Positions 1 through 64,000 of a stretch of DNA of 64,000 nt are shown here, one piece after another. The DNA comes from Halorarum halobium. Its GTDB lineage: Archaea > Halobacteriota > Halobacteria > Halobacteriales > Haloferacaceae. A program made the translations under genes and the position numbers. Location of the stretch: contig NZ_CP134949.1 in assembly GCF_032116555.1 (NCBI RefSeq), positions 3,038,001 to 3,102,000 on the forward strand, read 5' to 3'. Within the stretch, counting starts at the first letter, position 1. Each line of letters opens with the position of its first letter. Under the pieces are notes generated by a model. That model made no database searches. It saw only the letters and a program-made list of their open reading frames with translations, and was not told the DNA's origin.

Positions 1-141
1 GTCAAGAAGGGACTCGAACTCGCCGGACTCCACGGCGGGAACGTCCGGAAGCCGATTCGGCCGCTCTCGGCCGAGGACGAGGCCGAAGCCGAAGCGATCT
101 ACCGGGAACTGGACGACGACATCAGTCGCCTCGTCGGGTAA
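1..141 (+). CDS. 3' end of a probable dihydrodipicolinate synthase (DHDPS/KDG aldolase-like) family protein, partial
   Basis: Frame 1 reads VKKGLELAGLHGGNVRKPIRPLSAEDEAEAEAIYRELDDDISRLVG* (TAA 139-141). The 'K..L.L.G...G.VR.P..PL' pattern resembles the DHDPS-family C-terminus. Confidence 0.6.
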   Translation, partial: VKKGLELAGLHGGNVRKPIRPLSAEDEAEAEAIYRELDDDISRLVG

Positions 142-285
142 CGCGGTTCGAGCGCGTCGGAGCGACGCGGACGGGCAGCGTCGAGGGCCGGGACCGTGAT
201 TCTCACGGCGCTCTTTTTCAGCGTCCACGACGGGGACGTGTACGGCCGATCGGACGCCGGCGGAAGGCGCTCGGGCGGCGGGTCG

Positions 286-1350
286 CTACTCGCCTCGGAC
301 GGTGTCGACGACGCCCCGGAGGTAGCCGACGGTGAACCCGCGGGCGCGGTGTCGCCAGTCGTCGTCGCCTTCCATCTTCGGGACGTGGTCCGGGATGACC
401 GCGCCCTCGAAGCCGACGTCGTCGAGCGTTCTGACGGCCTCGGCGGTGTCGAAGTTCCCCTCGTCGACGAACGTCTCGTTGAACTCGGGGACGGTGCCGA
501 CGACGTCGCGGAAGTGGATGAACACGATCTGGTCGCGTTCGGCGAACTGGCGGAGCACGTCGGTGACGTCCTCGCCCATCTGGGAGAAACAGCCGAGACA
601 GAGTTTCAGCCCGTGGTTGTCGCTCGGGACGTGCTCCATCGCGCGCTCGAAGTTCGCCACGTTGCGGAACAGTCGGGGAATCCTGCCCATCGATTCGAGG
701 ACGGGCGGATCGACCGGGTGGAGCGCCAGTCGGACGCCCGCCTCCTCGGCGACGGGAACGACTTCCTCCAGGAACGCCTCGTAGTTCGCCCAGAACTCCG
801 CTTCCTCGTAGGCCCTGTCCAGTCCGGGCGCGAGCGCGTCGGGGTCGTCGATCTCGTCGAAGTCGAAGGCGGTGCCCTCCGCGCCGCCGCGCAGTTCGAC
901 CGGTTCGGTCCGCATCGGAACCACGCCCCGGGGGTTCCACTGGTAGCCCAGGATCGGGACGTCGGCCTCGCCGAGGTTGCGGATCAGCGTCGTGATCTGT
1001 TCGAGCGCGTCCCGTTTCCCCTCGCGGCCGAACATGATGTCGCCGTAGAGCGAGTACGGCAGCGACTGGATGCCGGTGAGACGCAGGCCGTGGGATTCGA
1101 CCTGCTCGCGGGCGGCTTCCAGTTCCGCGACTGAGGGGATCGAATCCCGACCCACCGCGACCGTGTCCGACCCGTCGCGGTCGTTGAACTCGTCCGGCTC
1201 CTCCTCGGTGTCGGCGTGGTCGACGAAGACGTCAGTCGCACCAAGCTGTCGGACGTACCGGAGGCGGGAGTCCGAGAGCGTGCGCGTCCGAACGCCGACT
1301 CGGATGTCGCTTCGGGTCTCGGCACTGGCGTTGGCGGAGCTTCCAGTCAT
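286..1350 (-). CDS. uxuA: Mannonate dehydratase (UxuA family)
   Basis: Motifs 'FLEEVVPVAEEAGVRLALHPVDPP', 'LCLGCF', 'FIHFRDV', 'FNETFVDEG', 'IPDHVP'. Start set at ATG 1350 (MTGSS...); the upstream part of the ORF-track call looks non-coding. Confidence 0.85.
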   Translation of the reverse strand: MTGSSANASAETRSDIRVGVRTRTLSDSRLRYVRQLGATDVFVDHADTEEEPDEFNDRDGSDTVAVGRDSIPSVAELEAAREQVESHGLRLTGIQSLPYSLYGDIMFGREGKRDALEQITTLIRNLGEADVPILGYQWNPRGVVPMRTEPVELRGGAEGTAFDFDEIDDPDALAPGLDRAYEEAEFWANYEAFLEEVVPVAEEAGVRLALHPVDPPVLESMGRIPRLFRNVANFERAMEHVPSDNHGLKLCLGCFSQMGEDVTDVLRQFAERDQIVFIHFRDVVGTVPEFNETFVDEGNFDTAEAVRTLDDVGFEGAVIPDHVPKMEGDDDWRHRARGFTVGYLRGVVDTVRGE

Positions 1351-1538
1351 GGTACCACCACTGGCACGGGGGAGCATAAACGTCCATGTTTCGGTCAGAC
1401 TCGCTGTCCCCGGCGGTGGTGGCGTCTCCATCGTTGACTGACGGCCCCTCCGTGAACTGACGACTCCGTCGTGGGCTGACGACCTCGGCGGACCGCGCCG
1501 GTTTCCGAAGCGACGTGAAAGGGAACCGGCGGGGCCGG

Positions 1539-3221
1539 TCACTCGACCTCGAGCGCGGACTCGTAGTCGCCGGCGTCCACGGGGGAGGGTTCCTCGGCGG
1601 GGATGTCGACGTCGACGAGCGTCGGCCCGTCCTCGTCGAACGCGTCCGCCATCGCGGTTGCGAGACCGCTCCGGGTGCTCACTCTGACGCCGGTGCACCC
1701 GAACCCCTCCGCGATGGACACGAAGTCGGGCGAGTCCCACTCGAAGCGGTGCCCGTCCGTGTAGCGGTCGATCTTCGGCGACTGGCTGATGATCCCGTAG
1801 TCGCCGTTGTTGAGGACGACGGTCGTCACGTCCAGCCCGTGCTCGACCGCCGTGTGGAGTTCGGTGAGAGACATCATCAGGCCGCCGTCGCCGGTGAGCG
1901 CGACGACCTCACGGTCGGGGTGGGCGAACTTCGCGCCGAGTGCGGCGGGGAGGCCGACACCCATTCCCGCCCACGAGCCCGACGTGACGTACCCGCGTTC
2001 GTCGTAGGCTTCGAACGCCTGCTTGGCCCACAGCCTGAATCCCCCGATGTCCGTCGTCACGATGGCGTCCCGCGGGATGACGTCCCGGACGGTCCCGAGC
2101 GCGCCGGGCGTGTGAATCGGGTCGTCGGCGAGCAGCCCGTCCGCCTCGAGGTGGTCGAAGTACTCCTCCCGGGCCGTCGTGGCCAGCGCCGCGCCGTTCC
2201 ACGTCTCGGCCCGCTGCGAGCGCGCCGCGAGCCCGTCGATCAACTGCCCGCCGGCGACGGCGACGTCGGCGACGATAGGGACGTCGGACGCGTAGCCGTT
2301 GTCGATGTCCTCGGGGTCGAGATTGACGTGTATCAACGTCTCACCCATCGGGAGGGTCCAGTCGGCCGTGGTCACGCCGTCGAAGTCGGTCCCGAGCGCC
2401 AGGACGACGTCGGCCGCCTCCAGCACCCGATGGGCGCTCGCGGGAAGATGTTTGGCCGACACGCCGAGGAACTGCGCGTCGTCCTCCGGAACGACTCCCT
2501 TGCCCTTGTACGAGGCGAGCACGGGCGCGTCGAGACGCTCTGCAAGCTCCCGGGCGATCCGACCGCCGTCGGGTGACCGTCTCGTCCCGCCGCCGACGTA
2601 CACGAGCGGGCGTTCGGCGCTCGCCAGCGCGTCCACCGCGTCGGGGTACCCTCCGTCGCTATCGACGCTCGCACGCCCGCGTTCCACGGGTTTCCGTTCG
2701 GCCTCGAACGTCGCCTCCAGTATCGAACTCGGAACCCCGATTCGAACCGGACCGAACGGCGGCGTCAACGCGGTTTCGATCGCTCCGTGGACGGTCCCGG
2801 TGAGTTCGGCTCGCGACTCGACGTTGACGTTCGCTTTCACGACGTTATCGTACGTGTCGGGAGGAATCTCGTGAATCGGCCCCTTCCCCCGATCCTCCGG
2901 ATCGATGTCGGCCGAGACGTGAACGACGGGAACGCAGTCGTCCGCGGCGTTTTTCAGCCCGTGCATCGCGTTCGTGTCACCGGGGCCGGGGACGGTCAAC
3001 GTCGCCGCCGGCCGGCCCGTCGCCTCGTAGTATCCCCACGCGACGTGGGGAATCGACGTCTCGTGACGGGCCATCACGTACGTCATCTCGTCGCGTTCGG
3101 CGACGACCCGATCGAGCGGGAGCGTCTGCGTTCCGGGGAGCCCGACCAGGAGTTCGATGCCCGCATCGACCAGCGCATCGTAGACGTGATCGCCGCCCCG
3201 CTTCGTGGTTCGCTCGGACAT
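1539..3221 (-). CDS. Thiamine pyrophosphate-binding enzyme (acetolactate synthase-like superfamily)
   Basis: 'GLPGTQTL', 'ARHE', 'PGPGDTN' and the TPP motif 'GDGGLMM...VLNNGDYG'. Start set at ATG 3221 (MSERTTKRGG). Confidence 0.85.
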   Translation of the reverse strand: MSERTTKRGGDHVYDALVDAGIELLVGLPGTQTLPLDRVVAERDEMTYVMARHETSIPHVAWGYYEATGRPAATLTVPGPGDTNAMHGLKNAADDCVPVVHVSADIDPEDRGKGPIHEIPPDTYDNVVKANVNVESRAELTGTVHGAIETALTPPFGPVRIGVPSSILEATFEAERKPVERGRASVDSDGGYPDAVDALASAERPLVYVGGGTRRSPDGGRIARELAERLDAPVLASYKGKGVVPEDDAQFLGVSAKHLPASAHRVLEAADVVLALGTDFDGVTTADWTLPMGETLIHVNLDPEDIDNGYASDVPIVADVAVAGGQLIDGLAARSQRAETWNGAALATTAREEYFDHLEADGLLADDPIHTPGALGTVRDVIPRDAIVTTDIGGFRLWAKQAFEAYDERGYVTSGSWAGMGVGLPAALGAKFAHPDREVVALTGDGGLMMSLTELHTAVEHGLDVTTVVLNNGDYGIISQSPKIDRYTDGHRFEWDSPDFVSIAEGFGCTGVRVSTRSGLATAMADAFDEDGPTLVDVDIPAEEPSPVDAGDYESALEVE

Positions 3222-3908
3222 GGGGAATCTTCGTTCCGAACTCCGTGGTCCGGGCGTTATAGTTTCGGGTGTCCACCGACCGCTCGCGACACGCTCCGCG
3301 GCGCCCGGACGGGGCAACGAAAAATATAGTCGTTCCATATATAATGGATAGATTATGTTTCTGCCGAACCGCAACGGAGGTCGCCCCGAACCGCGAGAGA
3401 AGACGATCGGCGTCGTCGGAGACCGTGACCGGGACGGGTCCAGTCGCGTCGCCCTGAAGACGGACCGATCGACCGCGTGCCGGAAAACACGCCGGAGGCG
3501 GCTCTCCCGACGACACTCCCGCACTGGTCGAGACAAACGACCGTGCGATCCATCTCCCGTCACGTTCGTGACCTCCCGACCGTTCGAACTGCCCGTCATC
3601 ACCATCTCTGTCCGTCGAACGGGTGGTTTCTGACGGCCCGACCCCGGATTCTACGTCGGACACCGACGGCTCCGAATCGATCAGTCGCGGCCGGACGTTT
3701 CCCGGATGTGGCGACGAGCGAACGCCGACTCGGCCCCCTCGCCGAGCTCGTGACCGTCCGTTCCAAATAGGTACTTGTTCTTATATTATCTACATGGAAC
3801 CAGTATTTTGTTATTTGAGGCGGCGATCACACGCGGCTCGTCGGTGAACGTCCGGTTGGCTGCCCGAAGCCGTTCGCGGCGAGCAGGTCGCGGACCGCGG
3901 CGCACGGC

Positions 3909-4699
3909 TCAGCCCCGCACCACCAGGTGGCTCCGCACCGCTCGCTGGCACTCCGCGCACGTCCGATCGACCCGGGCGACCGTCGCCAGCAGCGGGTGGT
4001 CGACCGGGAAGTCCCGGTAGACGGACGGGATCAGACTCCGGTGGCTGACCCCGATTTCACCGCCGCGGCTCGTGGCGCTCCCGAGGAACGCCTGACGCTG
4101 CCGGACGAGGCCCGCACATCGCTCACGGTGGGCCGCGAGCGTCTCGTGGCGGGCCCGAAGGTCGTCGAAGTCGAGCGCGGACAGCGGCGTCTCGTCCGTC
4201 GCGGCGATCCACGTCGTGATCTCGTCGACGACGGCTCCGGCGTCCTCGAGCCGTGCTGCTTCGCGTTCGAGCGCGCGCGAGCCAGGACGTCGGTTTCGAT
4301 CCGGCGCGTCCCGGCCTCCGAGAGGATCGCCCGCTTCAGCCGGGGTGAAAACGAGGTGTCCGTCGTCGGAGCGAGCGCGGCCGCGAGCGGCTCCGAGAAC
4401 TCGGCCCGGATCGTCGCGTGGAGCGACGATGGTTCGTCGCCGTCCCCGCCGCAGTGGGGACGAACCGTCTCGGCGAACGCACGCCGGACGGCCTGACATC
4501 GGTCGTCGGTCGAACGGGCGCTCCGGGCCTCCACTCCCGCCGTCGCGGTGACGCGCCGCGGGGACGATGGAGCCGGCTCTGGCGGGAGATCCGCCACCCG
4601 GGAGCGGAAGCGATCGATCGCATCGCGCTTCGTCTCGACCGACTCCAGTTCGCACCGGGCGCGAGCGACGGCGTCGTCGATACGGGTGGTCACCGCCAC
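3909..4699 (-). pseudogene. Conserved-looking haloarchaeal hypothetical gene split by a frameshift at about 4271-4279
   Basis: N-terminal half lies in ORF 4031..4699 (MAVTTRIDD...TDVLARA) and C-terminal half in ORF 3909..4655 (LEREAARLEDAG...HLVVRG). Deleting one GC unit from the (GC)n run joins them as DVLARALERE. It could also be a sequencing error. Confidence 0.65.
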
Positions 4700-4700
4700 C

Positions 4701-5687
4701 TCACACCCCCCGCCGGATGGACGCGCTGGCGAGTCCGTTCTGGCGCGCGTCCAGCGCGACTTCGAGCCGAATCAGCCAGCCGTCGTCGACGTCGTCCACG
4801 TCGATCGACGTGGGGATCGACCGTGGCCCGTGACGGACGAGTTCGACCACGACGGGCAACACGGGCAGGCGGTCCTCGTGGGGCGACAGCGCGTAGTCGG
4901 ACAGCAGGACGTTCACCGCCCGGGTCTCGCCGTCGGGATCGGCCGACGACGGCGACCACAGGTAGCTCCCGAGCAGCCCGCGTCGTTCGAGCCGTGTGAG
5001 CGTGGCCCCGACGGGATGGTCGGTCGCCGGCGGGGCGGGCAGTCGACCGGCGGCGGTGGCGACGACCTCGGCCTGCTCGTCGGGCGTGAGCCGTCGATCG
5101 ATCTCGGCCGCCATGCGTTCAAGCAGACGGAGACAGAGGTCGTCGAGGTCCCCGACGCGCTCGGCGTACTCGACGTAGGCGTCCACGACGGCCGACTCGA
5201 CGGCGTCGTGACCGGCCGCCGAGAGCGCCTCGAAGACGGCCGCAGCGACGCGATGGCAGAACTCGACCCGGTCCGAGCGACTGGAATCTGACGAGGTCGG
5301 TCCGAACGCGGTACCCGTCGCGCCCTCGGAGTCGGGACCGTCGCTCGGCCCGGGAGTCGAGCCCGGTTCGCCGTTCGCTCCGGGGGACGAGTCCGGATCG
5401 TCGGCCCGCGCCCGGCCGGGGTCGTACTCGGCGGTGACGTGGTCACGACCCTCCTGGCAGACGATGACGTCGTAGTAGGGCAGTCGCGGGTCGTATCGCC
5501 GGAGTGCCGCCCGGTACCGCTCGGTCGCGTCCGCGGCCGCCCGTGCGCTCGCTCGGCTCTCGAACCGGAGTCCCGCCGCGGGGACCGGCCGGTCGCCGTA
5601 GCGAGCACAGACGAGGACGTACGTGCCGTCGTCGCTCGCCAGGCCCTCGATGTGTGACCGAATCTCGCCGAGCGTCGTTCCGATCAT
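4701..5687 (-). CDS. Hypothetical protein (haloarchaeal type, several Cys)
   Basis: 328-aa acidic ORF with haloarchaeal codon usage. It abuts the downstream gene (1-nt gap) and is co-oriented with the binding-protein gene. Confidence 0.75.
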   Translation of the reverse strand: MIGTTLGEIRSHIEGLASDDGTYVLVCARYGDRPVPAAGLRFESRASARAAADATERYRAALRRYDPRLPYYDVIVCQEGRDHVTAEYDPGRARADDPDSSPGANGEPGSTPGPSDGPDSEGATGTAFGPTSSDSSRSDRVEFCHRVAAAVFEALSAAGHDAVESAVVDAYVEYAERVGDLDDLCLRLLERMAAEIDRRLTPDEQAEVVATAAGRLPAPPATDHPVGATLTRLERRGLLGSYLWSPSSADPDGETRAVNVLLSDYALSPHEDRLPVLPVVVELVRHGPRSIPTSIDVDDVDDGWLIRLEVALDARQNGLASASIRRGV

Positions 5688-5791
5688 GTGTCGTTCGAGT
5701 GTGGATAGTTCGTGTCCGTTCGAGACCGGTCAACGGCGGCCGGGGACGCAGGCGCACGCGTTCACCGCGAGGGAACTGTGTTGCCCATCGG

Positions 5792-6982
5792 TCAGACCTC
5801 CCCGTTGACGATGTCCGCGACGCGCCCTCGGTCGAACAGTTCGTCGTCGCCGGCCACGTCGCCGAACTCCTCGGGAAACAGCTGCTTTGCCGCGCGTTCG
5901 GTCAGGAACAGGTTGTGGATCGGCCCCTGGTTGAGGTAGCCGCCGCGGTAGACGCGCCCGTTCCGGACGGCCGCGAGTTCGCTGGCGACGGCGTGGTCCT
6001 CCATGAACGCGAGCACCGTGTCGCGGAACTCGGACGCCGTCTTTCGCTCGTGGCCGCGGATGAGCAGCACGTCCGGGTCGATCTCGAGCAGCGTCTCGTA
6101 GTCGAGTTCGCCGCGGTTGGTCGTGCTGAGGTTCTCGATGTCGGTCCCCGCGAGCGCGTCGGTGACGCCGAGATCGCGCCACTGCTTCTTGCTCGTCCCC
6201 TCGTCGGTGAGTCGGTACGGCGAGAACGTCTCCGGCTCGGTGGTCCCCTCGAAGGTGAGGAACACGTCGGGCCGCTCGTCCGCCGGCGGGAGTCGCGTCC
6301 GTATCTCCGCGATGAACTCGTCGTGAAGCTGCTTGAACGCCTCGTATCGCTCGCGCTCCTGGAACACCTCGGCGATCTTCTCGAACGCCTGGTAGAGCGT
6401 GTAGTACCGGTAGTCGTGCCAGTCGTCGGAGCGACGGAAGATCAGGTTGCCGACGAACGGGGCGACGTTCCCGGCGATCTCGTCGACGTCCGACTGATCC
6501 CAGTCGAACCAGTTGATGAGCATCCCCGGGTCGTACAGGTGGACGTCGTTGTCGAGTTCGTAGAACTGTTCCTTGGTCCGGACCTCGGGGTTCGCCTCGA
6601 TCCGGTCCCGTTCGAGGCTCACCCCGGGCAGTTCGTCGTAGACGTCCGTGTAGTACCGATCCGCCCCGCCGATCCCGGTCATCCCGGACGCCTGCCCGAG
6701 CGCGACCCCCATGTCGGCGTACCCGCCGTCGTAGGCGATCCACCGCTCGGGCACCCAGTCGAACGTGACCTCGCCGACCGGCGCCATCGTGACCGCGTAG
6801 GACCCATCCCCGGTCGTCGTGGACTCCCCGGTCGGCTCCGTCGTGTCAGCCGCCGTCGGCGACGTTCCCGCCCCCGTCTCGCCCGCACAGCCCGCGAGGA
6901 GCCCGCCGCCGAGGACCGCCCCGCCGTACTTCACGGAGTCCCTGCGTGTCAGCCGCCCGCCCCGTTCGGAGTCTCGTTCCAT
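5792..6982 (-). CDS. Iron-siderophore-type ABC transporter substrate-binding lipoprotein (Tat-exported)
   Basis: Twin-arginine 'TRRDSVKYGG' and lipobox 'LAGC'. Periplasmic-binding motifs 'MAPVGEVTF...PERW', 'ADMGVALG', 'LDYETLLEIDPDVLL', 'AVRNGRVY'. Confidence 0.85.
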   Translation of the reverse strand: MERDSERGGRLTRRDSVKYGGAVLGGGLLAGCAGETGAGTSPTAADTTEPTGESTTTGDGSYAVTMAPVGEVTFDWVPERWIAYDGGYADMGVALGQASGMTGIGGADRYYTDVYDELPGVSLERDRIEANPEVRTKEQFYELDNDVHLYDPGMLINWFDWDQSDVDEIAGNVAPFVGNLIFRRSDDWHDYRYYTLYQAFEKIAEVFQERERYEAFKQLHDEFIAEIRTRLPPADERPDVFLTFEGTTEPETFSPYRLTDEGTSKKQWRDLGVTDALAGTDIENLSTTNRGELDYETLLEIDPDVLLIRGHERKTASEFRDTVLAFMEDHAVASELAAVRNGRVYRGGYLNQGPIHNLFLTERAAKQLFPEEFGDVAGDDELFDRGRVADIVNGEV

Positions 6983-6986
6983 GCGG

Positions 6987-7038
6987 TTTAGGCCCGCCTA
7001 AATACACATAGTCGTTTCGGTTATTAGGTCGGCCAAAA
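6987..7038. promoter_or_regulatory. Two DtxR/Idr-type iron-box palindromes upstream of the binding-protein gene
   Basis: TTTAGG-cccg-CCTAAA (6987-7002, perfect arms) and ATTAGG-tcgg-CCAAAA (7023-7038), directly upstream of the ATG at 6982. Both resemble DtxR/IdeR-family TTAGG..CCTAA operators. Confidence 0.7.
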
Positions 7039-7327
7039 ACGGCGGTCGCTTCGGCACTTCACGGGCGGGCGCGCTCGGGAGCCGACGAGGGCCCCGCGTC
7101 CGGGGGCGATCAACGCCGGGGCGGGAACCTGATGGAGAGTTCCTCCGGCGGAAAGCTGACCACTCGATCAGTGCCGAACGGCGACGCGACGAGCCGGACC
7201 GAGCCGGCTAACGTCGCCTTCTCGGGGTGTCCGTTCCGCGGCACCGGCACGCGGGGTCGTTCGGAATCGCTCGGACCGACGGGTCGACTAACCAAACCGT
7301 TAACCATCGCAGCCACCGAACCCGGAC

Positions 7328-8347
7328 ATGGATCTCTCCGCCGTCGACCTGTCCCCTGTTCCGGCCGGCGGGACCGCGAGCGACGCGTACGCAGACACCG
7401 TGGAGGTCGCCCGGCAGGCCGAAGGGCTCGGCTACTCGCGGTTCTGGGTGGCCGAGCACCACGGCATGGCCGGCTCCATCGCCGGGGTCGCTCCCGAAGT
7501 GCTGCTCGGGCACCTCGCGGCCGAGACGGACTCGATCCGGCTCGGGTCCGGCGCGGTGCTGCTCAACCACTACAGCCCGTTCAAGGTCGCCGAACAGTTC
7601 GGCGCGCTCGACGCGCTCGCGCCGGGCCGAATCGACGCAGGGCTCGGGCGGGCGAACGGGTCGCCCGCCGCCGACCGCGCGCTCGGGACCGACCGCCACG
7701 TGCAGAGTCCCGACGAGGACCACGCGGAGAAGATCGAAGCCGTCGTGAACCACCTCGCCGACGACTACCCGGCGGATCACCCCTACGGCGACCTGCAGAT
7801 CCCACGTTCGGGCGAGGACGCGCCGATGCCGTGGGTGCTCGGGTCGAGCCCGTCGAGCGCGCGGATCGCCGGCGAGCTCGGGTTGCCGTACTGTTTTGCC
7901 GCGTTCATCCGGCCGGGGCTGGCGACCCGGTCGTTCGAGACGTACCGCGAGGAGTTCCGGTCGTCGCCGGCGGGCGGCGTCGACGAGCCGCAGGGGATGC
8001 TCGCCGTGAACGCGGTCTGTGCGGAGACCGACGAGGGGGCCGCGCGGCTCCGGGCCGTGGCCGAAGCGTCGTACAGGCGGATGCAACGGGGCGTCGTCGG
8101 CACGAGACCGTCCGTCGAGGAGGCCGTCGACGAACTCGGCGGGGTCCCGGACCCGACGCCCGCGACGCTCGACGGCGACGAGTGGCCGCGGGCGGTCTCC
8201 GGGAGCCCGGAGACGCTCCCCGACCTGCTGGAGCAGTTCACGGATCGGGTCGGCGTCGACGAGGTGATGATCCAGCACATCCACGGGACCCACGAGGACG
8301 CGCTCCGGTCCCACGAACTGTTGGCCGAGGGCGTCGGACTCGCGTAG
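7328..8347 (+). CDS. LLM-class flavin-dependent oxidoreductase (luciferase-like monooxygenase)
   Basis: 'GYSRFWVAEHH', 'IRLGSGAVLLNHYSPFKVAEQF', 'PGRIDAGLGRA', 'WVLGSS'. Confidence 0.9.
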   Translation: MDLSAVDLSPVPAGGTASDAYADTVEVARQAEGLGYSRFWVAEHHGMAGSIAGVAPEVLLGHLAAETDSIRLGSGAVLLNHYSPFKVAEQFGALDALAPGRIDAGLGRANGSPAADRALGTDRHVQSPDEDHAEKIEAVVNHLADDYPADHPYGDLQIPRSGEDAPMPWVLGSSPSSARIAGELGLPYCFAAFIRPGLATRSFETYREEFRSSPAGGVDEPQGMLAVNAVCAETDEGAARLRAVAEASYRRMQRGVVGTRPSVEEAVDELGGVPDPTPATLDGDEWPRAVSGSPETLPDLLEQFTDRVGVDEVMIQHIHGTHEDALRSHELLAEGVGLA

Positions 8348-8350
8348 GCG

Positions 8351-9118
8351 TCAGATCGGCTCGGCGGCCGCCCGACATCGCTCGTAGAGGGCTTCGAGCC
8401 ACGCTCTCGCGGCGGGCCGGTCCGATTCGACGTGGACGGTCGGCAGCCCCGTCGCGGGGTCGTGGCCCACGACGCTGACGTCCGCGTCGTCGATCGCGAA
8501 CGAGAACGGGACGTCGGCGTCGGGGGCGGCGAGGATCGAGAGGTTCTCGTTCGCCGTCACCGCCCGGAACGCCTCGCCGCCGACCGTCTCGTGGGACTCC
8601 AGGGCGCTCGCGGCGAACACCCGCTCGATGTGGCCTCTGTCCTCGAGGGCGGGGGTCGCGCGTTGCAGCGCCTCGACCGCGGTCGTGCTGACGATCGTGC
8701 CGCGGGACCCGCTCGTCTCACCGAACCGGTCGATCACGTGGTCGACGACGCGGTAGGGGTTGGACGCATCCGCGACGACGACCTCCGCGCCCGTGAACAG
8801 GTGCGCGTGCTCGACGAGCGCCGGGTGGTCGACGAGCTCCAGCAACGGCTCGAGTCGGCCGATGCTCTCGACGGCCGTCTCGTACGTCCGGCCGGCCGCC
8901 AGCAACGCCGCACCGAGGCTCGTCGTCCGATAGCCCTCGCCGGTGTTCTCCAGCAGGCCACCCTCCTCGAGGGCCACGGTCGCGCGGTACACGGTCGTCC
9001 GGGAGAGGTCCGTCCGCTCGGTGAGCTGTTTCCGGGAGAGCGCGTCGTCGCGGCAGGCGGCGAGCAGCCGTTTCCGTCGGAGGATCGAGCGCGGCCGGTC
9101 GTCGTCCGGCGGTTCCAT
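8351..9118 (-). CDS. Winged-HTH transcriptional regulator with a C-terminal putative effector domain
   Basis: N-terminal 'LSRKQLTERTDLSRTTVYRATVALEEGGLL' HTH and C-terminal 'ESDRPAARAWLEALYE', typical of a haloarchaeal regulator family. Start set at ATG 9118. Confidence 0.8.
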   Translation of the reverse strand: MEPPDDDRPRSILRRKRLLAACRDDALSRKQLTERTDLSRTTVYRATVALEEGGLLENTGEGYRTTSLGAALLAAGRTYETAVESIGRLEPLLELVDHPALVEHAHLFTGAEVVVADASNPYRVVDHVIDRFGETSGSRGTIVSTTAVEALQRATPALEDRGHIERVFAASALESHETVGGEAFRAVTANENLSILAAPDADVPFSFAIDDADVSVVGHDPATGLPTVHVESDRPAARAWLEALYERCRAAAEPI

Positions 9119-9374
9119 GGGCCACCTCGCCGTCCGATCGTTATAATGGTTCACTTGTAAACCGGCTGTTCGTCGGTGAACCGCCCGTTCACCGAAAACC
9201 TATCAGCCCATCGATGGTTATAACCGGTCGTTTTCGGAGGAGTCGCGTAATGATCGCCGCACCGTCCCGGCGTCCTCCCGTCCGGCGACGCGGGCCGCTC
9301 GCCCCCGCGACCGGGTCCGCTCACCAGCACGAACGCGCACAGTCGCCCGCAACCGCCCCGGACGCGGCCGACCG

Positions 9375-12300
9375 ATGAGGCGGGTCCTCTCGCTCGCCGT
9401 CGTGGTGGTCGTCCTGCTCGGGAGCGTCACGGTCGCCGGGACGGCACCCTTGGCCGGGGTCGCGGCCGCGGCCGGCAACGGCGCGACCCTCTCGGTGACG
9501 ACCGTCTCGACGAACGGGCCGGTCGACGCCGGCGGGACCCTGACGGTCGAAGCGACGGTCGAGAACGTCGGCGACGACGCCGGGGGAACGCCCGTCAGCC
9601 TCGCCGTGAACGGGACGAACGTGGACGACGAGACGGTTTCGCTTGCGGCGGGCGCGAACGAGACGGTCACGCTCTCGTACGACGTGCCGTCCGGCGCGGA
9701 CACCGGATCGCTCGTCGCCACCGTCTCGACGGCGAACGACAGCGCGGAGCGGACGGTCTCGGTCGACGGCAACGAGACGCTGTCGGGGACGCTGACCGAC
9801 GGCGCGACCGGCGACGCGCTCCCGGGCGTGACCGTGACGGTGGACGACGGCGAGCGCACCCGGACCGTCCAGACCGACGCCAGCGGCACGTACTCGGTGA
9901 CGGTGCTGAACGCCTCGGCGGTCACGGTCTCGGCGACCGCGACCGTCGCCGGGGTCGAGGAGTCCGTCGAGATCAACGGGTCGAACGCGACGACCGTCGA
10001 CGGCCCGACGACGCTCGACCTCGAACTGTATCCCGAACTGCCCGGATCGGGGACGGAGGACGATCCGTATCAGATCGGGAACGCCCGCGAGTTGCAGGCG
10101 ATGAGTCAGGACCTCTCGGGGCACTACGTACTCGTCGACGACGTGAACGCGAGCGGGGCGGCCGACTGGAACGGCGGGAAGGGGTTCGATCCGGTCGGGA
10201 CGACGGACGACCTTACTGATCCGGACCCAGCGACCATGTTCGCGGGGTCCCTCGACGGGCAAGACCGGTCGATAACGGGCCTCTCGATCAACCGCTCTAA
10301 CGAACTGGCCGTCGGACTGTTCGGTGCGGCAAGCGATCCGACGGTCTCGAACGTCTCGCTCGTCGACCTCGACGTGACTGGGGCGTCGCTCGATGACGTT
10401 GGAGATATCACCGCGACTGGCGGACTAGTCGGAGTAACTGCTGGCCTCGACGCGTCTTCGATTGATGCGTCAGGTTCTGTTAGTACAGGTCATTTACAAG
10501 GCGGCCTCGTCGGCGGTTGGTTTGACTCGAATAACCCGATGTCTCTCGAACTCAACAACGTCAGTTCAACCGTCGACGTGACCACCGACGAGATTACGTA
10601 TAGCAGTGGTGGGGTCGTCGGAATCTGGAGGGGTCCAGCGACGATCAAGGACTCTCGGGCAACCGGTGATGTTGTTGGCATTGGAGCTAGCGCCGGCGGA
10701 TTTGCCGGGTCCCTAGATCGAGCGGAACTCACCAACGTCTCGGCGACTGGAACCGTACGGCCGCCGGACGGTAAACAGGTCAACAGAGCTGGCGGGCTCG
10801 TTGGTGAGCTCGAAGATGGAAACGTTAGCCGCTCGGCTGCAACCGGCGATGTGCGCACTGACGGCGGAAATTACGCTGGTGGATTGATCGGTGATAGCGA
10901 CGGAATGGTTTCCATCAACGAGTCATACACGACGGGGAACGTGAGCGGTGAGAGCTATGCTGGTGGGCTTATTGGCACCGATGCCGTGGAGATTTCGAAC
11001 TCCTACGCCACCGGAACGGTAGAGAGTAACAACTGGGCCGGAGGTTTCGTCGGGAGCGAAGCAGCCAGCATTTCCAACTCCTACGCCACAGGGTCCGTTA
11101 ACGGCAGCGACGTCGGCGGTATCGCCGGTGAATTAGTCAGTGAAATGACGAACGTCTACTGGAACGCGAGCACGGCGGCGAACGCTACCACTTCCGGTGC
11201 CGCTACGGGAGCAACTGGTCTCACGCCCGCTCAGATGACCGGCGCGAACGCCACTAAGCACATGGACGGCCTCGACCACGAGACGACCTGGCTCGCAGTC
11301 GAGGACGAGGACACGTATCCGGTGCTCGGCTGGCAGGTCGAGTCATACGACCTCGCACTCGCCGACGACGAAATCGACGTGGGGAACACAACCGAGGCGA
11401 CGGTCGACGTCACGTTAGCCGACGGCACACAGGCGACCGCGACGGCCACCTCGAACTACACCACCGAGGGCAACGTCTCGGTCGACGACGGGACCGTCAC
11501 CGCTGACACCTACGGGACTGACACCGTGATCGCTTCCGGGGGCGGCCTGTCCGATTCGGCGTCGATCACCGCGCTCGGGTCGGGTTTCCAGGTCGAGAGC
11601 GTCGACGGCCCGGCCGACGTGAACGCCGACGAGACGTACTCGTTCGAGGCGACCGTCGCGAACGTCGGTAACGTCGAGGGGACCGGGAACGTCACGCTCT
11701 CGTTCGACGGCACCGAGCTAACCGACGAATCGGTGACGCTCGCCGCGGGCGAGCGTAGGACGATTACCGTGGAGTACACGATTCCCGCTGACGCCGACAC
11801 CGGCACGGTCGACCTGAACGCGACCACGCCCGACGATAACGCGACCGCGGCGGTCGCGGTCAACGGGTACCGGACGCTCTCGGGCACGCTCACTGACGGC
11901 GTGAGCGGCGAGAAACTCTCGGGCGTCGACGTACTCGTCGACGGTGTTGTCGTCGCTACTACGAACGCCAGCGGCTACTACGAGGGCCAGGCTCACGACA
12001 ACGCGACCGTCGAGGCCGGCGCGACGGCGACCGTCGTGGGAGCCGAGGGTGACGTCGAGATCACGGCGACGAACGGGACGACCATCGTCGGGAACACGAC
12101 CGCGAACCTGACGCTGTGGGCGGAACTCGACGGCGATGGAACCGAACAGTCGCCGTACGAGATCGGGAACGCCTACGAACTTCAGGCGATGAGCCAGGAC
12201 CTCTCGGCGAACTACACGCTCGTCTCCGACGTAGACGCGAGCGGAACTGCTGCGTGGAACGACGGCGCGGGCTTCGACCCGATCGCCGGCGATAACGACG

Positions 12301-15300
12301 TGATTTTCTCGGGGACCTTCGATGGCGACGATCACGCCGTCGAGAAACTGGCGATCGATCGCCCCGGAGAGAACAACGTCGGACTGTTCGGTACGACGAA
12401 CGGGACCATCCACGACGTCGCGCTCGCGAATGCGTCGGTCGTCGGAGACAACCGCGTCGGTGGCCTGGTTGGGATTAACGAGGGAGCGATCACGAACGCG
12501 ACGGTGAGCGGATCGGTTCGTGGAACCACTCCAGTCGGCGGATTAGTTGGCGATTTGGAGGCCCCCGTCACGAACGTCTCCGCCACGGCGAACGTGAACG
12601 GTTCGAGAGCGGTTGGTGGACTCGTCGGCGAGCAGAGTACCCACGGGGCGATCGATCGCTCGTGGGCGAGCGGAACCGTGACGGGAACCAGTAGTGATAT
12701 CGGCGGACTGATCGGGCAGTCTCAGGGATACCCGTCCGTCACCAACTCGTGGGCGAGCGGCGACGTAATCGGTGACGGGGCCACCGGATACGTCGGCGGA
12801 TTCGGTGGGAACATCGAACCGGTCCTGTCGAACGTGAGCGCCACCGGCGACGTGACGGCACCGGACGCCGACAGCGTTGGCGGGCTCGTCGGGGCGGCAG
12901 CCGCGGGAGAAATCACGAACACGCGGGCCAGCGGGAACGTAACCGGCGACGAAGAAGTCGGCGGCCTGATCGGTTACGCGTACGAGACCTCCCGATCGTA
13001 CGCGACCGGGACCGTGACCGGCAACGCATCGGTCGGCGGGGCCATCGGATATATTTCGTCCTACGGCTCGACTACCGACGTCTACTGGGACGTGAACGCG
13101 ACGGGCCGGATCGCCTCCGCCGGCAACGCGACCGGGCTCACGACCGCGAACATGACCGGCGCGAACGCCACCGAGAACATGGCCCTGGACTTCGAAACAG
13201 CCTGGGGGCCGACGACCGGCTATCCCCACCTCCGCTGGAACGACGCCCGGGCGGAACCCGTCTTCGCGGTGACGACCGTCGAGCCACCGGCCACCGTCGC
13301 CGCGAACCGGACGCTCGCCGCGAACGCGACCGTCGAGAACGTCGGTGCCGCCGACGGGGCGAAGGACGTGACCCTCTCGTTCGACGGCACCCCGATCGCC
13401 ACGAAGTCGGTGACGCTCGCCGCGGGCGCGAACGAGACGGTCAGCATCGAGGGCCTCGTGCCCGCAGACACCGCGCCCGGCGAGTACGAGGTCCTCGTCA
13501 CGTCACCGGCCGGCGGCGCGGCCAGCGCGACCGTCGAGGTGAAGACGCTCAACACGCTCTCCGGGACGGTCACCGACGGCGTGTCGGGCGATGCGCTCGA
13601 CGACGAGACGGTGGTGGTCGAGTACGCCTCCGGAAGGGCGAAAACGGTCCAGACCGACGCCACGGGCTCGTACACCGTCGAGGTGTTCGACGGGAGCGAG
13701 GTGACCGTCTCCGCTAACGTGACCGCCGACGCGATCGAGAACCCGCAGATCAACGACTCCGCGACATTCACCGTCGATGGCGACGAGACGGTCTCCCTCG
13801 AACTGTGGCCCGAACTCGACGGCGAGGGGACCGAGGCGAACCCGTACGAGATCTCGAACGCCTACGAGTTGCAGGCGATGAATCGGGACCGGTCGGCCGA
13901 CTATCAACTCGTCGAGGACGTCGACGCGAGCGGGACTGCCGAATGGAACGACGGGAAGGGGTTCGACCCGGTCGGCGACAGCCTCGCCGCCAGTTTCACG
14001 GGGACCCTCGACGGTGACGGGCACACGATCACGGAGATGACCATCGACCGGCCTGCAGGGAGCAACGTCGGGTTGTTCGGCTTCATGAACGGTCACGTCT
14101 CGAACGCCACGATACGTGACGCGACCGTTACCGGCGACGAGTCGGTCGGCGGACTCGCCGGCGACCTCTTCGGTTCGGTGACCAACCTGTCGGTGTCTGC
14201 GAACGTCAGCGGCACCGAAAACGTGGGTGGCATCGTCGGCTATCACTCGGGGACGGTGGACGCATCGGCTGTTTCGGGGACCGTCAGTGGAACCGAGGAC
14301 GTGGGCGGGCTCGGTGGCAACGCGGATTCATCGGCAACGGTAACTGATTCCCACGCCGCAAGCACCGTCAGCGGGGCCGAAGAGGTGGGCGGACTCGTTG
14401 GCTCCCTCGCGAATGCAGGAACAGTCGAGAACTCCTACGCGATCGGCGACGTTTCCGGCGACTCCCAGGTTGGCGGTCTCCTCGGGAGCGCGGGTTCGTA
14501 TTCGACGGTCACCGACGCCTACTGGGACGTGGACGCGACGAACCAGTCAACCTCCGCCGACGACGCAATCGGACTCACCACCGACCAACTGACCGGCGTC
14601 GCACCGCTTCAGACCATGTCCGGGTTCGACTTCGAGACCACCTGGCAGCTCTCCACCGGCTACCCGCAACTCCGGTCCCAGGGGCTCGCACCCGTCGGCC
14701 CGCTCGCCATCGAGCACGTCGAGGCCGACGGCGAGGTCGTCGAGGGCCGTCCGCTCGCGGTGACCGTGACCGTCGAGAACGTCGGTGACGCGACCTCGGA
14801 CGGACGGGTGAGGCTGGCCGCCGGCGGCGAGACGGTGAACCGATCGGCCGAACTGGCGCTCGCTCCGGGGGAGAACCGGACTGTCACCCTCGAATGGACT
14901 CCGGAGGACGTATCCTCGGGCACGCACGCGCTGACCGTCGCGTCCGCCTACGACGACGACGCCACGACCGTCCAGGTCGTGGGTATCGGTTCGGTCGAGG
15001 GCACCGTCACCGACGACGTGACCGGCGAGCCGATCGCGGACGCGACCGTCACCGTCGGGAACGGCACGTACGGGCCGTACGACGCGACGACCGGCGCGGA
15101 CGGGTCGTTCGCGCTCGCGGACGTGCCAGCGGGCGATTACGAGGTGACCGTCGACGCCGACGGCTATCACGGCGAGACGACGGCGGACGTCGCGGTCCAC
15201 GACGGTGACGCGACGGACCTCGGGACGCGAACGCTGACGGGCAACGCTTCGATCAGCGGGACCGTCGACGGAGCGCTCTTCGACACCCCGCTCGGGAACG

Positions 15301-17138
15301 CCACTGTGACGGCCGCGAACCCCGGCGGAACGTACACCGCACGGACCGCCGTCGACGGCACGTACACCATCGACGGCGTCCCCGGGACCGGCGACGCGTA
15401 CGCCATCGTCGCCGACGCGAACGGATACGAGCCGAACGCGACGGCCCACACGCCCGTGACCGTGTTCGAGGGCGCGGCCGTCACCGGAATCGACGCCGCG
15501 CTCGCCGGCGACGCCACGCTCGACGCGACCGTCCTCGACGCGCGGGCCGTCGGCACCCACGGCATCGAGGACGCCGACCTGCGACTCACGCGGACCGCGG
15601 ACGGCGCGTCCGTCACGTTCGAACACGCGACCGACGCGAACGGGACCTTCTCGCGCGCCGTCCCCGGTACGGGGGCCGACTACGAACTGGCGGTCGCGGC
15701 CGACGGTTACCTGTCCGCGAGCGAGGCGGTCGGCACCGTCGGCGGGGGCGACTCCGTCGGCGTCGACGCCGAACTCGTCGGCGACGCCACGGTCGCCGGA
15801 ACCGTCACCGACGACGTCACCGGCGAACCCGTCGCGAACGCGACCGTCACCGTCGGGGACGGAAACGGAACGTACCGCGCCGAGACCGACGTCGACGGCG
15901 CGTACGCGGTCACGGTTCCGGGGACGGGCAGCGACTACGCGGTGACCGCCCAGCCGGACGCCCCGTTCCGGACGGCGGGCGCGACGAACGCCACCGTCGA
16001 CTCCAACCGGACCGTCACGGCGGACCTCGCGCTCGGACGGGTGTCGACGTACGTCGCCGTCGACGCGCTCGGTTCGCCCGGCACGGTCGAGGAGGACGAC
16101 CGCTTCACCGTGACCGCCACGGTGACGAACCTCGGCGCCGACGGCGGAAACGCGACCGTGGAGTACCGCCGCAACGGCACCGTCGTCGACTCGGCGACCG
16201 TCTCGCCGGACGCCGGGAACGCGACGGTCGTCACGTTCGAGGACGCAATCGGCGAGCCGGGGACGTACGTGCTCGGGGTCCGAACCGCGGACGAGACGGT
16301 CTCGAACTCGATCGACGCCACCCGAGCGACCGGTGGCGGCGGCTCCGACGACGACGGTGGTTCCGCCGGCGACGACGACGGGTCGGCTTCCTCCGGCGAG
16401 CCGGACGACGTGGCGACGGTGGCCGCCGAGATGGACACCGACGGCCACGCCACCGCGACCGTCTCGGACGGTGCCACGGGGACGGTCCGAGTCGAACTCG
16501 GCGACCTCGTTCGAGACGACGCGAGCGGCACCGCGATCACGCGGGTCGACCTCTCGCTCGACCGGGGCGGGAGCGACGTCACGTTTACCGCCGACTCGCT
16601 GTCCGAGCGGCCGGCGGGGACGAGCGGCTTCAGGCCGGAAGGCGGTGCTTCCGCGTCCGAGGCACTCGCTTACTTCGAGCTGACCGCCACGGGCGAGGAC
16701 GGGGACGATAGCCAGCGTCTCGACTCGGCGACGGTCCGCTTCGCGGTCGAGGCCGACCGGCTCGAAGGGGACGAACTCGACCGCGAGAACGTCGTCCTCC
16801 ACCGGTTCGACGAGGACGACGGGGAGTGGGAGGCGCTGGAGACTGCGGCCGTCGAAACGACGGACGGGCGGGTCGTCTACGAGGCGACCACCCCGGGCTT
16901 CTCGGTGTTCGCGGTCGGCGCGGGGAACGGCTCCGCCGACGACCCCGGTGGCGCGTCGACACCCGACGGCGGTACAATCCTGACCGAGTCACCGACGCCG
17001 ACGGGAACGCAGCCGTCGAGCGTCGGCACTACCGACGCGGACCAACGGTCGACGAACACCGAGGGTCCCGGGTTCGGGGGTGCCGTCACGCTCCTCGCGC
17101 TCCTCTCCGTCGCGTTCGTCGTTCGGCGGAGGGCGTAG
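9375..17138 (+). CDS. Giant cell-surface protein (2587 aa): signal peptide, CARDB/Ig-like and carboxypeptidase-regulatory-like repeats, three GLUG-repeat modules, PGF-pre-PGF domain, PGF-CTERM anchor
   Basis: Hydrophobic N-terminus. Three 'G.GTE..PY.I.NA.ELQAM' module heads are each followed by GGLVG repeats. Also 'ATVENVG' CARDB-like repeats, 'YEATTPGFSVFAVG', C-terminal 'GPGFG'+TM+RRR, and many N-x-S/T sequons. Confidence 0.9.
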   Translation: MRRVLSLAVVVVVLLGSVTVAGTAPLAGVAAAAGNGATLSVTTVSTNGPVDAGGTLTVEATVENVGDDAGGTPVSLAVNGTNVDDETVSLAAGANETVTLSYDVPSGADTGSLVATVSTANDSAERTVSVDGNETLSGTLTDGATGDALPGVTVTVDDGERTRTVQTDASGTYSVTVLNASAVTVSATATVAGVEESVEINGSNATTVDGPTTLDLELYPELPGSGTEDDPYQIGNARELQAMSQDLSGHYVLVDDVNASGAADWNGGKGFDPVGTTDDLTDPDPATMFAGSLDGQDRSITGLSINRSNELAVGLFGAASDPTVSNVSLVDLDVTGASLDDVGDITATGGLVGVTAGLDASSIDASGSVSTGHLQGGLVGGWFDSNNPMSLELNNVSSTVDVTTDEITYSSGGVVGIWRGPATIKDSRATGDVVGIGASAGGFAGSLDRAELTNVSATGTVRPPDGKQVNRAGGLVGELEDGNVSRSAATGDVRTDGGNYAGGLIGDSDGMVSINESYTTGNVSGESYAGGLIGTDAVEISNSYATGTVESNNWAGGFVGSEAASISNSYATGSVNGSDVGGIAGELVSEMTNVYWNASTAANATTSGAATGATGLTPAQMTGANATKHMDGLDHETTWLAVEDEDTYPVLGWQVESYDLALADDEIDVGNTTEATVDVTLADGTQATATATSNYTTEGNVSVDDGTVTADTYGTDTVIASGGGLSDSASITALGSGFQVESVDGPADVNADETYSFEATVANVGNVEGTGNVTLSFDGTELTDESVTLAAGERRTITVEYTIPADADTGTVDLNATTPDDNATAAVAVNGYRTLSGTLTDGVSGEKLSGVDVLVDGVVVATTNASGYYEGQAHDNATVEAGATATVVGAEGDVEITATNGTTIVGNTTANLTLWAELDGDGTEQSPYEIGNAYELQAMSQDLSANYTLVSDVDASGTAAWNDGAGFDPIAGDNDVIFSGTFDGDDHAVEKLAIDRPGENNVGLFGTTNGTIHDVALANASVVGDNRVGGLVGINEGAITNATVSGSVRGTTPVGGLVGDLEAPVTNVSATANVNGSRAVGGLVGEQSTHGAIDRSWASGTVTGTSSDIGGLIGQSQGYPSVTNSWASGDVIGDGATGYVGGFGGNIEPVLSNVSATGDVTAPDADSVGGLVGAAAAGEITNTRASGNVTGDEEVGGLIGYAYETSRSYATGTVTGNASVGGAIGYISSYGSTTDVYWDVNATGRIASAGNATGLTTANMTGANATENMALDFETAWGPTTGYPHLRWNDARAEPVFAVTTVEPPATVAANRTLAANATVENVGAADGAKDVTLSFDGTPIATKSVTLAAGANETVSIEGLVPADTAPGEYEVLVTSPAGGAASATVEVKTLNTLSGTVTDGVSGDALDDETVVVEYASGRAKTVQTDATGSYTVEVFDGSEVTVSANVTADAIENPQINDSATFTVDGDETVSLELWPELDGEGTEANPYEISNAYELQAMNRDRSADYQLVEDVDASGTAEWNDGKGFDPVGDSLAASFTGTLDGDGHTITEMTIDRPAGSNVGLFGFMNGHVSNATIRDATVTGDESVGGLAGDLFGSVTNLSVSANVSGTENVGGIVGYHSGTVDASAVSGTVSGTEDVGGLGGNADSSATVTDSHAASTVSGAEEVGGLVGSLANAGTVENSYAIGDVSGDSQVGGLLGSAGSYSTVTDAYWDVDATNQSTSADDAIGLTTDQLTGVAPLQTMSGFDFETTWQLSTGYPQLRSQGLAPVGPLAIEHVEADGEVVEGRPLAVTVTVENVGDATSDGRVRLAAGGETVNRSAELALAPGENRTVTLEWTPEDVSSGTHALTVASAYDDDATTVQVVGIGSVEGTVTDDVTGEPIADATVTVGNGTYGPYDATTGADGSFALADVPAGDYEVTVDADGYHGETTADVAVHDGDATDLGTRTLTGNASISGTVDGALFDTPLGNATVTAANPGGTYTARTAVDGTYTIDGVPGTGDAYAIVADANGYEPNATAHTPVTVFEGAAVTGIDAALAGDATLDATVLDARAVGTHGIEDADLRLTRTADGASVTFEHATDANGTFSRAVPGTGADYELAVAADGYLSASEAVGTVGGGDSVGVDAELVGDATVAGTVTDDVTGEPVANATVTVGDGNGTYRAETDVDGAYAVTVPGTGSDYAVTAQPDAPFRTAGATNATVDSNRTVTADLALGRVSTYVAVDALGSPGTVEEDDRFTVTATVTNLGADGGNATVEYRRNGTVVDSATVSPDAGNATVVTFEDAIGEPGTYVLGVRTADETVSNSIDATRATGGGGSDDDGGSAGDDDGSASSGEPDDVATVAAEMDTDGHATATVSDGATGTVRVELGDLVRDDASGTAITRVDLSLDRGGSDVTFTADSLSERPAGTSGFRPEGGASASEALAYFELTATGEDGDDSQRLDSATVRFAVEADRLEGDELDRENVVLHRFDEDDGEWEALETAAVETTDGRVVYEATTPGFSVFAVGAGNGSADDPGGASTPDGGTILTESPTPTGTQPSSVGTTDADQRSTNTEGPGFGGAVTLLALLSVAFVVRRRA

Positions 17139-17413
17139 GGACCGTCCCTCTCGGCTCCGCCCCGTCCGCGACTCGTCGGTCGGCCACCGACCGATCGCGG
17201 CACGCCCTCGGGCGGCCGTCCCTCGTGTCCGAGTGTCCGCTACTCGACACGTGTCGCGTCGCGGGAACCGGCACACCGGGAGTTCCGCCTCCCGCGCCAG
17301 CACCAACACTGAACGGAGGACGGCCCGGACCGGCACTCGCTGCCCGAGCCCGACGTGGTCCCGGAAGAGATACATAACGGTAGAGCTACACTTATCGAGT
17401 TCGTTCCGAGGCC

Positions 17414-17515
17414 ATGGAGCACCCCGAGCACGACCCGCACCAGCTACTGGATCAGACGCCGCTGTTGGAGGCGACCCGCGACGGCCCGCTCGACCGGTCG
17501 AGAAAGGGGGAGTAG
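17414..17515 (+). pseudogene. Probable truncated remnant of a wHTH regulator gene
   Basis: ORF MEHPEHDPHQLLDQTPLLEATRDGPLDRSRKGE* follows an AT-richer promoter-like stretch. 'LLEATRDGPLDR' aligns with 'LLAACRDDALSR' of the 8351..9118 regulator and stops where the HTH would begin. Confidence 0.35.
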
Positions 17516-17677
17516 CAGGTCCGACTTCAGGTGGGGAAGGGGGGAACGAAGCCGGATCGAGGGAGGTGTGCCATCCCCGTCCGTACCCGGACCCCTCCGA
17601 TACTTAACGGAAACTATGACTTCGATCGTCGTTTCAGTTTCCGGGTGCCGAACCGGCGTGGGGCCGGTAGCCGGTCC

Positions 17678-19078
17678 TTACCGCCGGTTCCCGTCGGCGG
17701 GCGGGTCGGAGTCGTCGGTGTTCAGCCCCGCGGGGAACGAGTCGACGACCCGGACCGAGGACTGCGTGCCGGTCACGATCGGCGTGCCGGTCACGTCGAA
17801 CCGCGTGTTCCGGATCGTCCCCCCGGAGTCCGAGACGAACCGGACGCCGTTGCGGTCCCTGCCCGACTGAACGATGGAGCAGTCGTCGATCACGCAGTCG
17901 CTCCGGCCGCTGATCTCCATCGCGCTCCTCGTCGCGGCCGACCCGCGGATCGTGACCGAGTCGAACGTGATCGTCCCGCCCGTCGGGGTGTCGCCCAGGG
18001 GCGGCTTGGCCCTGATCCCGTTGATCCCGTCGGCGTCGACCCGGATGTCGGTGTCCCGGACCGTCCCCGAGACCAGCCGGTCCCCGAGCGTGATCGCGCC
18101 CCCGCTCCCGGACACCGTCCGGAGTTCGATCGTGCAGTCCTCGACCCGCACGCCGTCCCCGTGCGTGAGTCGGATGCCGCGCATGTTCTCGTACCCGTCC
18201 GGCGCGGCGTCGTTCCGGACGTGGACGCCGCGGACGACGCTGTCGTTGCCGACCCGGACGTTCGAGATGTCGGAGTTCGCGTAGTAGCCGCCGACGACCT
18301 CAACCCGACCGCGGAGGGGGTCCGCGTAGAGGCCGTTGTCGGGAAAGCCGACGATCAGGCAGTCCGCAAAGCGGAGTTCGCCGCGGTGGTCGTCGCCGAC
18401 GAGACAGCCGTTCGAGGAGGTGTCCCGCACGGCCCCGTCGGGGAGCCGAAGCCGTTCGACGAGCCCTTTCCCCTCCGGGCTGGTTACGTCGGTCCGCAAC
18501 ATTCCGCTGCCGAGACTCTGGGTGCCGGCCACGGTCAAGTCGCGGATGAGCAGTCCGTCGTCAACCAGCGCGCTCACCGGCCGGGAGCCGGCGTCGGCCG
18601 CGCGGAAGTCAAACGCGAGCCCGTCGATCAGCAGGTTCGAGGCCTGCCCGGCGCGGCCGAAGTCGAAGAACGGGTCGTCGAACCCCTCCGGGGGGACGAT
18701 GACCGCGCCGTCGCCGACGAGGCCGACGTTGTCGAACGAGAGGTGCCGGACGGTGTCGTCCACCAGGTAGCGCCCCTTCGGAAGGTACACCAGCGTGTCG
18801 TCGGCCAGGTGCTCCTCGAGCAGCGGGACGACCGACCGCTCCGCGTCCGTGTCGGCCCCGACGGCCGAGAGGTCGACCACCGTCTCGAAGCGGTCGGCGT
18901 ACTCCCCGGCGGCCGCGGGCGTCTCGGTCGCGTCGGCGGTCGGCGAGCTGGCGGGTGAGCGGTCGGCCGGCGGCTCCGTGGTGGTCCGGTCCTCGTCCGG
19001 CAACAGCCCGCCACAGCCGGCGGTCGCCGTCGCCACCCCGGTCGCGCCGAGCGCCTGTAGGAACCGTCGCCTGTCCAT
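17678..19078 (-). CDS. Tat lipoprotein with a right-handed parallel beta-helix (pectin lyase-like) domain
   Basis: 'MDRRRFLQALG...TAGC' Tat signal and lipobox, Thr/Pro linker, 'LVYLPKGRYLV', 'FPDNGLYA' and repeated beta-helix turns. Start set at ATG 19078. Confidence 0.8.
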   Translation of the reverse strand: MDRRRFLQALGATGVATATAGCGGLLPDEDRTTTEPPADRSPASSPTADATETPAAAGEYADRFETVVDLSAVGADTDAERSVVPLLEEHLADDTLVYLPKGRYLVDDTVRHLSFDNVGLVGDGAVIVPPEGFDDPFFDFGRAGQASNLLIDGLAFDFRAADAGSRPVSALVDDGLLIRDLTVAGTQSLGSGMLRTDVTSPEGKGLVERLRLPDGAVRDTSSNGCLVGDDHRGELRFADCLIVGFPDNGLYADPLRGRVEVVGGYYANSDISNVRVGNDSVVRGVHVRNDAAPDGYENMRGIRLTHGDGVRVEDCTIELRTVSGSGGAITLGDRLVSGTVRDTDIRVDADGINGIRAKPPLGDTPTGGTITFDSVTIRGSAATRSAMEISGRSDCVIDDCSIVQSGRDRNGVRFVSDSGGTIRNTRFDVTGTPIVTGTQSSVRVVDSFPAGLNTDDSDPPADGNRR

Positions 19079-19239
19079 GGAAGTCGGTACGCACCGTTCG
19101 GGTCGGATCCACTTCAGTATGGACAGCCAACCACGGGTCGGCGCGGCGGTGGGGGTGTCGACGGGCGTGCGCGGAAGTCGCAACGAATTAGTCACCCACG
19201 GGAGTCGTACCCGAAAATGATCGTCTCCGGTGACCCGCC

Positions 19240-20349
19240 ATGGATCTGATCGACGACGAGGGCGACCTCTTCGGCGTCGTCAACGTCGTCGACGCGCTCG
19301 CCGTCCTGCTCGTGCTCGCCGTCGTCGTGGCCGGCGCGACGTTCGTCCTCCAGCCCGATCCGGAACCGGAACCGCCCGACCGTTCGAGCACCCACGCGAC
19401 CCTCGACCTCGGGACCCAGCCCGACTTCATCGTCGCACAGCTCAACGAGGGCGACAGCTACGAGCCTGCGGCCAACACCAACCTCACGATCACCGACGTC
19501 TCGCTCCAGCCGCGCGGGAACGGTGACACGGCCGTGCTCCTGCGGGTCGAACTCGTCGGGGAGACCGCGACCACCGACAACGGCGAGACCATCACCTACG
19601 CCGACGCGCCGCCCCGCCTCGGCCGCAGCCTCGACGTCGTCACCCCCACCTACCAGGTGAGCGGCACCATCACGGCGCTGGGCAGCGGTCCGACCATCCC
19701 CACCGCGGAGCGCGAGGTCCTGCTCGCGGCGACCGTCGATTCCGAGACCGCCTCCGGCATCCGGACGGGCGACGAGTACACGCTCCGGCAGCGGACCGTC
19801 GGCACCGTCCGGTCGGTCCACGTCTACGGCACCGGCAACCCCGACCGGAAGCGCGTCCTCCTCGGACTGACGCTCGACGCACACGAGACGGGCGACGGGG
19901 CCAGGTTCGCCGGCAGGGACCTGAGGGAGGGCAACTCGGTCCCCTTCCGCACGGCGGACTACTCGCTCTCGGGGACCATCCAGCGGGTCGGCGCGACCGA
20001 GCCGCGCGGCGACCCCGCGACCCGAACCGTCACCCTGCAGCTCCGTGATCTCCCGCCCCAACTCGCGGACAGCGTCCGCGCCGGGATGACCGAGACGGCG
20101 AACGGCGACACCCTCGCGCGCGTCACGGACGTCGAGCGCGACAACGCCACGGTCGTCCTCACCAGCGACGACGGGAACATCTACGAGCGCGAGCACCCCG
20201 TGAACCAGGACCTCACCCTCACGGCCGAGCTCGCGGTCCGGGAGACGTCGACCGGGCTCACGTTCAAGGGCCGCAGCGTCCAGCAGGGGAGCACCGTCGT
20301 CCTCGATCTGGGCAGCGTCACCGTCTCGGCGACCGTCGTCTCGACGTGA
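19240..20349 (+). CDS. DUF4330-like membrane-anchored protein
   Basis: N-terminus 'IDDEGDLFGVVNVVDALAVLLVLAVV' followed by three repeated beta-rich domains. Confidence 0.7.
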   Translation: MDLIDDEGDLFGVVNVVDALAVLLVLAVVVAGATFVLQPDPEPEPPDRSSTHATLDLGTQPDFIVAQLNEGDSYEPAANTNLTITDVSLQPRGNGDTAVLLRVELVGETATTDNGETITYADAPPRLGRSLDVVTPTYQVSGTITALGSGPTIPTAEREVLLAATVDSETASGIRTGDEYTLRQRTVGTVRSVHVYGTGNPDRKRVLLGLTLDAHETGDGARFAGRDLREGNSVPFRTADYSLSGTIQRVGATEPRGDPATRTVTLQLRDLPPQLADSVRAGMTETANGDTLARVTDVERDNATVVLTSDDGNIYEREHPVNQDLTLTAELAVRETSTGLTFKGRSVQQGSTVVLDLGSVTVSATVVST

Positions 20350-20374
20350 TCACCCACACCCCGAGCTCACGCCA

Positions 20375-20923
20375 ATGACCGACACGACACGGAACCAGGA
20401 CCCATCCGACGGCACGCTCGCACGGCTCCTCGGCGGGTCGCGGGTCGCCGCGACGCTGCGTGGCCCCTTCCGGGAGGGGTCCCGAACGAGGCGCGCTGCC
20501 GACCGGCTCTCGGCGACCGTCCGGAACGCGTTCCTCTACCGGTGGCTCACGAAGGAGCCCGAGCCGGAGGTCGTCGTCATCGACCTGCGGGAGACGTGGA
20601 CGGTCGGCCCCGCGATTCGGGTGCTCGACTGGGCCGTCGAGCGCACGCTCCCGTACTGGCGCGAGTCGACGCTGAGGCGCTGGCTCGACCGGCTGGTCGA
20701 ACTCGGCGAGCGCGCGGCCGACACGAGGTACGGCGGGCTCGTCGTGCGCCTCCTCGAACCGCCGGAACCGCCGGCGGAGGAGGGCGATTCGGAAGCGAGC
20801 GAAAGCGGGAGGGGAGCGGCGGAGCGCGATCACGGGGCGGCCGATGGCGAGTCCGGAGCGGCCGACGATCCGGAGCCGGTCGGGAGCGGCGACCCGGCCG
20901 GACCGGACGAGCGACACGACTGA
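20375..20923 (+). CDS. Hypothetical protein
   Basis: 182-aa ORF co-oriented 25 nt after the DUF4330-like gene, with 'FLYRWLTKEPEPEVVVIDLRETWTVGP' and an acidic tail. Confidence 0.7.
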   Translation: MTDTTRNQDPSDGTLARLLGGSRVAATLRGPFREGSRTRRAADRLSATVRNAFLYRWLTKEPEPEVVVIDLRETWTVGPAIRVLDWAVERTLPYWRESTLRRWLDRLVELGERAADTRYGGLVVRLLEPPEPPAEEGDSEASESGRGAAERDHGAADGESGAADDPEPVGSGDPAGPDERHD

Positions 20924-20996
20924 CTCGCGGAACGGCCGTGTCTGCCGGGGTCACGGCATCGGTGGCCTTGTATACGATGAAAACATAGTAAACGCC

Positions 20997-21287
20997 ATGG
21001 GAACGATCTCGGCACGGGTCCCCGACGACCTCGAGGCGGAGCTCGAGGCGTACCTCGACGACGAGAAGCTGGACCGGAGCACCGGGGTCAGAAAGCTGCT
21101 CGCGGAAGGGCTCGAGGAGTGGCGCCGGGAGCGGGCGCTGGAGCAACTGGCCGCCGGCGACGTGACGTTCTCGAGGGCGGCAGAACGGGCCGGCATGTCC
21201 GTCTGGGACTTCGCACGGCTGGCGCGCGAACGCGACGTCACGTGGGTCGGTGACGAGCACCTGGCGGCCGACCTCGAGGACCTCTGA
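20997..21287 (+). CDS. UPF0175-family antitoxin-like protein (RHH plus HTH)
   Basis: 'MGTISARVPDDLEAEL...DRSTGVRKLL' and 'VTFSRAAERAGMSVWDF'. Immediately upstream of a PIN gene. Confidence 0.8.
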   Translation: MGTISARVPDDLEAELEAYLDDEKLDRSTGVRKLLAEGLEEWRRERALEQLAAGDVTFSRAAERAGMSVWDFARLARERDVTWVGDEHLAADLEDL

Positions 21288-21800
21288 ATGTGGGTGTTCG
21301 ATGCGACCCCGCTCATCCATCTGGCGAGCGTCGAACGCCTCGACACGATCGAACATCTGGACGAGCACTGCGTGACTCCGGAGCCAGTGTATTCGGAGGT
21401 CGTCACGACCGGCATCGATCGGGGCCATCCCGACGCTCGACGCGTCGAACGCTGCGTCGAGAACGGGGTACTGGAGGTCGTCTCGACGCCCGAGACGTCG
21501 CTCGGTTCCCGGCTTCGAGACAACCCCAATCTGAGCGATGCGGACGCGGCGGTCCTCTCGTGTGCAGCCGACCGTGACGGCACGGCAGTCGTGGACGAGG
21601 CATACGGCCGCGACGTGGCGACGACGGAGGGAGTCCCGACGCGCGGGACCGCGTTTCTCGTTCTCTCGGTCACGAAACGAGGCGTACTCGCCCCCGAGGA
21701 GGCACGCGCCACCATCGACGGGATGATCGAGGAGGGGTGGTACTGTGCGCCCGACCTGTACGCGAAACTGCTCGGGAAACTCGATTCGATCGCGGACTGA
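21288..21800 (+). CDS. PIN-domain protein (DUF3368/VapC-like toxin)
   Basis: 'VFDATPLIHL', 'PEPVYSEV', 'LSDADAAVL', 'VVDEAYGR...A', 'GT'. Its ATG directly follows the antitoxin stop codon. Confidence 0.8.
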   Translation: MWVFDATPLIHLASVERLDTIEHLDEHCVTPEPVYSEVVTTGIDRGHPDARRVERCVENGVLEVVSTPETSLGSRLRDNPNLSDADAAVLSCAADRDGTAVVDEAYGRDVATTEGVPTRGTAFLVLSVTKRGVLAPEEARATIDGMIEEGWYCAPDLYAKLLGKLDSIAD

Positions 21801-21879
21801 TGGGACGGCCGCCGACCCACGACCGCCGACCCGACCCGAGACGACGGGTTGAATAGGCGACTGTCACACACCCACGGTA

Positions 21880-24261
21880 ATGGTCACCGCCCCCGAGATC
21901 CGCGACCTCCTCGAGGACCGGCCGGACCTCGAACCGGCCGTCGAGGCCGTCCTCGAACCCGACGAGCCGTGGTCGTTCGCCGAGGTCGACGTCGACTCGG
22001 GCGCGTTCGGCGAACTCGTCTCCCACGGCGTCGTCGAACACGCGGGCGAGGAGTACCGCGTCGCCGACCGGGCGGCCGTCAGGGCGGCCCTCGACGGCGC
22101 TGCCGACGCGGACGCGACTGCCGGGAGCGCGTCCCGGGACGTCGCGCCGAGCGTGGACGTGTCGCTCCCGGCGATCGACCGCCTCGAACTCGCCCTCCTC
22201 GTCGGCGCGCTGCTGTTCGTCGTCGCCTTCCGGCTCGTCCCGCTCCCGACCGTCTTCCGCGGCGGCGACGTCGTCCTCTCGGCGAACGACCCGTACTTCT
22301 ACCGGTACTGGGTCGAGACGATGCTCTCGGACCCGGGCACGACGCTCTCGTCGGTCCCGAGCGGCATCGCCAAGGGGGAACCGCTCCTCGTCGCGACCCT
22401 CTGGCTCGCCACGGTCGCGCTCGGGGGCACCGCCGAGGCCGCGGGCCACGTCATGGCGTGGTACCCCGTCGTCTCCGCGGTCGTCACCGCCGGGATCGTC
22501 TACTGGTTCACGAAGACGATCACGGACGACCGCCGGATCGGGCTCGCGGCCGTCCTGCTGCTCGCGGTGCTGCCGGCCCACGCCTACCGGACGAGCCTCG
22601 GGTTCGCCGACCACCACCCGTTCGACTACCCGTGGCTCGCCCTGACCGTCCTCGGCATCGTCGTCGTCGCGGACGCGGCACGGCGACCCGACGCGACCCG
22701 CGGATCGGACGCCGCCGGGCGACGGGACACGAACGGCGGGCCGGCCGCCGTCGGACCGCTGCCGCCGATCACCGCCCGAACGGTCTCCGGGGCGCTCGCC
22801 GTCGGCGTCGGCGTGGGTGCCCAGACGCTGGCGTGGGACAACAGCCCGCTCCTGCTCGCTCCGCTCGGCCTCGTTCTGTCGGCCGAAGCGCTCCGCGCGG
22901 TTCGGGCGGGCGAGTCCCCGCTCCGGATCGGGGGCCCGGTCCTGCTCGGGGCGGCCGTCGGCGCGGGAATCGCGTGGGCGGGCCACGCCGGGTTCGGCTG
23001 GCACACGACGCTGGTCGCCTCCGCGCCGACGCTCGTCGTCATCGGCGGCGTCGGCGTGCTCGCCGCCGGCGAACTCGCCCACCGGTTCGACGTCCCGACC
23101 GCGGCGCTCGCCGGCGTCGAGGCCGTCGGCCTCGTCGCCGGCACGGCCGCGCTCGCCGCGGTTCGGCCCGACTACTGGAGCCGGCTCACCACGGGCGTCA
23201 CCGACCGACTGCTCGCCCGCCGGGACATCGCGGAGGTCCAGAGCCTGTTCGGCGAGTCGGTGGGGTGGCTGCTCCTGTTCGGGTTCATCCTCCTGCTCGC
23301 GCTGCCGTACATGGCCTGGGGCGTCCGCCGCGCTCTCGATGACGGGCGCTGGCTCGTGCCGACCGTCTACGCCTGGTACTTCCTCGTCATGTCGGCGATA
23401 CAGGTCCGCTTCGTCGGCGAGCTCGCGCCCGTCATCGTCGTCTTCGCCGGCCTCGGGTTCGTCCACCTGGCCGAGCGCGTCGACGTCGCCCGCCGTCCCG
23501 TCCCGTTCGGGGACCGGACCTCCCTCGACCTCCGGGTTCCGAGCCGGGAGACGCTCGGCCCGCTCGTCGTCCTGTTCCTGCTCGTCACGAGCCTGAGCAT
23601 CGTGCAGGTGCCCGTGAAGACGAGCCAGCTCACCGTCGCCGAGGGCGAGTACGAGACGGCGAGCTGGATCGCCGAGGACGGCGCCGAACGGGGGCTCGAG
23701 TACCCGGAGAGCTACGTGTTCAGCTTCTGGCCGCAAAACCGGATGTACAACTACTTCGTGAGCGGCGAGTCCGAGTCGTACGCCTACGCCCGGAACAACT
23801 ACGAGGAGTTCGTGCGCTCACGGGAGCCGCGGGCGTGGTACAACAGCCTGGACGGGCGGGCCGGCTACGTCGTCACCACGCCCGGGGTGGTCGGGAACGA
23901 ATCCTCGCTCGGCGCGCGGCTCCACGACCACGACGGCAACCGAACCGCAAGCACGCCCGCGCTCGTCCACTACCGGCTCGTCCACAGCGAGGCCGACGGC
24001 GAGTACAAGGTGTTCGAACTCGTCCCCGGCGCGGTCGTCGAGGGGAGCGCGGAGTCGAACGCGACCGTGACCCTCCGGACCGACGTCGCGGTCGAGGGTG
24101 CGTCGTTCACCTACGTCCGGCAGACGACGACCGGCGCGAACGGCACGTACAGCGTCCGCGTCTCCCACCCCGGCGAGTACCGCGTCGCCGGCGGGACGGT
24201 CGAGGTGCCCGAGTCGGCGGTGCGAAACGGCACGGTCGTGTCGACCGCGGGGACGGCATAG
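21880..24261 (+). CDS. STT3/AglB-like membrane glycosyltransferase (GT-C fold), atypical
   Basis: Multiple TM helices, 'SANDPYFY', 'GFADHH', 'DIAE' and a soluble C-terminal domain. The canonical WWDxG is absent; 'SFWPQNRMYNYF' appears to occupy its position. Confidence 0.75.
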   Translation: MVTAPEIRDLLEDRPDLEPAVEAVLEPDEPWSFAEVDVDSGAFGELVSHGVVEHAGEEYRVADRAAVRAALDGAADADATAGSASRDVAPSVDVSLPAIDRLELALLVGALLFVVAFRLVPLPTVFRGGDVVLSANDPYFYRYWVETMLSDPGTTLSSVPSGIAKGEPLLVATLWLATVALGGTAEAAGHVMAWYPVVSAVVTAGIVYWFTKTITDDRRIGLAAVLLLAVLPAHAYRTSLGFADHHPFDYPWLALTVLGIVVVADAARRPDATRGSDAAGRRDTNGGPAAVGPLPPITARTVSGALAVGVGVGAQTLAWDNSPLLLAPLGLVLSAEALRAVRAGESPLRIGGPVLLGAAVGAGIAWAGHAGFGWHTTLVASAPTLVVIGGVGVLAAGELAHRFDVPTAALAGVEAVGLVAGTAALAAVRPDYWSRLTTGVTDRLLARRDIAEVQSLFGESVGWLLLFGFILLLALPYMAWGVRRALDDGRWLVPTVYAWYFLVMSAIQVRFVGELAPVIVVFAGLGFVHLAERVDVARRPVPFGDRTSLDLRVPSRETLGPLVVLFLLVTSLSIVQVPVKTSQLTVAEGEYETASWIAEDGAERGLEYPESYVFSFWPQNRMYNYFVSGESESYAYARNNYEEFVRSREPRAWYNSLDGRAGYVVTTPGVVGNESSLGARLHDHDGNRTASTPALVHYRLVHSEADGEYKVFELVPGAVVEGSAESNATVTLRTDVAVEGASFTYVRQTTTGANGTYSVRVSHPGEYRVAGGTVEVPESAVRNGTVVSTAGTA

Positions 24262-24264
24262 CCG

Positions 24265-24675
24265 ATGCGACGGCTCCCGTTCCCGCTCGTCCCGCGAGCG
24301 CTCCGCTGGCTCGGCGTCCTCGCGGTCCTCGGCGTCATCGGCCACTTCTCGCTCGGGGCCGTGCCGCCCGCGCCCCCGGAGCCGACGCCGTTCTGGGACA
24401 AGCGGCTCCACTTTGCCGCCTACGCCGGGCTGGGGCTCTCGCTCGCGTACGCGACGGTCGGTGCCGACGACGCGTCCCGGCGCGTCGCCGTCGTCCTCGG
24501 GGGCGCGCTCGCGTTCGGCGCGCTCGTCGAACTGCTCCAGGGGACGCTGCCGAACCGCTACTTCGGGTGGGGCGACCTGCTGGCGAACTGTCTGGGCGCG
24601 GCGCTCTCGAGCCTCTGGTTCGCGGTCGAACCGCGACTGGCGTACGTGCGGCTCCCCAGGCGAGGTCGGTCCTAG
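24265..24675 (+). CDS. VanZ family membrane protein
   Basis: 'WDKRLHFAAYAGLG', 'ELLQGTLPNR', 'DLLAN..G'. Confidence 0.85.
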   Translation: MRRLPFPLVPRALRWLGVLAVLGVIGHFSLGAVPPAPPEPTPFWDKRLHFAAYAGLGLSLAYATVGADDASRRVAVVLGGALAFGALVELLQGTLPNRYFGWGDLLANCLGAALSSLWFAVEPRLAYVRLPRRGRS

Positions 24676-24792
24676 GCGGCGAGTAACCGACCGGTAACGG
24701 ACCCGCGATGGACCGGCAGTCGAGCAGCGGTCGACCACCGAGCGCAACGACCGAGTAGCAGCAGACGAGCGAAGCCGGCAGCAGCCGGCGCC

Positions 24793-25605
24793 CTAGACGA
24801 GCAGCAGCCCGCCGAGCATCGCCAGCCCGCCGAGCGCGACACAGACGACCCAGAACGACACCCGCTCGACGACCCGCATCAGCGCGTCGATGGTGAGATA
24901 GCCGACGAGCGCGGCCGCGGCGAGCGAGACGGCGGCCGCGGCGAGCGTCACGTCCGCGAGTCCGGCGTCGAGGTACGCGAGCAGCCCGCCGCCCACGGCC
25001 GCGGGAATCGACAGGAGAAACGAGAACCTGAACGCGTCGGGCCCGTCGTGGCCACGGAGCAACAGCACGCCTGTCGTGGTTCCCGACCGGGAGACGCCGG
25101 GGAGGATGGCGACGCCCTGGGCGAGGCCGACGATGACCGCGTCCAGCAGGTCCGGCTCCGTGCGCCCGCCGAGGCCCAAGCGCGTCGAGAGCCGCTGGAA
25201 CACCCCGGTGAGGACGAGCAGCGCGCCCACCAGCACGACGAACAGCCCGCCGGTGAGCTCCGAGACGACCGCGTCGAGCGTCGCGTAGGCGGCGATGCCG
25301 ACGACGCCCGAGACGAGCGTGCCGACCGCGAGGAACGTCACGGTCGCCTGCTTGCCCTCGAACGCCTCCGCGGGACGCCACGCCGGGAGCAGCCCGAGCA
25401 CCTCGCGGAGGTCGCCGCGGTAGTAGGCCGTCGCCGACAGCGCCGTCCCGAGATGCAAAAAGAGTGCAAAGGCGACGGCGTCGTCGGGCGCACGACCCAG
25501 GAACGAGAGCGCGAGCGCGATGTTCCCCTCGCTGGAGATGGGCAGCCACTCGAACACGCCCTGGAGCGCCCCGACGACGAGCGCCACGAGCAGCGATCGG
25601 TCCAT
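24793..25605 (-). CDS. uppP: Undecaprenyl-diphosphate phosphatase (UppP/BacA family)
   Basis: 'QGVFEWLPISSEG', 'LHLGT', 'PGVSRSGTT', 'FSFLLSIPA'. Start set at ATG 25605. Confidence 0.9.
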   Translation of the reverse strand: MDRSLLVALVVGALQGVFEWLPISSEGNIALALSFLGRAPDDAVAFALFLHLGTALSATAYYRGDLREVLGLLPAWRPAEAFEGKQATVTFLAVGTLVSGVVGIAAYATLDAVVSELTGGLFVVLVGALLVLTGVFQRLSTRLGLGGRTEPDLLDAVIVGLAQGVAILPGVSRSGTTTGVLLLRGHDGPDAFRFSFLLSIPAAVGGGLLAYLDAGLADVTLAAAAVSLAAAALVGYLTIDALMRVVERVSFWVVCVALGGLAMLGGLLLV

Positions 25606-25664
25606 ACGGAGCGTGGCCGGCCCGGGTGGCAAGGGCCTTCCGATACCGTTCGCGGACGGCGGGG

Positions 25665-26159
25665 TCAGCCGCCCGGGGAGCGAGCCGACCGACCGACGAA
25701 CAGCCCGAGTCCGAGACAGCCGGCGAGGACACAGCCGCCGTAGACCGGGACGAACGCCACGCCGTCGAGCAGGAACGGGTTCCAGTCGAGCGGGAGGAAC
25801 GGCGCGGCGTCCGCGTAGAGCAGCGAGTCGAGGACGACGTGCGAGGAGACGCCGACGAGCGCGCCGGCCAGGACGGCCGAGCGGTGGCGCTCCCGCTCCG
25901 GGCGACCGAGCGCGAGCGTCGACTCGATCGGCTGCGGGAGCGCGAGGACGACGCCCGCCACGACGAGCGCGAGCGCGCCGCCGCCGACGAACGTCGTCAG
26001 GATCCCGTGAACGGGATCCCCGAGCGGGCCGTAGACGACCAGCGCCGCCCGCACGTCCACGACCACGCTTGCGAGGAGGAGCGTCGGGAGGTCGAGCCTG
26101 CGGTACAGCAGCGCGCCGAGGAGGAGGGCCGGACCCAGGTGGAACGGGGTGAACGGCAT
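25665..26159 (-). CDS. Membrane protein, putative metal-dependent hydrolase-like
   Basis: 'MPFTPFHLGP', 'VVD', 'HGILTT', 'SHVVLDS', 'PFLPL..NP', with a hydrophobic profile. Start set at ATG 26159. Confidence 0.6.
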   Translation of the reverse strand: MPFTPFHLGPALLLGALLYRRLDLPTLLLASVVVDVRAALVVYGPLGDPVHGILTTFVGGGALALVVAGVVLALPQPIESTLALGRPERERHRSAVLAGALVGVSSHVVLDSLLYADAAPFLPLDWNPFLLDGVAFVPVYGGCVLAGCLGLGLFVGRSARSPGG

Positions 26160-26256
26160 CGATCGGACGGTTCGGGGACGCCACGGAAAAATGACCCTGC
26201 CGAGGGCGTGCCGTGGCGGGTCCACCCCGGCTACCGATCCGGTCGAATCGACTCGG

Positions 26257-27453
26257 CTACCGGTCCCGCAGCACCGACTCGCCGGGCTTCGTCCGCGCGC
26301 CGCCGCTCAACACGACGCCGGCGTTGAGCTTCGTGTCGATGCCGGTCTTCACCGCGTCCCCGCAGACGACCCCGAACTTCCGGCGACCCGTGGAGGTCGA
26401 CTCCCCTTTCACCCGCATGCGGACCGGCTCGTCGTCGTGCCGGAGGTTCGCAACCGTCGTCCCCGCGCCGAAGTTCACGTCCCGTCCGAGCACGCTGTCG
26501 CCGACGTACGAGAGGTGTCCGGCCGTCGCGCCGCGCATGAACACGCTGTTTTTCACCTCGACGGCGTGGCCGACCTTCGCGTCCGGTCCGACGAGCGTCG
26601 AGCCGCGGACGTACGCGTTCGGCCCGACGCTCGCGCCCGACCGCACCAGCGCCGGCCCCTCGATGACGACGCCGGCGTCCACCTCCGCGCCCTCCTCGAC
26701 GACGACGCGCCCGCGGAGGTCGGCCGACCCGTGGACGTCGCCGGCGACGTCCCGTTCGAGTTCGCCGAGCTTCCACTCGTTCGCCTCGAGCAGTTCCCAC
26801 GGTCGGCCCACGTCCAGCCAGCGCTCGAACGGGACGACCCGCACGTCGGCTCGCTCGCAGGCCCGCGTGAGCACGTCCGTGAGCTCCAGTTCGCCCCGCT
26901 CGCTCTCCCCGACGTCGAGCCAATCCTGGGCCTCGGCCGGGAAGGCGTACGCGCCGGTGTTGACGAGGTTCGAGGGCGGGTCCGCCGGCTTCTCGGTGAC
27001 GCCGGTCGCGAAGCGCTCCCCGTCGCGCGATTCGGTGTGGAGGACGCCGTAGTTCTCGGGGGAATCGACGCGGTAGGAGCCGACCGTCGGGGCGAACTCG
27101 TACAGCGTCTCGAGGGACGCCTCGTCGTACAGCGCGTCGCCGTTCAGGACGGCGAACGGCCCGGGATCGAGGCGTGGTGCAGCGGCCCTGACGGCGTCGG
27201 CGGTGCCGCGCTGGTCGGTCTGCTCGGCGTACTCGACGGGCACCCCGGCGAACTCGTCGCCGAAGAACTCGCGGACCGGCGCCGACTCGTAGCCGACGAC
27301 GAGCACGAGCCGCGACGCGCCGGCGGAAACCGCGGCCGCCGCGGCGTGGGCGACGAGCGGACGGTCGGCGACGGGGAGCATCGGCTTGGGGCGGCTCGCG
27401 GTCAGCGGCCGCATTCGCGTCCCTTCGCCGGCCGCCAGGAGGACAGTCTGCAT
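26257..27453 (-). CDS. glmU: Bifunctional sugar-1-phosphate nucleotidylyltransferase/acetyltransferase (archaeal GlmU)
   Basis: 'LLAAGEGTRMRPLT..RPKPMLP', 'RGELELTD', hexapeptide repeats, 'EVKNS', 'HLSYVGDS', 'NFGAGT..ANLRHD', 'RRKFG'. Start set at ATG 27453. Confidence 0.9.
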   Translation of the reverse strand: MQTVLLAAGEGTRMRPLTASRPKPMLPVADRPLVAHAAAAAVSAGASRLVLVVGYESAPVREFFGDEFAGVPVEYAEQTDQRGTADAVRAAAPRLDPGPFAVLNGDALYDEASLETLYEFAPTVGSYRVDSPENYGVLHTESRDGERFATGVTEKPADPPSNLVNTGAYAFPAEAQDWLDVGESERGELELTDVLTRACERADVRVVPFERWLDVGRPWELLEANEWKLGELERDVAGDVHGSADLRGRVVVEEGAEVDAGVVIEGPALVRSGASVGPNAYVRGSTLVGPDAKVGHAVEVKNSVFMRGATAGHLSYVGDSVLGRDVNFGAGTTVANLRHDDEPVRMRVKGESTSTGRRKFGVVCGDAVKTGIDTKLNAGVVLSGGARTKPGESVLRDR

Positions 27454-27532
27454 GGGAGCTACCGCGTCCGCCGGACGCAAATCCGTTGTGGCTCGCGCGA
27501 CGCCCGCGGCGGCCGCGTCATCCGACCGGCCG

Positions 27533-29341
27533 TCATTCGACCGTGACGCTCTTGGCGAGGTTGCGCGGCCGGTCGATGCTGCGGCCGAGGCGGTTCGCCA
27601 TGTGGTAGGCGACGAGCTGGAGCTGTGCGTTCGCCAGCACCGGCGCGGTCCGCGGGTGCGTCTCCGGCACCGACAGCACGGCGTCTGCGTAGCGCTCGAC
27701 GTCCGAGGCCCCGTCCGTGACCGCGACGACCGGCGCGTCGCGCGCCTCGACCTCCTTCACGTTCCCGATGGTCTTTCTCGCCCGCTCGTCGTCGCCCGTC
27801 ACCACGGCGAACACGGGCGTCTCGTCGGTCACGAGCGCGAGCGTCCCGTGTTTCAGCTCGCCCGCCGCGAACCCCTCGGCGTGCTCGTAGGTGATCTCCT
27901 TGAACTTCAGCGCACCCTCCAGCGCGACGGGGTAGGCCGACCCGCGCCCGATGAAGAAGTACGACTCCGAGCCGAGGTACTCGTCCACGACGGCCTCGGC
28001 GTTCGACTCGTCGAGGACGTGCTGGAGGTGGTTCGGGAGGTCACGCAGCGCCGCCACCAGCTCCCGGGAGTCCGCGCCGTCGCGCTCGGCGAGTTCGGCC
28101 GTGAACAGCGAGAGCGCGACGAGCTGTGAGGAGAACGTCTTCGTCGCCGCGACGCCGATCTCGGGCCCCGAGCGGATGTAGAGGACGTGGTCACACTCCC
28201 GGGCGGCCGTCGAGTCGACGACGTTCGTGAGCGCCAGCGTCTCCGCGCCCCGCGCGTCGGCCTCCCGGAGCGCCGAGAGCGTGTCGGCGGTCTCGCCGCT
28301 CTGGGTGACGCCGACGACGAGCGTGTCGTCGGTCACGGGCGCCGGCCCGGTCGCGTACTCGCTGGCGAGGAACGCCTGGGCCGGGATGCCCGCCGAGCGG
28401 AGCGCCTCGACGCCGAACAGCGCCGCGTGGTAGGAGGTGCCACAGGCGACGAACTGGATCCGGCCGGGCGTCGACAGCCCGTCGAGCTGGTCGACGGTGA
28501 CCCGGCCCGCGAGCTCGTCCAGCCGGCCGCTGAGCCCCTGCCGGAGCGCGGTCGGCTGCTCGTTGATCTCCTTCAGCATGAAGTGGTCGTAGCCGCTCTT
28601 GCCGGTCTGTTCGGCGCTCCAGTCGACGGTCGTCACGGACTTCTCGACGGGGGTCCCGTCCGCGTCGGTCACGCGCCAGCCGTCAGGGTCGAGCACCGCG
28701 AACTCGCCGTCGTCGAGGTAGACGACGTCGCGCGTGTGTTCGAGGAACGCCGGCACGTCGCTGCCGAGGTACGTGGCGTCCTCTCCCACGCCGAGCACGA
28801 GCGGCGAGTCGTTCCGCGCGGCGAACACGCGCTCCTCGTCGGCGAGCACGACCGCGATGGCGTAGCTCCCCTCGATGCGGTCGAGCGCGTTCCTGACCGC
28901 GGCCTCGGGGTCGAGGCCGTCCCCGAGCGCGCGGGAGACGAGGTGGGGGACGACCTCGGTGTCGGTGTCGCTGTCGAACGTCACGCCCTCGGACGCCAGT
29001 TCGTCACGGAGCGCCTGGTAGTTCTCGATGATGCCGTTGTGGACGACGGCGACCCCGCCCGACTCGTCGACGTGCGGGTGGGCGTTCGCGTCCGTCGGCG
29101 GGCCGTGGGTGCTCCAGCGGGTGTGGCCGATGCCGACCGAGCCCGCGGGGGCCGTCTCCCCGGCGTCGATGGCGTCCCGGAGGTTCTCCAGTTCGCCCGC
29201 GCGCTTTTGCACGTCGAGTCCCGGCGTCGAGAGCGCGACACCGGCCGAGTCGTAGCCGCGGTACTCCAGCGTCGAGAGCCCGTCGAGCACGACGTCGAGC
29301 GTCTCGTCGCCCCGGCCGACGACGCCGATGATGCCACACAT
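27533..29341 (-). CDS. glmS: Glutamine--fructose-6-phosphate transaminase (isomerizing)
   Basis: 'MCGIIG', 'EYRGYDSAG', 'GHTRWSTHG', 'HNGIIEN', 'QSGETADT', 'GELKHG', C-terminal 'PRNLAKSVTVE'. Confidence 0.97.
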   Translation of the reverse strand: MCGIIGVVGRGDETLDVVLDGLSTLEYRGYDSAGVALSTPGLDVQKRAGELENLRDAIDAGETAPAGSVGIGHTRWSTHGPPTDANAHPHVDESGGVAVVHNGIIENYQALRDELASEGVTFDSDTDTEVVPHLVSRALGDGLDPEAAVRNALDRIEGSYAIAVVLADEERVFAARNDSPLVLGVGEDATYLGSDVPAFLEHTRDVVYLDDGEFAVLDPDGWRVTDADGTPVEKSVTTVDWSAEQTGKSGYDHFMLKEINEQPTALRQGLSGRLDELAGRVTVDQLDGLSTPGRIQFVACGTSYHAALFGVEALRSAGIPAQAFLASEYATGPAPVTDDTLVVGVTQSGETADTLSALREADARGAETLALTNVVDSTAARECDHVLYIRSGPEIGVAATKTFSSQLVALSLFTAELAERDGADSRELVAALRDLPNHLQHVLDESNAEAVVDEYLGSESYFFIGRGSAYPVALEGALKFKEITYEHAEGFAAGELKHGTLALVTDETPVFAVVTGDDERARKTIGNVKEVEARDAPVVAVTDGASDVERYADAVLSVPETHPRTAPVLANAQLQLVAYHMANRLGRSIDRPRNLAKSVTVE

Positions 29342-30534
29342 CAGCGGGTCACCTCCGCGTCCGCCGCGACGTTACCGTCGACGACTGCGCCCGGCCCGAC
29401 GCGCGCGCCGGGGCCGACGAGCGAGCCCGGGACGACGGTCGCGCCCCCGCCCAGATGCGCCCGGTCGGCGAGCACGCAGCCGAGCCGCCGATCCTCGTGG
29501 ATCCGCGTGCCGACGCGGACGTCGCTCGGGCCGGCCGGCACCGTCGCGCCGGCGCCGACGACCGCGCCCTGGCCAGTCACCGTGTCCGCCAGCGTCGCGT
29601 TCGCGCCGACGCGCGTGTCGTCGTCGACGACGCTCCGCCGGACGGTCGCGCCCGCCTCGACGGTCGCGTTCCGGCCGAGCGCCACGTCGGGGCCGACGAC
29701 CGCGCCGGGTTCGACGACCGCGTCGGGGCCGACGACGACCGGGGCGAACAGCGTCGCGTCGGGGTGGACGCGCGCGCTCTCGGCCAGGTACGCCCCGTCC
29801 CCGCGTTCGGGCTCGTCGACCAGCCCGCGTTCGAGCAGCCGACCGGCGAGTTCGAGCAGGTCCCACGGGTAGGTCACCTCCGAGCGGAGCCCGTCCGCGT
29901 GGACCCCCCGGACGTGGCCGCCGCGCTCGATGACGGCCGCGATGGCGTCCGTGAGCCCGAGTTCGCCGTCGGTCCGCGGCGTGGCCTCCAGATCGGAGAA
30001 GACGGAGGGGCCGAAGGCGTACACGCCGGCGTTCAGCAGCCGGTAACCGTCGCGGTCGGGCCGCTCGACCAGCTCGGTGACGGTGTCGCCGTCGAGGCCG
30101 ACCGCGCCGTACATCGGCGCCTCCTCGGACTCGACGACCGCCAGGGTCGCCACGTCCTCGGTGGTGTGGGCCGAGAGGACGGCGTCGATCATCTCGTTCG
30201 CGAGCACCTCGTCGCCGTTGACGACGAGGAAGTCCTCGTCGATGGTATCGCGGACCCGGAGGAGGGCGTGGCCGCTGCCGAGCTGCTTGCGCTGGACGTG
30301 GTAGGTGATCGGCCGGTCCCGGTAGGTCGAGCCGAAGTGGTTCTGGACCCGGTCGCGCTCGTAGCCGACGACGACGTGGAGGTCGTCGATGCCGGCGTTG
30401 ACGAGCGCGTCGAGCACGTACTCGAGGATCGGTCGGTTCGCGGCCGGAAGCATCGGTTTCGGCCGGTGACGGGTGAGCGGGCGGAGGCGCTGGCCCTCGC
30501 CCGCGGCGAGGACGACGGCGGAGTCGAGTTCCAT
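29341..30534 (-). CDS. Sugar-phosphate nucleotidyltransferase (GlmU paralogue)
   Basis: 'VLAAGEGQRLRPLTRHRPKPMLP', 'QLGSGHA', 'VVNGD' and left-handed hexapeptide repeats. Its stop codon overlaps the glmS ATG. Confidence 0.85.
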   Translation of the reverse strand: MELDSAVVLAAGEGQRLRPLTRHRPKPMLPAANRPILEYVLDALVNAGIDDLHVVVGYERDRVQNHFGSTYRDRPITYHVQRKQLGSGHALLRVRDTIDEDFLVVNGDEVLANEMIDAVLSAHTTEDVATLAVVESEEAPMYGAVGLDGDTVTELVERPDRDGYRLLNAGVYAFGPSVFSDLEATPRTDGELGLTDAIAAVIERGGHVRGVHADGLRSEVTYPWDLLELAGRLLERGLVDEPERGDGAYLAESARVHPDATLFAPVVVGPDAVVEPGAVVGPDVALGRNATVEAGATVRRSVVDDDTRVGANATLADTVTGQGAVVGAGATVPAGPSDVRVGTRIHEDRRLGCVLADRAHLGGGATVVPGSLVGPGARVGPGAVVDGNVAADAEVTR

Positions 30535-30602
30535 GGTGGGTTGTAAGGCGTAACGCGCGAACGTAAATTGTTCAGTCCGGATCGAAACTGACCGGTGCCG
30601 GG

Positions 30603-30758
30603 CTACTCGGCGTCGGCGGCGTCGGCGTTCTCGGCCTCGCGCCGCTCGCTGAGCGTCTCCCAGATCTCGGTGCAGCCGGCACCGTCCTCGACGTCCTGGA
30701 GGTGTGCGTCGTCGGCGTCGTCGTCGCTCTCGCCGGCCCGGGGCGTGGTGTTACTCAT
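30603..30758 (-). CDS. Small acidic protein (51 aa) with a 'DGAGCTEIWE' motif
   Basis: MSNTTPRAGESDDDADDAHLQDVEDGAGCTEIWETLSERREAENADAADAE, with haloarchaeal codon usage. Confidence 0.6.
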   Translation of the reverse strand: MSNTTPRAGESDDDADDAHLQDVEDGAGCTEIWETLSERREAENADAADAE

Positions 30759-30770
30759 CTTGCGAGTAAC
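30750..30770. promoter_or_regulatory. Palindromic operator GTTACTC-N7-GAGTAAC (TrmB-like motif)
   Basis: Perfect 7-bp arms overlapping the start codon of the small gene. It contains TACT-N8-GAGTA. Confidence 0.55.
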
Positions 30771-30900
30771 CACATGCCCGGGTGTCATGAATCTATCGGT
30801 GCGGGGTATCGGTGGTGATCTTTTCGGGTGGAATCGCGGTCGGGTTTGAATTCGGTTTGTGTGTCGCGTCCGGTCTCGTCTCGAGTATCGCGGCGACCAC

Positions 30901-31352
30901 CTCGAAATCCCCCGCGGCTGTCGGCTCCCGCGACCGCTGCTTCGCGCTTCGCGCTCCCTCCGGTCGCGCTTCAGTGCTTGCAGGGTCGGGGTTCGGCGAC
31001 GTACGGGAGAGCACGCTCTCCCGAATTCACGGGCGCAAGCGCCCGTGAACGCCGCGGCCCCTTTCAGTCCCACCTGACTGCACGGCACCGCGACCGTCCC
31101 GCACAGCCACACGCCTCCCCAGCCGATTCGTTCACTCGGCTCGCTTCGCTCGCCGTCGCTCTCTCATCCCTCGCGCGCGTCCGGCGGGCACTACCCGGGA
31201 CCTGCGATCCCGTGAGTTCACCCTCGCTCGCAGGCTCGCTCGCGTGAGCGACGCAGGAGCGAACGAGAACACGCGGGTCGAGCGAAGCAAGTCCCGCGAA
31301 GGCCGAGGAGCGCAACGGCCGCACCGAGTCGACAGCCGCGGGGACTTTCGAA
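30901..31352. repeat. MITE-like / palindromic intergenic element with 27-bp imperfect inverted ends
   Basis: 30901-30927 matches the reverse complement of 31326-31352 at 23/27. Internal perfect hairpins lie at 31004-31023 and 31026-31049, with runs of GCTCGC/GCTTCGC. No convincing ORF. Confidence 0.55.
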
Positions 31353-31458
31353 GCGTGCGTCACGAGATCTGAACCGACCGCCGAGACAATATCCCGCTTC
31401 GTCTCTCCCCGCCCACACACCACCCGACGTTAAGCCCGTGGCACCCACAGCCGACCCC

Positions 31459-32319
31459 ATGGACGGCGAGCGCGACCCCGGCGACCTCCTCGAAACGCTC
31501 GAACTCACCGAGTACGAGGAGCGCGCCCTCGAACGGCTCATCGAACTCGGACGCACGACGGCCCCCGACCTCTCGGAGGCCACCGGCGTCCCGAAGGCGC
31601 GGATCTACGGCGTGCTCGACGAACTCGCGGACGCCGGCTACGTCAAGGTTATTCCGGGACGGCCCAAGCAGTACCAGCCGAAATCGCCCGACGACATCCT
31701 CGACCGCGCGATCGAGAACCGCCGGCAGTCCTATGAGACGTACCGGAGCGACGTCGAGGAGATCCGCGAGTCGTTCCTCGCGGCGTTCGGCCCGCTGTAC
31801 GACCGGGCGAGCGAGGACATCTCCCCGACCGAGGAGCTGTTCCACGTCGTCGACGTCGGCGAGCCGAGCGAGCGGGAGACCCGGTCGCTCTACGGCGGGG
31901 CCGACGAGCGCGTCCACGTGCTCACCAAGAGCTTCGAGTACTTCGACTCCATCGAGCCGGCGTTCGCGGACGCCTACGAGCGCGGCTGTGAGCTCCGCGT
32001 GCTGTTTCTCGACCCCGAGTTCCTCGCCGGGGACAACGCCGCCGTCCAGGAGCGAACGGTCGAGTACCTGCGTTCCGAGTACCCCGACGTCGCCAGCCGC
32101 TTCAGCGCGACCCGCCTGCCGTGGCGCGGCACCGTCGCGGACCCGAGCCTGGAGTACGACTCCGGGGAGGCGGTGCTGCTCGTCGAGGAGGAGGACATCC
32201 CGCTGCACAAGCGCCAGGCCGCCGTGACCGAGAACGCCTCCTTCGTCGCGGGACTGGAGCGGTACTTCGACCTGACGTGGGAGTACGACACGCTGGAGTC
32301 GGACCCGTACGAGGGGTAA
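31459..32319 (+). CDS. TrmB family transcriptional regulator
   Basis: 'LTEYEERAL..L...G.TTAPDLSEATGVPKARIYGVLDELADAGYV...GRPKQY.P.SP'. Start set at ATG 31459. Confidence 0.9.
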   Translation: MDGERDPGDLLETLELTEYEERALERLIELGRTTAPDLSEATGVPKARIYGVLDELADAGYVKVIPGRPKQYQPKSPDDILDRAIENRRQSYETYRSDVEEIRESFLAAFGPLYDRASEDISPTEELFHVVDVGEPSERETRSLYGGADERVHVLTKSFEYFDSIEPAFADAYERGCELRVLFLDPEFLAGDNAAVQERTVEYLRSEYPDVASRFSATRLPWRGTVADPSLEYDSGEAVLLVEEEDIPLHKRQAAVTENASFVAGLERYFDLTWEYDTLESDPYEG

Positions 32320-32528
32320 CACAATCGTACCCCGCCACCTCCCGTTCGGCAAGTCGTCGTGGAGCCGACGGCGATTGTCGCCAAACGGGGAAGAACGTGG
32401 CCCGGAACCGACAGTCCAGGTCCCCTACCCTAGTCGAACTGCGGCTTACGGGAGCCGGTTCGAGTGCCGAGAACGGCAAATCGCGGTAGCAATCGGATTA
32501 CTTTGTTTGTGGGATGCTAGCACGTGGC

Positions 32529-33296
32529 ATGCGAAGACGCGAGTACCTCCTCGGCTCGGCCCTGTTTGCCGTCGGGTTGAGCGGATGCACGACGACTGCT
32601 GACCGACGGACGATGTTTCAACAGTCGGCCACCACGGCCGGAACCGATCAGGCCACCGGCACGTCGACGGCCGACGGAAGTGGAACGGAAGCGTCTCCCA
32701 CGGGCGAGGCCGACGGTGAACCAGTAATCGAGCTCGGCGAAAGCGAACTCGTCGTCGACGAGTCGAGGTTCAGCACGGACGTCTATGTGAGCGTCGCCGT
32801 CGAAAACGTCGGCGCTGGCCACTCCGGCACCCTCGAGGTCGTCGCGGATTGGTACAACGACGCGGGGGAGTACATGGGGAACGACTCCGCGTTCCTGAAC
32901 TCGCTGGGCCCAGGAGAGATCTGGGCCGCACGCGTCTACTACCTCGGGGGCAGTGGAGAGGAGGTGAACGACTACGAGGTGGCTGGAGAGTACAACGTCG
33001 AGCCTCCCGACATGAATCCGGACGGCCTCAGTTTGCTTGAGAGCGAGCTTCAGGTCGGGGAGGACGAGGCGGTAGTCTCCGGGCGGGTGGAGAACCGGCG
33101 AACGGAACCCGTCTCATACATCGAAGCAACGGCGAAACTCTACGACGCAGAGGGTGTGGTCCTTGGCGACGAGTGGACCAACGTGACCGACGTCCCAGCG
33201 GGGGAAGTGTGGGCGTTCGAACTCACGTGGCTCGCTTTCGGACGAGCCCAGGACGTCGCAGAGCATTCGATGTGGCTCGAGGATTCGGCCCTGTGA
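32529..33296 (+). CDS. FxLYD-domain lipoprotein (two Ig-like domains)
   Basis: 'MRRREYLLG...LSGC' signal and lipobox, 'WYNDAGEYMG', 'KLYDAEGVVLG', 'PAGEVWAFEL'. Codon usage is visibly more AT-rich than the neighbours. Confidence 0.75.
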   Translation: MRRREYLLGSALFAVGLSGCTTTADRRTMFQQSATTAGTDQATGTSTADGSGTEASPTGEADGEPVIELGESELVVDESRFSTDVYVSVAVENVGAGHSGTLEVVADWYNDAGEYMGNDSAFLNSLGPGEIWAARVYYLGGSGEEVNDYEVAGEYNVEPPDMNPDGLSLLESELQVGEDEAVVSGRVENRRTEPVSYIEATAKLYDAEGVVLGDEWTNVTDVPAGEVWAFELTWLAFGRAQDVAEHSMWLEDSAL

Positions 33297-33389
33297 AATC
33301 GTCCGGATTGGTAGTCGAGCACGACGGAAGCCCAGGCTATCGAAATCCGCACTTGGAGTAGTGACGTCCCGTCGTCGGGGACAGGTGAG

Positions 33390-34370
33390 TTACTCGTCTT
33401 TCGCTCGCAACAGTTCGCGGACCGAATCCTCCACGCCGTACTCAGGCTCCCACCCGAGCGTCTCTCGCGCCTCGGAGATGTCCACCTCGAACGAGTCCAC
33501 CAGCGTCTCGGCGCTCCGCGGGTTCTCGACCAGTTTCACCTCGGGTTCCGTCCCGAGCTCCTCGCCGGCCAGCCGCCGGACCAGCTCCGCGACGGCCATC
33601 ACGCCCGGGTCCTCCTCGGAGGCGATCTCGTACTTCTCGACGCCCGTCTCGCCGGCCTCCAGTTGCTCGAACAGCCGTTCGGCGCTCCGGACGTACGCGC
33701 GGGCCACGTCCTTGACGTGGATGTAGTTGCGGGCCTGCGTGCCCGGCTCGTACACTGTCAGCGGCTCGCCGGCGAGCGCGCGGCTCACGAAGAAGTTGAT
33801 GACCGTCCCCTTCGAGACGCGCCGGCCGCCGATCTCGTGTTCGCCGTACAGGTTCGACTTGAGGTAGAGGTGGGCCGGGAACGCGCCGGCCGCGAAGTCC
33901 TCGATGGCGTGCTCGGAGAGCACCTTCGTCCGGCCGTACCAGTTCATCGGGTCCCGCCCGTCCGCGGCCGAGATGGGGAACGACTCGGGATCACCGAGCA
34001 CCGCCATGCTGAACGGGAACACCAGCGCGGCGCCGGTCTTCCGGCAGAACCAGGCGACGTTGTTCGTCCCCGTGACGTTCACGTCGTAGGCCCGATCCGG
34101 GTTCTCCTCGCAGTCGTCGACGCCGCTGACGGCCGCGAGGTGACAGACCACGTCCGCGCCCGAGAGCGTCTCCTCCAGTTCGGGCCGGTTGCGGACGTCG
34201 ACGTGCCGGACGGTGACGTCCTCGATCTCGCGGACCTCGCCGAGATAGAAGTTGTCGAGCGCGGTGACCGTCCAGTCGGGGTGCTGCTCGCGGAGCAGTT
34301 TCACCACGCGGCTGCCGATGAAGCCGGCCGCGCCAGTGACCGCGACGGTGCGGGAGTCGTCGGTCGTCAT
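33390..34370 (-). CDS. NAD-dependent epimerase/dehydratase (extended SDR)
   Basis: 'VTGAAGFIGS', 'HLAA', 'YGRTK', 'NLYG', 'QARNYIHVKDVA'. Confidence 0.9.
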   Translation of the reverse strand: MTTDDSRTVAVTGAAGFIGSRVVKLLREQHPDWTVTALDNFYLGEVREIEDVTVRHVDVRNRPELEETLSGADVVCHLAAVSGVDDCEENPDRAYDVNVTGTNNVAWFCRKTGAALVFPFSMAVLGDPESFPISAADGRDPMNWYGRTKVLSEHAIEDFAAGAFPAHLYLKSNLYGEHEIGGRRVSKGTVINFFVSRALAGEPLTVYEPGTQARNYIHVKDVARAYVRSAERLFEQLEAGETGVEKYEIASEEDPGVMAVAELVRRLAGEELGTEPEVKLVENPRSAETLVDSFEVDISEARETLGWEPEYGVEDSVRELLRAKDE

Positions 34371-34463
34371 GGTCGTACGCCCGTCGTGGGGCGGGAAATA
34401 GCCGCCGCTTCCTCGTCGAGAGTGAAAGAGAACACTATCGACGAAGGCCGCACTGGTGGTGGT

Positions 34464-34868
34464 TCACCAGACGGTCTCGACGTTCCCGTCCTCGAACGCG
34501 CCGTCGGTCGTGATGACCGCTTCCGTGGTATGTGCCCGATGGCTCGCAATCACGAGTCCGTCGTGAAGCCCGAAGCAGTCGGCGATCCGTCCGTACTCCC
34601 TGAGCACTTCGCCCGTATCGGGTGGCGTCGTGACGGGGCCGTTCGCGAGGAGCGCTTGCTGTGTCGCTTCCGGCGTTCCGACGAGGTCGATTCCCCTGAC
34701 TGTCTTGTCACGAGCGACCGCGTAGAGTGTTTCCGCGACCGTCGTCGGCGGTGCGTGGATGATCGCTTCGCCCGCCTCGGCCTCGGCGAACAACCGGTCG
34801 GCGCGTCGAGGGAGTGCGTCGACGAGGTACGTCAGCAACGCGACCGCATCAGCGGTGTAGGCCCGCAC
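34464..34868 (-). CDS. PIN-domain (VapC-like) toxin
   Basis: 'YTADAVALL', 'TVAETLY', 'GLHDGLVIA', 'VITTD..F'. GTG start 3 nt after the antitoxin stop. Confidence 0.75.
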   Translation of the reverse strand: MRAYTADAVALLTYLVDALPRRADRLFAEAEAGEAIIHAPPTTVAETLYAVARDKTVRGIDLVGTPEATQQALLANGPVTTPPDTGEVLREYGRIADCFGLHDGLVIASHRAHTTEAVITTDGAFEDGNVETVW

Positions 34869-34871
34869 GCG

Positions 34872-35132
34872 TTACACCTCGTCGTAGTTACGCTCGCGGC
34901 GTTCACGGAGACTGTCACGCAGTTCGGCCGCGACCGCATCCCGTTCGGACTCGGAAGCATCGTCCGGCAGGAGCATCCCACGCGCATCGGTCTTGGTCCG
35001 TTTCTTGACGAGGATTCCGCTCTCGGTTTCCACCCAGAGCACCTCATCGCCCGGCTCCAGTCCGTATCGTTCACGGAGCGATTTCGGTATCGTCGCCTGT
35101 CCCTTCTCCGTGATTCGGGTCGCCTCGCTCAT
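34872..35132 (-). CDS. AbrB/MazE/SpoVT-family antitoxin
   Basis: 'ITEKGQATIPKSLRERYGLEPGDEV'. Confidence 0.9.
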   Translation of the reverse strand: MSEATRITEKGQATIPKSLRERYGLEPGDEVLWVETESGILVKKRTKTDARGMLLPDDASESERDAVAAELRDSLRERRERNYDEV

Positions 35133-35136
35133 ATGG

Positions 35137-35157
35137 AGTAATACTTCCGGTATTACT
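35137..35157. promoter_or_regulatory. Probable autoregulatory operator of the AbrB-VapC pair
   Basis: Perfect inverted repeat AGTAATAC-ttccg-GTATTACT between a TTTTAA-like box and the ATG at 35132. Confidence 0.65.
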
Positions 35158-35189
35158 TAAAACGTTTCTGGGCCGGGAGCCAAATTGTA

Positions 35190-36131
35190 TCACGCACTGT
35201 CGAACCGGTCGGCGAGGTCGCGAATGCCCTCGGTTAGCGTGTGTTCCGGCTCGAAGCCCGTGTCCGCCAGCCGGTCGAAGTTGACGTGATAGGAGGGGCC
35301 CGGATGCTCCTCCTCGAGGTAGGTGACGTCCAGGTCGCGGTCGAGTTCCGCCCGAACCGCCTCGGCGATCTCCTCGATGCGGTAGTTCTCGTCGTTGTCG
35401 CCGACGTTGTAGACGAGGTCGTCCCAGGCGTCCGGGTCGAGCGCGGCGTCGGCGTAGGCGTTCGCCGCGTCGGTGACGTGGATGAACGGCCGCCAGTTGG
35501 AGCCGTCGCCGTACACCGTGAGCGGCCGGCCGGTGAGCGCCCGGAAGACGAAGTGGTTCACGACGAGGTTGAAGCGGACGCCCGGCGAGTAGCCGTAGTT
35601 CGTGCTCATCCGGAGCGCCGTGCCCGCGAACCCGTACCGCTCGCTCGCCTCGCGGAGCAGGGACTCGGCCTCGTACTTCGACTCGGCGTAAGGGTTGAGC
35701 GGGTCGGGCTCGACCGTCTCGTCGATGTCCTCGACGGCCGCGCGGCCGTAGATGTTACACGAGGAGGCGAACACGACGTTCGAGACGTCGAGCTTGCCGG
35801 CCGCGAGGAACACGTTCTCGGTCGCCTCGTGGTTGACGCGGAACGTCTCCTCGCGCCGGTCGTGAGTCGAGTCGGCACCCGTGATGGCAGCGAGGTGGAT
35901 CACCGCGTCGACGCCCCGCATCGCGGACTCGACGTCGCCGTACTCGGTGATGTCGCCGCGGCGGAACCGCACGGAGTCGTCGCCGCCGAGCCCGCTCCCC
36001 ATCAGGTTCCGCGGCGACGACATCGAGAGGTCGTCGAGGACGGTCACGCGGGAGACGCGGTCGTCGGCCCGGAGGAGCGGGACGAGCGCGCTGCCGATGT
36101 AGCCGCAGCCGCCGGTGACGAGGACGTGCAT
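35190..36131 (-). CDS. NAD-dependent epimerase/dehydratase (extended SDR)
   Basis: 'VLVTGGCGYIGS', 'ASSCNIYG', 'YAESK', 'RFNLVVN', 'WRPFIHVTD'. Start set at ATG 36131. Confidence 0.9.
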   Translation of the reverse strand: MHVLVTGGCGYIGSALVPLLRADDRVSRVTVLDDLSMSSPRNLMGSGLGGDDSVRFRRGDITEYGDVESAMRGVDAVIHLAAITGADSTHDRREETFRVNHEATENVFLAAGKLDVSNVVFASSCNIYGRAAVEDIDETVEPDPLNPYAESKYEAESLLREASERYGFAGTALRMSTNYGYSPGVRFNLVVNHFVFRALTGRPLTVYGDGSNWRPFIHVTDAANAYADAALDPDAWDDLVYNVGDNDENYRIEEIAEAVRAELDRDLDVTYLEEEHPGPSYHVNFDRLADTGFEPEHTLTEGIRDLADRFDSA

Positions 36132-36222
36132 GGCGGCACGGAACGGGCGGAGAACACTAAACGGCCCGGTTTGAGGACGTGGAAGGCCTCGAGAGCGGAA
36201 CCGCACGGTCCGGAGCGCCGAG

Positions 36223-36522
36223 CTACTGCATCGACACGTACGTGAGCGCCGCCAGGGCGACGAACTGGAGCGCGCGCATCACGAGCACCGTCATCTGCGA
36301 GGCGGGCGTGGCGGCGTACAGCATGCTCGAACTGAAGAAGAAGCCGATGGCGACGAGGTTCTCCACGAGCAGGACCGCGGCGAACGTCAACAGCCCCAGC
36401 GTCAGCGGCGTCCGGAACTCGCGGTAGTTCCGCCACCAGACCGCGACGAGCGCGGCCAGCAGCAGGACGTTCAGCCCGGAGAGGGCGCTTGCGACCGTCA
36501 GATAGGGTGTCATCGTTGCCAT
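36223..36522 (-). CDS. Small three-TM membrane protein
   Basis: 99 aa with three hydrophobic segments ('VWWRNYREFRT..TLGL', 'LLVENL'), 1 nt after the HTH gene. Confidence 0.75.
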   Translation of the reverse strand: MATMTPYLTVASALSGLNVLLLAALVAVWWRNYREFRTPLTLGLLTFAAVLLVENLVAIGFFFSSSMLYAATPASQMTVLVMRALQFVALAALTYVSMQ

Positions 36523-36523
36523 G

Positions 36524-36796
36524 TCAGACGTGCTCCGTGATCTCCTCGAACTCCGCCCGGTGGCGCTCGAACCGGTCGGTGAGGAAGTACAGTTTGCCGT
36601 ACTGCTGGTCCCCGCTCTCGATCACGCCGTGGTCCTCCAGCATGTCGAGGTGGTGTCGAACCGAGTTGTAGTCGATGTCGAGCTCCCCGGTGAGCTGGTT
36701 CGCGTTGTGCGGCCGCTCGTCGAGCAGGCGGATGATCGCCGCCCGGTTGGTGCCCCCGCGCGTGCCGGCCAGCAGGTACCAGAGTGCCTTCTCCAT
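36524..36796 (-). CDS. ArsR-like winged-HTH regulator
   Basis: 'LWYLLAGTRGGTNR..II.LL.ERP.NANQL...L.IDY..VRHHL..L'. Confidence 0.85.
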   Translation of the reverse strand: MEKALWYLLAGTRGGTNRAAIIRLLDERPHNANQLTGELDIDYNSVRHHLDMLEDHGVIESGDQQYGKLYFLTDRFERHRAEFEEITEHV

Positions 36797-36909
36797 CGCG
36801 CGTCGTCTCGCTTACCTCCCCGTCCACTGATGGGAAAACGCTTCGCCTTCCGAGGGGGGCGACCCGTCCCGTCCACCCGCGGCCGCAAACTGGCTGGGAA
36901 CACGGGCGC

Positions 36910-38478
36910 TCACAGCGACGACGGGTCGACCGTCGCCGACACCCAGCCGCTCGGCCCGCTGGGAAACGCCCGTGACTCCTCCCGCGGCTGGACGGTCCCG
37001 TCGGCCTCGACGGCCCGGACGACGGCCTCGTGGCTCCCGTCGGGCGGGTCGTACCGGTGGGCCCACTGTCGCCACACGTCCTCGCCCGGGAGCGGCTCCG
37101 AGAGGTCCGCCTCGGTCCACGTCCCGCCGCCGTCGGTCGACACCTCGACGCGATCGATCCCGCGCGTCCCGGCGTAGGCCGCGCCCGCGAGTTCGACGCG
37201 GCCGTCCGCGAGCCGGTTGCGGACCCAGAGCTTGGCGACGGTGTTGACCGGTCCGGTGCCGTGCCAGCCGCGCTTCTCCCAGTACCCCTCGGCCTCGCCG
37301 TCGAGCACCTCGACCTCCGTGAGCCACTTCACGTTGATCTCGCCCCAGTGGCCCGGAATCAACGCCCGCGCCGGCGCGCCGTGGCCGCGCGGGAGCGGCC
37401 CGCCGTTCATCCCGACCGCGAGGAACCCGCCCTCGCGCAGCGCCGCGATGGGGAACTCCTCGAAGAAGCCGTCCTCGGCCCGGAGCATCACGTACTCGCC
37501 CTCAGGGTCGGCCTGCTCGACCAGGTCGGCGAGCGAGACGCCGGTCCAGAGCGCGTTGTCGAGTTTGTTGCCGTTCAGCCCCTCGCCGACGCAGCGGAGC
37601 GAGACGAACCGGTGCTCGTGTTCCATCGCGTCGACGTCCGCGAAGGTGAACTCCGTCTCCGACCCGACCGCGCCGTGGACGCGGAGCGACCAGTCCTCGC
37701 GGGAGAGGTCCGGGTCGACGTTCGCCACGTCGACGGTGTAAAAGGAGTCGCTCACGAGCGGCTCCAGCCCGGCGACGTCGAGCGACTTCTCCTCGGCTTC
37801 GGCGAGCAACGCTGCAACCTCGTCCGACGACGAGGACGCAGAGCCATCGGCGGAGTCCATGGAATCGGTTTCGGCCGACGTGGACACGCCGAGCGTACTC
37901 GCGACTGACCGTCCGCCTGCGCCCAGCAGGCCGACGCCGAGTGCCGCGGCGACGCTCGCGAGCACGGACCGTCGCGCGGCGTTCGGTGTCCCATCCGCGC
38001 TCCGATCGTCTCCGTCCCGCTGTCCGCCCCGTACCGCGGTGAGGACGGCAGGAGCGGCGACCACGACGGCGGCACCGACCCCCGCGGCGGCGGCAGAGCG
38101 CGGCGAGTCGACGAGCGCGAACCCAAACAGGGCGACGCCCAGCCCCGCGACGGCCGGCGGCCCGGCCCGGTGGCCCACGCGTCCTCCGAGCCACAGTCCG
38201 AGTCCGGCGACGAGCGCGAGCAGGAACGCCGCGGTCGCCAGCCCGCCCGCGAACGCCAACTGGCTGCCCAGGCTGCCGAGAGTCGTGATGGCGACCGTGA
38301 CGACGGTCCCGGGCGTGAGCCGCACCACCTCGTTCGCGATGGGCGCGCCGACGAACGCCGGCGTGATACCGACCGCGGCGTAGGAGGCCACGAGCCCCGC
38401 GACTCCGGCGCTCAGGGCGACGACTGCGGAACCCACCTCGGTCGAAACCGACCCGAACCGCTCACGAACGGGGGTCAT
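36910..38478 (-). CDS. Membrane-anchored molybdopterin-dependent oxidoreductase (sulfite oxidase family)
   Basis: N-terminal TM helices, Mo-ligand region 'LRCVGE', 'NALWTGVSL', 'HGAPARALIPGHWGEINVKWL', 'GYWEKRGW', and a C-terminal dimerisation-type domain 'RVEVSTDGGGTW'. Start set at ATG 38478, overlapping the upstream stop. Confidence 0.85.
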   Translation of the reverse strand: MTPVRERFGSVSTEVGSAVVALSAGVAGLVASYAAVGITPAFVGAPIANEVVRLTPGTVVTVAITTLGSLGSQLAFAGGLATAAFLLALVAGLGLWLGGRVGHRAGPPAVAGLGVALFGFALVDSPRSAAAAGVGAAVVVAAPAVLTAVRGGQRDGDDRSADGTPNAARRSVLASVAAALGVGLLGAGGRSVASTLGVSTSAETDSMDSADGSASSSSDEVAALLAEAEEKSLDVAGLEPLVSDSFYTVDVANVDPDLSREDWSLRVHGAVGSETEFTFADVDAMEHEHRFVSLRCVGEGLNGNKLDNALWTGVSLADLVEQADPEGEYVMLRAEDGFFEEFPIAALREGGFLAVGMNGGPLPRGHGAPARALIPGHWGEINVKWLTEVEVLDGEAEGYWEKRGWHGTGPVNTVAKLWVRNRLADGRVELAGAAYAGTRGIDRVEVSTDGGGTWTEADLSEPLPGEDVWRQWAHRYDPPDGSHEAVVRAVEADGTVQPREESRAFPSGPSGWVSATVDPSSL

Positions 38479-38900
38479 CGCGTCCGGGCGTACCCCAGCG
38501 CCACCGTCCCGACCACGAGCGCGGCGAGGAACGCGGGTACGCCGAACCCGGGCCCGAACGCGGTCGATTCGTCCGTCGAGTCGGCCATCCCCCCGTCCAT
38601 GCCGGTCCCGGTCATCCCCGAGTCGGTCATTCCGGTCCCGGTCATCCCCGAGTCGGTCATTCCGGAGTCCGTGGTACCGGAGTCGGTCATCTCGTCGTCC
38701 ATCCCGGCTTCCGTCCCCGTCATCGAGTCGTTCATCCCCGTCTCGGTCCCGTTCTCCTGTGCGTTCGTCGACTCCGCGAAGCCGTTCAGGTCGGTCGCAG
38801 CGGCCGCGTTCGTGGCGGCCAGCGCCCCCGTCACGCCGACGGCGAGCAGGACCGTCGCCGTCACGAGCAGGGTGCCGACCGCGAGGGTGGGTCGTCGCAT
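38475..38900 (-). CDS. Small Met-rich surface protein with signal peptide and PGF-CTERM anchor
   Basis: 'MRRPTLAVGTLLV...' signal, (T-D/G-S/T-G-M)n repeats, C-terminal 'FGPGFG'+TM+'RTR'. Start set at ATG 38900. Confidence 0.8.
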   Translation of the reverse strand: MRRPTLAVGTLLVTATVLLAVGVTGALAATNAAAATDLNGFAESTNAQENGTETGMNDSMTGTEAGMDDEMTDSGTTDSGMTDSGMTGTGMTDSGMTGTGMDGGMADSTDESTAFGPGFGVPAFLAALVVGTVALGYARTR

Positions 38901-39069
38901 CACCGATGGGGAGGGGAGGCTTCCCAAAAGGGATTTTCTGAGGTCTCTCCCGGCTCTCTGTGGGGTTCGTGAGGAGTCGATCGAAACTCCGTCTAGAGTT
39001 CACCTCGACCGGGACCGTCAGCAGACGACCGGAGCGGGAGAGCGTGATTCGAACGCGGCGAGAAGTCGA

Positions 39070-39141
39070 TGCGTGGGGGACGAATCGAACGATCCAGCTC
39101 GACCGTGGAACGGCCGCGTGTTTCCCTTACACCACCCACGC
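39070..39141 (-). tRNA. tRNA-Gly(TCC)-like gene, non-canonical
   Basis: Minus strand folds as acceptor GCGTGGG/CCCACGC, D arm GTGT-AAGGGAA-ACAC, anticodon arm CGGCC-GTTCCAC-GGTCG, T arm GGA(T)CG-TTCGATT-CGTCC with one bulge, discriminator A. Confidence 0.6.
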
Positions 39142-39146
39142 GCGGA

Positions 39147-39231
39147 CGAAAGGGGGCGGATTCGAACCGCCGAGGCCTCTTCGGCCACCCACCGCGACGG
39201 TGGATGCTCTACCGGGCTGAGCGACCCTTTC
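39147..39231 (-). tRNA. tRNA-like gene with long variable arm and aberrant anticodon loop (central triplet TCG)
   Basis: Minus strand folds as acceptor GAAAGGG/CCCTTTC, D arm GCTC-AGCCCGGTA-GAGC, anticodon arm TCCAC-CGTCGCG-GTGGG, V arm GGCC-GAAGA-GGCC, T arm GGCGG-TTCGAAT-CCGCC, discriminator G. Confidence 0.65.
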
Positions 39232-39301
39232 ACGCGGCGACGTCCGCCGCGTTCACGACGAGGGGCGCGACCCAACTCGTAATTCGTCCGCTAACGGGCG
39301 G

Positions 39302-40486
39302 TTAGTCGTCGGCGAGCCGGTCCTCGAGAACGCCGGGCAGGAAGCGGTCCTCGTGGGACTCGATGACGTCCGCGTTCTCGACGAGCGTCTCGATCACGCC
39401 GCGGATGCCCTCCTCGAACGTGACCGACTGGCCGCCGATGAGGTCGGCGTAGCGCTCGTTCTCGATCTCCATCTGGTGGGTCTCGTCCTCGTCGCGCGGG
39501 TTCTCGAAGTGCTCGACCTCCGTGCCGAGATCGAACTCGCCGGCCACGTCCGCGATCGTGTTGCCCATCTCGACGATGGAGATGGGCCGGGTCACCTGGT
39601 TGTAGACGACGTGGTCGTCGGGGCGGTCGTCCGGGTCGCCGAGCGCGAGGCGGGCGAGCCCCTCGACGGCGTCCTCCAGCGCGATGAACGGCTTGCGCTG
39701 CTCGCCCTTGCCGTACACCGTGATGGGGTAGCCCGCGACCGCCTGGGCGGCAAAGCGGTGGGCGACGACGCCGAAGTAGTAGTCGAAGTCGAAGCGGGTG
39801 GCGAGCCGGTCGTCGGTGGCCGTCTCGTCGGTCTCGGCACCGTAGACGATGGCCGTCCGCACGTCGGAGATCGGGATGTCGAACTGCGTGTGGGCGAGCC
39901 GCAGGTTCGCCGCGTCGTGGCTCTTGGTGAGGTGGTACCACGAGCCGGCCATCGCCGGGAACGGGACGTCGTCGCGCTCGCCGTCGTTCTCCATCGCCGC
40001 GCCGCCCTCGGGGATCGGGAACTCGGGTGCGCCGTAGACGCCGGTCGTCGTCGTCTCGACGAAGTGGGTGTCCGAGAGGTCGTTCTCGTGGAGCCCCCAG
40101 ACGAGGTTCCGGGTCGCCTGCATGTTGTTGTGCTGGGTGTAGTTCGCCCGCTCGCCGTTGATCTGCGAGTACGGCGCGGAGGGCTGTGCGGCGGCGTGGA
40201 CGACGGTGTCGGGCTCGTGGACCTGGAGGAGTTCGTCCACGAACGCGCGGTCGGTCAGGTCGCCCTCCACGAACGAGAGGTTCGCGAGCCCGAGCGCCTC
40301 CTCGGCCGCCTCGAGCCGCGTCTCGATGTCCGCGACCGGCGTGGCCGAGACGGAGCCGACCTCCTCGACCCAGCCGCGGCGGCCGAAGTTGTCGACGAGC
40401 ACGACGCGCTCGTCAGTTCGGGAGGCGATGCGGAGCGACGTGGGCCAGCCGACGTAGCCGTCGGCACCCGTGACGACGATGGTCAT
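39302..40486 (-). CDS. UDP-sulfoquinovose synthase-like (SqdB/Agl3) extended SDR
   Basis: 'VTGADGYVGWPT', 'VDNFGRR', 'QPSAPYS', 'GVYG.P', 'GSWYHLTKSHD', 'TRFDFDYYFG.V.HRF..QAV.G.P.TVYGKG'. Confidence 0.8.
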   Translation of the reverse strand: MTIVVTGADGYVGWPTSLRIASRTDERVVLVDNFGRRGWVEEVGSVSATPVADIETRLEAAEEALGLANLSFVEGDLTDRAFVDELLQVHEPDTVVHAAAQPSAPYSQINGERANYTQHNNMQATRNLVWGLHENDLSDTHFVETTTTGVYGAPEFPIPEGGAAMENDGERDDVPFPAMAGSWYHLTKSHDAANLRLAHTQFDIPISDVRTAIVYGAETDETATDDRLATRFDFDYYFGVVAHRFAAQAVAGYPITVYGKGEQRKPFIALEDAVEGLARLALGDPDDRPDDHVVYNQVTRPISIVEMGNTIADVAGEFDLGTEVEHFENPRDEDETHQMEIENERYADLIGGQSVTFEEGIRGVIETLVENADVIESHEDRFLPGVLEDRLADD

Positions 40487-40487
40487 G

Positions 40488-40508
40488 GTTACTCAGATTC
40501 TGAGTTAC
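40488..40508. promoter_or_regulatory. Palindromic operator GTTACTC-N7-GAGTTAC (TrmB-like motif) upstream of the sqdB-like gene
   Basis: Lies immediately upstream of the ATG at 40486, with one arm mismatch relative to the 30750 site. A second palindrome, GATACA-aaac-TGTATC, lies at 40516-40531. Confidence 0.55.
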
Positions 40509-40781
40509 TACACGAGATACAAAACTGTATCGGTCCGAGTGCGGGACCCGCGGCCCGCACTCCCGAGGTGACGGCGAGAATCACACGAACGGTCGGTTCC
40601 GGGGGCGGTCCCGCACGGTAACGGGACTCCGGGCGGCCGGTCGTCGGTCCGGTCGGTGGAACGATGCCCGGCGGTGAACGCTCCGCGTGAGACCGCCGAT
40701 CGCAGTGAAAAAGTCGAGGGTGCGGCGACGTCGTGATCGCGGCGACGGACGACCGACCGCCCCAGCCGACGAACGGGCGCC

Positions 40782-41540
40782 TCAGCCGACGAACGAGCGC
40801 CGCGCGGCACCGACCACGTCGAACGTGTCGCCGAGCATCAGCCGGGCGTACCAGCCCGACAGCCGGGCCAGCGCGTTCAACACGTGGAGCCCGACGAGAC
40901 AGAGGCTCACGCCGAGCCCCGCGACGAACAGCGCCTCCGCGAGCGTCGTCACCTGCCAGGAGCCGACGGTCACGACCGCGTCGAACCCGACCAGCAGCCG
41001 GTTCCAGCCGAAGTACAGCGCCGGGTGGAGTTCGACCGGGCGTTCGGCGACGAGCCCCACGTACACGCCGGGCTGGTCGTAGTACAGCGGGACGAACAGC
41101 AGGCTGACGCCGGTCGTGAGCGTCGACATGACGACGGTGAAGGAGGCCAGCCCGAACAGGAGCTTCGTCGGGAGGTAGATCAGCGCGGTCCAGGTGCCGC
41201 GGTCGGTCGCCAGCGAGACGAGCTGTTCGGGGAACGAGCCGTCCTCGATCCGCGTCGGCGCCTCGAGTTCGACGCCAAGCAGCGCGGTCGTCAGCCAGCG
41301 TTCGAGCCCGGCGAGCCCGAGCGAGGCGGCCAGCACGACCGCGAGCAGCGGCGCGCCGACCACGACGAACAGCAGCGCCGCGCCGAGCGAGACGCCGATG
41401 GAGACGAACGTGAAATAGAGGAAGCCCAGCGGGAGCGCCAGCGAGAGATAGAGGAGGTTCAGGTACGTCTGCGGGCGGAACGGCACCGCGAAGAACGAGC
41501 GGAGTCGACCGCCGACGCTCGCCCGTTGCGTCCGTGACAT
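40782..41540 (-). CDS. Stand-alone 'Sensor'-domain membrane protein
   Basis: 'RPQTYLNLLYL.LALPLG..YF', 'LAGLERWL...LLG', 'D.GTWTAL.YL..K', with multiple TMs. Start set at ATG 41540. Confidence 0.75.
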   Translation of the reverse strand: MSRTQRASVGGRLRSFFAVPFRPQTYLNLLYLSLALPLGFLYFTFVSIGVSLGAALLFVVVGAPLLAVVLAASLGLAGLERWLTTALLGVELEAPTRIEDGSFPEQLVSLATDRGTWTALIYLPTKLLFGLASFTVVMSTLTTGVSLLFVPLYYDQPGVYVGLVAERPVELHPALYFGWNRLLVGFDAVVTVGSWQVTTLAEALFVAGLGVSLCLVGLHVLNALARLSGWYARLMLGDTFDVVGAARRSFVG

Positions 41541-41771
41541 CTCACCGAAACGTCGCCGAGGTTCGCGCATAAACGTTCGGGTCGGTCTGGCGAGCGTGCA
41601 AGCCGTCCGCGGGGATCGAGTCCCCCGCCGCCCCAGCACCACGGGAGATGAGCGGCGCGAACGCGACGGCACGTGGGACGGGTCGGGGCGGGGCGGTCGG
41701 ACGGCTCCCCGTCGCCGGCACGGGCCGGACAGTCGGGGGACTTTTGCTCCCGGGTCGGGACACGAGCCACG

Positions 41772-42122
41772 ATGGCCGATGACGGGGACGTGACCGGCGT
41801 CGTCGACCTCCTGGGCGACGATTACGCCCGGACCATCCTCACGCAGACCCGGCGGGAGCCAAAGTCCGTCGACGCGCTGAGCGACGCCTGCGAGGCGGAT
41901 CCGTCGACCGTGTACCGGCGCGTCCAGCGGCTCCAGGCGGCCGACCTGCTGGAGGACCACCAGCGGCTCGACCCCGACGGCCACCACTACAAGGTGTACG
42001 CCGCGAGCGTCCGGGAGGTCCGGGTCCGGCTCGACGAGGACGGCTTCGAGGTCGACGTCGAACGCGACCCCGAGGAGAACGCCGCCGACCGCTTCACCCG
42101 ACTGTACGAGGGATTCAAATGA
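41772..42122 (+). CDS. ArsR-like winged-HTH regulator
   Basis: 'LLGDDYARTIL..T..EP.SV..LSDACEADPSTVYRR...L', 'DPDGHHYKVY', 'ADRFTRLYEG'. Start set at ATG 41772. Confidence 0.85.
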   Translation: MADDGDVTGVVDLLGDDYARTILTQTRREPKSVDALSDACEADPSTVYRRVQRLQAADLLEDHQRLDPDGHHYKVYAASVREVRVRLDEDGFEVDVERDPEENAADRFTRLYEGFK

Positions 42123-42493
42123 GAGCCACGCACCACCTCCCATCGCTCCCGACGATCACGGCGCTACCGACGGTCACGTCGCCGCTCCCGCTTCAGACGA
42201 CGACCGGCGGGTCGCCGACGGTGGTGCTGCTCGTCTTCGCGGCGCTGTTCGTCGCGACGCTGCTCTCGATGTATCTCGCCCTGCGGCTCTACCGCGGCTA
42301 CCGGACCGGCGGCGGCCGCGGAACGCTGCTGCTGGGGGTCGGCCTCGTGCTCGTGACGACGGTGCCGCTGCTGGTTCGGCTCGCGCTCTCGAACGTGCCC
42401 GCCGTCCCGCCGACGACCCGCTCCATCGTCGCCACGGCGAGCCAACTTGTCGGCCTGCTGGTCGTCCTGGGGGTGATCCATGACCGCCGGTGA
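42119..42493 (+). CDS. Small membrane protein
   Basis: Three hydrophobic segments and 'LYRGYR'. ATGA overlap with the HTH gene. Confidence 0.7.
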   Translation: MRATHHLPSLPTITALPTVTSPLPLQTTTGGSPTVVLLVFAALFVATLLSMYLALRLYRGYRTGGGRGTLLLGVGLVLVTTVPLLVRLALSNVPAVPPTTRSIVATASQLVGLLVVLGVIHDRR

Positions 42494-42854
42494 CCCCACG
42501 GTCGGCATCCCACCGGCGACCGTCGTCGAACCGGGGAGCGTCGCCGACCTGGCGAGCGTCCTGCAAGCGATGGCACCCCTCGACCCGGCGAGCGTGCTGT
42601 TCGTGACCGCGGCCGCGACGGCGCTCGTCGGCGCGGTGGTCGCCGCCATCGCGTACCGGGGCTACCGCAGAAACGACAGCGAGTCGATGGGATTCCTCGC
42701 GCTCGGCATCGTCTGTTTCGCCGTCGCGCCGTTCCTGTTGACCTACGGCGTCGGGCCGGTCGCCGCGCTCTCGGACGCGGAGACGCTGCTCTCGGTCCTC
42801 TGTGCGAACATCGCGGGGCTGCTCGCCGTCCTCCACTCGCTCGACGGCGTCTGA
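42480..42854 (+). CDS. Small membrane protein (paralogue of the preceding gene)
   Basis: Three TMs and 'AYRGYRRN.S..M.FLA.G'. Overlaps the previous gene. Confidence 0.75.
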   Translation: MTAGDPTVGIPPATVVEPGSVADLASVLQAMAPLDPASVLFVTAAATALVGAVVAAIAYRGYRRNDSESMGFLALGIVCFAVAPFLLTYGVGPVAALSDAETLLSVLCANIAGLLAVLHSLDGV

Positions 42855-42982
42855 CCGACCCTGCCTTCGGCGGCGTCCGCCCGGAGCGGCCCGTCGTCCC
42901 ACTTAGTTCTGTCGCGGAGTCGCCGACACGACAACCCGTCGGGCGGCTATACCGTGGTGTCGTCCGTCGGTCCGCGTGCAGC

Positions 42983-43639
42983 ATGACGACGACAGCCACC
43001 CTCCGGGACGCACTCGGTTCGTTCCTCGGTGCCCCCTTCGACCCGCGCACGTATCGCAACCTCGCGTACCTCGTCCTCGCCGTCCCGATCGGCTTCGCGG
43101 CGTTCCTGGTCCTCTCGGTCTGCGTCTCGCTCACGCTCGGGCTGAGCGTCACCCTGCTCGGCCCGGTCGCGCTCGTGGCGACCCTGGCGATCGCCGTCGC
43201 GCTCGCCTGGGGCGACGTCACGCTCACGAGCGGCCTGCTCGGACGGCAGCTCTCGCCGACGTTCCCGGACACCGACGGCGACGCCGTGACCGTGCTGAAG
43301 CGGCTGGTCGTCGGCCGGCAGACGTGGGCGAGCGTGACGTACCTCTGCTGGCGCGCCCTTCTCGGATTCGTCGCACTCATGCTGCTCACCGTCGGCCTCT
43401 CGACCGCGCTCGGGTTGCTGGCGGCCCCGCTGGCGTACGGCGATCACCTCGCCATCACCTACCGGCTCGGCCGGTACCCCATCGACACGCTCCCGCGAGC
43501 GACCGGCGCGGCCGCCGTCGGCCTGCTCGCGCTGTTCGTGACGCTCGGGCTCTCCAACGTCATCGCGCGCGTTTCGGGCGACGTCGCCGACGCGCTGCTC
43601 GGCGCCGACTCGCTCGCCACGGGTGACTCTCCGGCGTAG
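42983..43639 (+). CDS. Stand-alone 'Sensor'-domain membrane protein
   Basis: 'DPRTYRNLAYL.LA.PIG' and 'RQTWASVTYL'. Similar to 40782..41540. Confidence 0.75.
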   Translation: MTTTATLRDALGSFLGAPFDPRTYRNLAYLVLAVPIGFAAFLVLSVCVSLTLGLSVTLLGPVALVATLAIAVALAWGDVTLTSGLLGRQLSPTFPDTDGDAVTVLKRLVVGRQTWASVTYLCWRALLGFVALMLLTVGLSTALGLLAAPLAYGDHLAITYRLGRYPIDTLPRATGAAAVGLLALFVTLGLSNVIARVSGDVADALLGADSLATGDSPA

Positions 43640-43707
43640 GCCGGGGTGACGCCCCGGAGCCGACCCACCCCAACTGCTTCCTCCCGCCGGCGCGAACGTC
43701 GGGGGGA

Positions 43708-44712
43708 ATGGACACACGAGCGGCGTTCTCGTGGGCGCTGGTCGCCGTGCTGGCGACGATCGCCTGGCTCCTCGTCCGGCCGTTCCTCTCGTGGCTCCTC
43801 GCGACCGGCCTGCTCGCGTTCGTGCTCCGCCCCGTCCACCGCCGCCTCGAGGGGCGCGTGGGGTCGCGGCCCGCCGCCGGCCTCCTCGTCGTTCTGGTCC
43901 TCCTCGTCCTGTTCGTCCCCGTGGCGCTCGGCGTGAACGCGGTGCTGACGGAGGGGACCGTTCTCCTGGAAGGGGTTTCCCGTGCGGAGGTGCTGGGGCG
44001 GCTCCAGCGCGTTCTCGAACGCTACACCGGCGTCGCAGTGCCGGTCCAGTCGCTCGCGAGTCAGGGGGCCGAGCGACTGCAGGAGTACGTGAGCCGGCGA
44101 ACCACGTCGTTTCTCGGCGCCGGCCTCCACGCGTTCCTGGGCTTCCTACTGTTGACGTTCGTCCTCTACTTCCTCCTCACGGACGGCGAGTCGTTCCTCG
44201 CGTGGCTGCGGCGGGTGACGCCGCTCGAACCGGCCGTCCGCGAGGACCTGTTCACGTCGGCGAACGACCTGACGTGGGCCGTGCTCAAGGGCCACGTGCT
44301 CGTCGCGGCCGTCCAGGGGCTCGTCGCGGGGATCAGCCTGTTCGTCACCGGCGTCCCGTACGCGCTCCCGCTCACCGCGGCGATGATGGTGCTCGCGCTC
44401 GTCCCCATCGTCGGCGTCTCGCCGGTGCTTGGCGGCGCCGTCGTCTACCTGTTCGTGAACGGACAGCCGCTCGGAGCGGCGTTCGTCGTCGTCTGGGGGT
44501 TCACCTCGGTGGCCGTCACCGACGACTACCTGCGGGCGTACCTGATCGACCGCGAGTCGGGGCTCCACTCGGCGACCGTGTTCCTCGGCATCGCCGGCGG
44601 CACGTACCTCCTCGGCGCGATCGGCCTGTTCGTCGGACCGATCCTCCTCGGCCTGTGCAAGACGACCGTCGAGGTGCTCGGCGACCACTACGGCGTGTTC
44701 GAACGCGCCTGA
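43708..44712 (+). CDS. AI-2E family transporter
   Basis: 'LAFVLRPVHRRL', 'LYFLLTDG', 'VAAVQG', 'DDYLR', 'GLFVGP'. Confidence 0.9.
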   Translation: MDTRAAFSWALVAVLATIAWLLVRPFLSWLLATGLLAFVLRPVHRRLEGRVGSRPAAGLLVVLVLLVLFVPVALGVNAVLTEGTVLLEGVSRAEVLGRLQRVLERYTGVAVPVQSLASQGAERLQEYVSRRTTSFLGAGLHAFLGFLLLTFVLYFLLTDGESFLAWLRRVTPLEPAVREDLFTSANDLTWAVLKGHVLVAAVQGLVAGISLFVTGVPYALPLTAAMMVLALVPIVGVSPVLGGAVVYLFVNGQPLGAAFVVVWGFTSVAVTDDYLRAYLIDRESGLHSATVFLGIAGGTYLLGAIGLFVGPILLGLCKTTVEVLGDHYGVFERA

Positions 44713-44761
44713 ACGCCACGAACCTCACGGGTCGGGGGAGCGAGTCGCTCGCCCGACGGAG

Positions 44762-44781
44762 TTGATTGGTCGATCAATCAA
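44762..44781. promoter_or_regulatory. Probable TetR operator palindrome
   Basis: TTGATTGGTC|GATCAATCAA (9/10 symmetric), about 35 nt upstream of the TetR start. Confidence 0.65.
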
Positions 44782-44815
44782 AACCGTTTTGTGACGGGCG
44801 GACGGACCGTGTGCC

Positions 44816-45406
44816 ATGGGAACGGGCGACACGGACGCGGACACGGCGACGAGGATCGTGGAGGCGGCGCGGCGAGCGCTGGTCGAACACGGCTACGACG
44901 GGCTCTCGATGGCCAGGGTCGCCGCCGAGTTCGACGGGAGCCAGTCGCTGATCCACTACCACTTCGACTCCCGCGAGGGGCTGCTCGCCGCGCTCCTGGA
45001 ACGGGAGCGTGACCTGTACATCGAACGCCTCGAAGCGCTCCCGGACGACCCCGAGAGGCGGCTGGAGCGACTGATGGACACGTTCGTCCGCGAGTTCGAG
45101 GACTGGGCCGAGGAGAGCGGGATGGCGACCCGGTTCGTCGAACTGTCCGCGGCCGCCACCGGCTCGGAACCCATCCGGGCGGCGCTGCGGGACATGTACG
45201 CGCTGATCCGCGAGGCGTTCGAGCGGACCATCGCCGACGGCGTCAGGTCGGGCGTCTTCGAGCCGGTCGACCCAGCCGAGGTCGCCCGGCTGTTGATGGC
45301 CGGACACGACAGCGTCGGGGAGCGCTGGGTCGTCGGGGAACCGAGTGAGATCCCGAGGATCGCCGACGCGCTCGACCGATACGTGCTCACGGAGGTCAGG
45401 CGGTGA
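44816..45406 (+). CDS. TetR/AcrR family regulator
   Basis: 'IVEAARRALVEHGYDGLSMARVAAEFDGSQSLIHYHFDSRE.LL'. Confidence 0.9.
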   Translation: MGTGDTDADTATRIVEAARRALVEHGYDGLSMARVAAEFDGSQSLIHYHFDSREGLLAALLERERDLYIERLEALPDDPERRLERLMDTFVREFEDWAEESGMATRFVELSAAATGSEPIRAALRDMYALIREAFERTIADGVRSGVFEPVDPAEVARLLMAGHDSVGERWVVGEPSEIPRIADALDRYVLTEVRR

Positions 45407-46149
45407 CCGACCCACGGCCGACCGAGGAGGGCGGGCAGGAACTGCCGGCCGGCGACGAGCCGTCCGCGCGGTCGATCGGGAAGCCGCTGGCCGTGCTCCG
45501 CGACCGGCCGTCGATCCTCGCCGGGCTTCCCCTGGCGTTGCTCGGTCAGACCGTCGTCGTCGTCGTCCTCGGTTCGTTCGTTGTGCCCTCCGAGGCCGGA
45601 CTCGTACTGCTGTTCGCGCCCCAGTGGATCGCAGCCACCACCCTCGTCGGGTTCGTGCTCTGGGTGGAACGACGGCCGCTCGCGTCGGTCGGGATCACGT
45701 GGCCCGGGTGGAGTGACCTCCCGCTCGGCATCGGAGGTGCCGTGGTCGGGCTGGCGACCCTCCCCGTCACGATCCCGCTGCGGGACGCGCTCGGACTGGG
45801 GACGAACGAGGGGTTCCTCTCCATGCTCGTCCAGCTTCCCCTCTGGGCAGTGCTCCTCGTCGTGATCACCGCCGCCGTGACGGAGGAACTGCTCTTTCGG
45901 GCCTACCCGATCGAACGGCTCGCGGAACTCACGGGGAGCGCCCGACTCGCGGCCGCCGTCTCCGTCGTCGCGTTCATGCTCCTCCACGTGCCCGCCTGGG
46001 GCGTCGGTCACCTCGTCACGATCGGCGGGATCACGATCGTCCTCACCCTCCTGTACCTGCGGTGTCGCCGCCTCGGACCCGTCGTCGTCATGCACTTCCT
46101 GAGCAACTTCGTCCTGCTGATCGTCGTCCCGCGGCTCGGCTCGTTCTAG
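45403..46149 (+). CDS. CPBP (CAAX/Abi) family intramembrane metalloprotease
   Basis: 'EELLFRAY', 'FMLLH', 'MHFLSN'. GTGA overlap with tetR. Confidence 0.9.
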   Translation: MTDPRPTEEGGQELPAGDEPSARSIGKPLAVLRDRPSILAGLPLALLGQTVVVVVLGSFVVPSEAGLVLLFAPQWIAATTLVGFVLWVERRPLASVGITWPGWSDLPLGIGGAVVGLATLPVTIPLRDALGLGTNEGFLSMLVQLPLWAVLLVVITAAVTEELLFRAYPIERLAELTGSARLAAAVSVVAFMLLHVPAWGVGHLVTIGGITIVLTLLYLRCRRLGPVVVMHFLSNFVLLIVVPRLGSF

Positions 46150-46281
46150 CGGCCCTGTGCCGGCCGAGGGACGGCGACGGTCACCCCACCGCGGAAACGC
46201 CCGTCCCGGTGGCAGTCAAACGGGGGTAGCGGGTTCCAGTACCGGAAAACGAGGGGAGCGACCGCCGGACGGTGGGCGGTC

Positions 46282-47115
46282 TCACCGCATCGCCGTCACG
46301 GAGACGTCGCCCGTCTCCGTCCGGACGGTGAGCGACGGGCCGCCGTCGCCGAGCGTCCCGGTGACGACGTGTTCGGCCCGGGTCGAATCCGAGAGCTCGA
46401 GCCCCGAGACCGACACGTCGCCCGTCTCCGTCCGCACGCTGAGTTCCGCGCCGACCGAGTCCGCGACCGCGAGGTCGACGTCGCCGGTCTCGGATTCGAT
46501 CCGCGTGTCGCCGGCGAGCGCGGGCGCGTCGACGGTCAGATCGCCCGTCTCCGTTCGGACGTCGCCGAGCACGTCTGGCGATCTGATCTCGACGTCGCCG
46601 GTGCTGCTCTCGCCGGTGACGGTGCCCGAGACGCCGTCGATGGTCACGTCACCGACGTCCGTGGTCGCGTCGAGGTCGCCGGCGGCGTCCGTCACCCGGA
46701 GGTCGCCGACGTTCGTCGCCGCGCGGGCGACCGCGAGCGAGCGCGGCACCCGGACGTCCAGCGACATCGAGGGACGGCCGCCGAACAGGTCGCCGCCGCC
46801 GGACCACTCCGTCCGGAGGACGAGGCGGCCGTCGGCGCGCTCGACGGCGAGCGAGAGCTTCGAGACGTCGGCGGTCACGGAACTGGACTGCTTGACCGTG
46901 TGAACGCGGACGTCCGAGCGGTCGGCCGCGCGGAGCGTCACGTCGCCGACCTGCCCGACGACGGCCAGCGACTCGGCGTCCTCGAGCGCGACGGTTCTGG
47001 TCTCTTCCTCCCGCGTGCCGACGAACGGCGTGAGGCCGGTACAGCCGGCCAGCGAGGTGAGGGCAGCGGCGGCACCGCCGGCGAGCAAGCGCCGCCTCGT
47101 TGGGTCGTGGTTCAC
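46282..47115 (-). CDS. DUF4097-like beta-strand-repeat Tat lipoprotein
   Basis: 'TRRRLL...LAGC' and repeated 'T.TGD(V/L).V' units. Confidence 0.8.
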   Translation of the reverse strand: MNHDPTRRRLLAGGAAAALTSLAGCTGLTPFVGTREEETRTVALEDAESLAVVGQVGDVTLRAADRSDVRVHTVKQSSSVTADVSKLSLAVERADGRLVLRTEWSGGGDLFGGRPSMSLDVRVPRSLAVARAATNVGDLRVTDAAGDLDATTDVGDVTIDGVSGTVTGESSTGDVEIRSPDVLGDVRTETGDLTVDAPALAGDTRIESETGDVDLAVADSVGAELSVRTETGDVSVSGLELSDSTRAEHVVTGTLGDGGPSLTVRTETGDVSVTAMR

Positions 47116-47335
47116 GCCCGAACCTACTGCACGCCATCACTTATAGCGGGACCGACGGCTGTCCGTCGGCCAAGGCGTCCGAACGTTTATACGTGGTCGT
47201 GGAATCGCCGCCTGCGTTCGCTGCATCGAGCCAGCACCCGCCGGCATCGCGGTCGGTCGTCTCTGGCCACGATGCCTCCGGCGTCACGTGGCCGTCGGAC
47301 TCCCGGGTTCGGACGGACCCTCGCGGGACCGCGTC

Positions 47336-49183
47336 TCAAAACGAGACGACGCCGGAGATCTCGAACCGCACGCCGCCCGCCTCCGACTCGGTCACCGACA
47401 CCGTCCAGCCGTGCGCGTCGGCGATCTCGCGGACGATGCTCAGCCCGTAGCCCGTCCCCGTCGCGGAGTTCGTGTAGCCGCGCGTGAACACGAGCTCCGG
47501 CTCGTCCTCGTCGATGCCGGGGCCGTCGTCGGCGACGAAAAAGCCCGACTCGTCCGGGAGCGTTCCCACGGTCACCTGCACCGCCGGGCCGGCGTGTTCG
47601 ACCGCGTTGCGAAACAGGTTCTCGAACAGCTGCCTGAGCCGGTCGGGGTCCGCCTCGAACCGGAGGTCGGTCTCGCCGGTGAGGCCGGCGTCGTCCTCGG
47701 CGACGACCTGCCAGCTGTCGGCGACGTGGGGTCCGAGCGAGACGAACTCCGTGTCCGTGACCGGTTTCCCCTGTCTCGCGTATTCGAGCATATCCTCGAC
47801 GGTCGCTTCGAGCCGCGAGAGCGCGTTTCGCGCCTCCTCGACCTGTGTCTCGGTCCCCCCGTCGGCCGTGTCGGACGCGAGCTCGAGGCGGCCGTCCGCG
47901 ACCATCAGCCCGTTCTTCAGGTCGTGTGAGACCATGCTGGCGAACTCGTCGAGCAGGTCGTTCTGCTGGCGGAGCTGTTCCTCGCGCCGGACGCGGTTCA
48001 GCGCGGAGACGACGTGGCCCACGAGCAGTCGCGCGAGCTCGTAGTCCGTCTCGTCGAACGACTCCAGCTCGTCGGAGACGGCCTGGAACACGCCGACCTC
48101 GCCGATCGGGAGGCTGAGCGCCGAGCGATACTCCCCCAGCGGACGCACGTCGTCGCGCTCGCCAACGTCCTCGACGCGGAACCCCTCGCCCGTCCGGTAC
48201 GTCTTCCCGGAGAGCCCCTCCTCGACGGGCATCTCGCCCACGCCCTCGGACGGGACGTCCTCGGAGACCTCGGCGGGGACGAGGAGGCCGTCGCGTTCGA
48301 CCGAGAACACGCACATGTCGAACGCGAGCACCTCCGTCGCCATCTCGACGGCCGTCTCGTACACCTCCTCGCGCGTCTCGCAGGGCTCCAGCGCGGTCGT
48401 CGCCTCGTGGAGCGTCCGGAGCCGCCGCTCGTGTCGCTTGCGTTCGGTGATCTCGCGGCCGAACATCGAGAGGCCGTCCGCGGACGGGTAGGCCCGGACC
48501 TCGAGCCACGTCTCCGACTGGGTCTCGGACTTCCCGACCACGGTCGTGGGCTCCTGGGTCTCCATCGCCTCCCTGTAGGCCGGGAGGAACGGGTTCGCGT
48601 CGGTCACCTGCTCGGCCGCGAGTTCGAGGTAGTTGCTCCCGATCAGCTCCGAGCGCGACCCCTCGAACCCGTCCAGCGCGCGCTCGTTCGCCTCCGTGAT
48701 CCGCCAGTCGGAGTCGACCGCCATGAAGCCGTCAGTGATCCGCCCGAGGATGCGTCGCTGCTGGCGGGTGATCTCGGCGACCCGTTCGGTCGCGCGGTAG
48801 TGGTCGACGGCCGTTCGCACCCGGTTGGCGAGCAGGTCCCAGTGGTCGTCGCCGCTCCCCTTCCGGATGTAGTCGGTGACGTTCGCCGAGATGGCGTCGC
48901 TGGCCACCGACTCGCTCCCCTGTGCCGTGTAGAGGATGACGGGGAGTTCGGGGTACTCTTCCCTGACGGCCTCCAGCAGGTCGATGCCGGTCAGTTCGGG
49001 CATCTCGTAGTCGGTGACGAGACACTGCACGTCGGCGAGCCGCCCGAGGTCCTCGGCGATCTCGACCGGCGACCGTGCCGTCTCGAACTCCAGCCCCGGG
49101 GCGCGGCGAGCCACGTTGGTCACGACGAGGTCGAGCAGCGCGTCGTCGTCGTCGACGTAGAGGACCCGGGGACTGTGTGCCAT
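47336..49183 (-). CDS. Hybrid sensor histidine kinase (REC-PAS-GAF-HisKA-HATPase)
   Basis: 'VLYVDDD', 'TDYEMP', H-box 'SHDLKN', 'FENLFRNAVEH', 'DDGPGI', 'GTGYGL'. Confidence 0.92.
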   Translation of the reverse strand: MAHSPRVLYVDDDDALLDLVVTNVARRAPGLEFETARSPVEIAEDLGRLADVQCLVTDYEMPELTGIDLLEAVREEYPELPVILYTAQGSESVASDAISANVTDYIRKGSGDDHWDLLANRVRTAVDHYRATERVAEITRQQRRILGRITDGFMAVDSDWRITEANERALDGFEGSRSELIGSNYLELAAEQVTDANPFLPAYREAMETQEPTTVVGKSETQSETWLEVRAYPSADGLSMFGREITERKRHERRLRTLHEATTALEPCETREEVYETAVEMATEVLAFDMCVFSVERDGLLVPAEVSEDVPSEGVGEMPVEEGLSGKTYRTGEGFRVEDVGERDDVRPLGEYRSALSLPIGEVGVFQAVSDELESFDETDYELARLLVGHVVSALNRVRREEQLRQQNDLLDEFASMVSHDLKNGLMVADGRLELASDTADGGTETQVEEARNALSRLEATVEDMLEYARQGKPVTDTEFVSLGPHVADSWQVVAEDDAGLTGETDLRFEADPDRLRQLFENLFRNAVEHAGPAVQVTVGTLPDESGFFVADDGPGIDEDEPELVFTRGYTNSATGTGYGLSIVREIADAHGWTVSVTESEAGGVRFEISGVVSF

Positions 49184-49308
49184 CGTCCCTACACGTCAGC
49201 GAAGAATCTTATTGCTACCGCCCCGGTTATCAGACGGGAGGTCGACCCGCGCTCGCGGCGTCCCGACGCGGCGCTGCGAGTCGGTGGCACCGAGCCGCGG
49301 GCGACGTA

Positions 49309-50559
49309 TCACGCCGACCCCGCCGGCCGCGTCGCGTCGAGCGCGACGACCCGGCCGTCGCCGTAGATCACGTACAGTTCGTCGGCACCGTCGCCGTCCG
49401 TGTCCGCGAGCGTCGGGTGGGTGTAGATGGGCCGTTCCCTGCCGTACGTCGCCAGCACCTCGCCCGTCGCGGGGTCGACCACCGAGACGAGGCCGTCGTT
49501 CGTCGCGGCGACCACCTCCGGATCGCCGTCGCCGTCGGCGTCGCCCAGCAGCGGCGGGGGCATCATCTGCGTGTCGCCGGTCGTGAGCGTCGTCGCCCAC
49601 TCCTGCTCGCCGGAGGCCGCGTCGAACGCCCGGAGCCGGTTGTCAGCGGCGCCCGCGTACAGTTCGGGCTCCCCGTCGTCGTCGCCGTCGCCGAACGCGT
49701 GGACGGCCGCCAGCGTCCCGAGGTCCGCGTGCCACTGGACCTCGCCCGTCCGTCCGTCGAGGACGCCGACGGTCCCCTCGGTCGTCGCCACGACGAACTC
49801 GCGCGCGGGGTCGTCGTCGACCTGTCCGCTCGTCGTCCAGCCGACGGCCTCGTCCCAGGTGTTCCGGCTCCAGACCGTCGTCCCGTTCCCCTCCAGCAGG
49901 ACCGCCTCGTCCGCGCCCGTGCCGACCGCGAGTTCGGTCGTCCCGTCGCCGGTGAAGTCGCCCGCCTGCGGCGCGCCGTTGGTGATGCCGTCGAGGTCGC
50001 GCTCCCAGCGCAACGTCCCGTCCGGCGCGTAGACGAACAGCGTTCCGGTGACGTCGACGACCGCGATCTCCGGGCGCTCGTCGCCGGTAACGTCCGCGAC
50101 CACGGGCCGCGTGAAGCCGTACTCCGAGAGCGTCTCGCGGAACTCCACCGCGCCCGTCCGTGCGTGGAAGCCGAGCAGTTCGTCGGTGGTCGAGGCGGCG
50201 TACACCTCCGCGGTCCCGTCGCCGTCGGCGTCCGCGATGGCGGGGTCGGCGACGGCGTGGAGCGTGCAGTTCGCCGGGGGGACCCCGTGCTCCCACCGGA
50301 GCGAGCCGTTGCCGGCGTGGAGCGCGGCGAGCCGACACTCACCGGTCCCGCCCGCGCCGCTGATCGGCGCGTACACCACGCCCTCGCCGGCGACGCTGCC
50401 GGCCGCGACCGGGTGGTGGTTCGCCCGGATGTCGGTGCCCGTGTCGCTCACCCAGCGTTCCGAGAGGGTGAGCCCGCCGTCCTGGAGCAGCACCGCGCCG
50501 ACGCCGGCCGAGAGGAGGCCGAGGACGACGACGAGCGTGACGACGGTTCGCGGGCGCAT
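49309..50559 (-). CDS. Secreted beta-propeller protein (PQQ-like / FG-GAP-type repeats)
   Basis: Signal/anchor 'MRPRTVVTLVVVLG', repeated 'D.DGDG..E' and 'DA.TG...W'. Start set at ATG 50559. Confidence 0.8.
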   Translation of the reverse strand: MRPRTVVTLVVVLGLLSAGVGAVLLQDGGLTLSERWVSDTGTDIRANHHPVAAGSVAGEGVVYAPISGAGGTGECRLAALHAGNGSLRWEHGVPPANCTLHAVADPAIADADGDGTAEVYAASTTDELLGFHARTGAVEFRETLSEYGFTRPVVADVTGDERPEIAVVDVTGTLFVYAPDGTLRWERDLDGITNGAPQAGDFTGDGTTELAVGTGADEAVLLEGNGTTVWSRNTWDEAVGWTTSGQVDDDPAREFVVATTEGTVGVLDGRTGEVQWHADLGTLAAVHAFGDGDDDGEPELYAGAADNRLRAFDAASGEQEWATTLTTGDTQMMPPPLLGDADGDGDPEVVAATNDGLVSVVDPATGEVLATYGRERPIYTHPTLADTDGDGADELYVIYGDGRVVALDATRPAGSA

Positions 50560-50661
50560 GCCCGGACCTTCGGGGGAGCACGGATAAGCCGTGTCACCGC
50601 GGCGCGCCGTTCGACGGGCGAACCACCGGGGCTTTTCGCGTCGCCGCCGTACGTCGGGACG

Positions 50662-52140
50662 ATGCGCCCCGGACGGCGGCCGACCGCGACCCTGCTGGGA
50701 GTCCTCCTGAGCCTCCAGGTCGTGCTCGGACGGGCGAGGGCCCACGACCTGAGCACGTCCCGGTTCGACGCGCCGATCCCCTTCCCGCTGCTGCTGGCCG
50801 GCGCGGCCGCCACGGTGCTGGCGACGGCCGCGTTGCTCGGACGAACTGGCGGCGTGCCGACCGTGACGGAGCCGCCCCGGATTTCGCTCCCGGCCCGGCC
50901 GGTCGCCCTCGCACGGTCCGTCGCGCGCGTCGGGTTCCTCCTCGCCGTCACGCTCGCCGTGCTGGACGGGCTGTTCGGCCCCAGCGTCGCCGCCGAGAAC
51001 GCTGTCACCGTGTTCGTCTGGCCGGTCTGGCTGCGCGGGCTGGCGCTGCTCTCGGTCCTCGTCGGGTCGTCGTGGCCGACGCTGTCGCCGTGGCGGACGG
51101 CGTACGACTGGCTCCGTCGCCTCGAAGGAGACGACATCGCGGTGCTCGGGGAGTACCCGAAGCGACTCGCGCGCTGGCCGGCGACGGTCGGGTTCGTCGG
51201 CGGGGTCGGCGTGCTGGCGACGCTGACGCTCGTGCCGCAGTCGCCGCGCGCGACTGCGGGTCTCGTCGCGGGCTACGCCGCGGTCATGCTGCTCGGCGGG
51301 GTCTGTTTCGGGCCGACCTGGTTCCGCCGGGCCGACCTGCTGGCGGTGTTCTACGGACTGCTCGGCAGGGTCGCGGTGGTCGACCTGGACGGCGACCGGG
51401 AGGGTGACGGGGTCGACGGCGACGTGACGCTCGCGGCGCGCTACCCTTGGACCGGCTGTGTCCGTCCGGTCGCCGACGGCTCGCTCGTCGCGTTCGTCGT
51501 CGCCGCGGTCTACACGGTGAGCTTCGACGGGTTCACCAACACGCCGGAGTTCCAGACGCTGCTGTTCGGGACGCGCCGGGCGTTCGACATCGGCCCGGTC
51601 GCAAGCGTGCTGCTGTACGGTGCCGGGCTGGTCGGGTTCCTCCTCGTCTTCGGCGGGGTGGCCTGGCTCGTCGAACGGGTCGGCCGCGAGGCGGCACCGG
51701 GTGGCGGCGCGGAGTCGCGGACCGGCCGGGAGACGACGGACGGCGGCGTGGCCGCCGGGGGGACTGGCTCGTGGCGCGGGGCGGCGCTCGCGTTCGCACC
51801 GACGGTCGTTCCCATCGCGGCCGCCTACGAGGTGGCGCACAACTACCCGTACGTCTTCGAGAGCCTGGGCCGACTCGTGGCGCTCGCGCTCCGCGCGCTC
51901 GGCGTCCAGGTCGGTCCGCTCGAACCGCTAGCTTGGCTGCCGATCGAGGCGTTCTGGGCCTCCCAGGCGGTGCTGGTCGTGGTCGGTCACGTCGTCGCCG
52001 TCGTGGCCGCCCACGGCGTCGCAGTTCGGCGGTACGGCGAGGGGGCGCGCCGCGGGCACGCGCCGCTGTTGCTCCTGATGGTCGGCTACACCGTGCTTTC
52101 GCTGTGGATCGTTTCGCGTCCGGTGGTTTCGTTCGGGTGA
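50662..52140 (+). CDS. Multi-pass membrane protein of unknown function
   Basis: Many TMs, 'AH....RFDAPIP', 'LSPWRT', 'VSFDGF', 'PIAAAYEVAHNY', 'MVGYTVLSLW'. Start set at ATG 50662. Confidence 0.75.
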   Translation: MRPGRRPTATLLGVLLSLQVVLGRARAHDLSTSRFDAPIPFPLLLAGAAATVLATAALLGRTGGVPTVTEPPRISLPARPVALARSVARVGFLLAVTLAVLDGLFGPSVAAENAVTVFVWPVWLRGLALLSVLVGSSWPTLSPWRTAYDWLRRLEGDDIAVLGEYPKRLARWPATVGFVGGVGVLATLTLVPQSPRATAGLVAGYAAVMLLGGVCFGPTWFRRADLLAVFYGLLGRVAVVDLDGDREGDGVDGDVTLAARYPWTGCVRPVADGSLVAFVVAAVYTVSFDGFTNTPEFQTLLFGTRRAFDIGPVASVLLYGAGLVGFLLVFGGVAWLVERVGREAAPGGGAESRTGRETTDGGVAAGGTGSWRGAALAFAPTVVPIAAAYEVAHNYPYVFESLGRLVALALRALGVQVGPLEPLAWLPIEAFWASQAVLVVVGHVVAVVAAHGVAVRRYGEGARRGHAPLLLLMVGYTVLSLWIVSRPVVSFG

Positions 52141-52336
52141 GAACCCCCGCAGGTAGCCTTTTCAACGAAAACGGGACCAGATCGCCCGTGAGTTGACCAC
52201 CAGCTCGGCGGGGCTCGCGGTTGCGCGGTCCACCCCGTCGAGAACCGGCCGAACCGCCCACCGGAACACGATTCGGACCGCCCGTCAGCCCCACCCGGAG
52301 GCAACGACTATATCCCTCCCTTCCCCACGCCCGGAC

Positions 52337-52540
52337 ATGAGCGACTCCTGTGACGCCTGTGGCGACCAGGTCGGCGACCCGCTCGCCCGGAACGTCCGGC
52401 TCTCGGTCGACCGCTCGACCGTCGACGAGCAGCGGCTCTGCCCGTCCTGTTTCGCCGACTGGATCGAGCGCTACGAGGCGGAGATGACCGCCGGATCGCC
52501 GGTCAGCGTCGACGAGGACGGCGACATCATCGTCGACTGA
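52337..52540 (+). CDS. Small zinc-finger (CxxC...CPxC) protein
   Basis: MSDSCDACG...QRLCPSCFADW..., 67 aa, with a TATA-like 'ACTATA' upstream. Confidence 0.75.
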   Translation: MSDSCDACGDQVGDPLARNVRLSVDRSTVDEQRLCPSCFADWIERYEAEMTAGSPVSVDEDGDIIVD

Positions 52541-52605
52541 AACGACACGGGAACGGCGGCCTCCGGCCGCTCCCGCGTCGTGGATTCCCCGCGGACGACG
52601 CCAGC

Positions 52606-54765
52606 CTACTCCGTCGCGTCGTCGGCCGACTCGTCCCCGTCACCTGACTCCTCCCCGGCGCTGAGTCCGTCGTCCTCGGGACGGTCCAGCGCCCGCTCGG
52701 CGTCGTGGTGCTCCGAGTAGCCGTCGAACCAGCGCGCGATGCGCTCGATCCGGTCGACGACGTGGGCCGGTTCGCCCGACCGCGACAGCTCGTGGCCCTC
52801 GCGCGGGTACCTGACCAGCCGCGTCTCCGTCCCCTGCTTGCGGAGGATGCGGTGGAACAGGTCAGCCGTGTTCGCGGGCGTCCGGAAGTCCTGATCGGAG
52901 TGGAGCACGAGCGTCGGCGTGTCCACCTCGTGGGCGTGTGCGACCGGCGACTGCTCCCAGAGGAACTCGGGCTCCTCCCAGGGCGTCGTGTCGTAGTCGC
53001 CCTCGACCAGCTTGTACGCGCCGTCGGTCGAGCCGTAGAACCCGGTGAAGTCGTAGACGCCGCGCTGGGAGACGGCCGCGCGGAAGTAGTCCGTCCGCCC
53101 GACCGTCCAGGAGGTCATGTAGCCGCCGAAGGAGCCGCCCGTGAGGAAGACGCTGTCCTCGTCGACGTAGTCGCGTCCGGCCACCGCCTCGACGCCGGCC
53201 ATGACGTCGGTCAGCGTGACGTTCCCCCAGTCGCGCTCGATGGCGCTCATGTACTCCTCGCCGAAGCCGGTCGAGCCGCGGGGGTTCGACCAGAAGACGA
53301 CGTAGCCGCGCGCGGCCAGCGTCTGGAACTCGTGCCACATCGTCCCCGACGTCGTCCACATCGCGTGGGGCCCGCCGTGGACCTCCGCGACCATCGGATA
53401 CGTCTCGTCCGGTTTCGCGGACTCTGTCCGCTCCTCCGAGGCGCTTCGCGCCTCGCTGAACTCCGGCGGGGTGAGCACCCACCCCTCGACGGGGCCCTGC
53501 TCGGACTCGAACTCGATGGGTTCGGGTTCGGGCACCGCGACGTCGTCGAGATAGTCGGCGTTCAGGCTGGAGAGCCGGCGCTCCTCGGATCCGTCGGCTC
53601 CGGCGGCCGTACCGCCTCCGTCCCGCCCGGGGACGAGGACGAACAGGTCCCCGGGGTGGTCCCACTCGGACTTCGTGATGGCCACCACGCCCTCGCCGAC
53701 GTGTGCGCCGTTGACCGAGCCGCCGCGGTACTCGCGTTCGGGCGGTTCGCTCGCGTCGCCTGGGGCCGACCAGAGCGCCGTCGCGCCCTCGTCGGGCGTC
53801 GAGAAGTACACCCGCTCCCCGTCGGGGCCCCACTGCGGGGCGGCCTCGTAGCCGAGCCCTCGATCGATGCCGGCGGTGACGTCCACGGCCTCGTCCGTCG
53901 AGCGGTCGTACACGTGCAGGTCGGTCGGCTTGATGGACGCCTGCTCGGGATCGGTGTGCAGGCAGGCGACGCGGTCGCCGCTCGCGGAAAGCGCCATCCC
54001 GAAGCCGGTCGTCTCGTGGACCCGTTCGGCTTCGCCGGCGCCTCCCGCGGCCGCATCGTGTGCGTAGATGCTGAACCGGTAGTTGTCGTCCGGATCCTCG
54101 CCCAGATCCTTCGCCGCGTAGAACAGCGTCGTCTCGTTGCCCCACGTCGGCGCGGCGTGGTCCACGTCGCCGTCGGTGAACCGTTCGATCCCGTCCCCGT
54201 CCGACCCGTCCGTGGCGGCATCGACGTCGAGCACGTACACGTGCGAGCGCTTCCCGTCGAAGTACTGCCGTCCCGAGCGGAACACCGTCCGGTCGATGAC
54301 GCGCGGGTCCGGCTCGTCCGCTTCGTACTCCTCGGGGACCGCGAAGTCGCGTCCCTCCTCGCGGTCGTCGGCGGTGACCGACTGGACGAACGCGATCCGG
54401 CTCCCGTCGGGGCTCCACTCGATGCTCGAGACGCCACCCACGACGTCGGTCACCCGCTCGGCCTCGCCGCCGTCGAGCGGGAGCACCCAGAGCTGCTGGG
54501 TGTCGTCGTCCTTGCCGCGCGTGGAGGTGAACGCGAGGCGGTCGCCCGAGGGGGAGAACCGCGGTTCGGCGTCGCTCCCCTCGGCCAGGGTGAGCCGTCG
54601 CGGCTCCGCACTGCCGTCGGTCGGCGCGACGTACACCGTCGCCTCGTACTCGTCGTCCCCGTCGGGGACGGTCCGCACGAAGGCGACCCGGTCGCCGTCC
54701 GGCGCGACCCGGGGGTCGCTCGGCTTGGCGACCTCGTGGTAGTCGCTCGCCTGAATTCGGTCCAT
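52606..54765 (-). CDS. S9 family peptidase (acylaminoacyl/dipeptidyl peptidase-like)
   Basis: Propeller repeats 'FSPSGD' and 'WSPDGS', 'HGGPH', catalytic 'GGSFGG', 'DFRTP', 'EGHEL'. Start set at ATG 54765. Confidence 0.92.
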   Translation of the reverse strand: MDRIQASDYHEVAKPSDPRVAPDGDRVAFVRTVPDGDDEYEATVYVAPTDGSAEPRRLTLAEGSDAEPRFSPSGDRLAFTSTRGKDDDTQQLWVLPLDGGEAERVTDVVGGVSSIEWSPDGSRIAFVQSVTADDREEGRDFAVPEEYEADEPDPRVIDRTVFRSGRQYFDGKRSHVYVLDVDAATDGSDGDGIERFTDGDVDHAAPTWGNETTLFYAAKDLGEDPDDNYRFSIYAHDAAAGGAGEAERVHETTGFGMALSASGDRVACLHTDPEQASIKPTDLHVYDRSTDEAVDVTAGIDRGLGYEAAPQWGPDGERVYFSTPDEGATALWSAPGDASEPPEREYRGGSVNGAHVGEGVVAITKSEWDHPGDLFVLVPGRDGGGTAAGADGSEERRLSSLNADYLDDVAVPEPEPIEFESEQGPVEGWVLTPPEFSEARSASEERTESAKPDETYPMVAEVHGGPHAMWTTSGTMWHEFQTLAARGYVVFWSNPRGSTGFGEEYMSAIERDWGNVTLTDVMAGVEAVAGRDYVDEDSVFLTGGSFGGYMTSWTVGRTDYFRAAVSQRGVYDFTGFYGSTDGAYKLVEGDYDTTPWEEPEFLWEQSPVAHAHEVDTPTLVLHSDQDFRTPANTADLFHRILRKQGTETRLVRYPREGHELSRSGEPAHVVDRIERIARWFDGYSEHHDAERALDRPEDDGLSAGEESGDGDESADDATE

Positions 54766-54858
54766 ACCGCGGGCCTCGGAGTCGGGTCGGAAAACCGTTC
54801 GGAACCCGGAAGCGCGCGGCACGAGCGTGGACGCGAGCACGCCCGTTTGCGGTGGTCG

Positions 54859-56052
54859 CTACCGGAACCGCGCCGGGTCGAACGCCGACGGGTCGGTGCC
54901 GGGCTCGACGCCCCGAGCCAGGTCCGCGACGACCGTCCCGCTGTACGGGCCGAGCGTGAGCCCCGTGGGGCCGTGACCGGTCGCGAGGTACGCGCCCTCG
55001 ACGTCGGGCACCGGACCGATGATCGGGAGCCCGTCCCGCGAGACGGGACGGAGCCCGACCCTGGTCTCGACCGGCTCCGCGTCGGCGAGCCCCGCCGCAA
55101 CCCGGAGCGCCTCGCCGTAGACGTCGTGCAGTCCGGCGAGCGTGGCCCGCGGGGCGAAGCCGGTGTCGTCCTCGCGGGTCGCCCCGACGGCGACGCGGCC
55201 GTCCGGCCAGGGGACCAGGTACTTGTGCCGGAACGGGCTGACGATGGGCCAGTCGGCCGTGTCGGCGCCCACCTCGGCGGCGGTACCGTGGCCGCCTCGG
55301 GCGTCGACGTCCAGATGAACGATCTGGCCGCGCTGGGGTTCGACCGGAATCTCGAGGCCCAGCGCGTCCGCGAACGCGCCGGACCACGCGCCGCCGGCGA
55401 CGATCACCGCGTCGAACTCGCGGAACTCGCCGTCGGCGACGACGCCGGTGACCGCGGGGTCGGATTCGGCGGGCGCGTCGTCGGTGCGGACGTCGGTCAC
55501 GTTCGCCGCCTCGACCGAGAGGCCGTGCGTTTCGCCGGCCTCGCGGAGCGCGGCGGCGAAGGTTCGGCCGTCGACCCTCGCCTGATCGCGGTACACCATC
55601 GCGCGCTCGGCGTCCGAGAGCGGCGGGAACAGGTCGCGTGCGTCCTCGATCGGGATCTCCTCGAACGAGTCGGGCGCGGGCGTGCCGTACTCCTCGGCCC
55701 GTCGTTCGGTCCGTCGCCTGGCGGTCTCGAACGGCTCCACCTCGTCCTCGTCGACGGCGACGCTGAGCAGGTCACACGAGCCGTAGCCGTGATCGGTGAC
55801 GCCGTCGGCCTCAAGGCTGGCGACGAGGTCGGGGTAGTGTGCGGCCGCCTCGACGGCGAAGGCGAACCACGGCTCGGAGTCGGTTCGGCTGCTCGTCGCC
55901 GGCGCGACGATGCCCGCCCCGGCGTCGGTGGCTCTGCCCTCGTCGCGGCGGTCGAACAGGGTCGTCTCGACGCCCTCGCGTGCGAGGCGGTACGCGGCGG
56001 CCGAGCCGACGATGCCGCCGCCCACGACGGCGACGGAGTCGGGTTCGTTCAT
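54859..56052 (-). CDS. FAD-dependent oxidoreductase (D-amino acid oxidase/glycine oxidase family)
   Basis: 'VVGGGIVG', 'ATDAGAG', 'PQRGQ', 'GLRP..DGLPIIG', 'TGHG..GLT'. Confidence 0.9.
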   Translation of the reverse strand: MNEPDSVAVVGGGIVGSAAAYRLAREGVETTLFDRRDEGRATDAGAGIVAPATSSRTDSEPWFAFAVEAAAHYPDLVASLEADGVTDHGYGSCDLLSVAVDEDEVEPFETARRRTERRAEEYGTPAPDSFEEIPIEDARDLFPPLSDAERAMVYRDQARVDGRTFAAALREAGETHGLSVEAANVTDVRTDDAPAESDPAVTGVVADGEFREFDAVIVAGGAWSGAFADALGLEIPVEPQRGQIVHLDVDARGGHGTAAEVGADTADWPIVSPFRHKYLVPWPDGRVAVGATREDDTGFAPRATLAGLHDVYGEALRVAAGLADAEPVETRVGLRPVSRDGLPIIGPVPDVEGAYLATGHGPTGLTLGPYSGTVVADLARGVEPGTDPSAFDPARFR

Positions 56053-56168
56053 GCGTGGTGGTGTCGGCCGAGCCCCCTGAAGCTACGTGCCGGAGCGGAG
56101 GCTGCCGGTTCCGGTCGGGACGGGGTCGACGGTTCCGGGCCGGGGTTCGGGCGTCACTGGGTCCCGGG

Positions 56169-56792
56169 TCACTCGATGTCGACGCGGCCGGACGTCGCCG
56201 AGCGCAGGCGGTCGCGGAGGTCGCCCGCGTCCTCGACGGCCACCCTGGCCGCGAACGTGACCTCGGCGTCGTAGTCGGCGTCGAACTCGACGCCCTCGCT
56301 CTCCAGAATCCCGCGGACCGTCCCCGAGTCGTCGTACTCCGCGGTGAGGACGACCCGCTCGTGGGGGACCTCCTCGACGACGCCGGCGGCGTCGAGCCCC
56401 TCCTTCACGGCGCTGGAGTAGGCGCGAGCCAGGCCGCCGACGCCGAGGTTCGTTCCGCCGTAGTAGCGCGTCACGACCGCGGCGACGCGTTCGACGTCCC
56501 CCTGCTGGAGGACGTTCAGCGCGGGTTTGCCGGCCGAGCCGGTCGGCTCGCCGTCGTCGCTCGAGTACTCGCGGAGCATGACCTCGCCGGGCGACCGGGC
56601 CGTGCCGTCGCCGGCGGGAACCCGGTACGCCGGGACGTTGTGGGTGGCGTCGTCGTACTCGTCCGCGACCGCCTCCACGAACGCCTCGGCCGCCGCGACG
56701 GTGTCGGCGGGGGCGACGTGGCCGACGAACCGCGAGCCGCGCACCTCGAACTCGGCGGCTGCGCGGCCGGAGACGGTCAGGTACGGCTCCAT
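56169..56792 (-). CDS. IMPACT/YigZ family protein
   Basis: 'SRFVG', 'ATHNVPAY', 'DDGEP.GSAGKP', 'VTRYYGGTNLG.GGL.RAY'. Confidence 0.92.
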   Translation of the reverse strand: MEPYLTVSGRAAAEFEVRGSRFVGHVAPADTVAAAEAFVEAVADEYDDATHNVPAYRVPAGDGTARSPGEVMLREYSSDDGEPTGSAGKPALNVLQQGDVERVAAVVTRYYGGTNLGVGGLARAYSSAVKEGLDAAGVVEEVPHERVVLTAEYDDSGTVRGILESEGVEFDADYDAEVTFAARVAVEDAGDLRDRLRSATSGRVDIE

Positions 56793-56822
56793 ACCTCGAC
56801 TCAGTGACGCGGGGCCAAAGGG

Positions 56823-57335
56823 TTACTCGTCCGCGCGCTCGCCGGCCGTCGTTCCCGCGGTGCCGTCCACAGCCCCGTCCGCGGCCCCGCGGGACTCGGG
56901 CAGTTCCGGGTCGCCGACGAACAGCGCGAGAAACAGCAGCGCGCCGCCGATCTGGACCACGTATGCCACCAGCGCAATCGGGTCGGTTGCGAGGTGTGCC
57001 GCGATCTCGCCGACCGGGTTCGTTACGTCGTGGCTCGGCACGAGGCCGCCGTGGTCGGTGAGGTGCCACCAGGCGTAGCCCGCGGTGTAGGCGAGGAGCA
57101 CGCCGGCCGAGAGCGAGTAGATGCGGCGGTGTCGCGCCCCGCGGACGATCGCGGTCGCCAGCCCCAGCAGGAGCAGCGCCGAGGGGACGAACAGGTAGCC
57201 CCGCGGGTCCGCGAACGACGCGAGCGGCAGGTACACCAGCAGCTTCGGCAGCCCTTCGAGGAGGTGGATGGCGGCGCTCACGACCGCGGCCTGCACCGCG
57301 AGCAGTCGGAGGAGGGTCGCCGTGCGGTCGTCCAT
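56823..57335 (-). CDS. Membrane protein of unknown function
   Basis: About four TMs, with His residues ('AIHL', 'WWHL.DH') and 'DPR'. Confidence 0.7.
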   Translation of the reverse strand: MDDRTATLLRLLAVQAAVVSAAIHLLEGLPKLLVYLPLASFADPRGYLFVPSALLLLGLATAIVRGARHRRIYSLSAGVLLAYTAGYAWWHLTDHGGLVPSHDVTNPVGEIAAHLATDPIALVAYVVQIGGALLFLALFVGDPELPESRGAADGAVDGTAGTTAGERADE

Positions 57336-57454
57336 GACGGGGAGTCGGGTACGGTGGGCGAAGAGAGCGTCGGTTCGCCGGGCGCGTTCGACGTACGCAC
57401 CACTGCGGGGTCGACGGTGTGTGAAGCGTGCGTGGAGTCACGCGGAGGCGACCA

Positions 57455-57516
57455 CGACGCGACGGGCCCGAACCGGCGACGCGACGGGCCCGAACCGGCG
57501 ACGCGGCGGGTCCGAA
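57455..57516. repeat. 22-bp tandem repeat (two exact copies plus one degenerate partial)
   Basis: CGACGCGACGGGCCCGAACCGG at 57455 and 57477, and partial CGACGCGGCGGGTCCGAA at 57499. Intergenic. Confidence 0.8.
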
Positions 57517-57562
57517 AAATGGGACGCTGCGATGGTGCCGTGAGCCGAAACGCTGCGACGCC

Positions 57563-58192
57563 TCAGTTTCCGCCGGGCGTGTCGGTTCCGCCGGGGGTGC
57601 CGGTCGCGGTGCCGTTTCCGGTTCCGTTCCCGGTCCCGTCGCCGCCGGCGGTTCCGTCCTCCTCCCACCAGTCGTCGGTATCGAGGATCGCGTCCTCCTC
57701 GTCCTCGGCGACCGGGCTGACGTCGACGGTGATGAGCTGTTCGTTGTCCCCGAACGGTGCCCACTCCCGGTTCATCTCGAACACCTGCGGCTGGTTCGGA
57801 TCGTCGTCCGCGTCGACGACGAACCCGAACTCGTCGTCGTACTCGCCGATCTCCGCCTCCTCGACCACGAACAGCGGGACCGTCTCGCCGGTGTTCAACC
57901 ACCTGATCATCCGGGTGTCGTAGTCCGAGAAGTAGCTGTCCCGGACGTCGCCGTAGTTGGGGGTCCACTCCACGACGTCGGAGACGAAGGTGAACCGGGC
58001 GGCTGGCCGGAAGTTGCTGACGAAGATCAGCGCCTGCCAGCCCTCGGTGAGCACGCCGTCGTCGCCCTCCTGTGCGCTCGCCGCGCCCGAGGCGACGGCG
58101 CCCATCCCCGCGGTCGCCACCGCGCTCTTTTTGACGAACGACCGACGCGACTCGTCACCGATCAGCCGATCTACCGGGTTTTCCTCGGTCAT
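57563..58192 (-). CDS. Tat-exported acidic protein with a Gly/Thr-rich tail
   Basis: 'SRRSFVKK...ASA' signal, an Asp/Glu-rich body and 'GNGT' repeats. Confidence 0.75.
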   Translation of the reverse strand: MTEENPVDRLIGDESRRSFVKKSAVATAGMGAVASGAASAQEGDDGVLTEGWQALIFVSNFRPAARFTFVSDVVEWTPNYGDVRDSYFSDYDTRMIRWLNTGETVPLFVVEEAEIGEYDDEFGFVVDADDDPNQPQVFEMNREWAPFGDNEQLITVDVSPVAEDEEDAILDTDDWWEEDGTAGGDGTGNGTGNGTATGTPGGTDTPGGN

Positions 58193-58640
58193 AGTAGTCC
58201 CTCCCGGGAGAGGACGGGACGGCCTCCGCGGGGAAAAGCGGAGAGATAGTTAACACGCCGCTGGCACGGGTTACTTCGAGTACGCTCGGCTTCAGCGGCA
58301 CGGCCCCGGGGTGCACGGACCCCGGTTGCACCGCTCTAACGTTCCGGTAAGGAGGGCTGACGTCGTGTTCGACTCCGGTTCGTGCGCGGTTCGGCCGGCC
58401 GTGACGACTCGCGGACCGGCGGTGAAATCCGGGATTCCGGCGAAGCGGGAGCCACAGGGTCCGTTCACGGCCGCCTCTGCGAGCGGTCGAGACTGCCCGG
58501 CACGTCGACCACGCGTCCGGCGCGCGGCGACCGTCCTCCGCGGCGAGCGGTCCTCCCCCGTTCGCCCGAGCGGACCGGCGCGGCGACCGTCCGGCTCCGG
58601 CGTCGTGGGCCACGTCCCGCCGCAGGTCCGTCCCCCCGAG

Positions 58641-59141
58641 TCAGAACTCCACGCTCCGCACGTACGGCAGTTCCCGGATCTCGACGAGCAGGTCGCCCGG
58701 GACCTCCGCGTCGGTGATGACGTACAGCTTCGGGTCGTCGGCGAACTCCGGGTCGTCCGAGAGCACCTGCCGGAGCGAGATGCCCGTCTCCGCGAGCATC
58801 GTGGTGATGTCGGCGACGATGCCCGAGGCGTCGGGGTCGCCGACCTCGACGGTGAGCACCGTCAGGTCCAGCACCGGCGCGAGGTCCATCAGGCTCGGGA
58901 CCGCGGTGATGTTGCCGAAGATGCGCCGGAGCTCCTCGTCCTCGAGGATGGCGGTCGTCGTCGCGTCCACGACCCGGCGGTCGACGTCGGCCTCGCGGGC
59001 GATGCCGGTGTCGGCGATCTCGATGCCGCCCGAGACGACCCGGCCCTCGTCGTTCACGGAGAAGCCCCGCTCGAGCAGCAGCCGGATGACCGCCTGCTGA
59101 CCCGGCGATCCCTCGAACTTCCCCATGATCTCGTCGAACAT
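58641..59141 (-). CDS. ACT-domain (amino acid-binding) regulator-like protein
   Basis: 'MFDEIM.KFEGSP.QQ.V.RLLLERG', 'VDRRVV', and ACT 'GIVA.IT..LA..GISLRQ...DP'. Start set at ATG 59141. Confidence 0.85.
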   Translation of the reverse strand: MFDEIMGKFEGSPGQQAVIRLLLERGFSVNDEGRVVSGGIEIADTGIAREADVDRRVVDATTTAILEDEELRRIFGNITAVPSLMDLAPVLDLTVLTVEVGDPDASGIVADITTMLAETGISLRQVLSDDPEFADDPKLYVITDAEVPGDLLVEIRELPYVRSVEF

Positions 59142-59175
59142 CGCTCGTTCGTGGTGGCGGCCGCGGCGGACATAA

Positions 59176-59223
59176 TCGTTCGGTGTTGACGAGTCGTGGT
59201 CGTTCGGTGTTGACGAGTCGTGG
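59176..59223. repeat. Exact 24-bp tandem duplication in the ACT-gene promoter region
   Basis: TCGTTCGGTGTTGACGAGTCGTGG twice, adjacent to a minus-strand TTAT box at about 59172-59175. Confidence 0.8.
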
Positions 59224-59515
59224 CGGGCTGGTGAAGTGCGGGCTGGTCGGTCCTCCCGCTCGAACGCGGCCGTCGTCGACTTCCGTGTCGGTTCCCGCGT
59301 TGATTCCGCCGTCGATTTGATCGCTTCGAGAGCCCCCGCAGCGCTCGACTCGGTGCGGCCGTTCACGGGAGCCAAGCCCTCGTGACCGCCGCGCGCCGGG
59401 TGGACCGGTCTGGCGAACGCGACGGCGCCGACGGACCGATACGAAAGATTTGCAACAGGTCTCGCAGGCGACGGACGACGGAAGAGCCAAAGCCCCTCCG
59501 TCCGACGCCCCTCCC

Positions 59516-60316
59516 ATGCGCGAACTCGACTGCGACTTCTGTGGCACCCGTGCTGCGGGTGCCTTCGAGGTCGTCCCCGCGGAACTCGACCCGACGCCCG
59601 AGGAACAGGTCCGCGTCGTGCTCTGCGAGAACTGCCGCGACACCCTCGACGCCGTCACCGCGCCGCTGCTGGCCCGCCTCGGCGTCGGCGACGGTGGCAC
59701 CCCGAGCGCGGCACGGGACCCCGCCCAGTCCACCCTCCAGTCCGGAACCGACGACGGCGACGATGGCGACGACGGGGACCCGGACGGGACGGGTCCCGAG
59801 GACGGCGCCCAGGCCAGCGCCCGCTCGGAGAACCCCGTCTCGCCCGCCGACGACGCGGTGATCATCGACGCCGGCGGGCCGCGAGCGCGGCCGAACGGCG
59901 ACGAGAGCGACGACCGGGACGCGGACACCATGGACGCCTCTGACGTCGCGGCCGTCCGGAAGGCGACCGCCGCCGAGCAGGACCCTTCGCCCGACGAGTC
60001 CGGCGACGACGGCGAGGACGATGCCGACGACGGGGCGGAGGGGGAGGACGCGGCCGACGCGGGGACCGACGCCGAGGACGGAGGTTCCGACGGCGAGGAC
60101 GGCGGTTCGGGGGGCGGCGCGGGCGGCGAGCCCGCGGAGTTCCGGACGGTGATGCGTCTGCTGAACAACCGCGAGTTCCCGGTCGACAGGGCCGAGATCA
60201 CCGACCTCGCGAGCGGCGCGTACGAACTCGAGGTCTCGGAGGTCGACGAGATCATCGACTACGCCATCGAGCGCGACATCCTCGCCGAGGACGGCGGGGA
60301 ACTGACGAAGGCGTGA
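59516..60316 (+). CDS. Hypothetical protein: N-terminal CxxC/CxxC zinc finger, long acidic linker, C-terminal wHTH-like domain
   Basis: 'CDFCG...LCENC', a D/E/G-rich middle and 'VMRLLNNREFP..R..I..LA..AY'. Start set at ATG 59516. Confidence 0.75.
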   Translation: MRELDCDFCGTRAAGAFEVVPAELDPTPEEQVRVVLCENCRDTLDAVTAPLLARLGVGDGGTPSAARDPAQSTLQSGTDDGDDGDDGDPDGTGPEDGAQASARSENPVSPADDAVIIDAGGPRARPNGDESDDRDADTMDASDVAAVRKATAAEQDPSPDESGDDGEDDADDGAEGEDAADAGTDAEDGGSDGEDGGSGGGAGGEPAEFRTVMRLLNNREFPVDRAEITDLASGAYELEVSEVDEIIDYAIERDILAEDGGELTKA

Positions 60317-60507
60317 GCGTCGCCGGACGAACGTCACCGGGTCCCGGTCGGGACCCCCGAACACCGGATTTCATGTGTGTCTGACGCCGGCGCTCCGGAC
60401 TCACCACTCGCCATCGAGAGATCCCACGCCCGGTGACCCATCGGGTGGCCGGCTACTCCGCCACGGGTCGAAAAGGGAACCCCGTCCGCGAGTGTCGGAC
60501 CTCCCGC

Positions 60508-61098
60508 TCAGAGGTCGCCCTTCGTGCTCGGCACTTCGCTTCTCCGCTCGTCCAGTCGCGTCGCGTCGTCGAGCGCCCGGGCGAGCGCCTTGAACAGCGC
60601 CTCGACCTCGTGGTGGGCGTTCCGGCCGCGCTCGACGCCGGCGTGGAGCGTCAGGTCCGCGTTCATCGCCAGCGAGTAGGCGAAGTGCCGGCCCATGTCG
60701 CTGGTGAACTCGCCGACCGCGTCCTGTGAGAACGCGCCGTCCCACTCGAAGTGCGGGCGGCCGGACACGTCGACGACGACGGACGCGACGGCCTCGTCGA
60801 GGGGCACGCGCCGGTCGGCGTAGCGGACGATGCCGCGCTTGTCGCCCAGCGCCTCGTCGAACGCCTCGCCGAGCACGATCGCCACGTCCTCGACCGTGTG
60901 GTGGTCGTCGACCTCCAGGTCGCCGTCACAGCGGACGGTCAGGTCGAACAGGCCGTGCTTCGCGAACGCGGCGAGCATGTGGTCGAAGAAGCCGACGCCC
61001 GTGTCGACCTCGTGGTCGCCGTCGCCGTCGACCCCCAGCGTCAGTTCGATCGCCGTCTCCCCGGTCTCGCGGGTCACGGCTGCCGTGCGGTCGCTCAT
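60508..61098 (-). CDS. hisB: Imidazoleglycerol-phosphate dehydratase
   Basis: '[10 protein letters not shown]', 'DDHHTVED', 'PLDEA', '[12 protein letters not shown]', 'PSTKG'. Confidence 0.97.
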
Positions 61099-61302
61099 GG
61101 GCGGACCTCGGCGTGGCGCGCCAAGACGGTTGCGGAACCGTGGGACCCGCTGGCGCGCGGCTCCGAACGGGGAACGGGGGACGCGTCTGACGCTCGGCGA
61201 ACGGCGGATGCGACGACCGGGAAACGCGTCAGTCGCCCGTCAGACGCGTCAGACGGCCGTCTGCGGGGGGTTCATGTCACGTCACGCCGTGGCACCAGGT
61301 CC

Positions 61303-61455
61303 ATGCAATCGGAGTTACCCGCCATGCTCGCCTTCGCCGGTGGCTCCGTCTCCATCGCCTCGGCGACCGCGCTGGGCGTCGTCGCCGGCGTCGCGCTCGT
61401 CGCGCTCTCGACGACGTTCGCGGTCGCGTCGCTCTCACGACTGCTCGGCGAGTGA
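61303..61455 (+). CDS. Possible small single-TM protein (50 aa)
   Basis: MQSELPAMLAFAGGSVSIASATALGVVAGVALVALSTTFAVASLSRLLGE. GC3-rich codons, lying in the gap between hisB and hisA. Confidence 0.4.
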   Translation: MQSELPAMLAFAGGSVSIASATALGVVAGVALVALSTTFAVASLSRLLGE

Positions 61456-61588
61456 GTCGACGGGGAGGCGAAACGGGCAGTCGGACCGCGGACGGTGGAG
61501 ACGGCCGGGTCGACGGCGCACCGTTGGGCGTCGATTCGGGCCGAGTCGTGCTCGTTCGGCCGTCCACCGACGATCGGAGCGTACGTCC

Positions 61589-62317
61589 TCAGGCGTCCAT
61601 CGCCTCCCGCAGCGTGAACCGTTCCTCGTACAGCGCCGTCCCGACGACCACGGCGGCGGCACCGGCCTCCCGCAGCGCGCGGACGTCCGCCACGGACGCG
61701 ACGCCGCCCGAGGCGACGACCGGAATCTCCACGGCCTCGACGACGCGCTCGACCGCCTCGCGGTTCACGCCCGCCAGTTGTCCCTCCACGTCGACGTCGG
61801 TAAAGAGGATCGCGCCCGCGCCCAGCGCCTCGTACCGCCCGGCCACCTCGGCCGGGTCGAGCCCGGTCCCCTCGGTCCAGCCGGAGACGACGACCTCGCC
61901 GTCCCTCGCGTCGAGGCTCACCGTCACGCTCCCCGGGTGCGTCTCGGAGATCTCGCCGACGATGGCCGGGTTCTCCACGGCGGCGGTGCCGAGGATGACG
62001 CGGTCGACGCCCCCCTCCAGCAGCCGGGTCGCGCCCTCGACGGTCCTGATGCCGCCGCCGACCTGGACGCCGACGGCGTCGCCGACGGCGTCCACGATGG
62101 CGTCGAGCGCGGGGGCGTTCTCGCGCTCGCCGACGAACGCGCCGTCGAGGTCGACGAGGTGGAGCGTCCGCGCGCCGGCCGCGAGCCAGCGCTGGGCGAC
62201 CTCGACCGGGTCGCCGTACGACGATTCCGTCCCCGGTTCGCCGCCGACGAGCTGGACGGTCTCGCCGCCTTTCACGTCGACGGCGGGGACGACCTCGAAC
62301 TCCGGAAAGTGGGTCAT
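61589..62317 (-). CDS. hisA: ProFAR isomerase
   Basis: 'VPAVD..GG..VQL', 'LHLVDLDGA', 'QVGGGIR', 'SLDA', 'TDV..EG', 'ASGGV', 'GTALY'. Confidence 0.95.
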   Translation of the reverse strand: MTHFPEFEVVPAVDVKGGETVQLVGGEPGTESSYGDPVEVAQRWLAAGARTLHLVDLDGAFVGERENAPALDAIVDAVGDAVGVQVGGGIRTVEGATRLLEGGVDRVILGTAAVENPAIVGEISETHPGSVTVSLDARDGEVVVSGWTEGTGLDPAEVAGRYEALGAGAILFTDVDVEGQLAGVNREAVERVVEAVEIPVVASGGVASVADVRALREAGAAAVVVGTALYEERFTLREAMDA

Positions 62318-62474
62318 TCGCTGTCGGTGCTAGCGCGGGCGGGGGCAAAACGGTTCCCAGTGCGGCAGGCTGCCGGGGACGACGGAGCTGACGGTCCCCG
62401 TTCGGCTCCCCCGCCGTTTTCACGAACGAGACGGGGTGCGAAACTGTCAAGTATGGTTGCTCGAACCGGACTTC

Positions 62475-63341
62475 ATGAGCGAGTCGGTCGTCGCGGACTT
62501 CGTCGGCCACTTCTTCGCGGCCGGCGTGCGGGGTGAACCCCCGACCGGCCGGATCGTCCTCAGCCAGCGACGGCTGGTGCTCGCCGCGGACGAGGTGAAG
62601 GAAACCATCCCCCTCTCGTCGGTGTTCGACGTGAAGGTGGGGCAGGTCCCGGCGGAGATGGAGGGCTACTTCAACGACACCATCACCATCGCCTACCGCG
62701 TCGACGACGAGCGGCGCGTCGCCGCCGTCGAGGGCTCGGACACGAACATCGACCGCTTCGGCACGGTGCTGTTCAAGGTGCTGCTCAACGGGACGACCGC
62801 GCTAGTTCGCCACCCGGCGCGGCTGGGCGGTCGGGTCACGGACGCCGACGCGGAGAAGGCGTCGCTGAAGCTCGAGCACGGCTCGCTCACGTTCAAGCGG
62901 AAGAGCGGGCCGTTCACGGTCGATCTGGGGACGGTCATCTCGGTCGAGCGCGCGGACCGCGACCTGGGCAACGGCCCACACCCGGTCGTCACGTTCCGTC
63001 ACATCGAGGACGGGACGGCGGCCACCTCCGAGGTCGGAATCGACTCGGCCCGGAAGACGAACCTGCTCGGGCGGTACATCCGACTGCGCTACGCCGACGT
63101 GCAGGAGGAACTGGCCGACGTCAGTCTCGACGAGGAGGAACTGGAGGTGCTCGTCGCGCTCTACTCGGCCGGCGAGGGCGTCTCGCTGTCGGCCGTCGTC
63201 GACATCGACCCCCAGCCGCTCACTTTGCTGTTGAACGGACTCGCGGAGAAGGGCATCGTCGTCGACACGGAGACCGGCACGAAGCTGACGGCGAAGGGGC
63301 GGGTCGTCGTCGGCCAGCGGCTCGAGTCCGTGAACACGTAG
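62475..63341 (+). CDS. cheF: CheF-family (archaeal chemotaxis adaptor-like) protein
   Basis: 'MSESVVADF', 'GRIVLSQRRLVLA', 'TIPLS..FD', 'LFKVLLNG', 'HPARLGGRV', 'E.LVALYS'. Start set at ATG 62475. Confidence 0.75.
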   Translation: MSESVVADFVGHFFAAGVRGEPPTGRIVLSQRRLVLAADEVKETIPLSSVFDVKVGQVPAEMEGYFNDTITIAYRVDDERRVAAVEGSDTNIDRFGTVLFKVLLNGTTALVRHPARLGGRVTDADAEKASLKLEHGSLTFKRKSGPFTVDLGTVISVERADRDLGNGPHPVVTFRHIEDGTAATSEVGIDSARKTNLLGRYIRLRYADVQEELADVSLDEEELEVLVALYSAGEGVSLSAVVDIDPQPLTLLLNGLAEKGIVVDTETGTKLTAKGRVVVGQRLESVNT

Positions 63342-63506
63342 ACGGCGACACGAGCGACCCGCCCTGCTCGCGGTTCAGTCGGACGGTGACGCCCGAGCGC
63401 CGGTCTCATTTTCGCCGAAATTCCCCGACAGCAGCCGATTCTCCCGGCCGCGCGTCGATGGTGTCGATTCGATTGATTTATACGCCCGTGTATGTGAGTA
63501 GCATCC

Positions 63507-63650
63507 ATGACACCCGCTCGCACGGAGTCAGAGGTGATGGCGTCGGTCGACGAGGACAGTTCCGAGTTCGTCATCGCCGACATCGCGCGGGAGGACGCGT
63601 GGCTATCCGTGGGCGAGCGGGACGCGCCGGTGCTCGAACAGTGGTGTTGA
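63507..63650 (+). CDS. Small conserved-looking haloarchaeal protein (47 aa), not in the ORF track
   Basis: MTPARTESEVMASVDEDSSEFVIADIAREDAWLSVGERDAPVLEQWC*. A TTTATA box lies at about 63477-63482, about 25 nt upstream, which fits a leaderless gene. Confidence 0.65.
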   Translation: MTPARTESEVMASVDEDSSEFVIADIAREDAWLSVGERDAPVLEQWC

Positions 63651-63675
63651 GCCCGGCTCGACGCCCGGCGTCGCC

Positions 63676-63927
63676 CTAGATCTCCTCGTCCGGGTCGTGG
63701 CGGTCGGCCACCCGCCGCGCCTCGCTCGCGTACCGTTCTACCGTCTCCTCGTCCTCGACGAGTCCCAGCTCGGACTCCGGTCGCTCGATCCCCGCGGTGG
63801 CCGGGTTCCGGGAGAGCAGTTCCACCGACGCCTGCCGGCGGTAGTACCGCTCGCCGTCCTCGCTCGCGTAGGTGAGCGAGACGGTCTGTCTCGTGTCGTA
63901 CTCGCGCTCGACGAGCCACAGGTGCAT
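63676..63927 (-). CDS. Small hypothetical protein (83 aa)
   Basis: 'WLVEREY', 'L.YA..DG.R', 'ERYA.EA......HDPDE', acidic. Confidence 0.7.
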   Translation of the reverse strand: MHLWLVEREYDTRQTVSLTYASEDGERYYRRQASVELLSRNPATAGIERPESELGLVEDEETVERYASEARRVADRHDPDEEI

Positions 63928-64000
63928 GTGACCGGATACGGACGAACGGGATGAAAAGGTGAGCCGTCTCCGTGCGGGCCGGGCGACGATCAGCCGAACT

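Follow-up and report, generated by a model that had tools for sequence, protein, structure and literature searches.

A tandem pair of conserved tRNA-like genes stripped of decoding features in Halorarum halobium: candidate serine and glycine donors for surface glycans

Introduction

An intergenic gap in the genome of the haloarchaeon Halorarum halobium carries two tRNA-like genes in tandem, both of which combine intact stems with deviant decoding parts, and the question raised by this locus is what such genes are kept for. The initial annotation, made from the window (the whole stretch of 64,000 nucleotides analysed here), read them either as a relic of a horizontally acquired tRNA cluster or as tRNA mimics kept for another role, namely processing signals in a polycistron, decoys for PIN ribonucleases or aminoacyl donors for envelope modification. 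Dedicated non-proteogenic tRNAs are, according to the available text of PMC7826273, reported only from staphylococci.

Results and discussion

Structure of the tandem pair

The features of the window that bear on this question are listed below by window position.

39147..39231, minus strand: element 1 (E1-A), an 85-nt serine-type tRNA-like gene without encoded CCA; 7/5 layout, G73, closing pair C32-G38, G33 and C37
39142..39146, minus strand: spacer of 5 nt, equal in length in all five tandem pairs
39070..39141, minus strand: element 2 (E2-UCC), a 72-nt glycine-type tRNA-like gene, assigned by cloverleaf, best canonical matches and covariation
39033..39058, minus strand: decayed T-arm/acceptor remnant, assigned by folding, T-loop motif and alignment
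39276..39295, minus strand: upstream promoter-like motif with the core TWACRA, 46-51 nt before element 1; putative promoter function
39302..40486, minus strand: UDP-sulfoquinovose synthase-like (sqdB/Agl3-type) epimerase (NF041015, 337.5 bits, below the cut-off of 575; Pfam Epimerase)
36223..38927, minus strand: genes for a Met-rich small protein, a molybdopterin oxidoreductase, an ArsR-type HTH protein and a small membrane protein
33390..36206, minus strand: two genes for NAD-dependent sugar epimerases, separated by genes for an AbrB/MazE antitoxin and a PIN-like protein
21880..30534, no strand assigned: surface-glycosylation neighbourhood with genes for an aglB-like oligosaccharyltransferase, glmS and two glmU-like proteins

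Two complete minus-strand cloverleaves separated by 5 nt had been described at 39147-39231 and 39070-39141, and sequence reading, ARAGORN and folding all agree with this description. ARAGORN and folding give both elements an acceptor stem of 7 bp, a D stem of 4 bp and a T loop reading TTCGA, and the 7/5 cloverleaf with the D- and T-loop invariants is present in both, with one bulged base in the T stem of element 2. The anticodon loop of element 1 is indeed aberrant (C32 G33 UCG C37 G38). This element also has a 4-bp variable arm, which was absent from the initial description, a regular T arm and G at position 73, and its minimum-energy fold is the cloverleaf itself (-43.3 kcal/mol, z -3.15; 2 of 200 shuffles were equally good). 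Element 2 has G1-C72, C2-G71, G3-C70, the anticodon UCC with C35 and C36, and A73; the G32:C38 pair and the bulged U in the T stem, both reported initially, were confirmed, and the copy studied here retains U33 and A37. Its minimum-energy fold differs from the full cloverleaf (z -1.75).

ARAGORN and Rfam, which had been proposed as checks of the tRNA reading, gave divergent answers: ARAGORN calls both elements, whereas Rfam returned only a sub-threshold tRNA-Sec match for element 1 (23.4 bits against a gathering threshold of 47, E 0.13) and listed no match for element 2. At four loci with family members, Rfam gave no gathering-level match on the elements. A tRNA-Sec identity for element 1 was rejected in view of this score, the 7/5 layout, the 4-bp D stem, the triplet UCG instead of UCA and the lack of a 13-bp acceptor domain. 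A further ARAGORN call, tRNA-Gly(CCC) at window 15000-15091, is a false positive located inside a 2587-aa surface-protein ORF and devoid of tRNA invariants.

The degenerate third fragment described downstream of the pair was also confirmed. A T-loop motif exists at 39042-39054, where approximately 0.004 such motifs are expected per 60 nt, and in an alignment from which one mis-placed row (E1sdh_G421) was left out, the fragment is similar to the 3' terminus of bulged members of the E1 family. Its fold is not significant (z +1.06), and no counterpart follows the remaining four of the five tandem pairs. It is a decayed T-arm/acceptor remnant private to the genome studied.

Amino-acid identity of the two elements

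The genome studied contains canonical Gly-UCC and Arg-UCG genes and four Ser genes, and both elements are therefore extras. In a model built from nine element-1 relatives, the top canonical tRNA was the host Ser-UGA (60.7 bits), and the best three canonical matches of a model built from six element-2 relatives were the three Gly genes of the genome. As described in the available text of PMC9976931, serine identity depends on the variable arm and G73, the anticodon being irrelevant, and the archaeal glycine identity elements are C35, C36, C2-G71 and G3-C70. Because serine identity ignores the anticodon, the 'Arg' label given to element 1 by ARAGORN is doubtful and probably wrong. At the sequence level, both elements are additions to a full tRNA set that have retained serine-type and glycine-type identity features, respectively. 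A synthetase dedicated to the pair was considered and discarded, because the genome has one SerRS and one GlyRS only.

Conservation of the cloverleaves and loss of decoding features

Compensatory stem changes among Halobacteria, which had been suggested as a test, were found in both families. In 12 distinct copies of E1-A, 99.7% of the stem cells are paired and six pairs are changed on both sides; the corresponding values for 11 distinct copies of E2-UCC are 94.2% and nine pairs. None of 500 shuffles reached the observed pairing in either family, and slid controls dropped to 28-59%. The search patterns allowed no variation in the acceptor and D stem of E1 or in the CCAC of E2, so that the invariance of these parts is not evidence, whereas G73, A73, position 33 and the T stem were left free.

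Eight different anticodon triplets occur among the 12 E1-A copies. U33 and a purine at position 37 are each found in 1 of 12, G73 and a paired variable arm in all 12, and positions 32 and 38 form a Watson-Crick pair in every copy (10 C-G, 2 G-C). G51-C63 is present in 0 of the 12 copies versus 26 of 43 canonical intronless tRNAs of the genome studied, a set from which eight evident false calls were excluded by hand; the C51-G63 pair of element 1 also occurs in 11 of these 43 genes. All 43 have U33 and a purine at position 37, and none has G32 or C32-G38, so that the anticodon-loop features of element 1 (G33, C37 and C32-G38) and element 2 (G32:C38) occur in none of them.

The E2-UCC copies differ in three features from their relatives with the anticodon GCC in haloarchaeal tRNA arrays: U33 is present in 7 of 11 versus 23 of 23, the T stem is unbroken in 6 of 11 versus 22 of 23, and a TGC T loop occurs in 4 of 11 (the element studied here not being among them) versus 0 of 23. 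G32:C38 is also carried by 19 of the 23 array Gly(GCC) genes, which are otherwise translational in appearance, and this pair alone therefore does not exclude decoding. Both elements are conserved as cloverleaves and have lost decoding features.

Distribution and subfamilies of the element-1 family

The exact element-1 pattern matched 187 of 401 Halobacteria genomes, and the reversed control gave no match. The tandem of E1-A and E2-UCC 5 nt apart is present in five of the 401 genomes, belonging to three genera in two families; a locus of Halorientalis brevis (L091) shows such a pair. This recurrence, with the compensatory changes described above, speaks against the idea that the pair is a dead relic.

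We distinguish three groups within the E1 family. Element 1 belongs to E1-A, whose T stem is unbroken. The second group occupies one fixed site in family f12, and its T stem contains a bulged C. The third and widest group has a bulged U and is located behind sdhCDBA in 17 of 20 sampled loci, or in polysaccharide clusters; A73 is found in 23 of its 50 copies, and its variable arm is often unclear. Throughout the family, the top half of the molecule is kept, and the anticodon and variable region differ in length and sequence. The genome studied and its congener have no E1 gene at the sdhA site; in non-carriers at this site, E1 is cleanly absent and not decayed (9 informative of 10 loci).

The f12 site (L125, L126, L129, L131, L132 and L133) lies beside genes for a helicase, a TRM5/TYW2 methyltransferase and NMD3 and has a strong upstream motif, and all 18 of its bulged-C copies have G73. 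The sdhCDBA-site genes span four families (L167-L186, e.g. L168 6028-6127, minus strand); their acceptor, D arm and bulged T arm are fixed, their anticodon region is hypervariable, and in the single locus tested the gene scored below the Rfam threshold. At L005, L011 and L025, repeat-like sequences with copies of the T loop and 3' end lie downstream of E1, which suggests that tRNA-targeting repeats may treat E1 as an insertion site.

Neither the element-1 nor the element-2 pattern matched any viral contig, and no match was found in phages; plasmids gave two short matches, to the Gly arm only. Many results of a near-match scan allowing one mismatch are coding sequence. A search of mainly open-access literature, including the available text of PMC8450103 (tRNAscan-SE 2.0), found no description of these families, although supplements or tRNA databases may list members as undetermined tRNAs. 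The pair is real and conserved, and it is apparently undescribed. One possible member, Haloferax sRNA194 as an E1-family tRNA-like RNA, was left unlinked: this RNA is given as HVO_2011s2, with a length of 117 nt and no occurrence in another genome (available text of PMC3956466), and a term search found no tRNA-like description in the available portions of PMC4152357, PMC3296008, PMC3432209 and PMC3495736.

Relationship of element 2 to mobile tRNA arrays

The element-2 pattern was found in 17 of the 401 Halobacteria genomes, nine of which have UCC. A scan of genome contigs yielded 37 loci, 32 of them haloarchaeal; the five bacterial matches, four arising by chance and one being an ordinary Gly gene in an array, were excluded. 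A locus in a Planobispora record (L095 1379-10592) is an array of approximately 30 tRNA genes whose Gly gene matched the pattern by chance. At 23 of the 37 loci, the GCC version directly follows a TROVE gene, and at least six tRNA genes are present at 18 of the 27 TROVE-type loci checked. The TROVE-adjacent GCC loci are the known mobile haloarchaeal tRNA clusters, as far as the available text of PMC6333295 describes them. A Y RNA reading, prompted by the TROVE neighbour, was dropped because 18 of 27 such loci are of this known array type with at least six tRNA genes.

The family closest to element 2 is the Gly(GCC) gene of these arrays, which stands at the array end. The proposed link to a mobile tRNA cluster thus holds for the origin of element 2 but not for element 1, whose best score in seven array loci was 47.6 bits compared with 60.7 bits for the host Ser-UGA. 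As to the window itself, besides the one ARAGORN call in the large surface-protein gene, it contains the pair only, and its G+C content is 0.65-0.73 over 30-46 kb. No TROVE/Ro60 gene was found in the genome studied. The array Gly(GCC) gene is immediately 3' of the TROVE/Ro60 gene in L083 (4421-6050) and at 22 loci like it; by eye, the flanks of this Gly gene could lengthen its acceptor stem, for which two folded examples gave no support.

Genomic neighbourhood, promoter and expression

By its gene content, the window is a surface-glycosylation region with aglB-like, glmS, two glmU-like and three epimerase genes, including the sqdB-like one. The sqdB-like epimerase gene is the upstream neighbour of the pair in the genome studied and in its congener, where the pair lies between this gene and the next epimerase gene. 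The Met-rich/oxidoreductase block is missing at the locus of the congener and is therefore outside the conserved unit. In the other two genera (L213, L222 and L223), an unrelated gene that is oriented away stands upstream of the pair, and no glycan family is present within 7 kb. There is no fixed partner gene, and the suggestion of a processing signal in a polycistron running from the sqdB-like gene into the Met-rich and oxidoreductase genes is unsupported on both its upstream and its downstream side. The PIN decoy fares no better, because the locus of the congener lacks the AbrB/PIN-like pair (34464-35132) and no toxin family or shared nuclease was present among the neighbours scanned. The gene at 34464-34868, which gave no family match in our scans, is presumably PIN-like.

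Two proteins of the block beside the pair deserve description. The gene at window 38475-38900 encodes a Met/Thr/Gly-rich repeat protein with no family match and with what we take to be a PGF-like tail; the following gene (36910-38477) encodes a membrane molybdopterin oxidoreductase with weak SorA/MsrP matches.

At least two glycan gene families are present within 7 kb of 10 of 50 E1 loci and of 0 of 24 at the two inherited sites. For the other E1 sites, in our own grouping, the figure is 7 of 18 compared with 1.9% of the positions of the genome studied, with a glycan query set drawn partly from E1/E2 loci. Under the same rule, the studied window has one glycan family only.

Besides element 1, the TWACRA motif lies upstream of 35 of 82 E1 copies; its background frequency is 0.5% in random windows, and it precedes 3 of the 43 canonical tRNAs. 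Broken down into subfamilies, the E1 counts are 16 of 18, 6 of 14 and 13 of 50. This distribution suggests that element 1 may have its own promoter. A sigma-70 scan, which does not cover archaeal promoters, found nothing.

One raw RNA-seq run was available for a relative carrying E1 at the sdh site (L168). Sense depth was 6-15 over the E1 gene versus 28-122 in most flanking bins, and it climbs just beyond the E1 3' end (11.8, 27.5 and 42.7). Read ends did not pile up, and CCA was absent from the 6 loose ends displayed out of 35. For a library of unspecified size selection, this result is weak either way, and the run neither supports nor excludes a small structured RNA. RNA-seq contigs of three runs were uninformative on expression.

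Fem-like proteins as candidate users

The genome studied has five strong matches to PF13480 (Fem-like GNAT), one of which also matches PF02388; none of the 50 window proteins scanned is Fem-like. Strong PF13480 matches were found in 11 of 11 genomes with E1-A or E2-UCC; among genomes lacking both patterns the count was 15 of 51, and among carriers of other E1 types 19 of 33. Counted by genus, the figures are 8 of 8 carriers versus 11 of 23 (p 0.012), for comparison genomes that were hand-picked and are not independent.

According to BLAST clustering, all 10 E2-UCC genomes carry one Fem-like subfamily, which also occurs in one of the two Fem-positive controls clustered. The best matches of a structural model of this subfamily (pLDDT 87.3) are the aminoacyl-tRNA-dependent enzymes Sba18/Sbb17, FemA and FemX (E 3e-13 to 3e-10), and in a profile search with the subfamily protein, FemX was a weak top match (E 0.009). 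In the genome studied, the neighbours of the subfamily gene encode a DegT aminotransferase, Gfo/Idh and GT4 proteins and a flippase. Contig C3 has a polysaccharide operon (G000 C3 42600-55450, L295) that contains two Fem-like GNAT genes together with DegT, Gfo/Idh, GT4, flippase and epimerase genes. Fem-like proteins are encoded at G000 C3 49573-50580 and 42600-43655 and at C1 2878710-2879777. As for the fold relatives, Orf11 of the Sba18-type group glycylates an amino sugar from Gly-tRNA (available text of PMC12945691).

At locus L197 (6126-10180), E2-UCC lies between a divergent argS gene and a co-oriented FemAB-like gene, approximately 10 nt before which it ends, and a TYW1-type wyosine-synthesis gene follows; the first pair of this E2-UCC copy is mismatched. 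The L197-type Fem gene is present in only 2 of 10 E2-UCC genomes, and this FemAB-like gene was rejected as the single partner of the pair because it is not shared (14 of 70 genomes). In genus g20, a second, E1-A-type copy occurs in 8 of 22 genomes, and the L197-type FemAB-like gene is present in 5 of these 8 versus 0 of the 14 others, a pattern that may reflect one clade.

Across the whole E1 family, FemAB is found in 98 of 187 genomes with E1 versus 40 of 214 without, a co-occurrence that is confounded by lineage. All 22 genomes of genus g53 have E1, and two of them have PF02388. The FemAB counts in family f12 are 61 of 85 genomes with E1 versus 13 of 16 without. The widest E1 subfamily does not track FemAB.

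A proposed donor role and its alternatives

From the structure, conservation and loss of decoding features of the pair, together with the presence and fold of the Fem-like enzymes, we infer a route through transcription, processing, charging, exclusion from translation and transfer. The locus would be a two-gene unit of chargeable, ribosome-excluded tRNAs donating serine and glycine to Fem-fold transferases of surface-polysaccharide operons, a proposal to which we give about an even chance. A shared upstream promoter would yield a dimeric precursor, to be matured by RNase P, tRNase Z and the CCA enzyme; the single SerRS would charge element 1 with serine, and the single GlyRS would attach glycine to element 2; with their closed anticodon loops and altered T arms, both RNAs would be barred from the ribosome and elongation factor; and Fem-fold aminoacyl-tRNA transferases, encoded elsewhere beside amino-sugar genes, would move serine or glycine onto an amine of a glycan. 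Of these steps, donation is the least secure, and it has better support for element 2 than for element 1. Among the options offered initially, tRNA derivatives kept for a non-decoding role are supported, and aminoacyl donors for envelope modification are the best supported of all.

It is rather unlikely, in our estimate, that the elements are tRNA mimics with a non-donor role, whose acceptor, D and T arms would form a binding surface (as a regulatory RNA, a decoy for an anticodon nuclease or tRNA-binding protein, or a stress sensor) and whose charging would be incidental. This explanation is strongest for the sdh-site E1 group. It would account for an E1 family that is present in 187 of 401 genomes with its top half kept and its anticodon and variable region free, that sits behind sdhCDBA (17 of 20 loci) and at the fixed f12 site without glycan genes, that has A73 in 23 of 50 bulged-U copies, and that shares the upstream motif at the subfamily counts given above. 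However, an elbow mimic would need neither the G73 and paired variable arm retained in all 12 E1-A copies nor the A73 and anticodon retained by E2-UCC, and the genome studied has no TROVE/Ro60 gene, nor is there a shared nuclease neighbour.

The remaining alternatives assume either ordinary uses or none. Low-level translation, with element 2 as a spare tRNA-Gly(UCC) and element 1 as a serine-inserting missense reader similar to allo-tRNAs, would fit the U33 and A37 kept in the element 2 studied, and serine is inserted in E. coli by allo-tRNAs that combine G73 and a long variable arm with varied anticodons (available text of PMC5389517); it is nevertheless distinctly improbable, given that U33 and a purine at position 37 each occur in only 1 of 12 E1-A copies, that U33 is absent from four and the T stem broken in five of the 11 E2-UCC copies, and that a canonical Gly-UCC gene is already present. 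That the pair represents slowly decaying, currently functionless relics of duplicated or array-derived tRNA genes seems highly improbable to us: the changes gather in the anticodon loop while the stems covary, with a pairing level that none of 500 shuffles attained, two families share the order of the tandem and the length of its spacer, and the E1 site is constant across families, with clean absence rather than decay in non-carriers (9 informative of 10 loci). These observations have to be set against a patchy distribution (17 of 401 genomes match the E2 pattern, nine of them having UCC), the closeness of element 2 to mobile array genes, the decayed third fragment and the low read depth over one family member (L168). 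Finally, there is scarcely any likelihood that the elements serve processing or insulation, with RNase P and tRNase Z cutting a host operon transcript at this point. The upstream gene is oriented away in L213, L222 and L223, the neighbours are not conserved, and synthetase identity features would be needless for such a role, even though the pair lies between co-oriented sugar genes in the genome studied and its congener and the L168 read depth rises just past the E1 3' end.

If the donor reading is true, the pair would represent the first archaeal example to be shown of a non-ribosomal tRNA pool and aminoacyl-tRNA-dependent envelope chemistry, convergent with those of staphylococci. More broadly, Halobacteria might possess a new class of dedicated donor tRNAs, anticodon-free serine-type and array-derived glycine-type, feeding Fem-fold enzymes that act on surface glycans; we advance this generalization tentatively, as somewhat short of probable. 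An archaeal family that drops the anticodon and leaves the rest of the tRNA intact would show a convergent partition of the aminoacyl-tRNA pool; the model would also assign a substrate to many uncharacterised haloarchaeal Fem-like proteins and would predict amino-acylated surface glycans. Even without a donor role, E1 is a widespread inherited tRNA-shaped RNA gene that falls below the Rfam threshold. It is directly testable because it is present in genera with RNA-seq data, and it could be a natural orthogonal tRNA scaffold.

Comparison with known systems

Halobacteria lack peptidoglycan, and the host of the pair is, by its relatives, one of them and not of staphylococcal lineage. As in the staphylococcal type, an extra copy stands beside the canonical isoacceptor with synthetase identity kept, at the sequence level, and a Fem-family transferase is encoded in the genome, none lying inside the window. 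The available text of PMC7826273 gives UCC, a 5-nt loop and TGC/TGT T loops as marks of staphylococcal non-proteogenic tRNA-Gly, describes the preferential use of the S. aureus isoacceptors NP1-NP3 by FmhB/FemA/FemB, and reports such tRNAs as detected only in S. aureus and S. epidermidis. Like NP1-NP3, the E2 gene is an extra Gly gene with UCC, a 5-nt anticodon loop, an altered T arm and, in 4 of 11 copies, a TGC loop, and Fem-fold proteins occur in the same genomes. It differs in its archaeal host, A73, the T-stem bulge and the pairing with a serine-type gene. The pair would work most like the staphylococcal non-proteogenic tRNA-Gly, albeit as a separate lineage.

The best fold match of the candidate partner is to the Orf11/Sba18-type GNAT transferases that glycylate streptothrisamine (PMC12945691, available text; PDB 9wqy and 9wqw), which provide a precedent for acylating an amino sugar from aminoacyl-tRNA. 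In contrast to the proposed system, they belong to a Streptomyces antibiotic pathway; identity is 13-15%, and the available parts of the source mention no dedicated tRNA.

Element 1 resembles allo-tRNAs (Mukai et al., PMC5389517; review PMC7609411; available text of both) in G73, a long variable arm, diverse anticodons and an occurrence in polycistrons of irregular tRNAs. However, allo-tRNAs have 8/4 or 9/3 layouts, are bacterial and in several cases translational, whereas element 1 has a 7/5 layout and a closed loop and is without a shared toxin-antitoxin context. YrlA Y RNAs (available text of PMC4201824) are also tRNA mimics with D and T arms, and the Gly genes related to element 2 adjoin Ro60 genes; YrlA is permuted in layout and lies at most 4 kb from Ro60, whereas the elements described here are full cloverleaves in a genome without a TROVE match.

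The haloarchaeal mobile clusters (Morgado and Vicente, PMC6333295, available text) share with element 2 the anticodon-arm sequence and G32:C38 of the array Gly(GCC) gene. The locus studied differs from them in consisting of two genes instead of an array, in the lack of TROVE in the genome and in having UCC for GCC, and the array copies retain U33 and a regular T arm.
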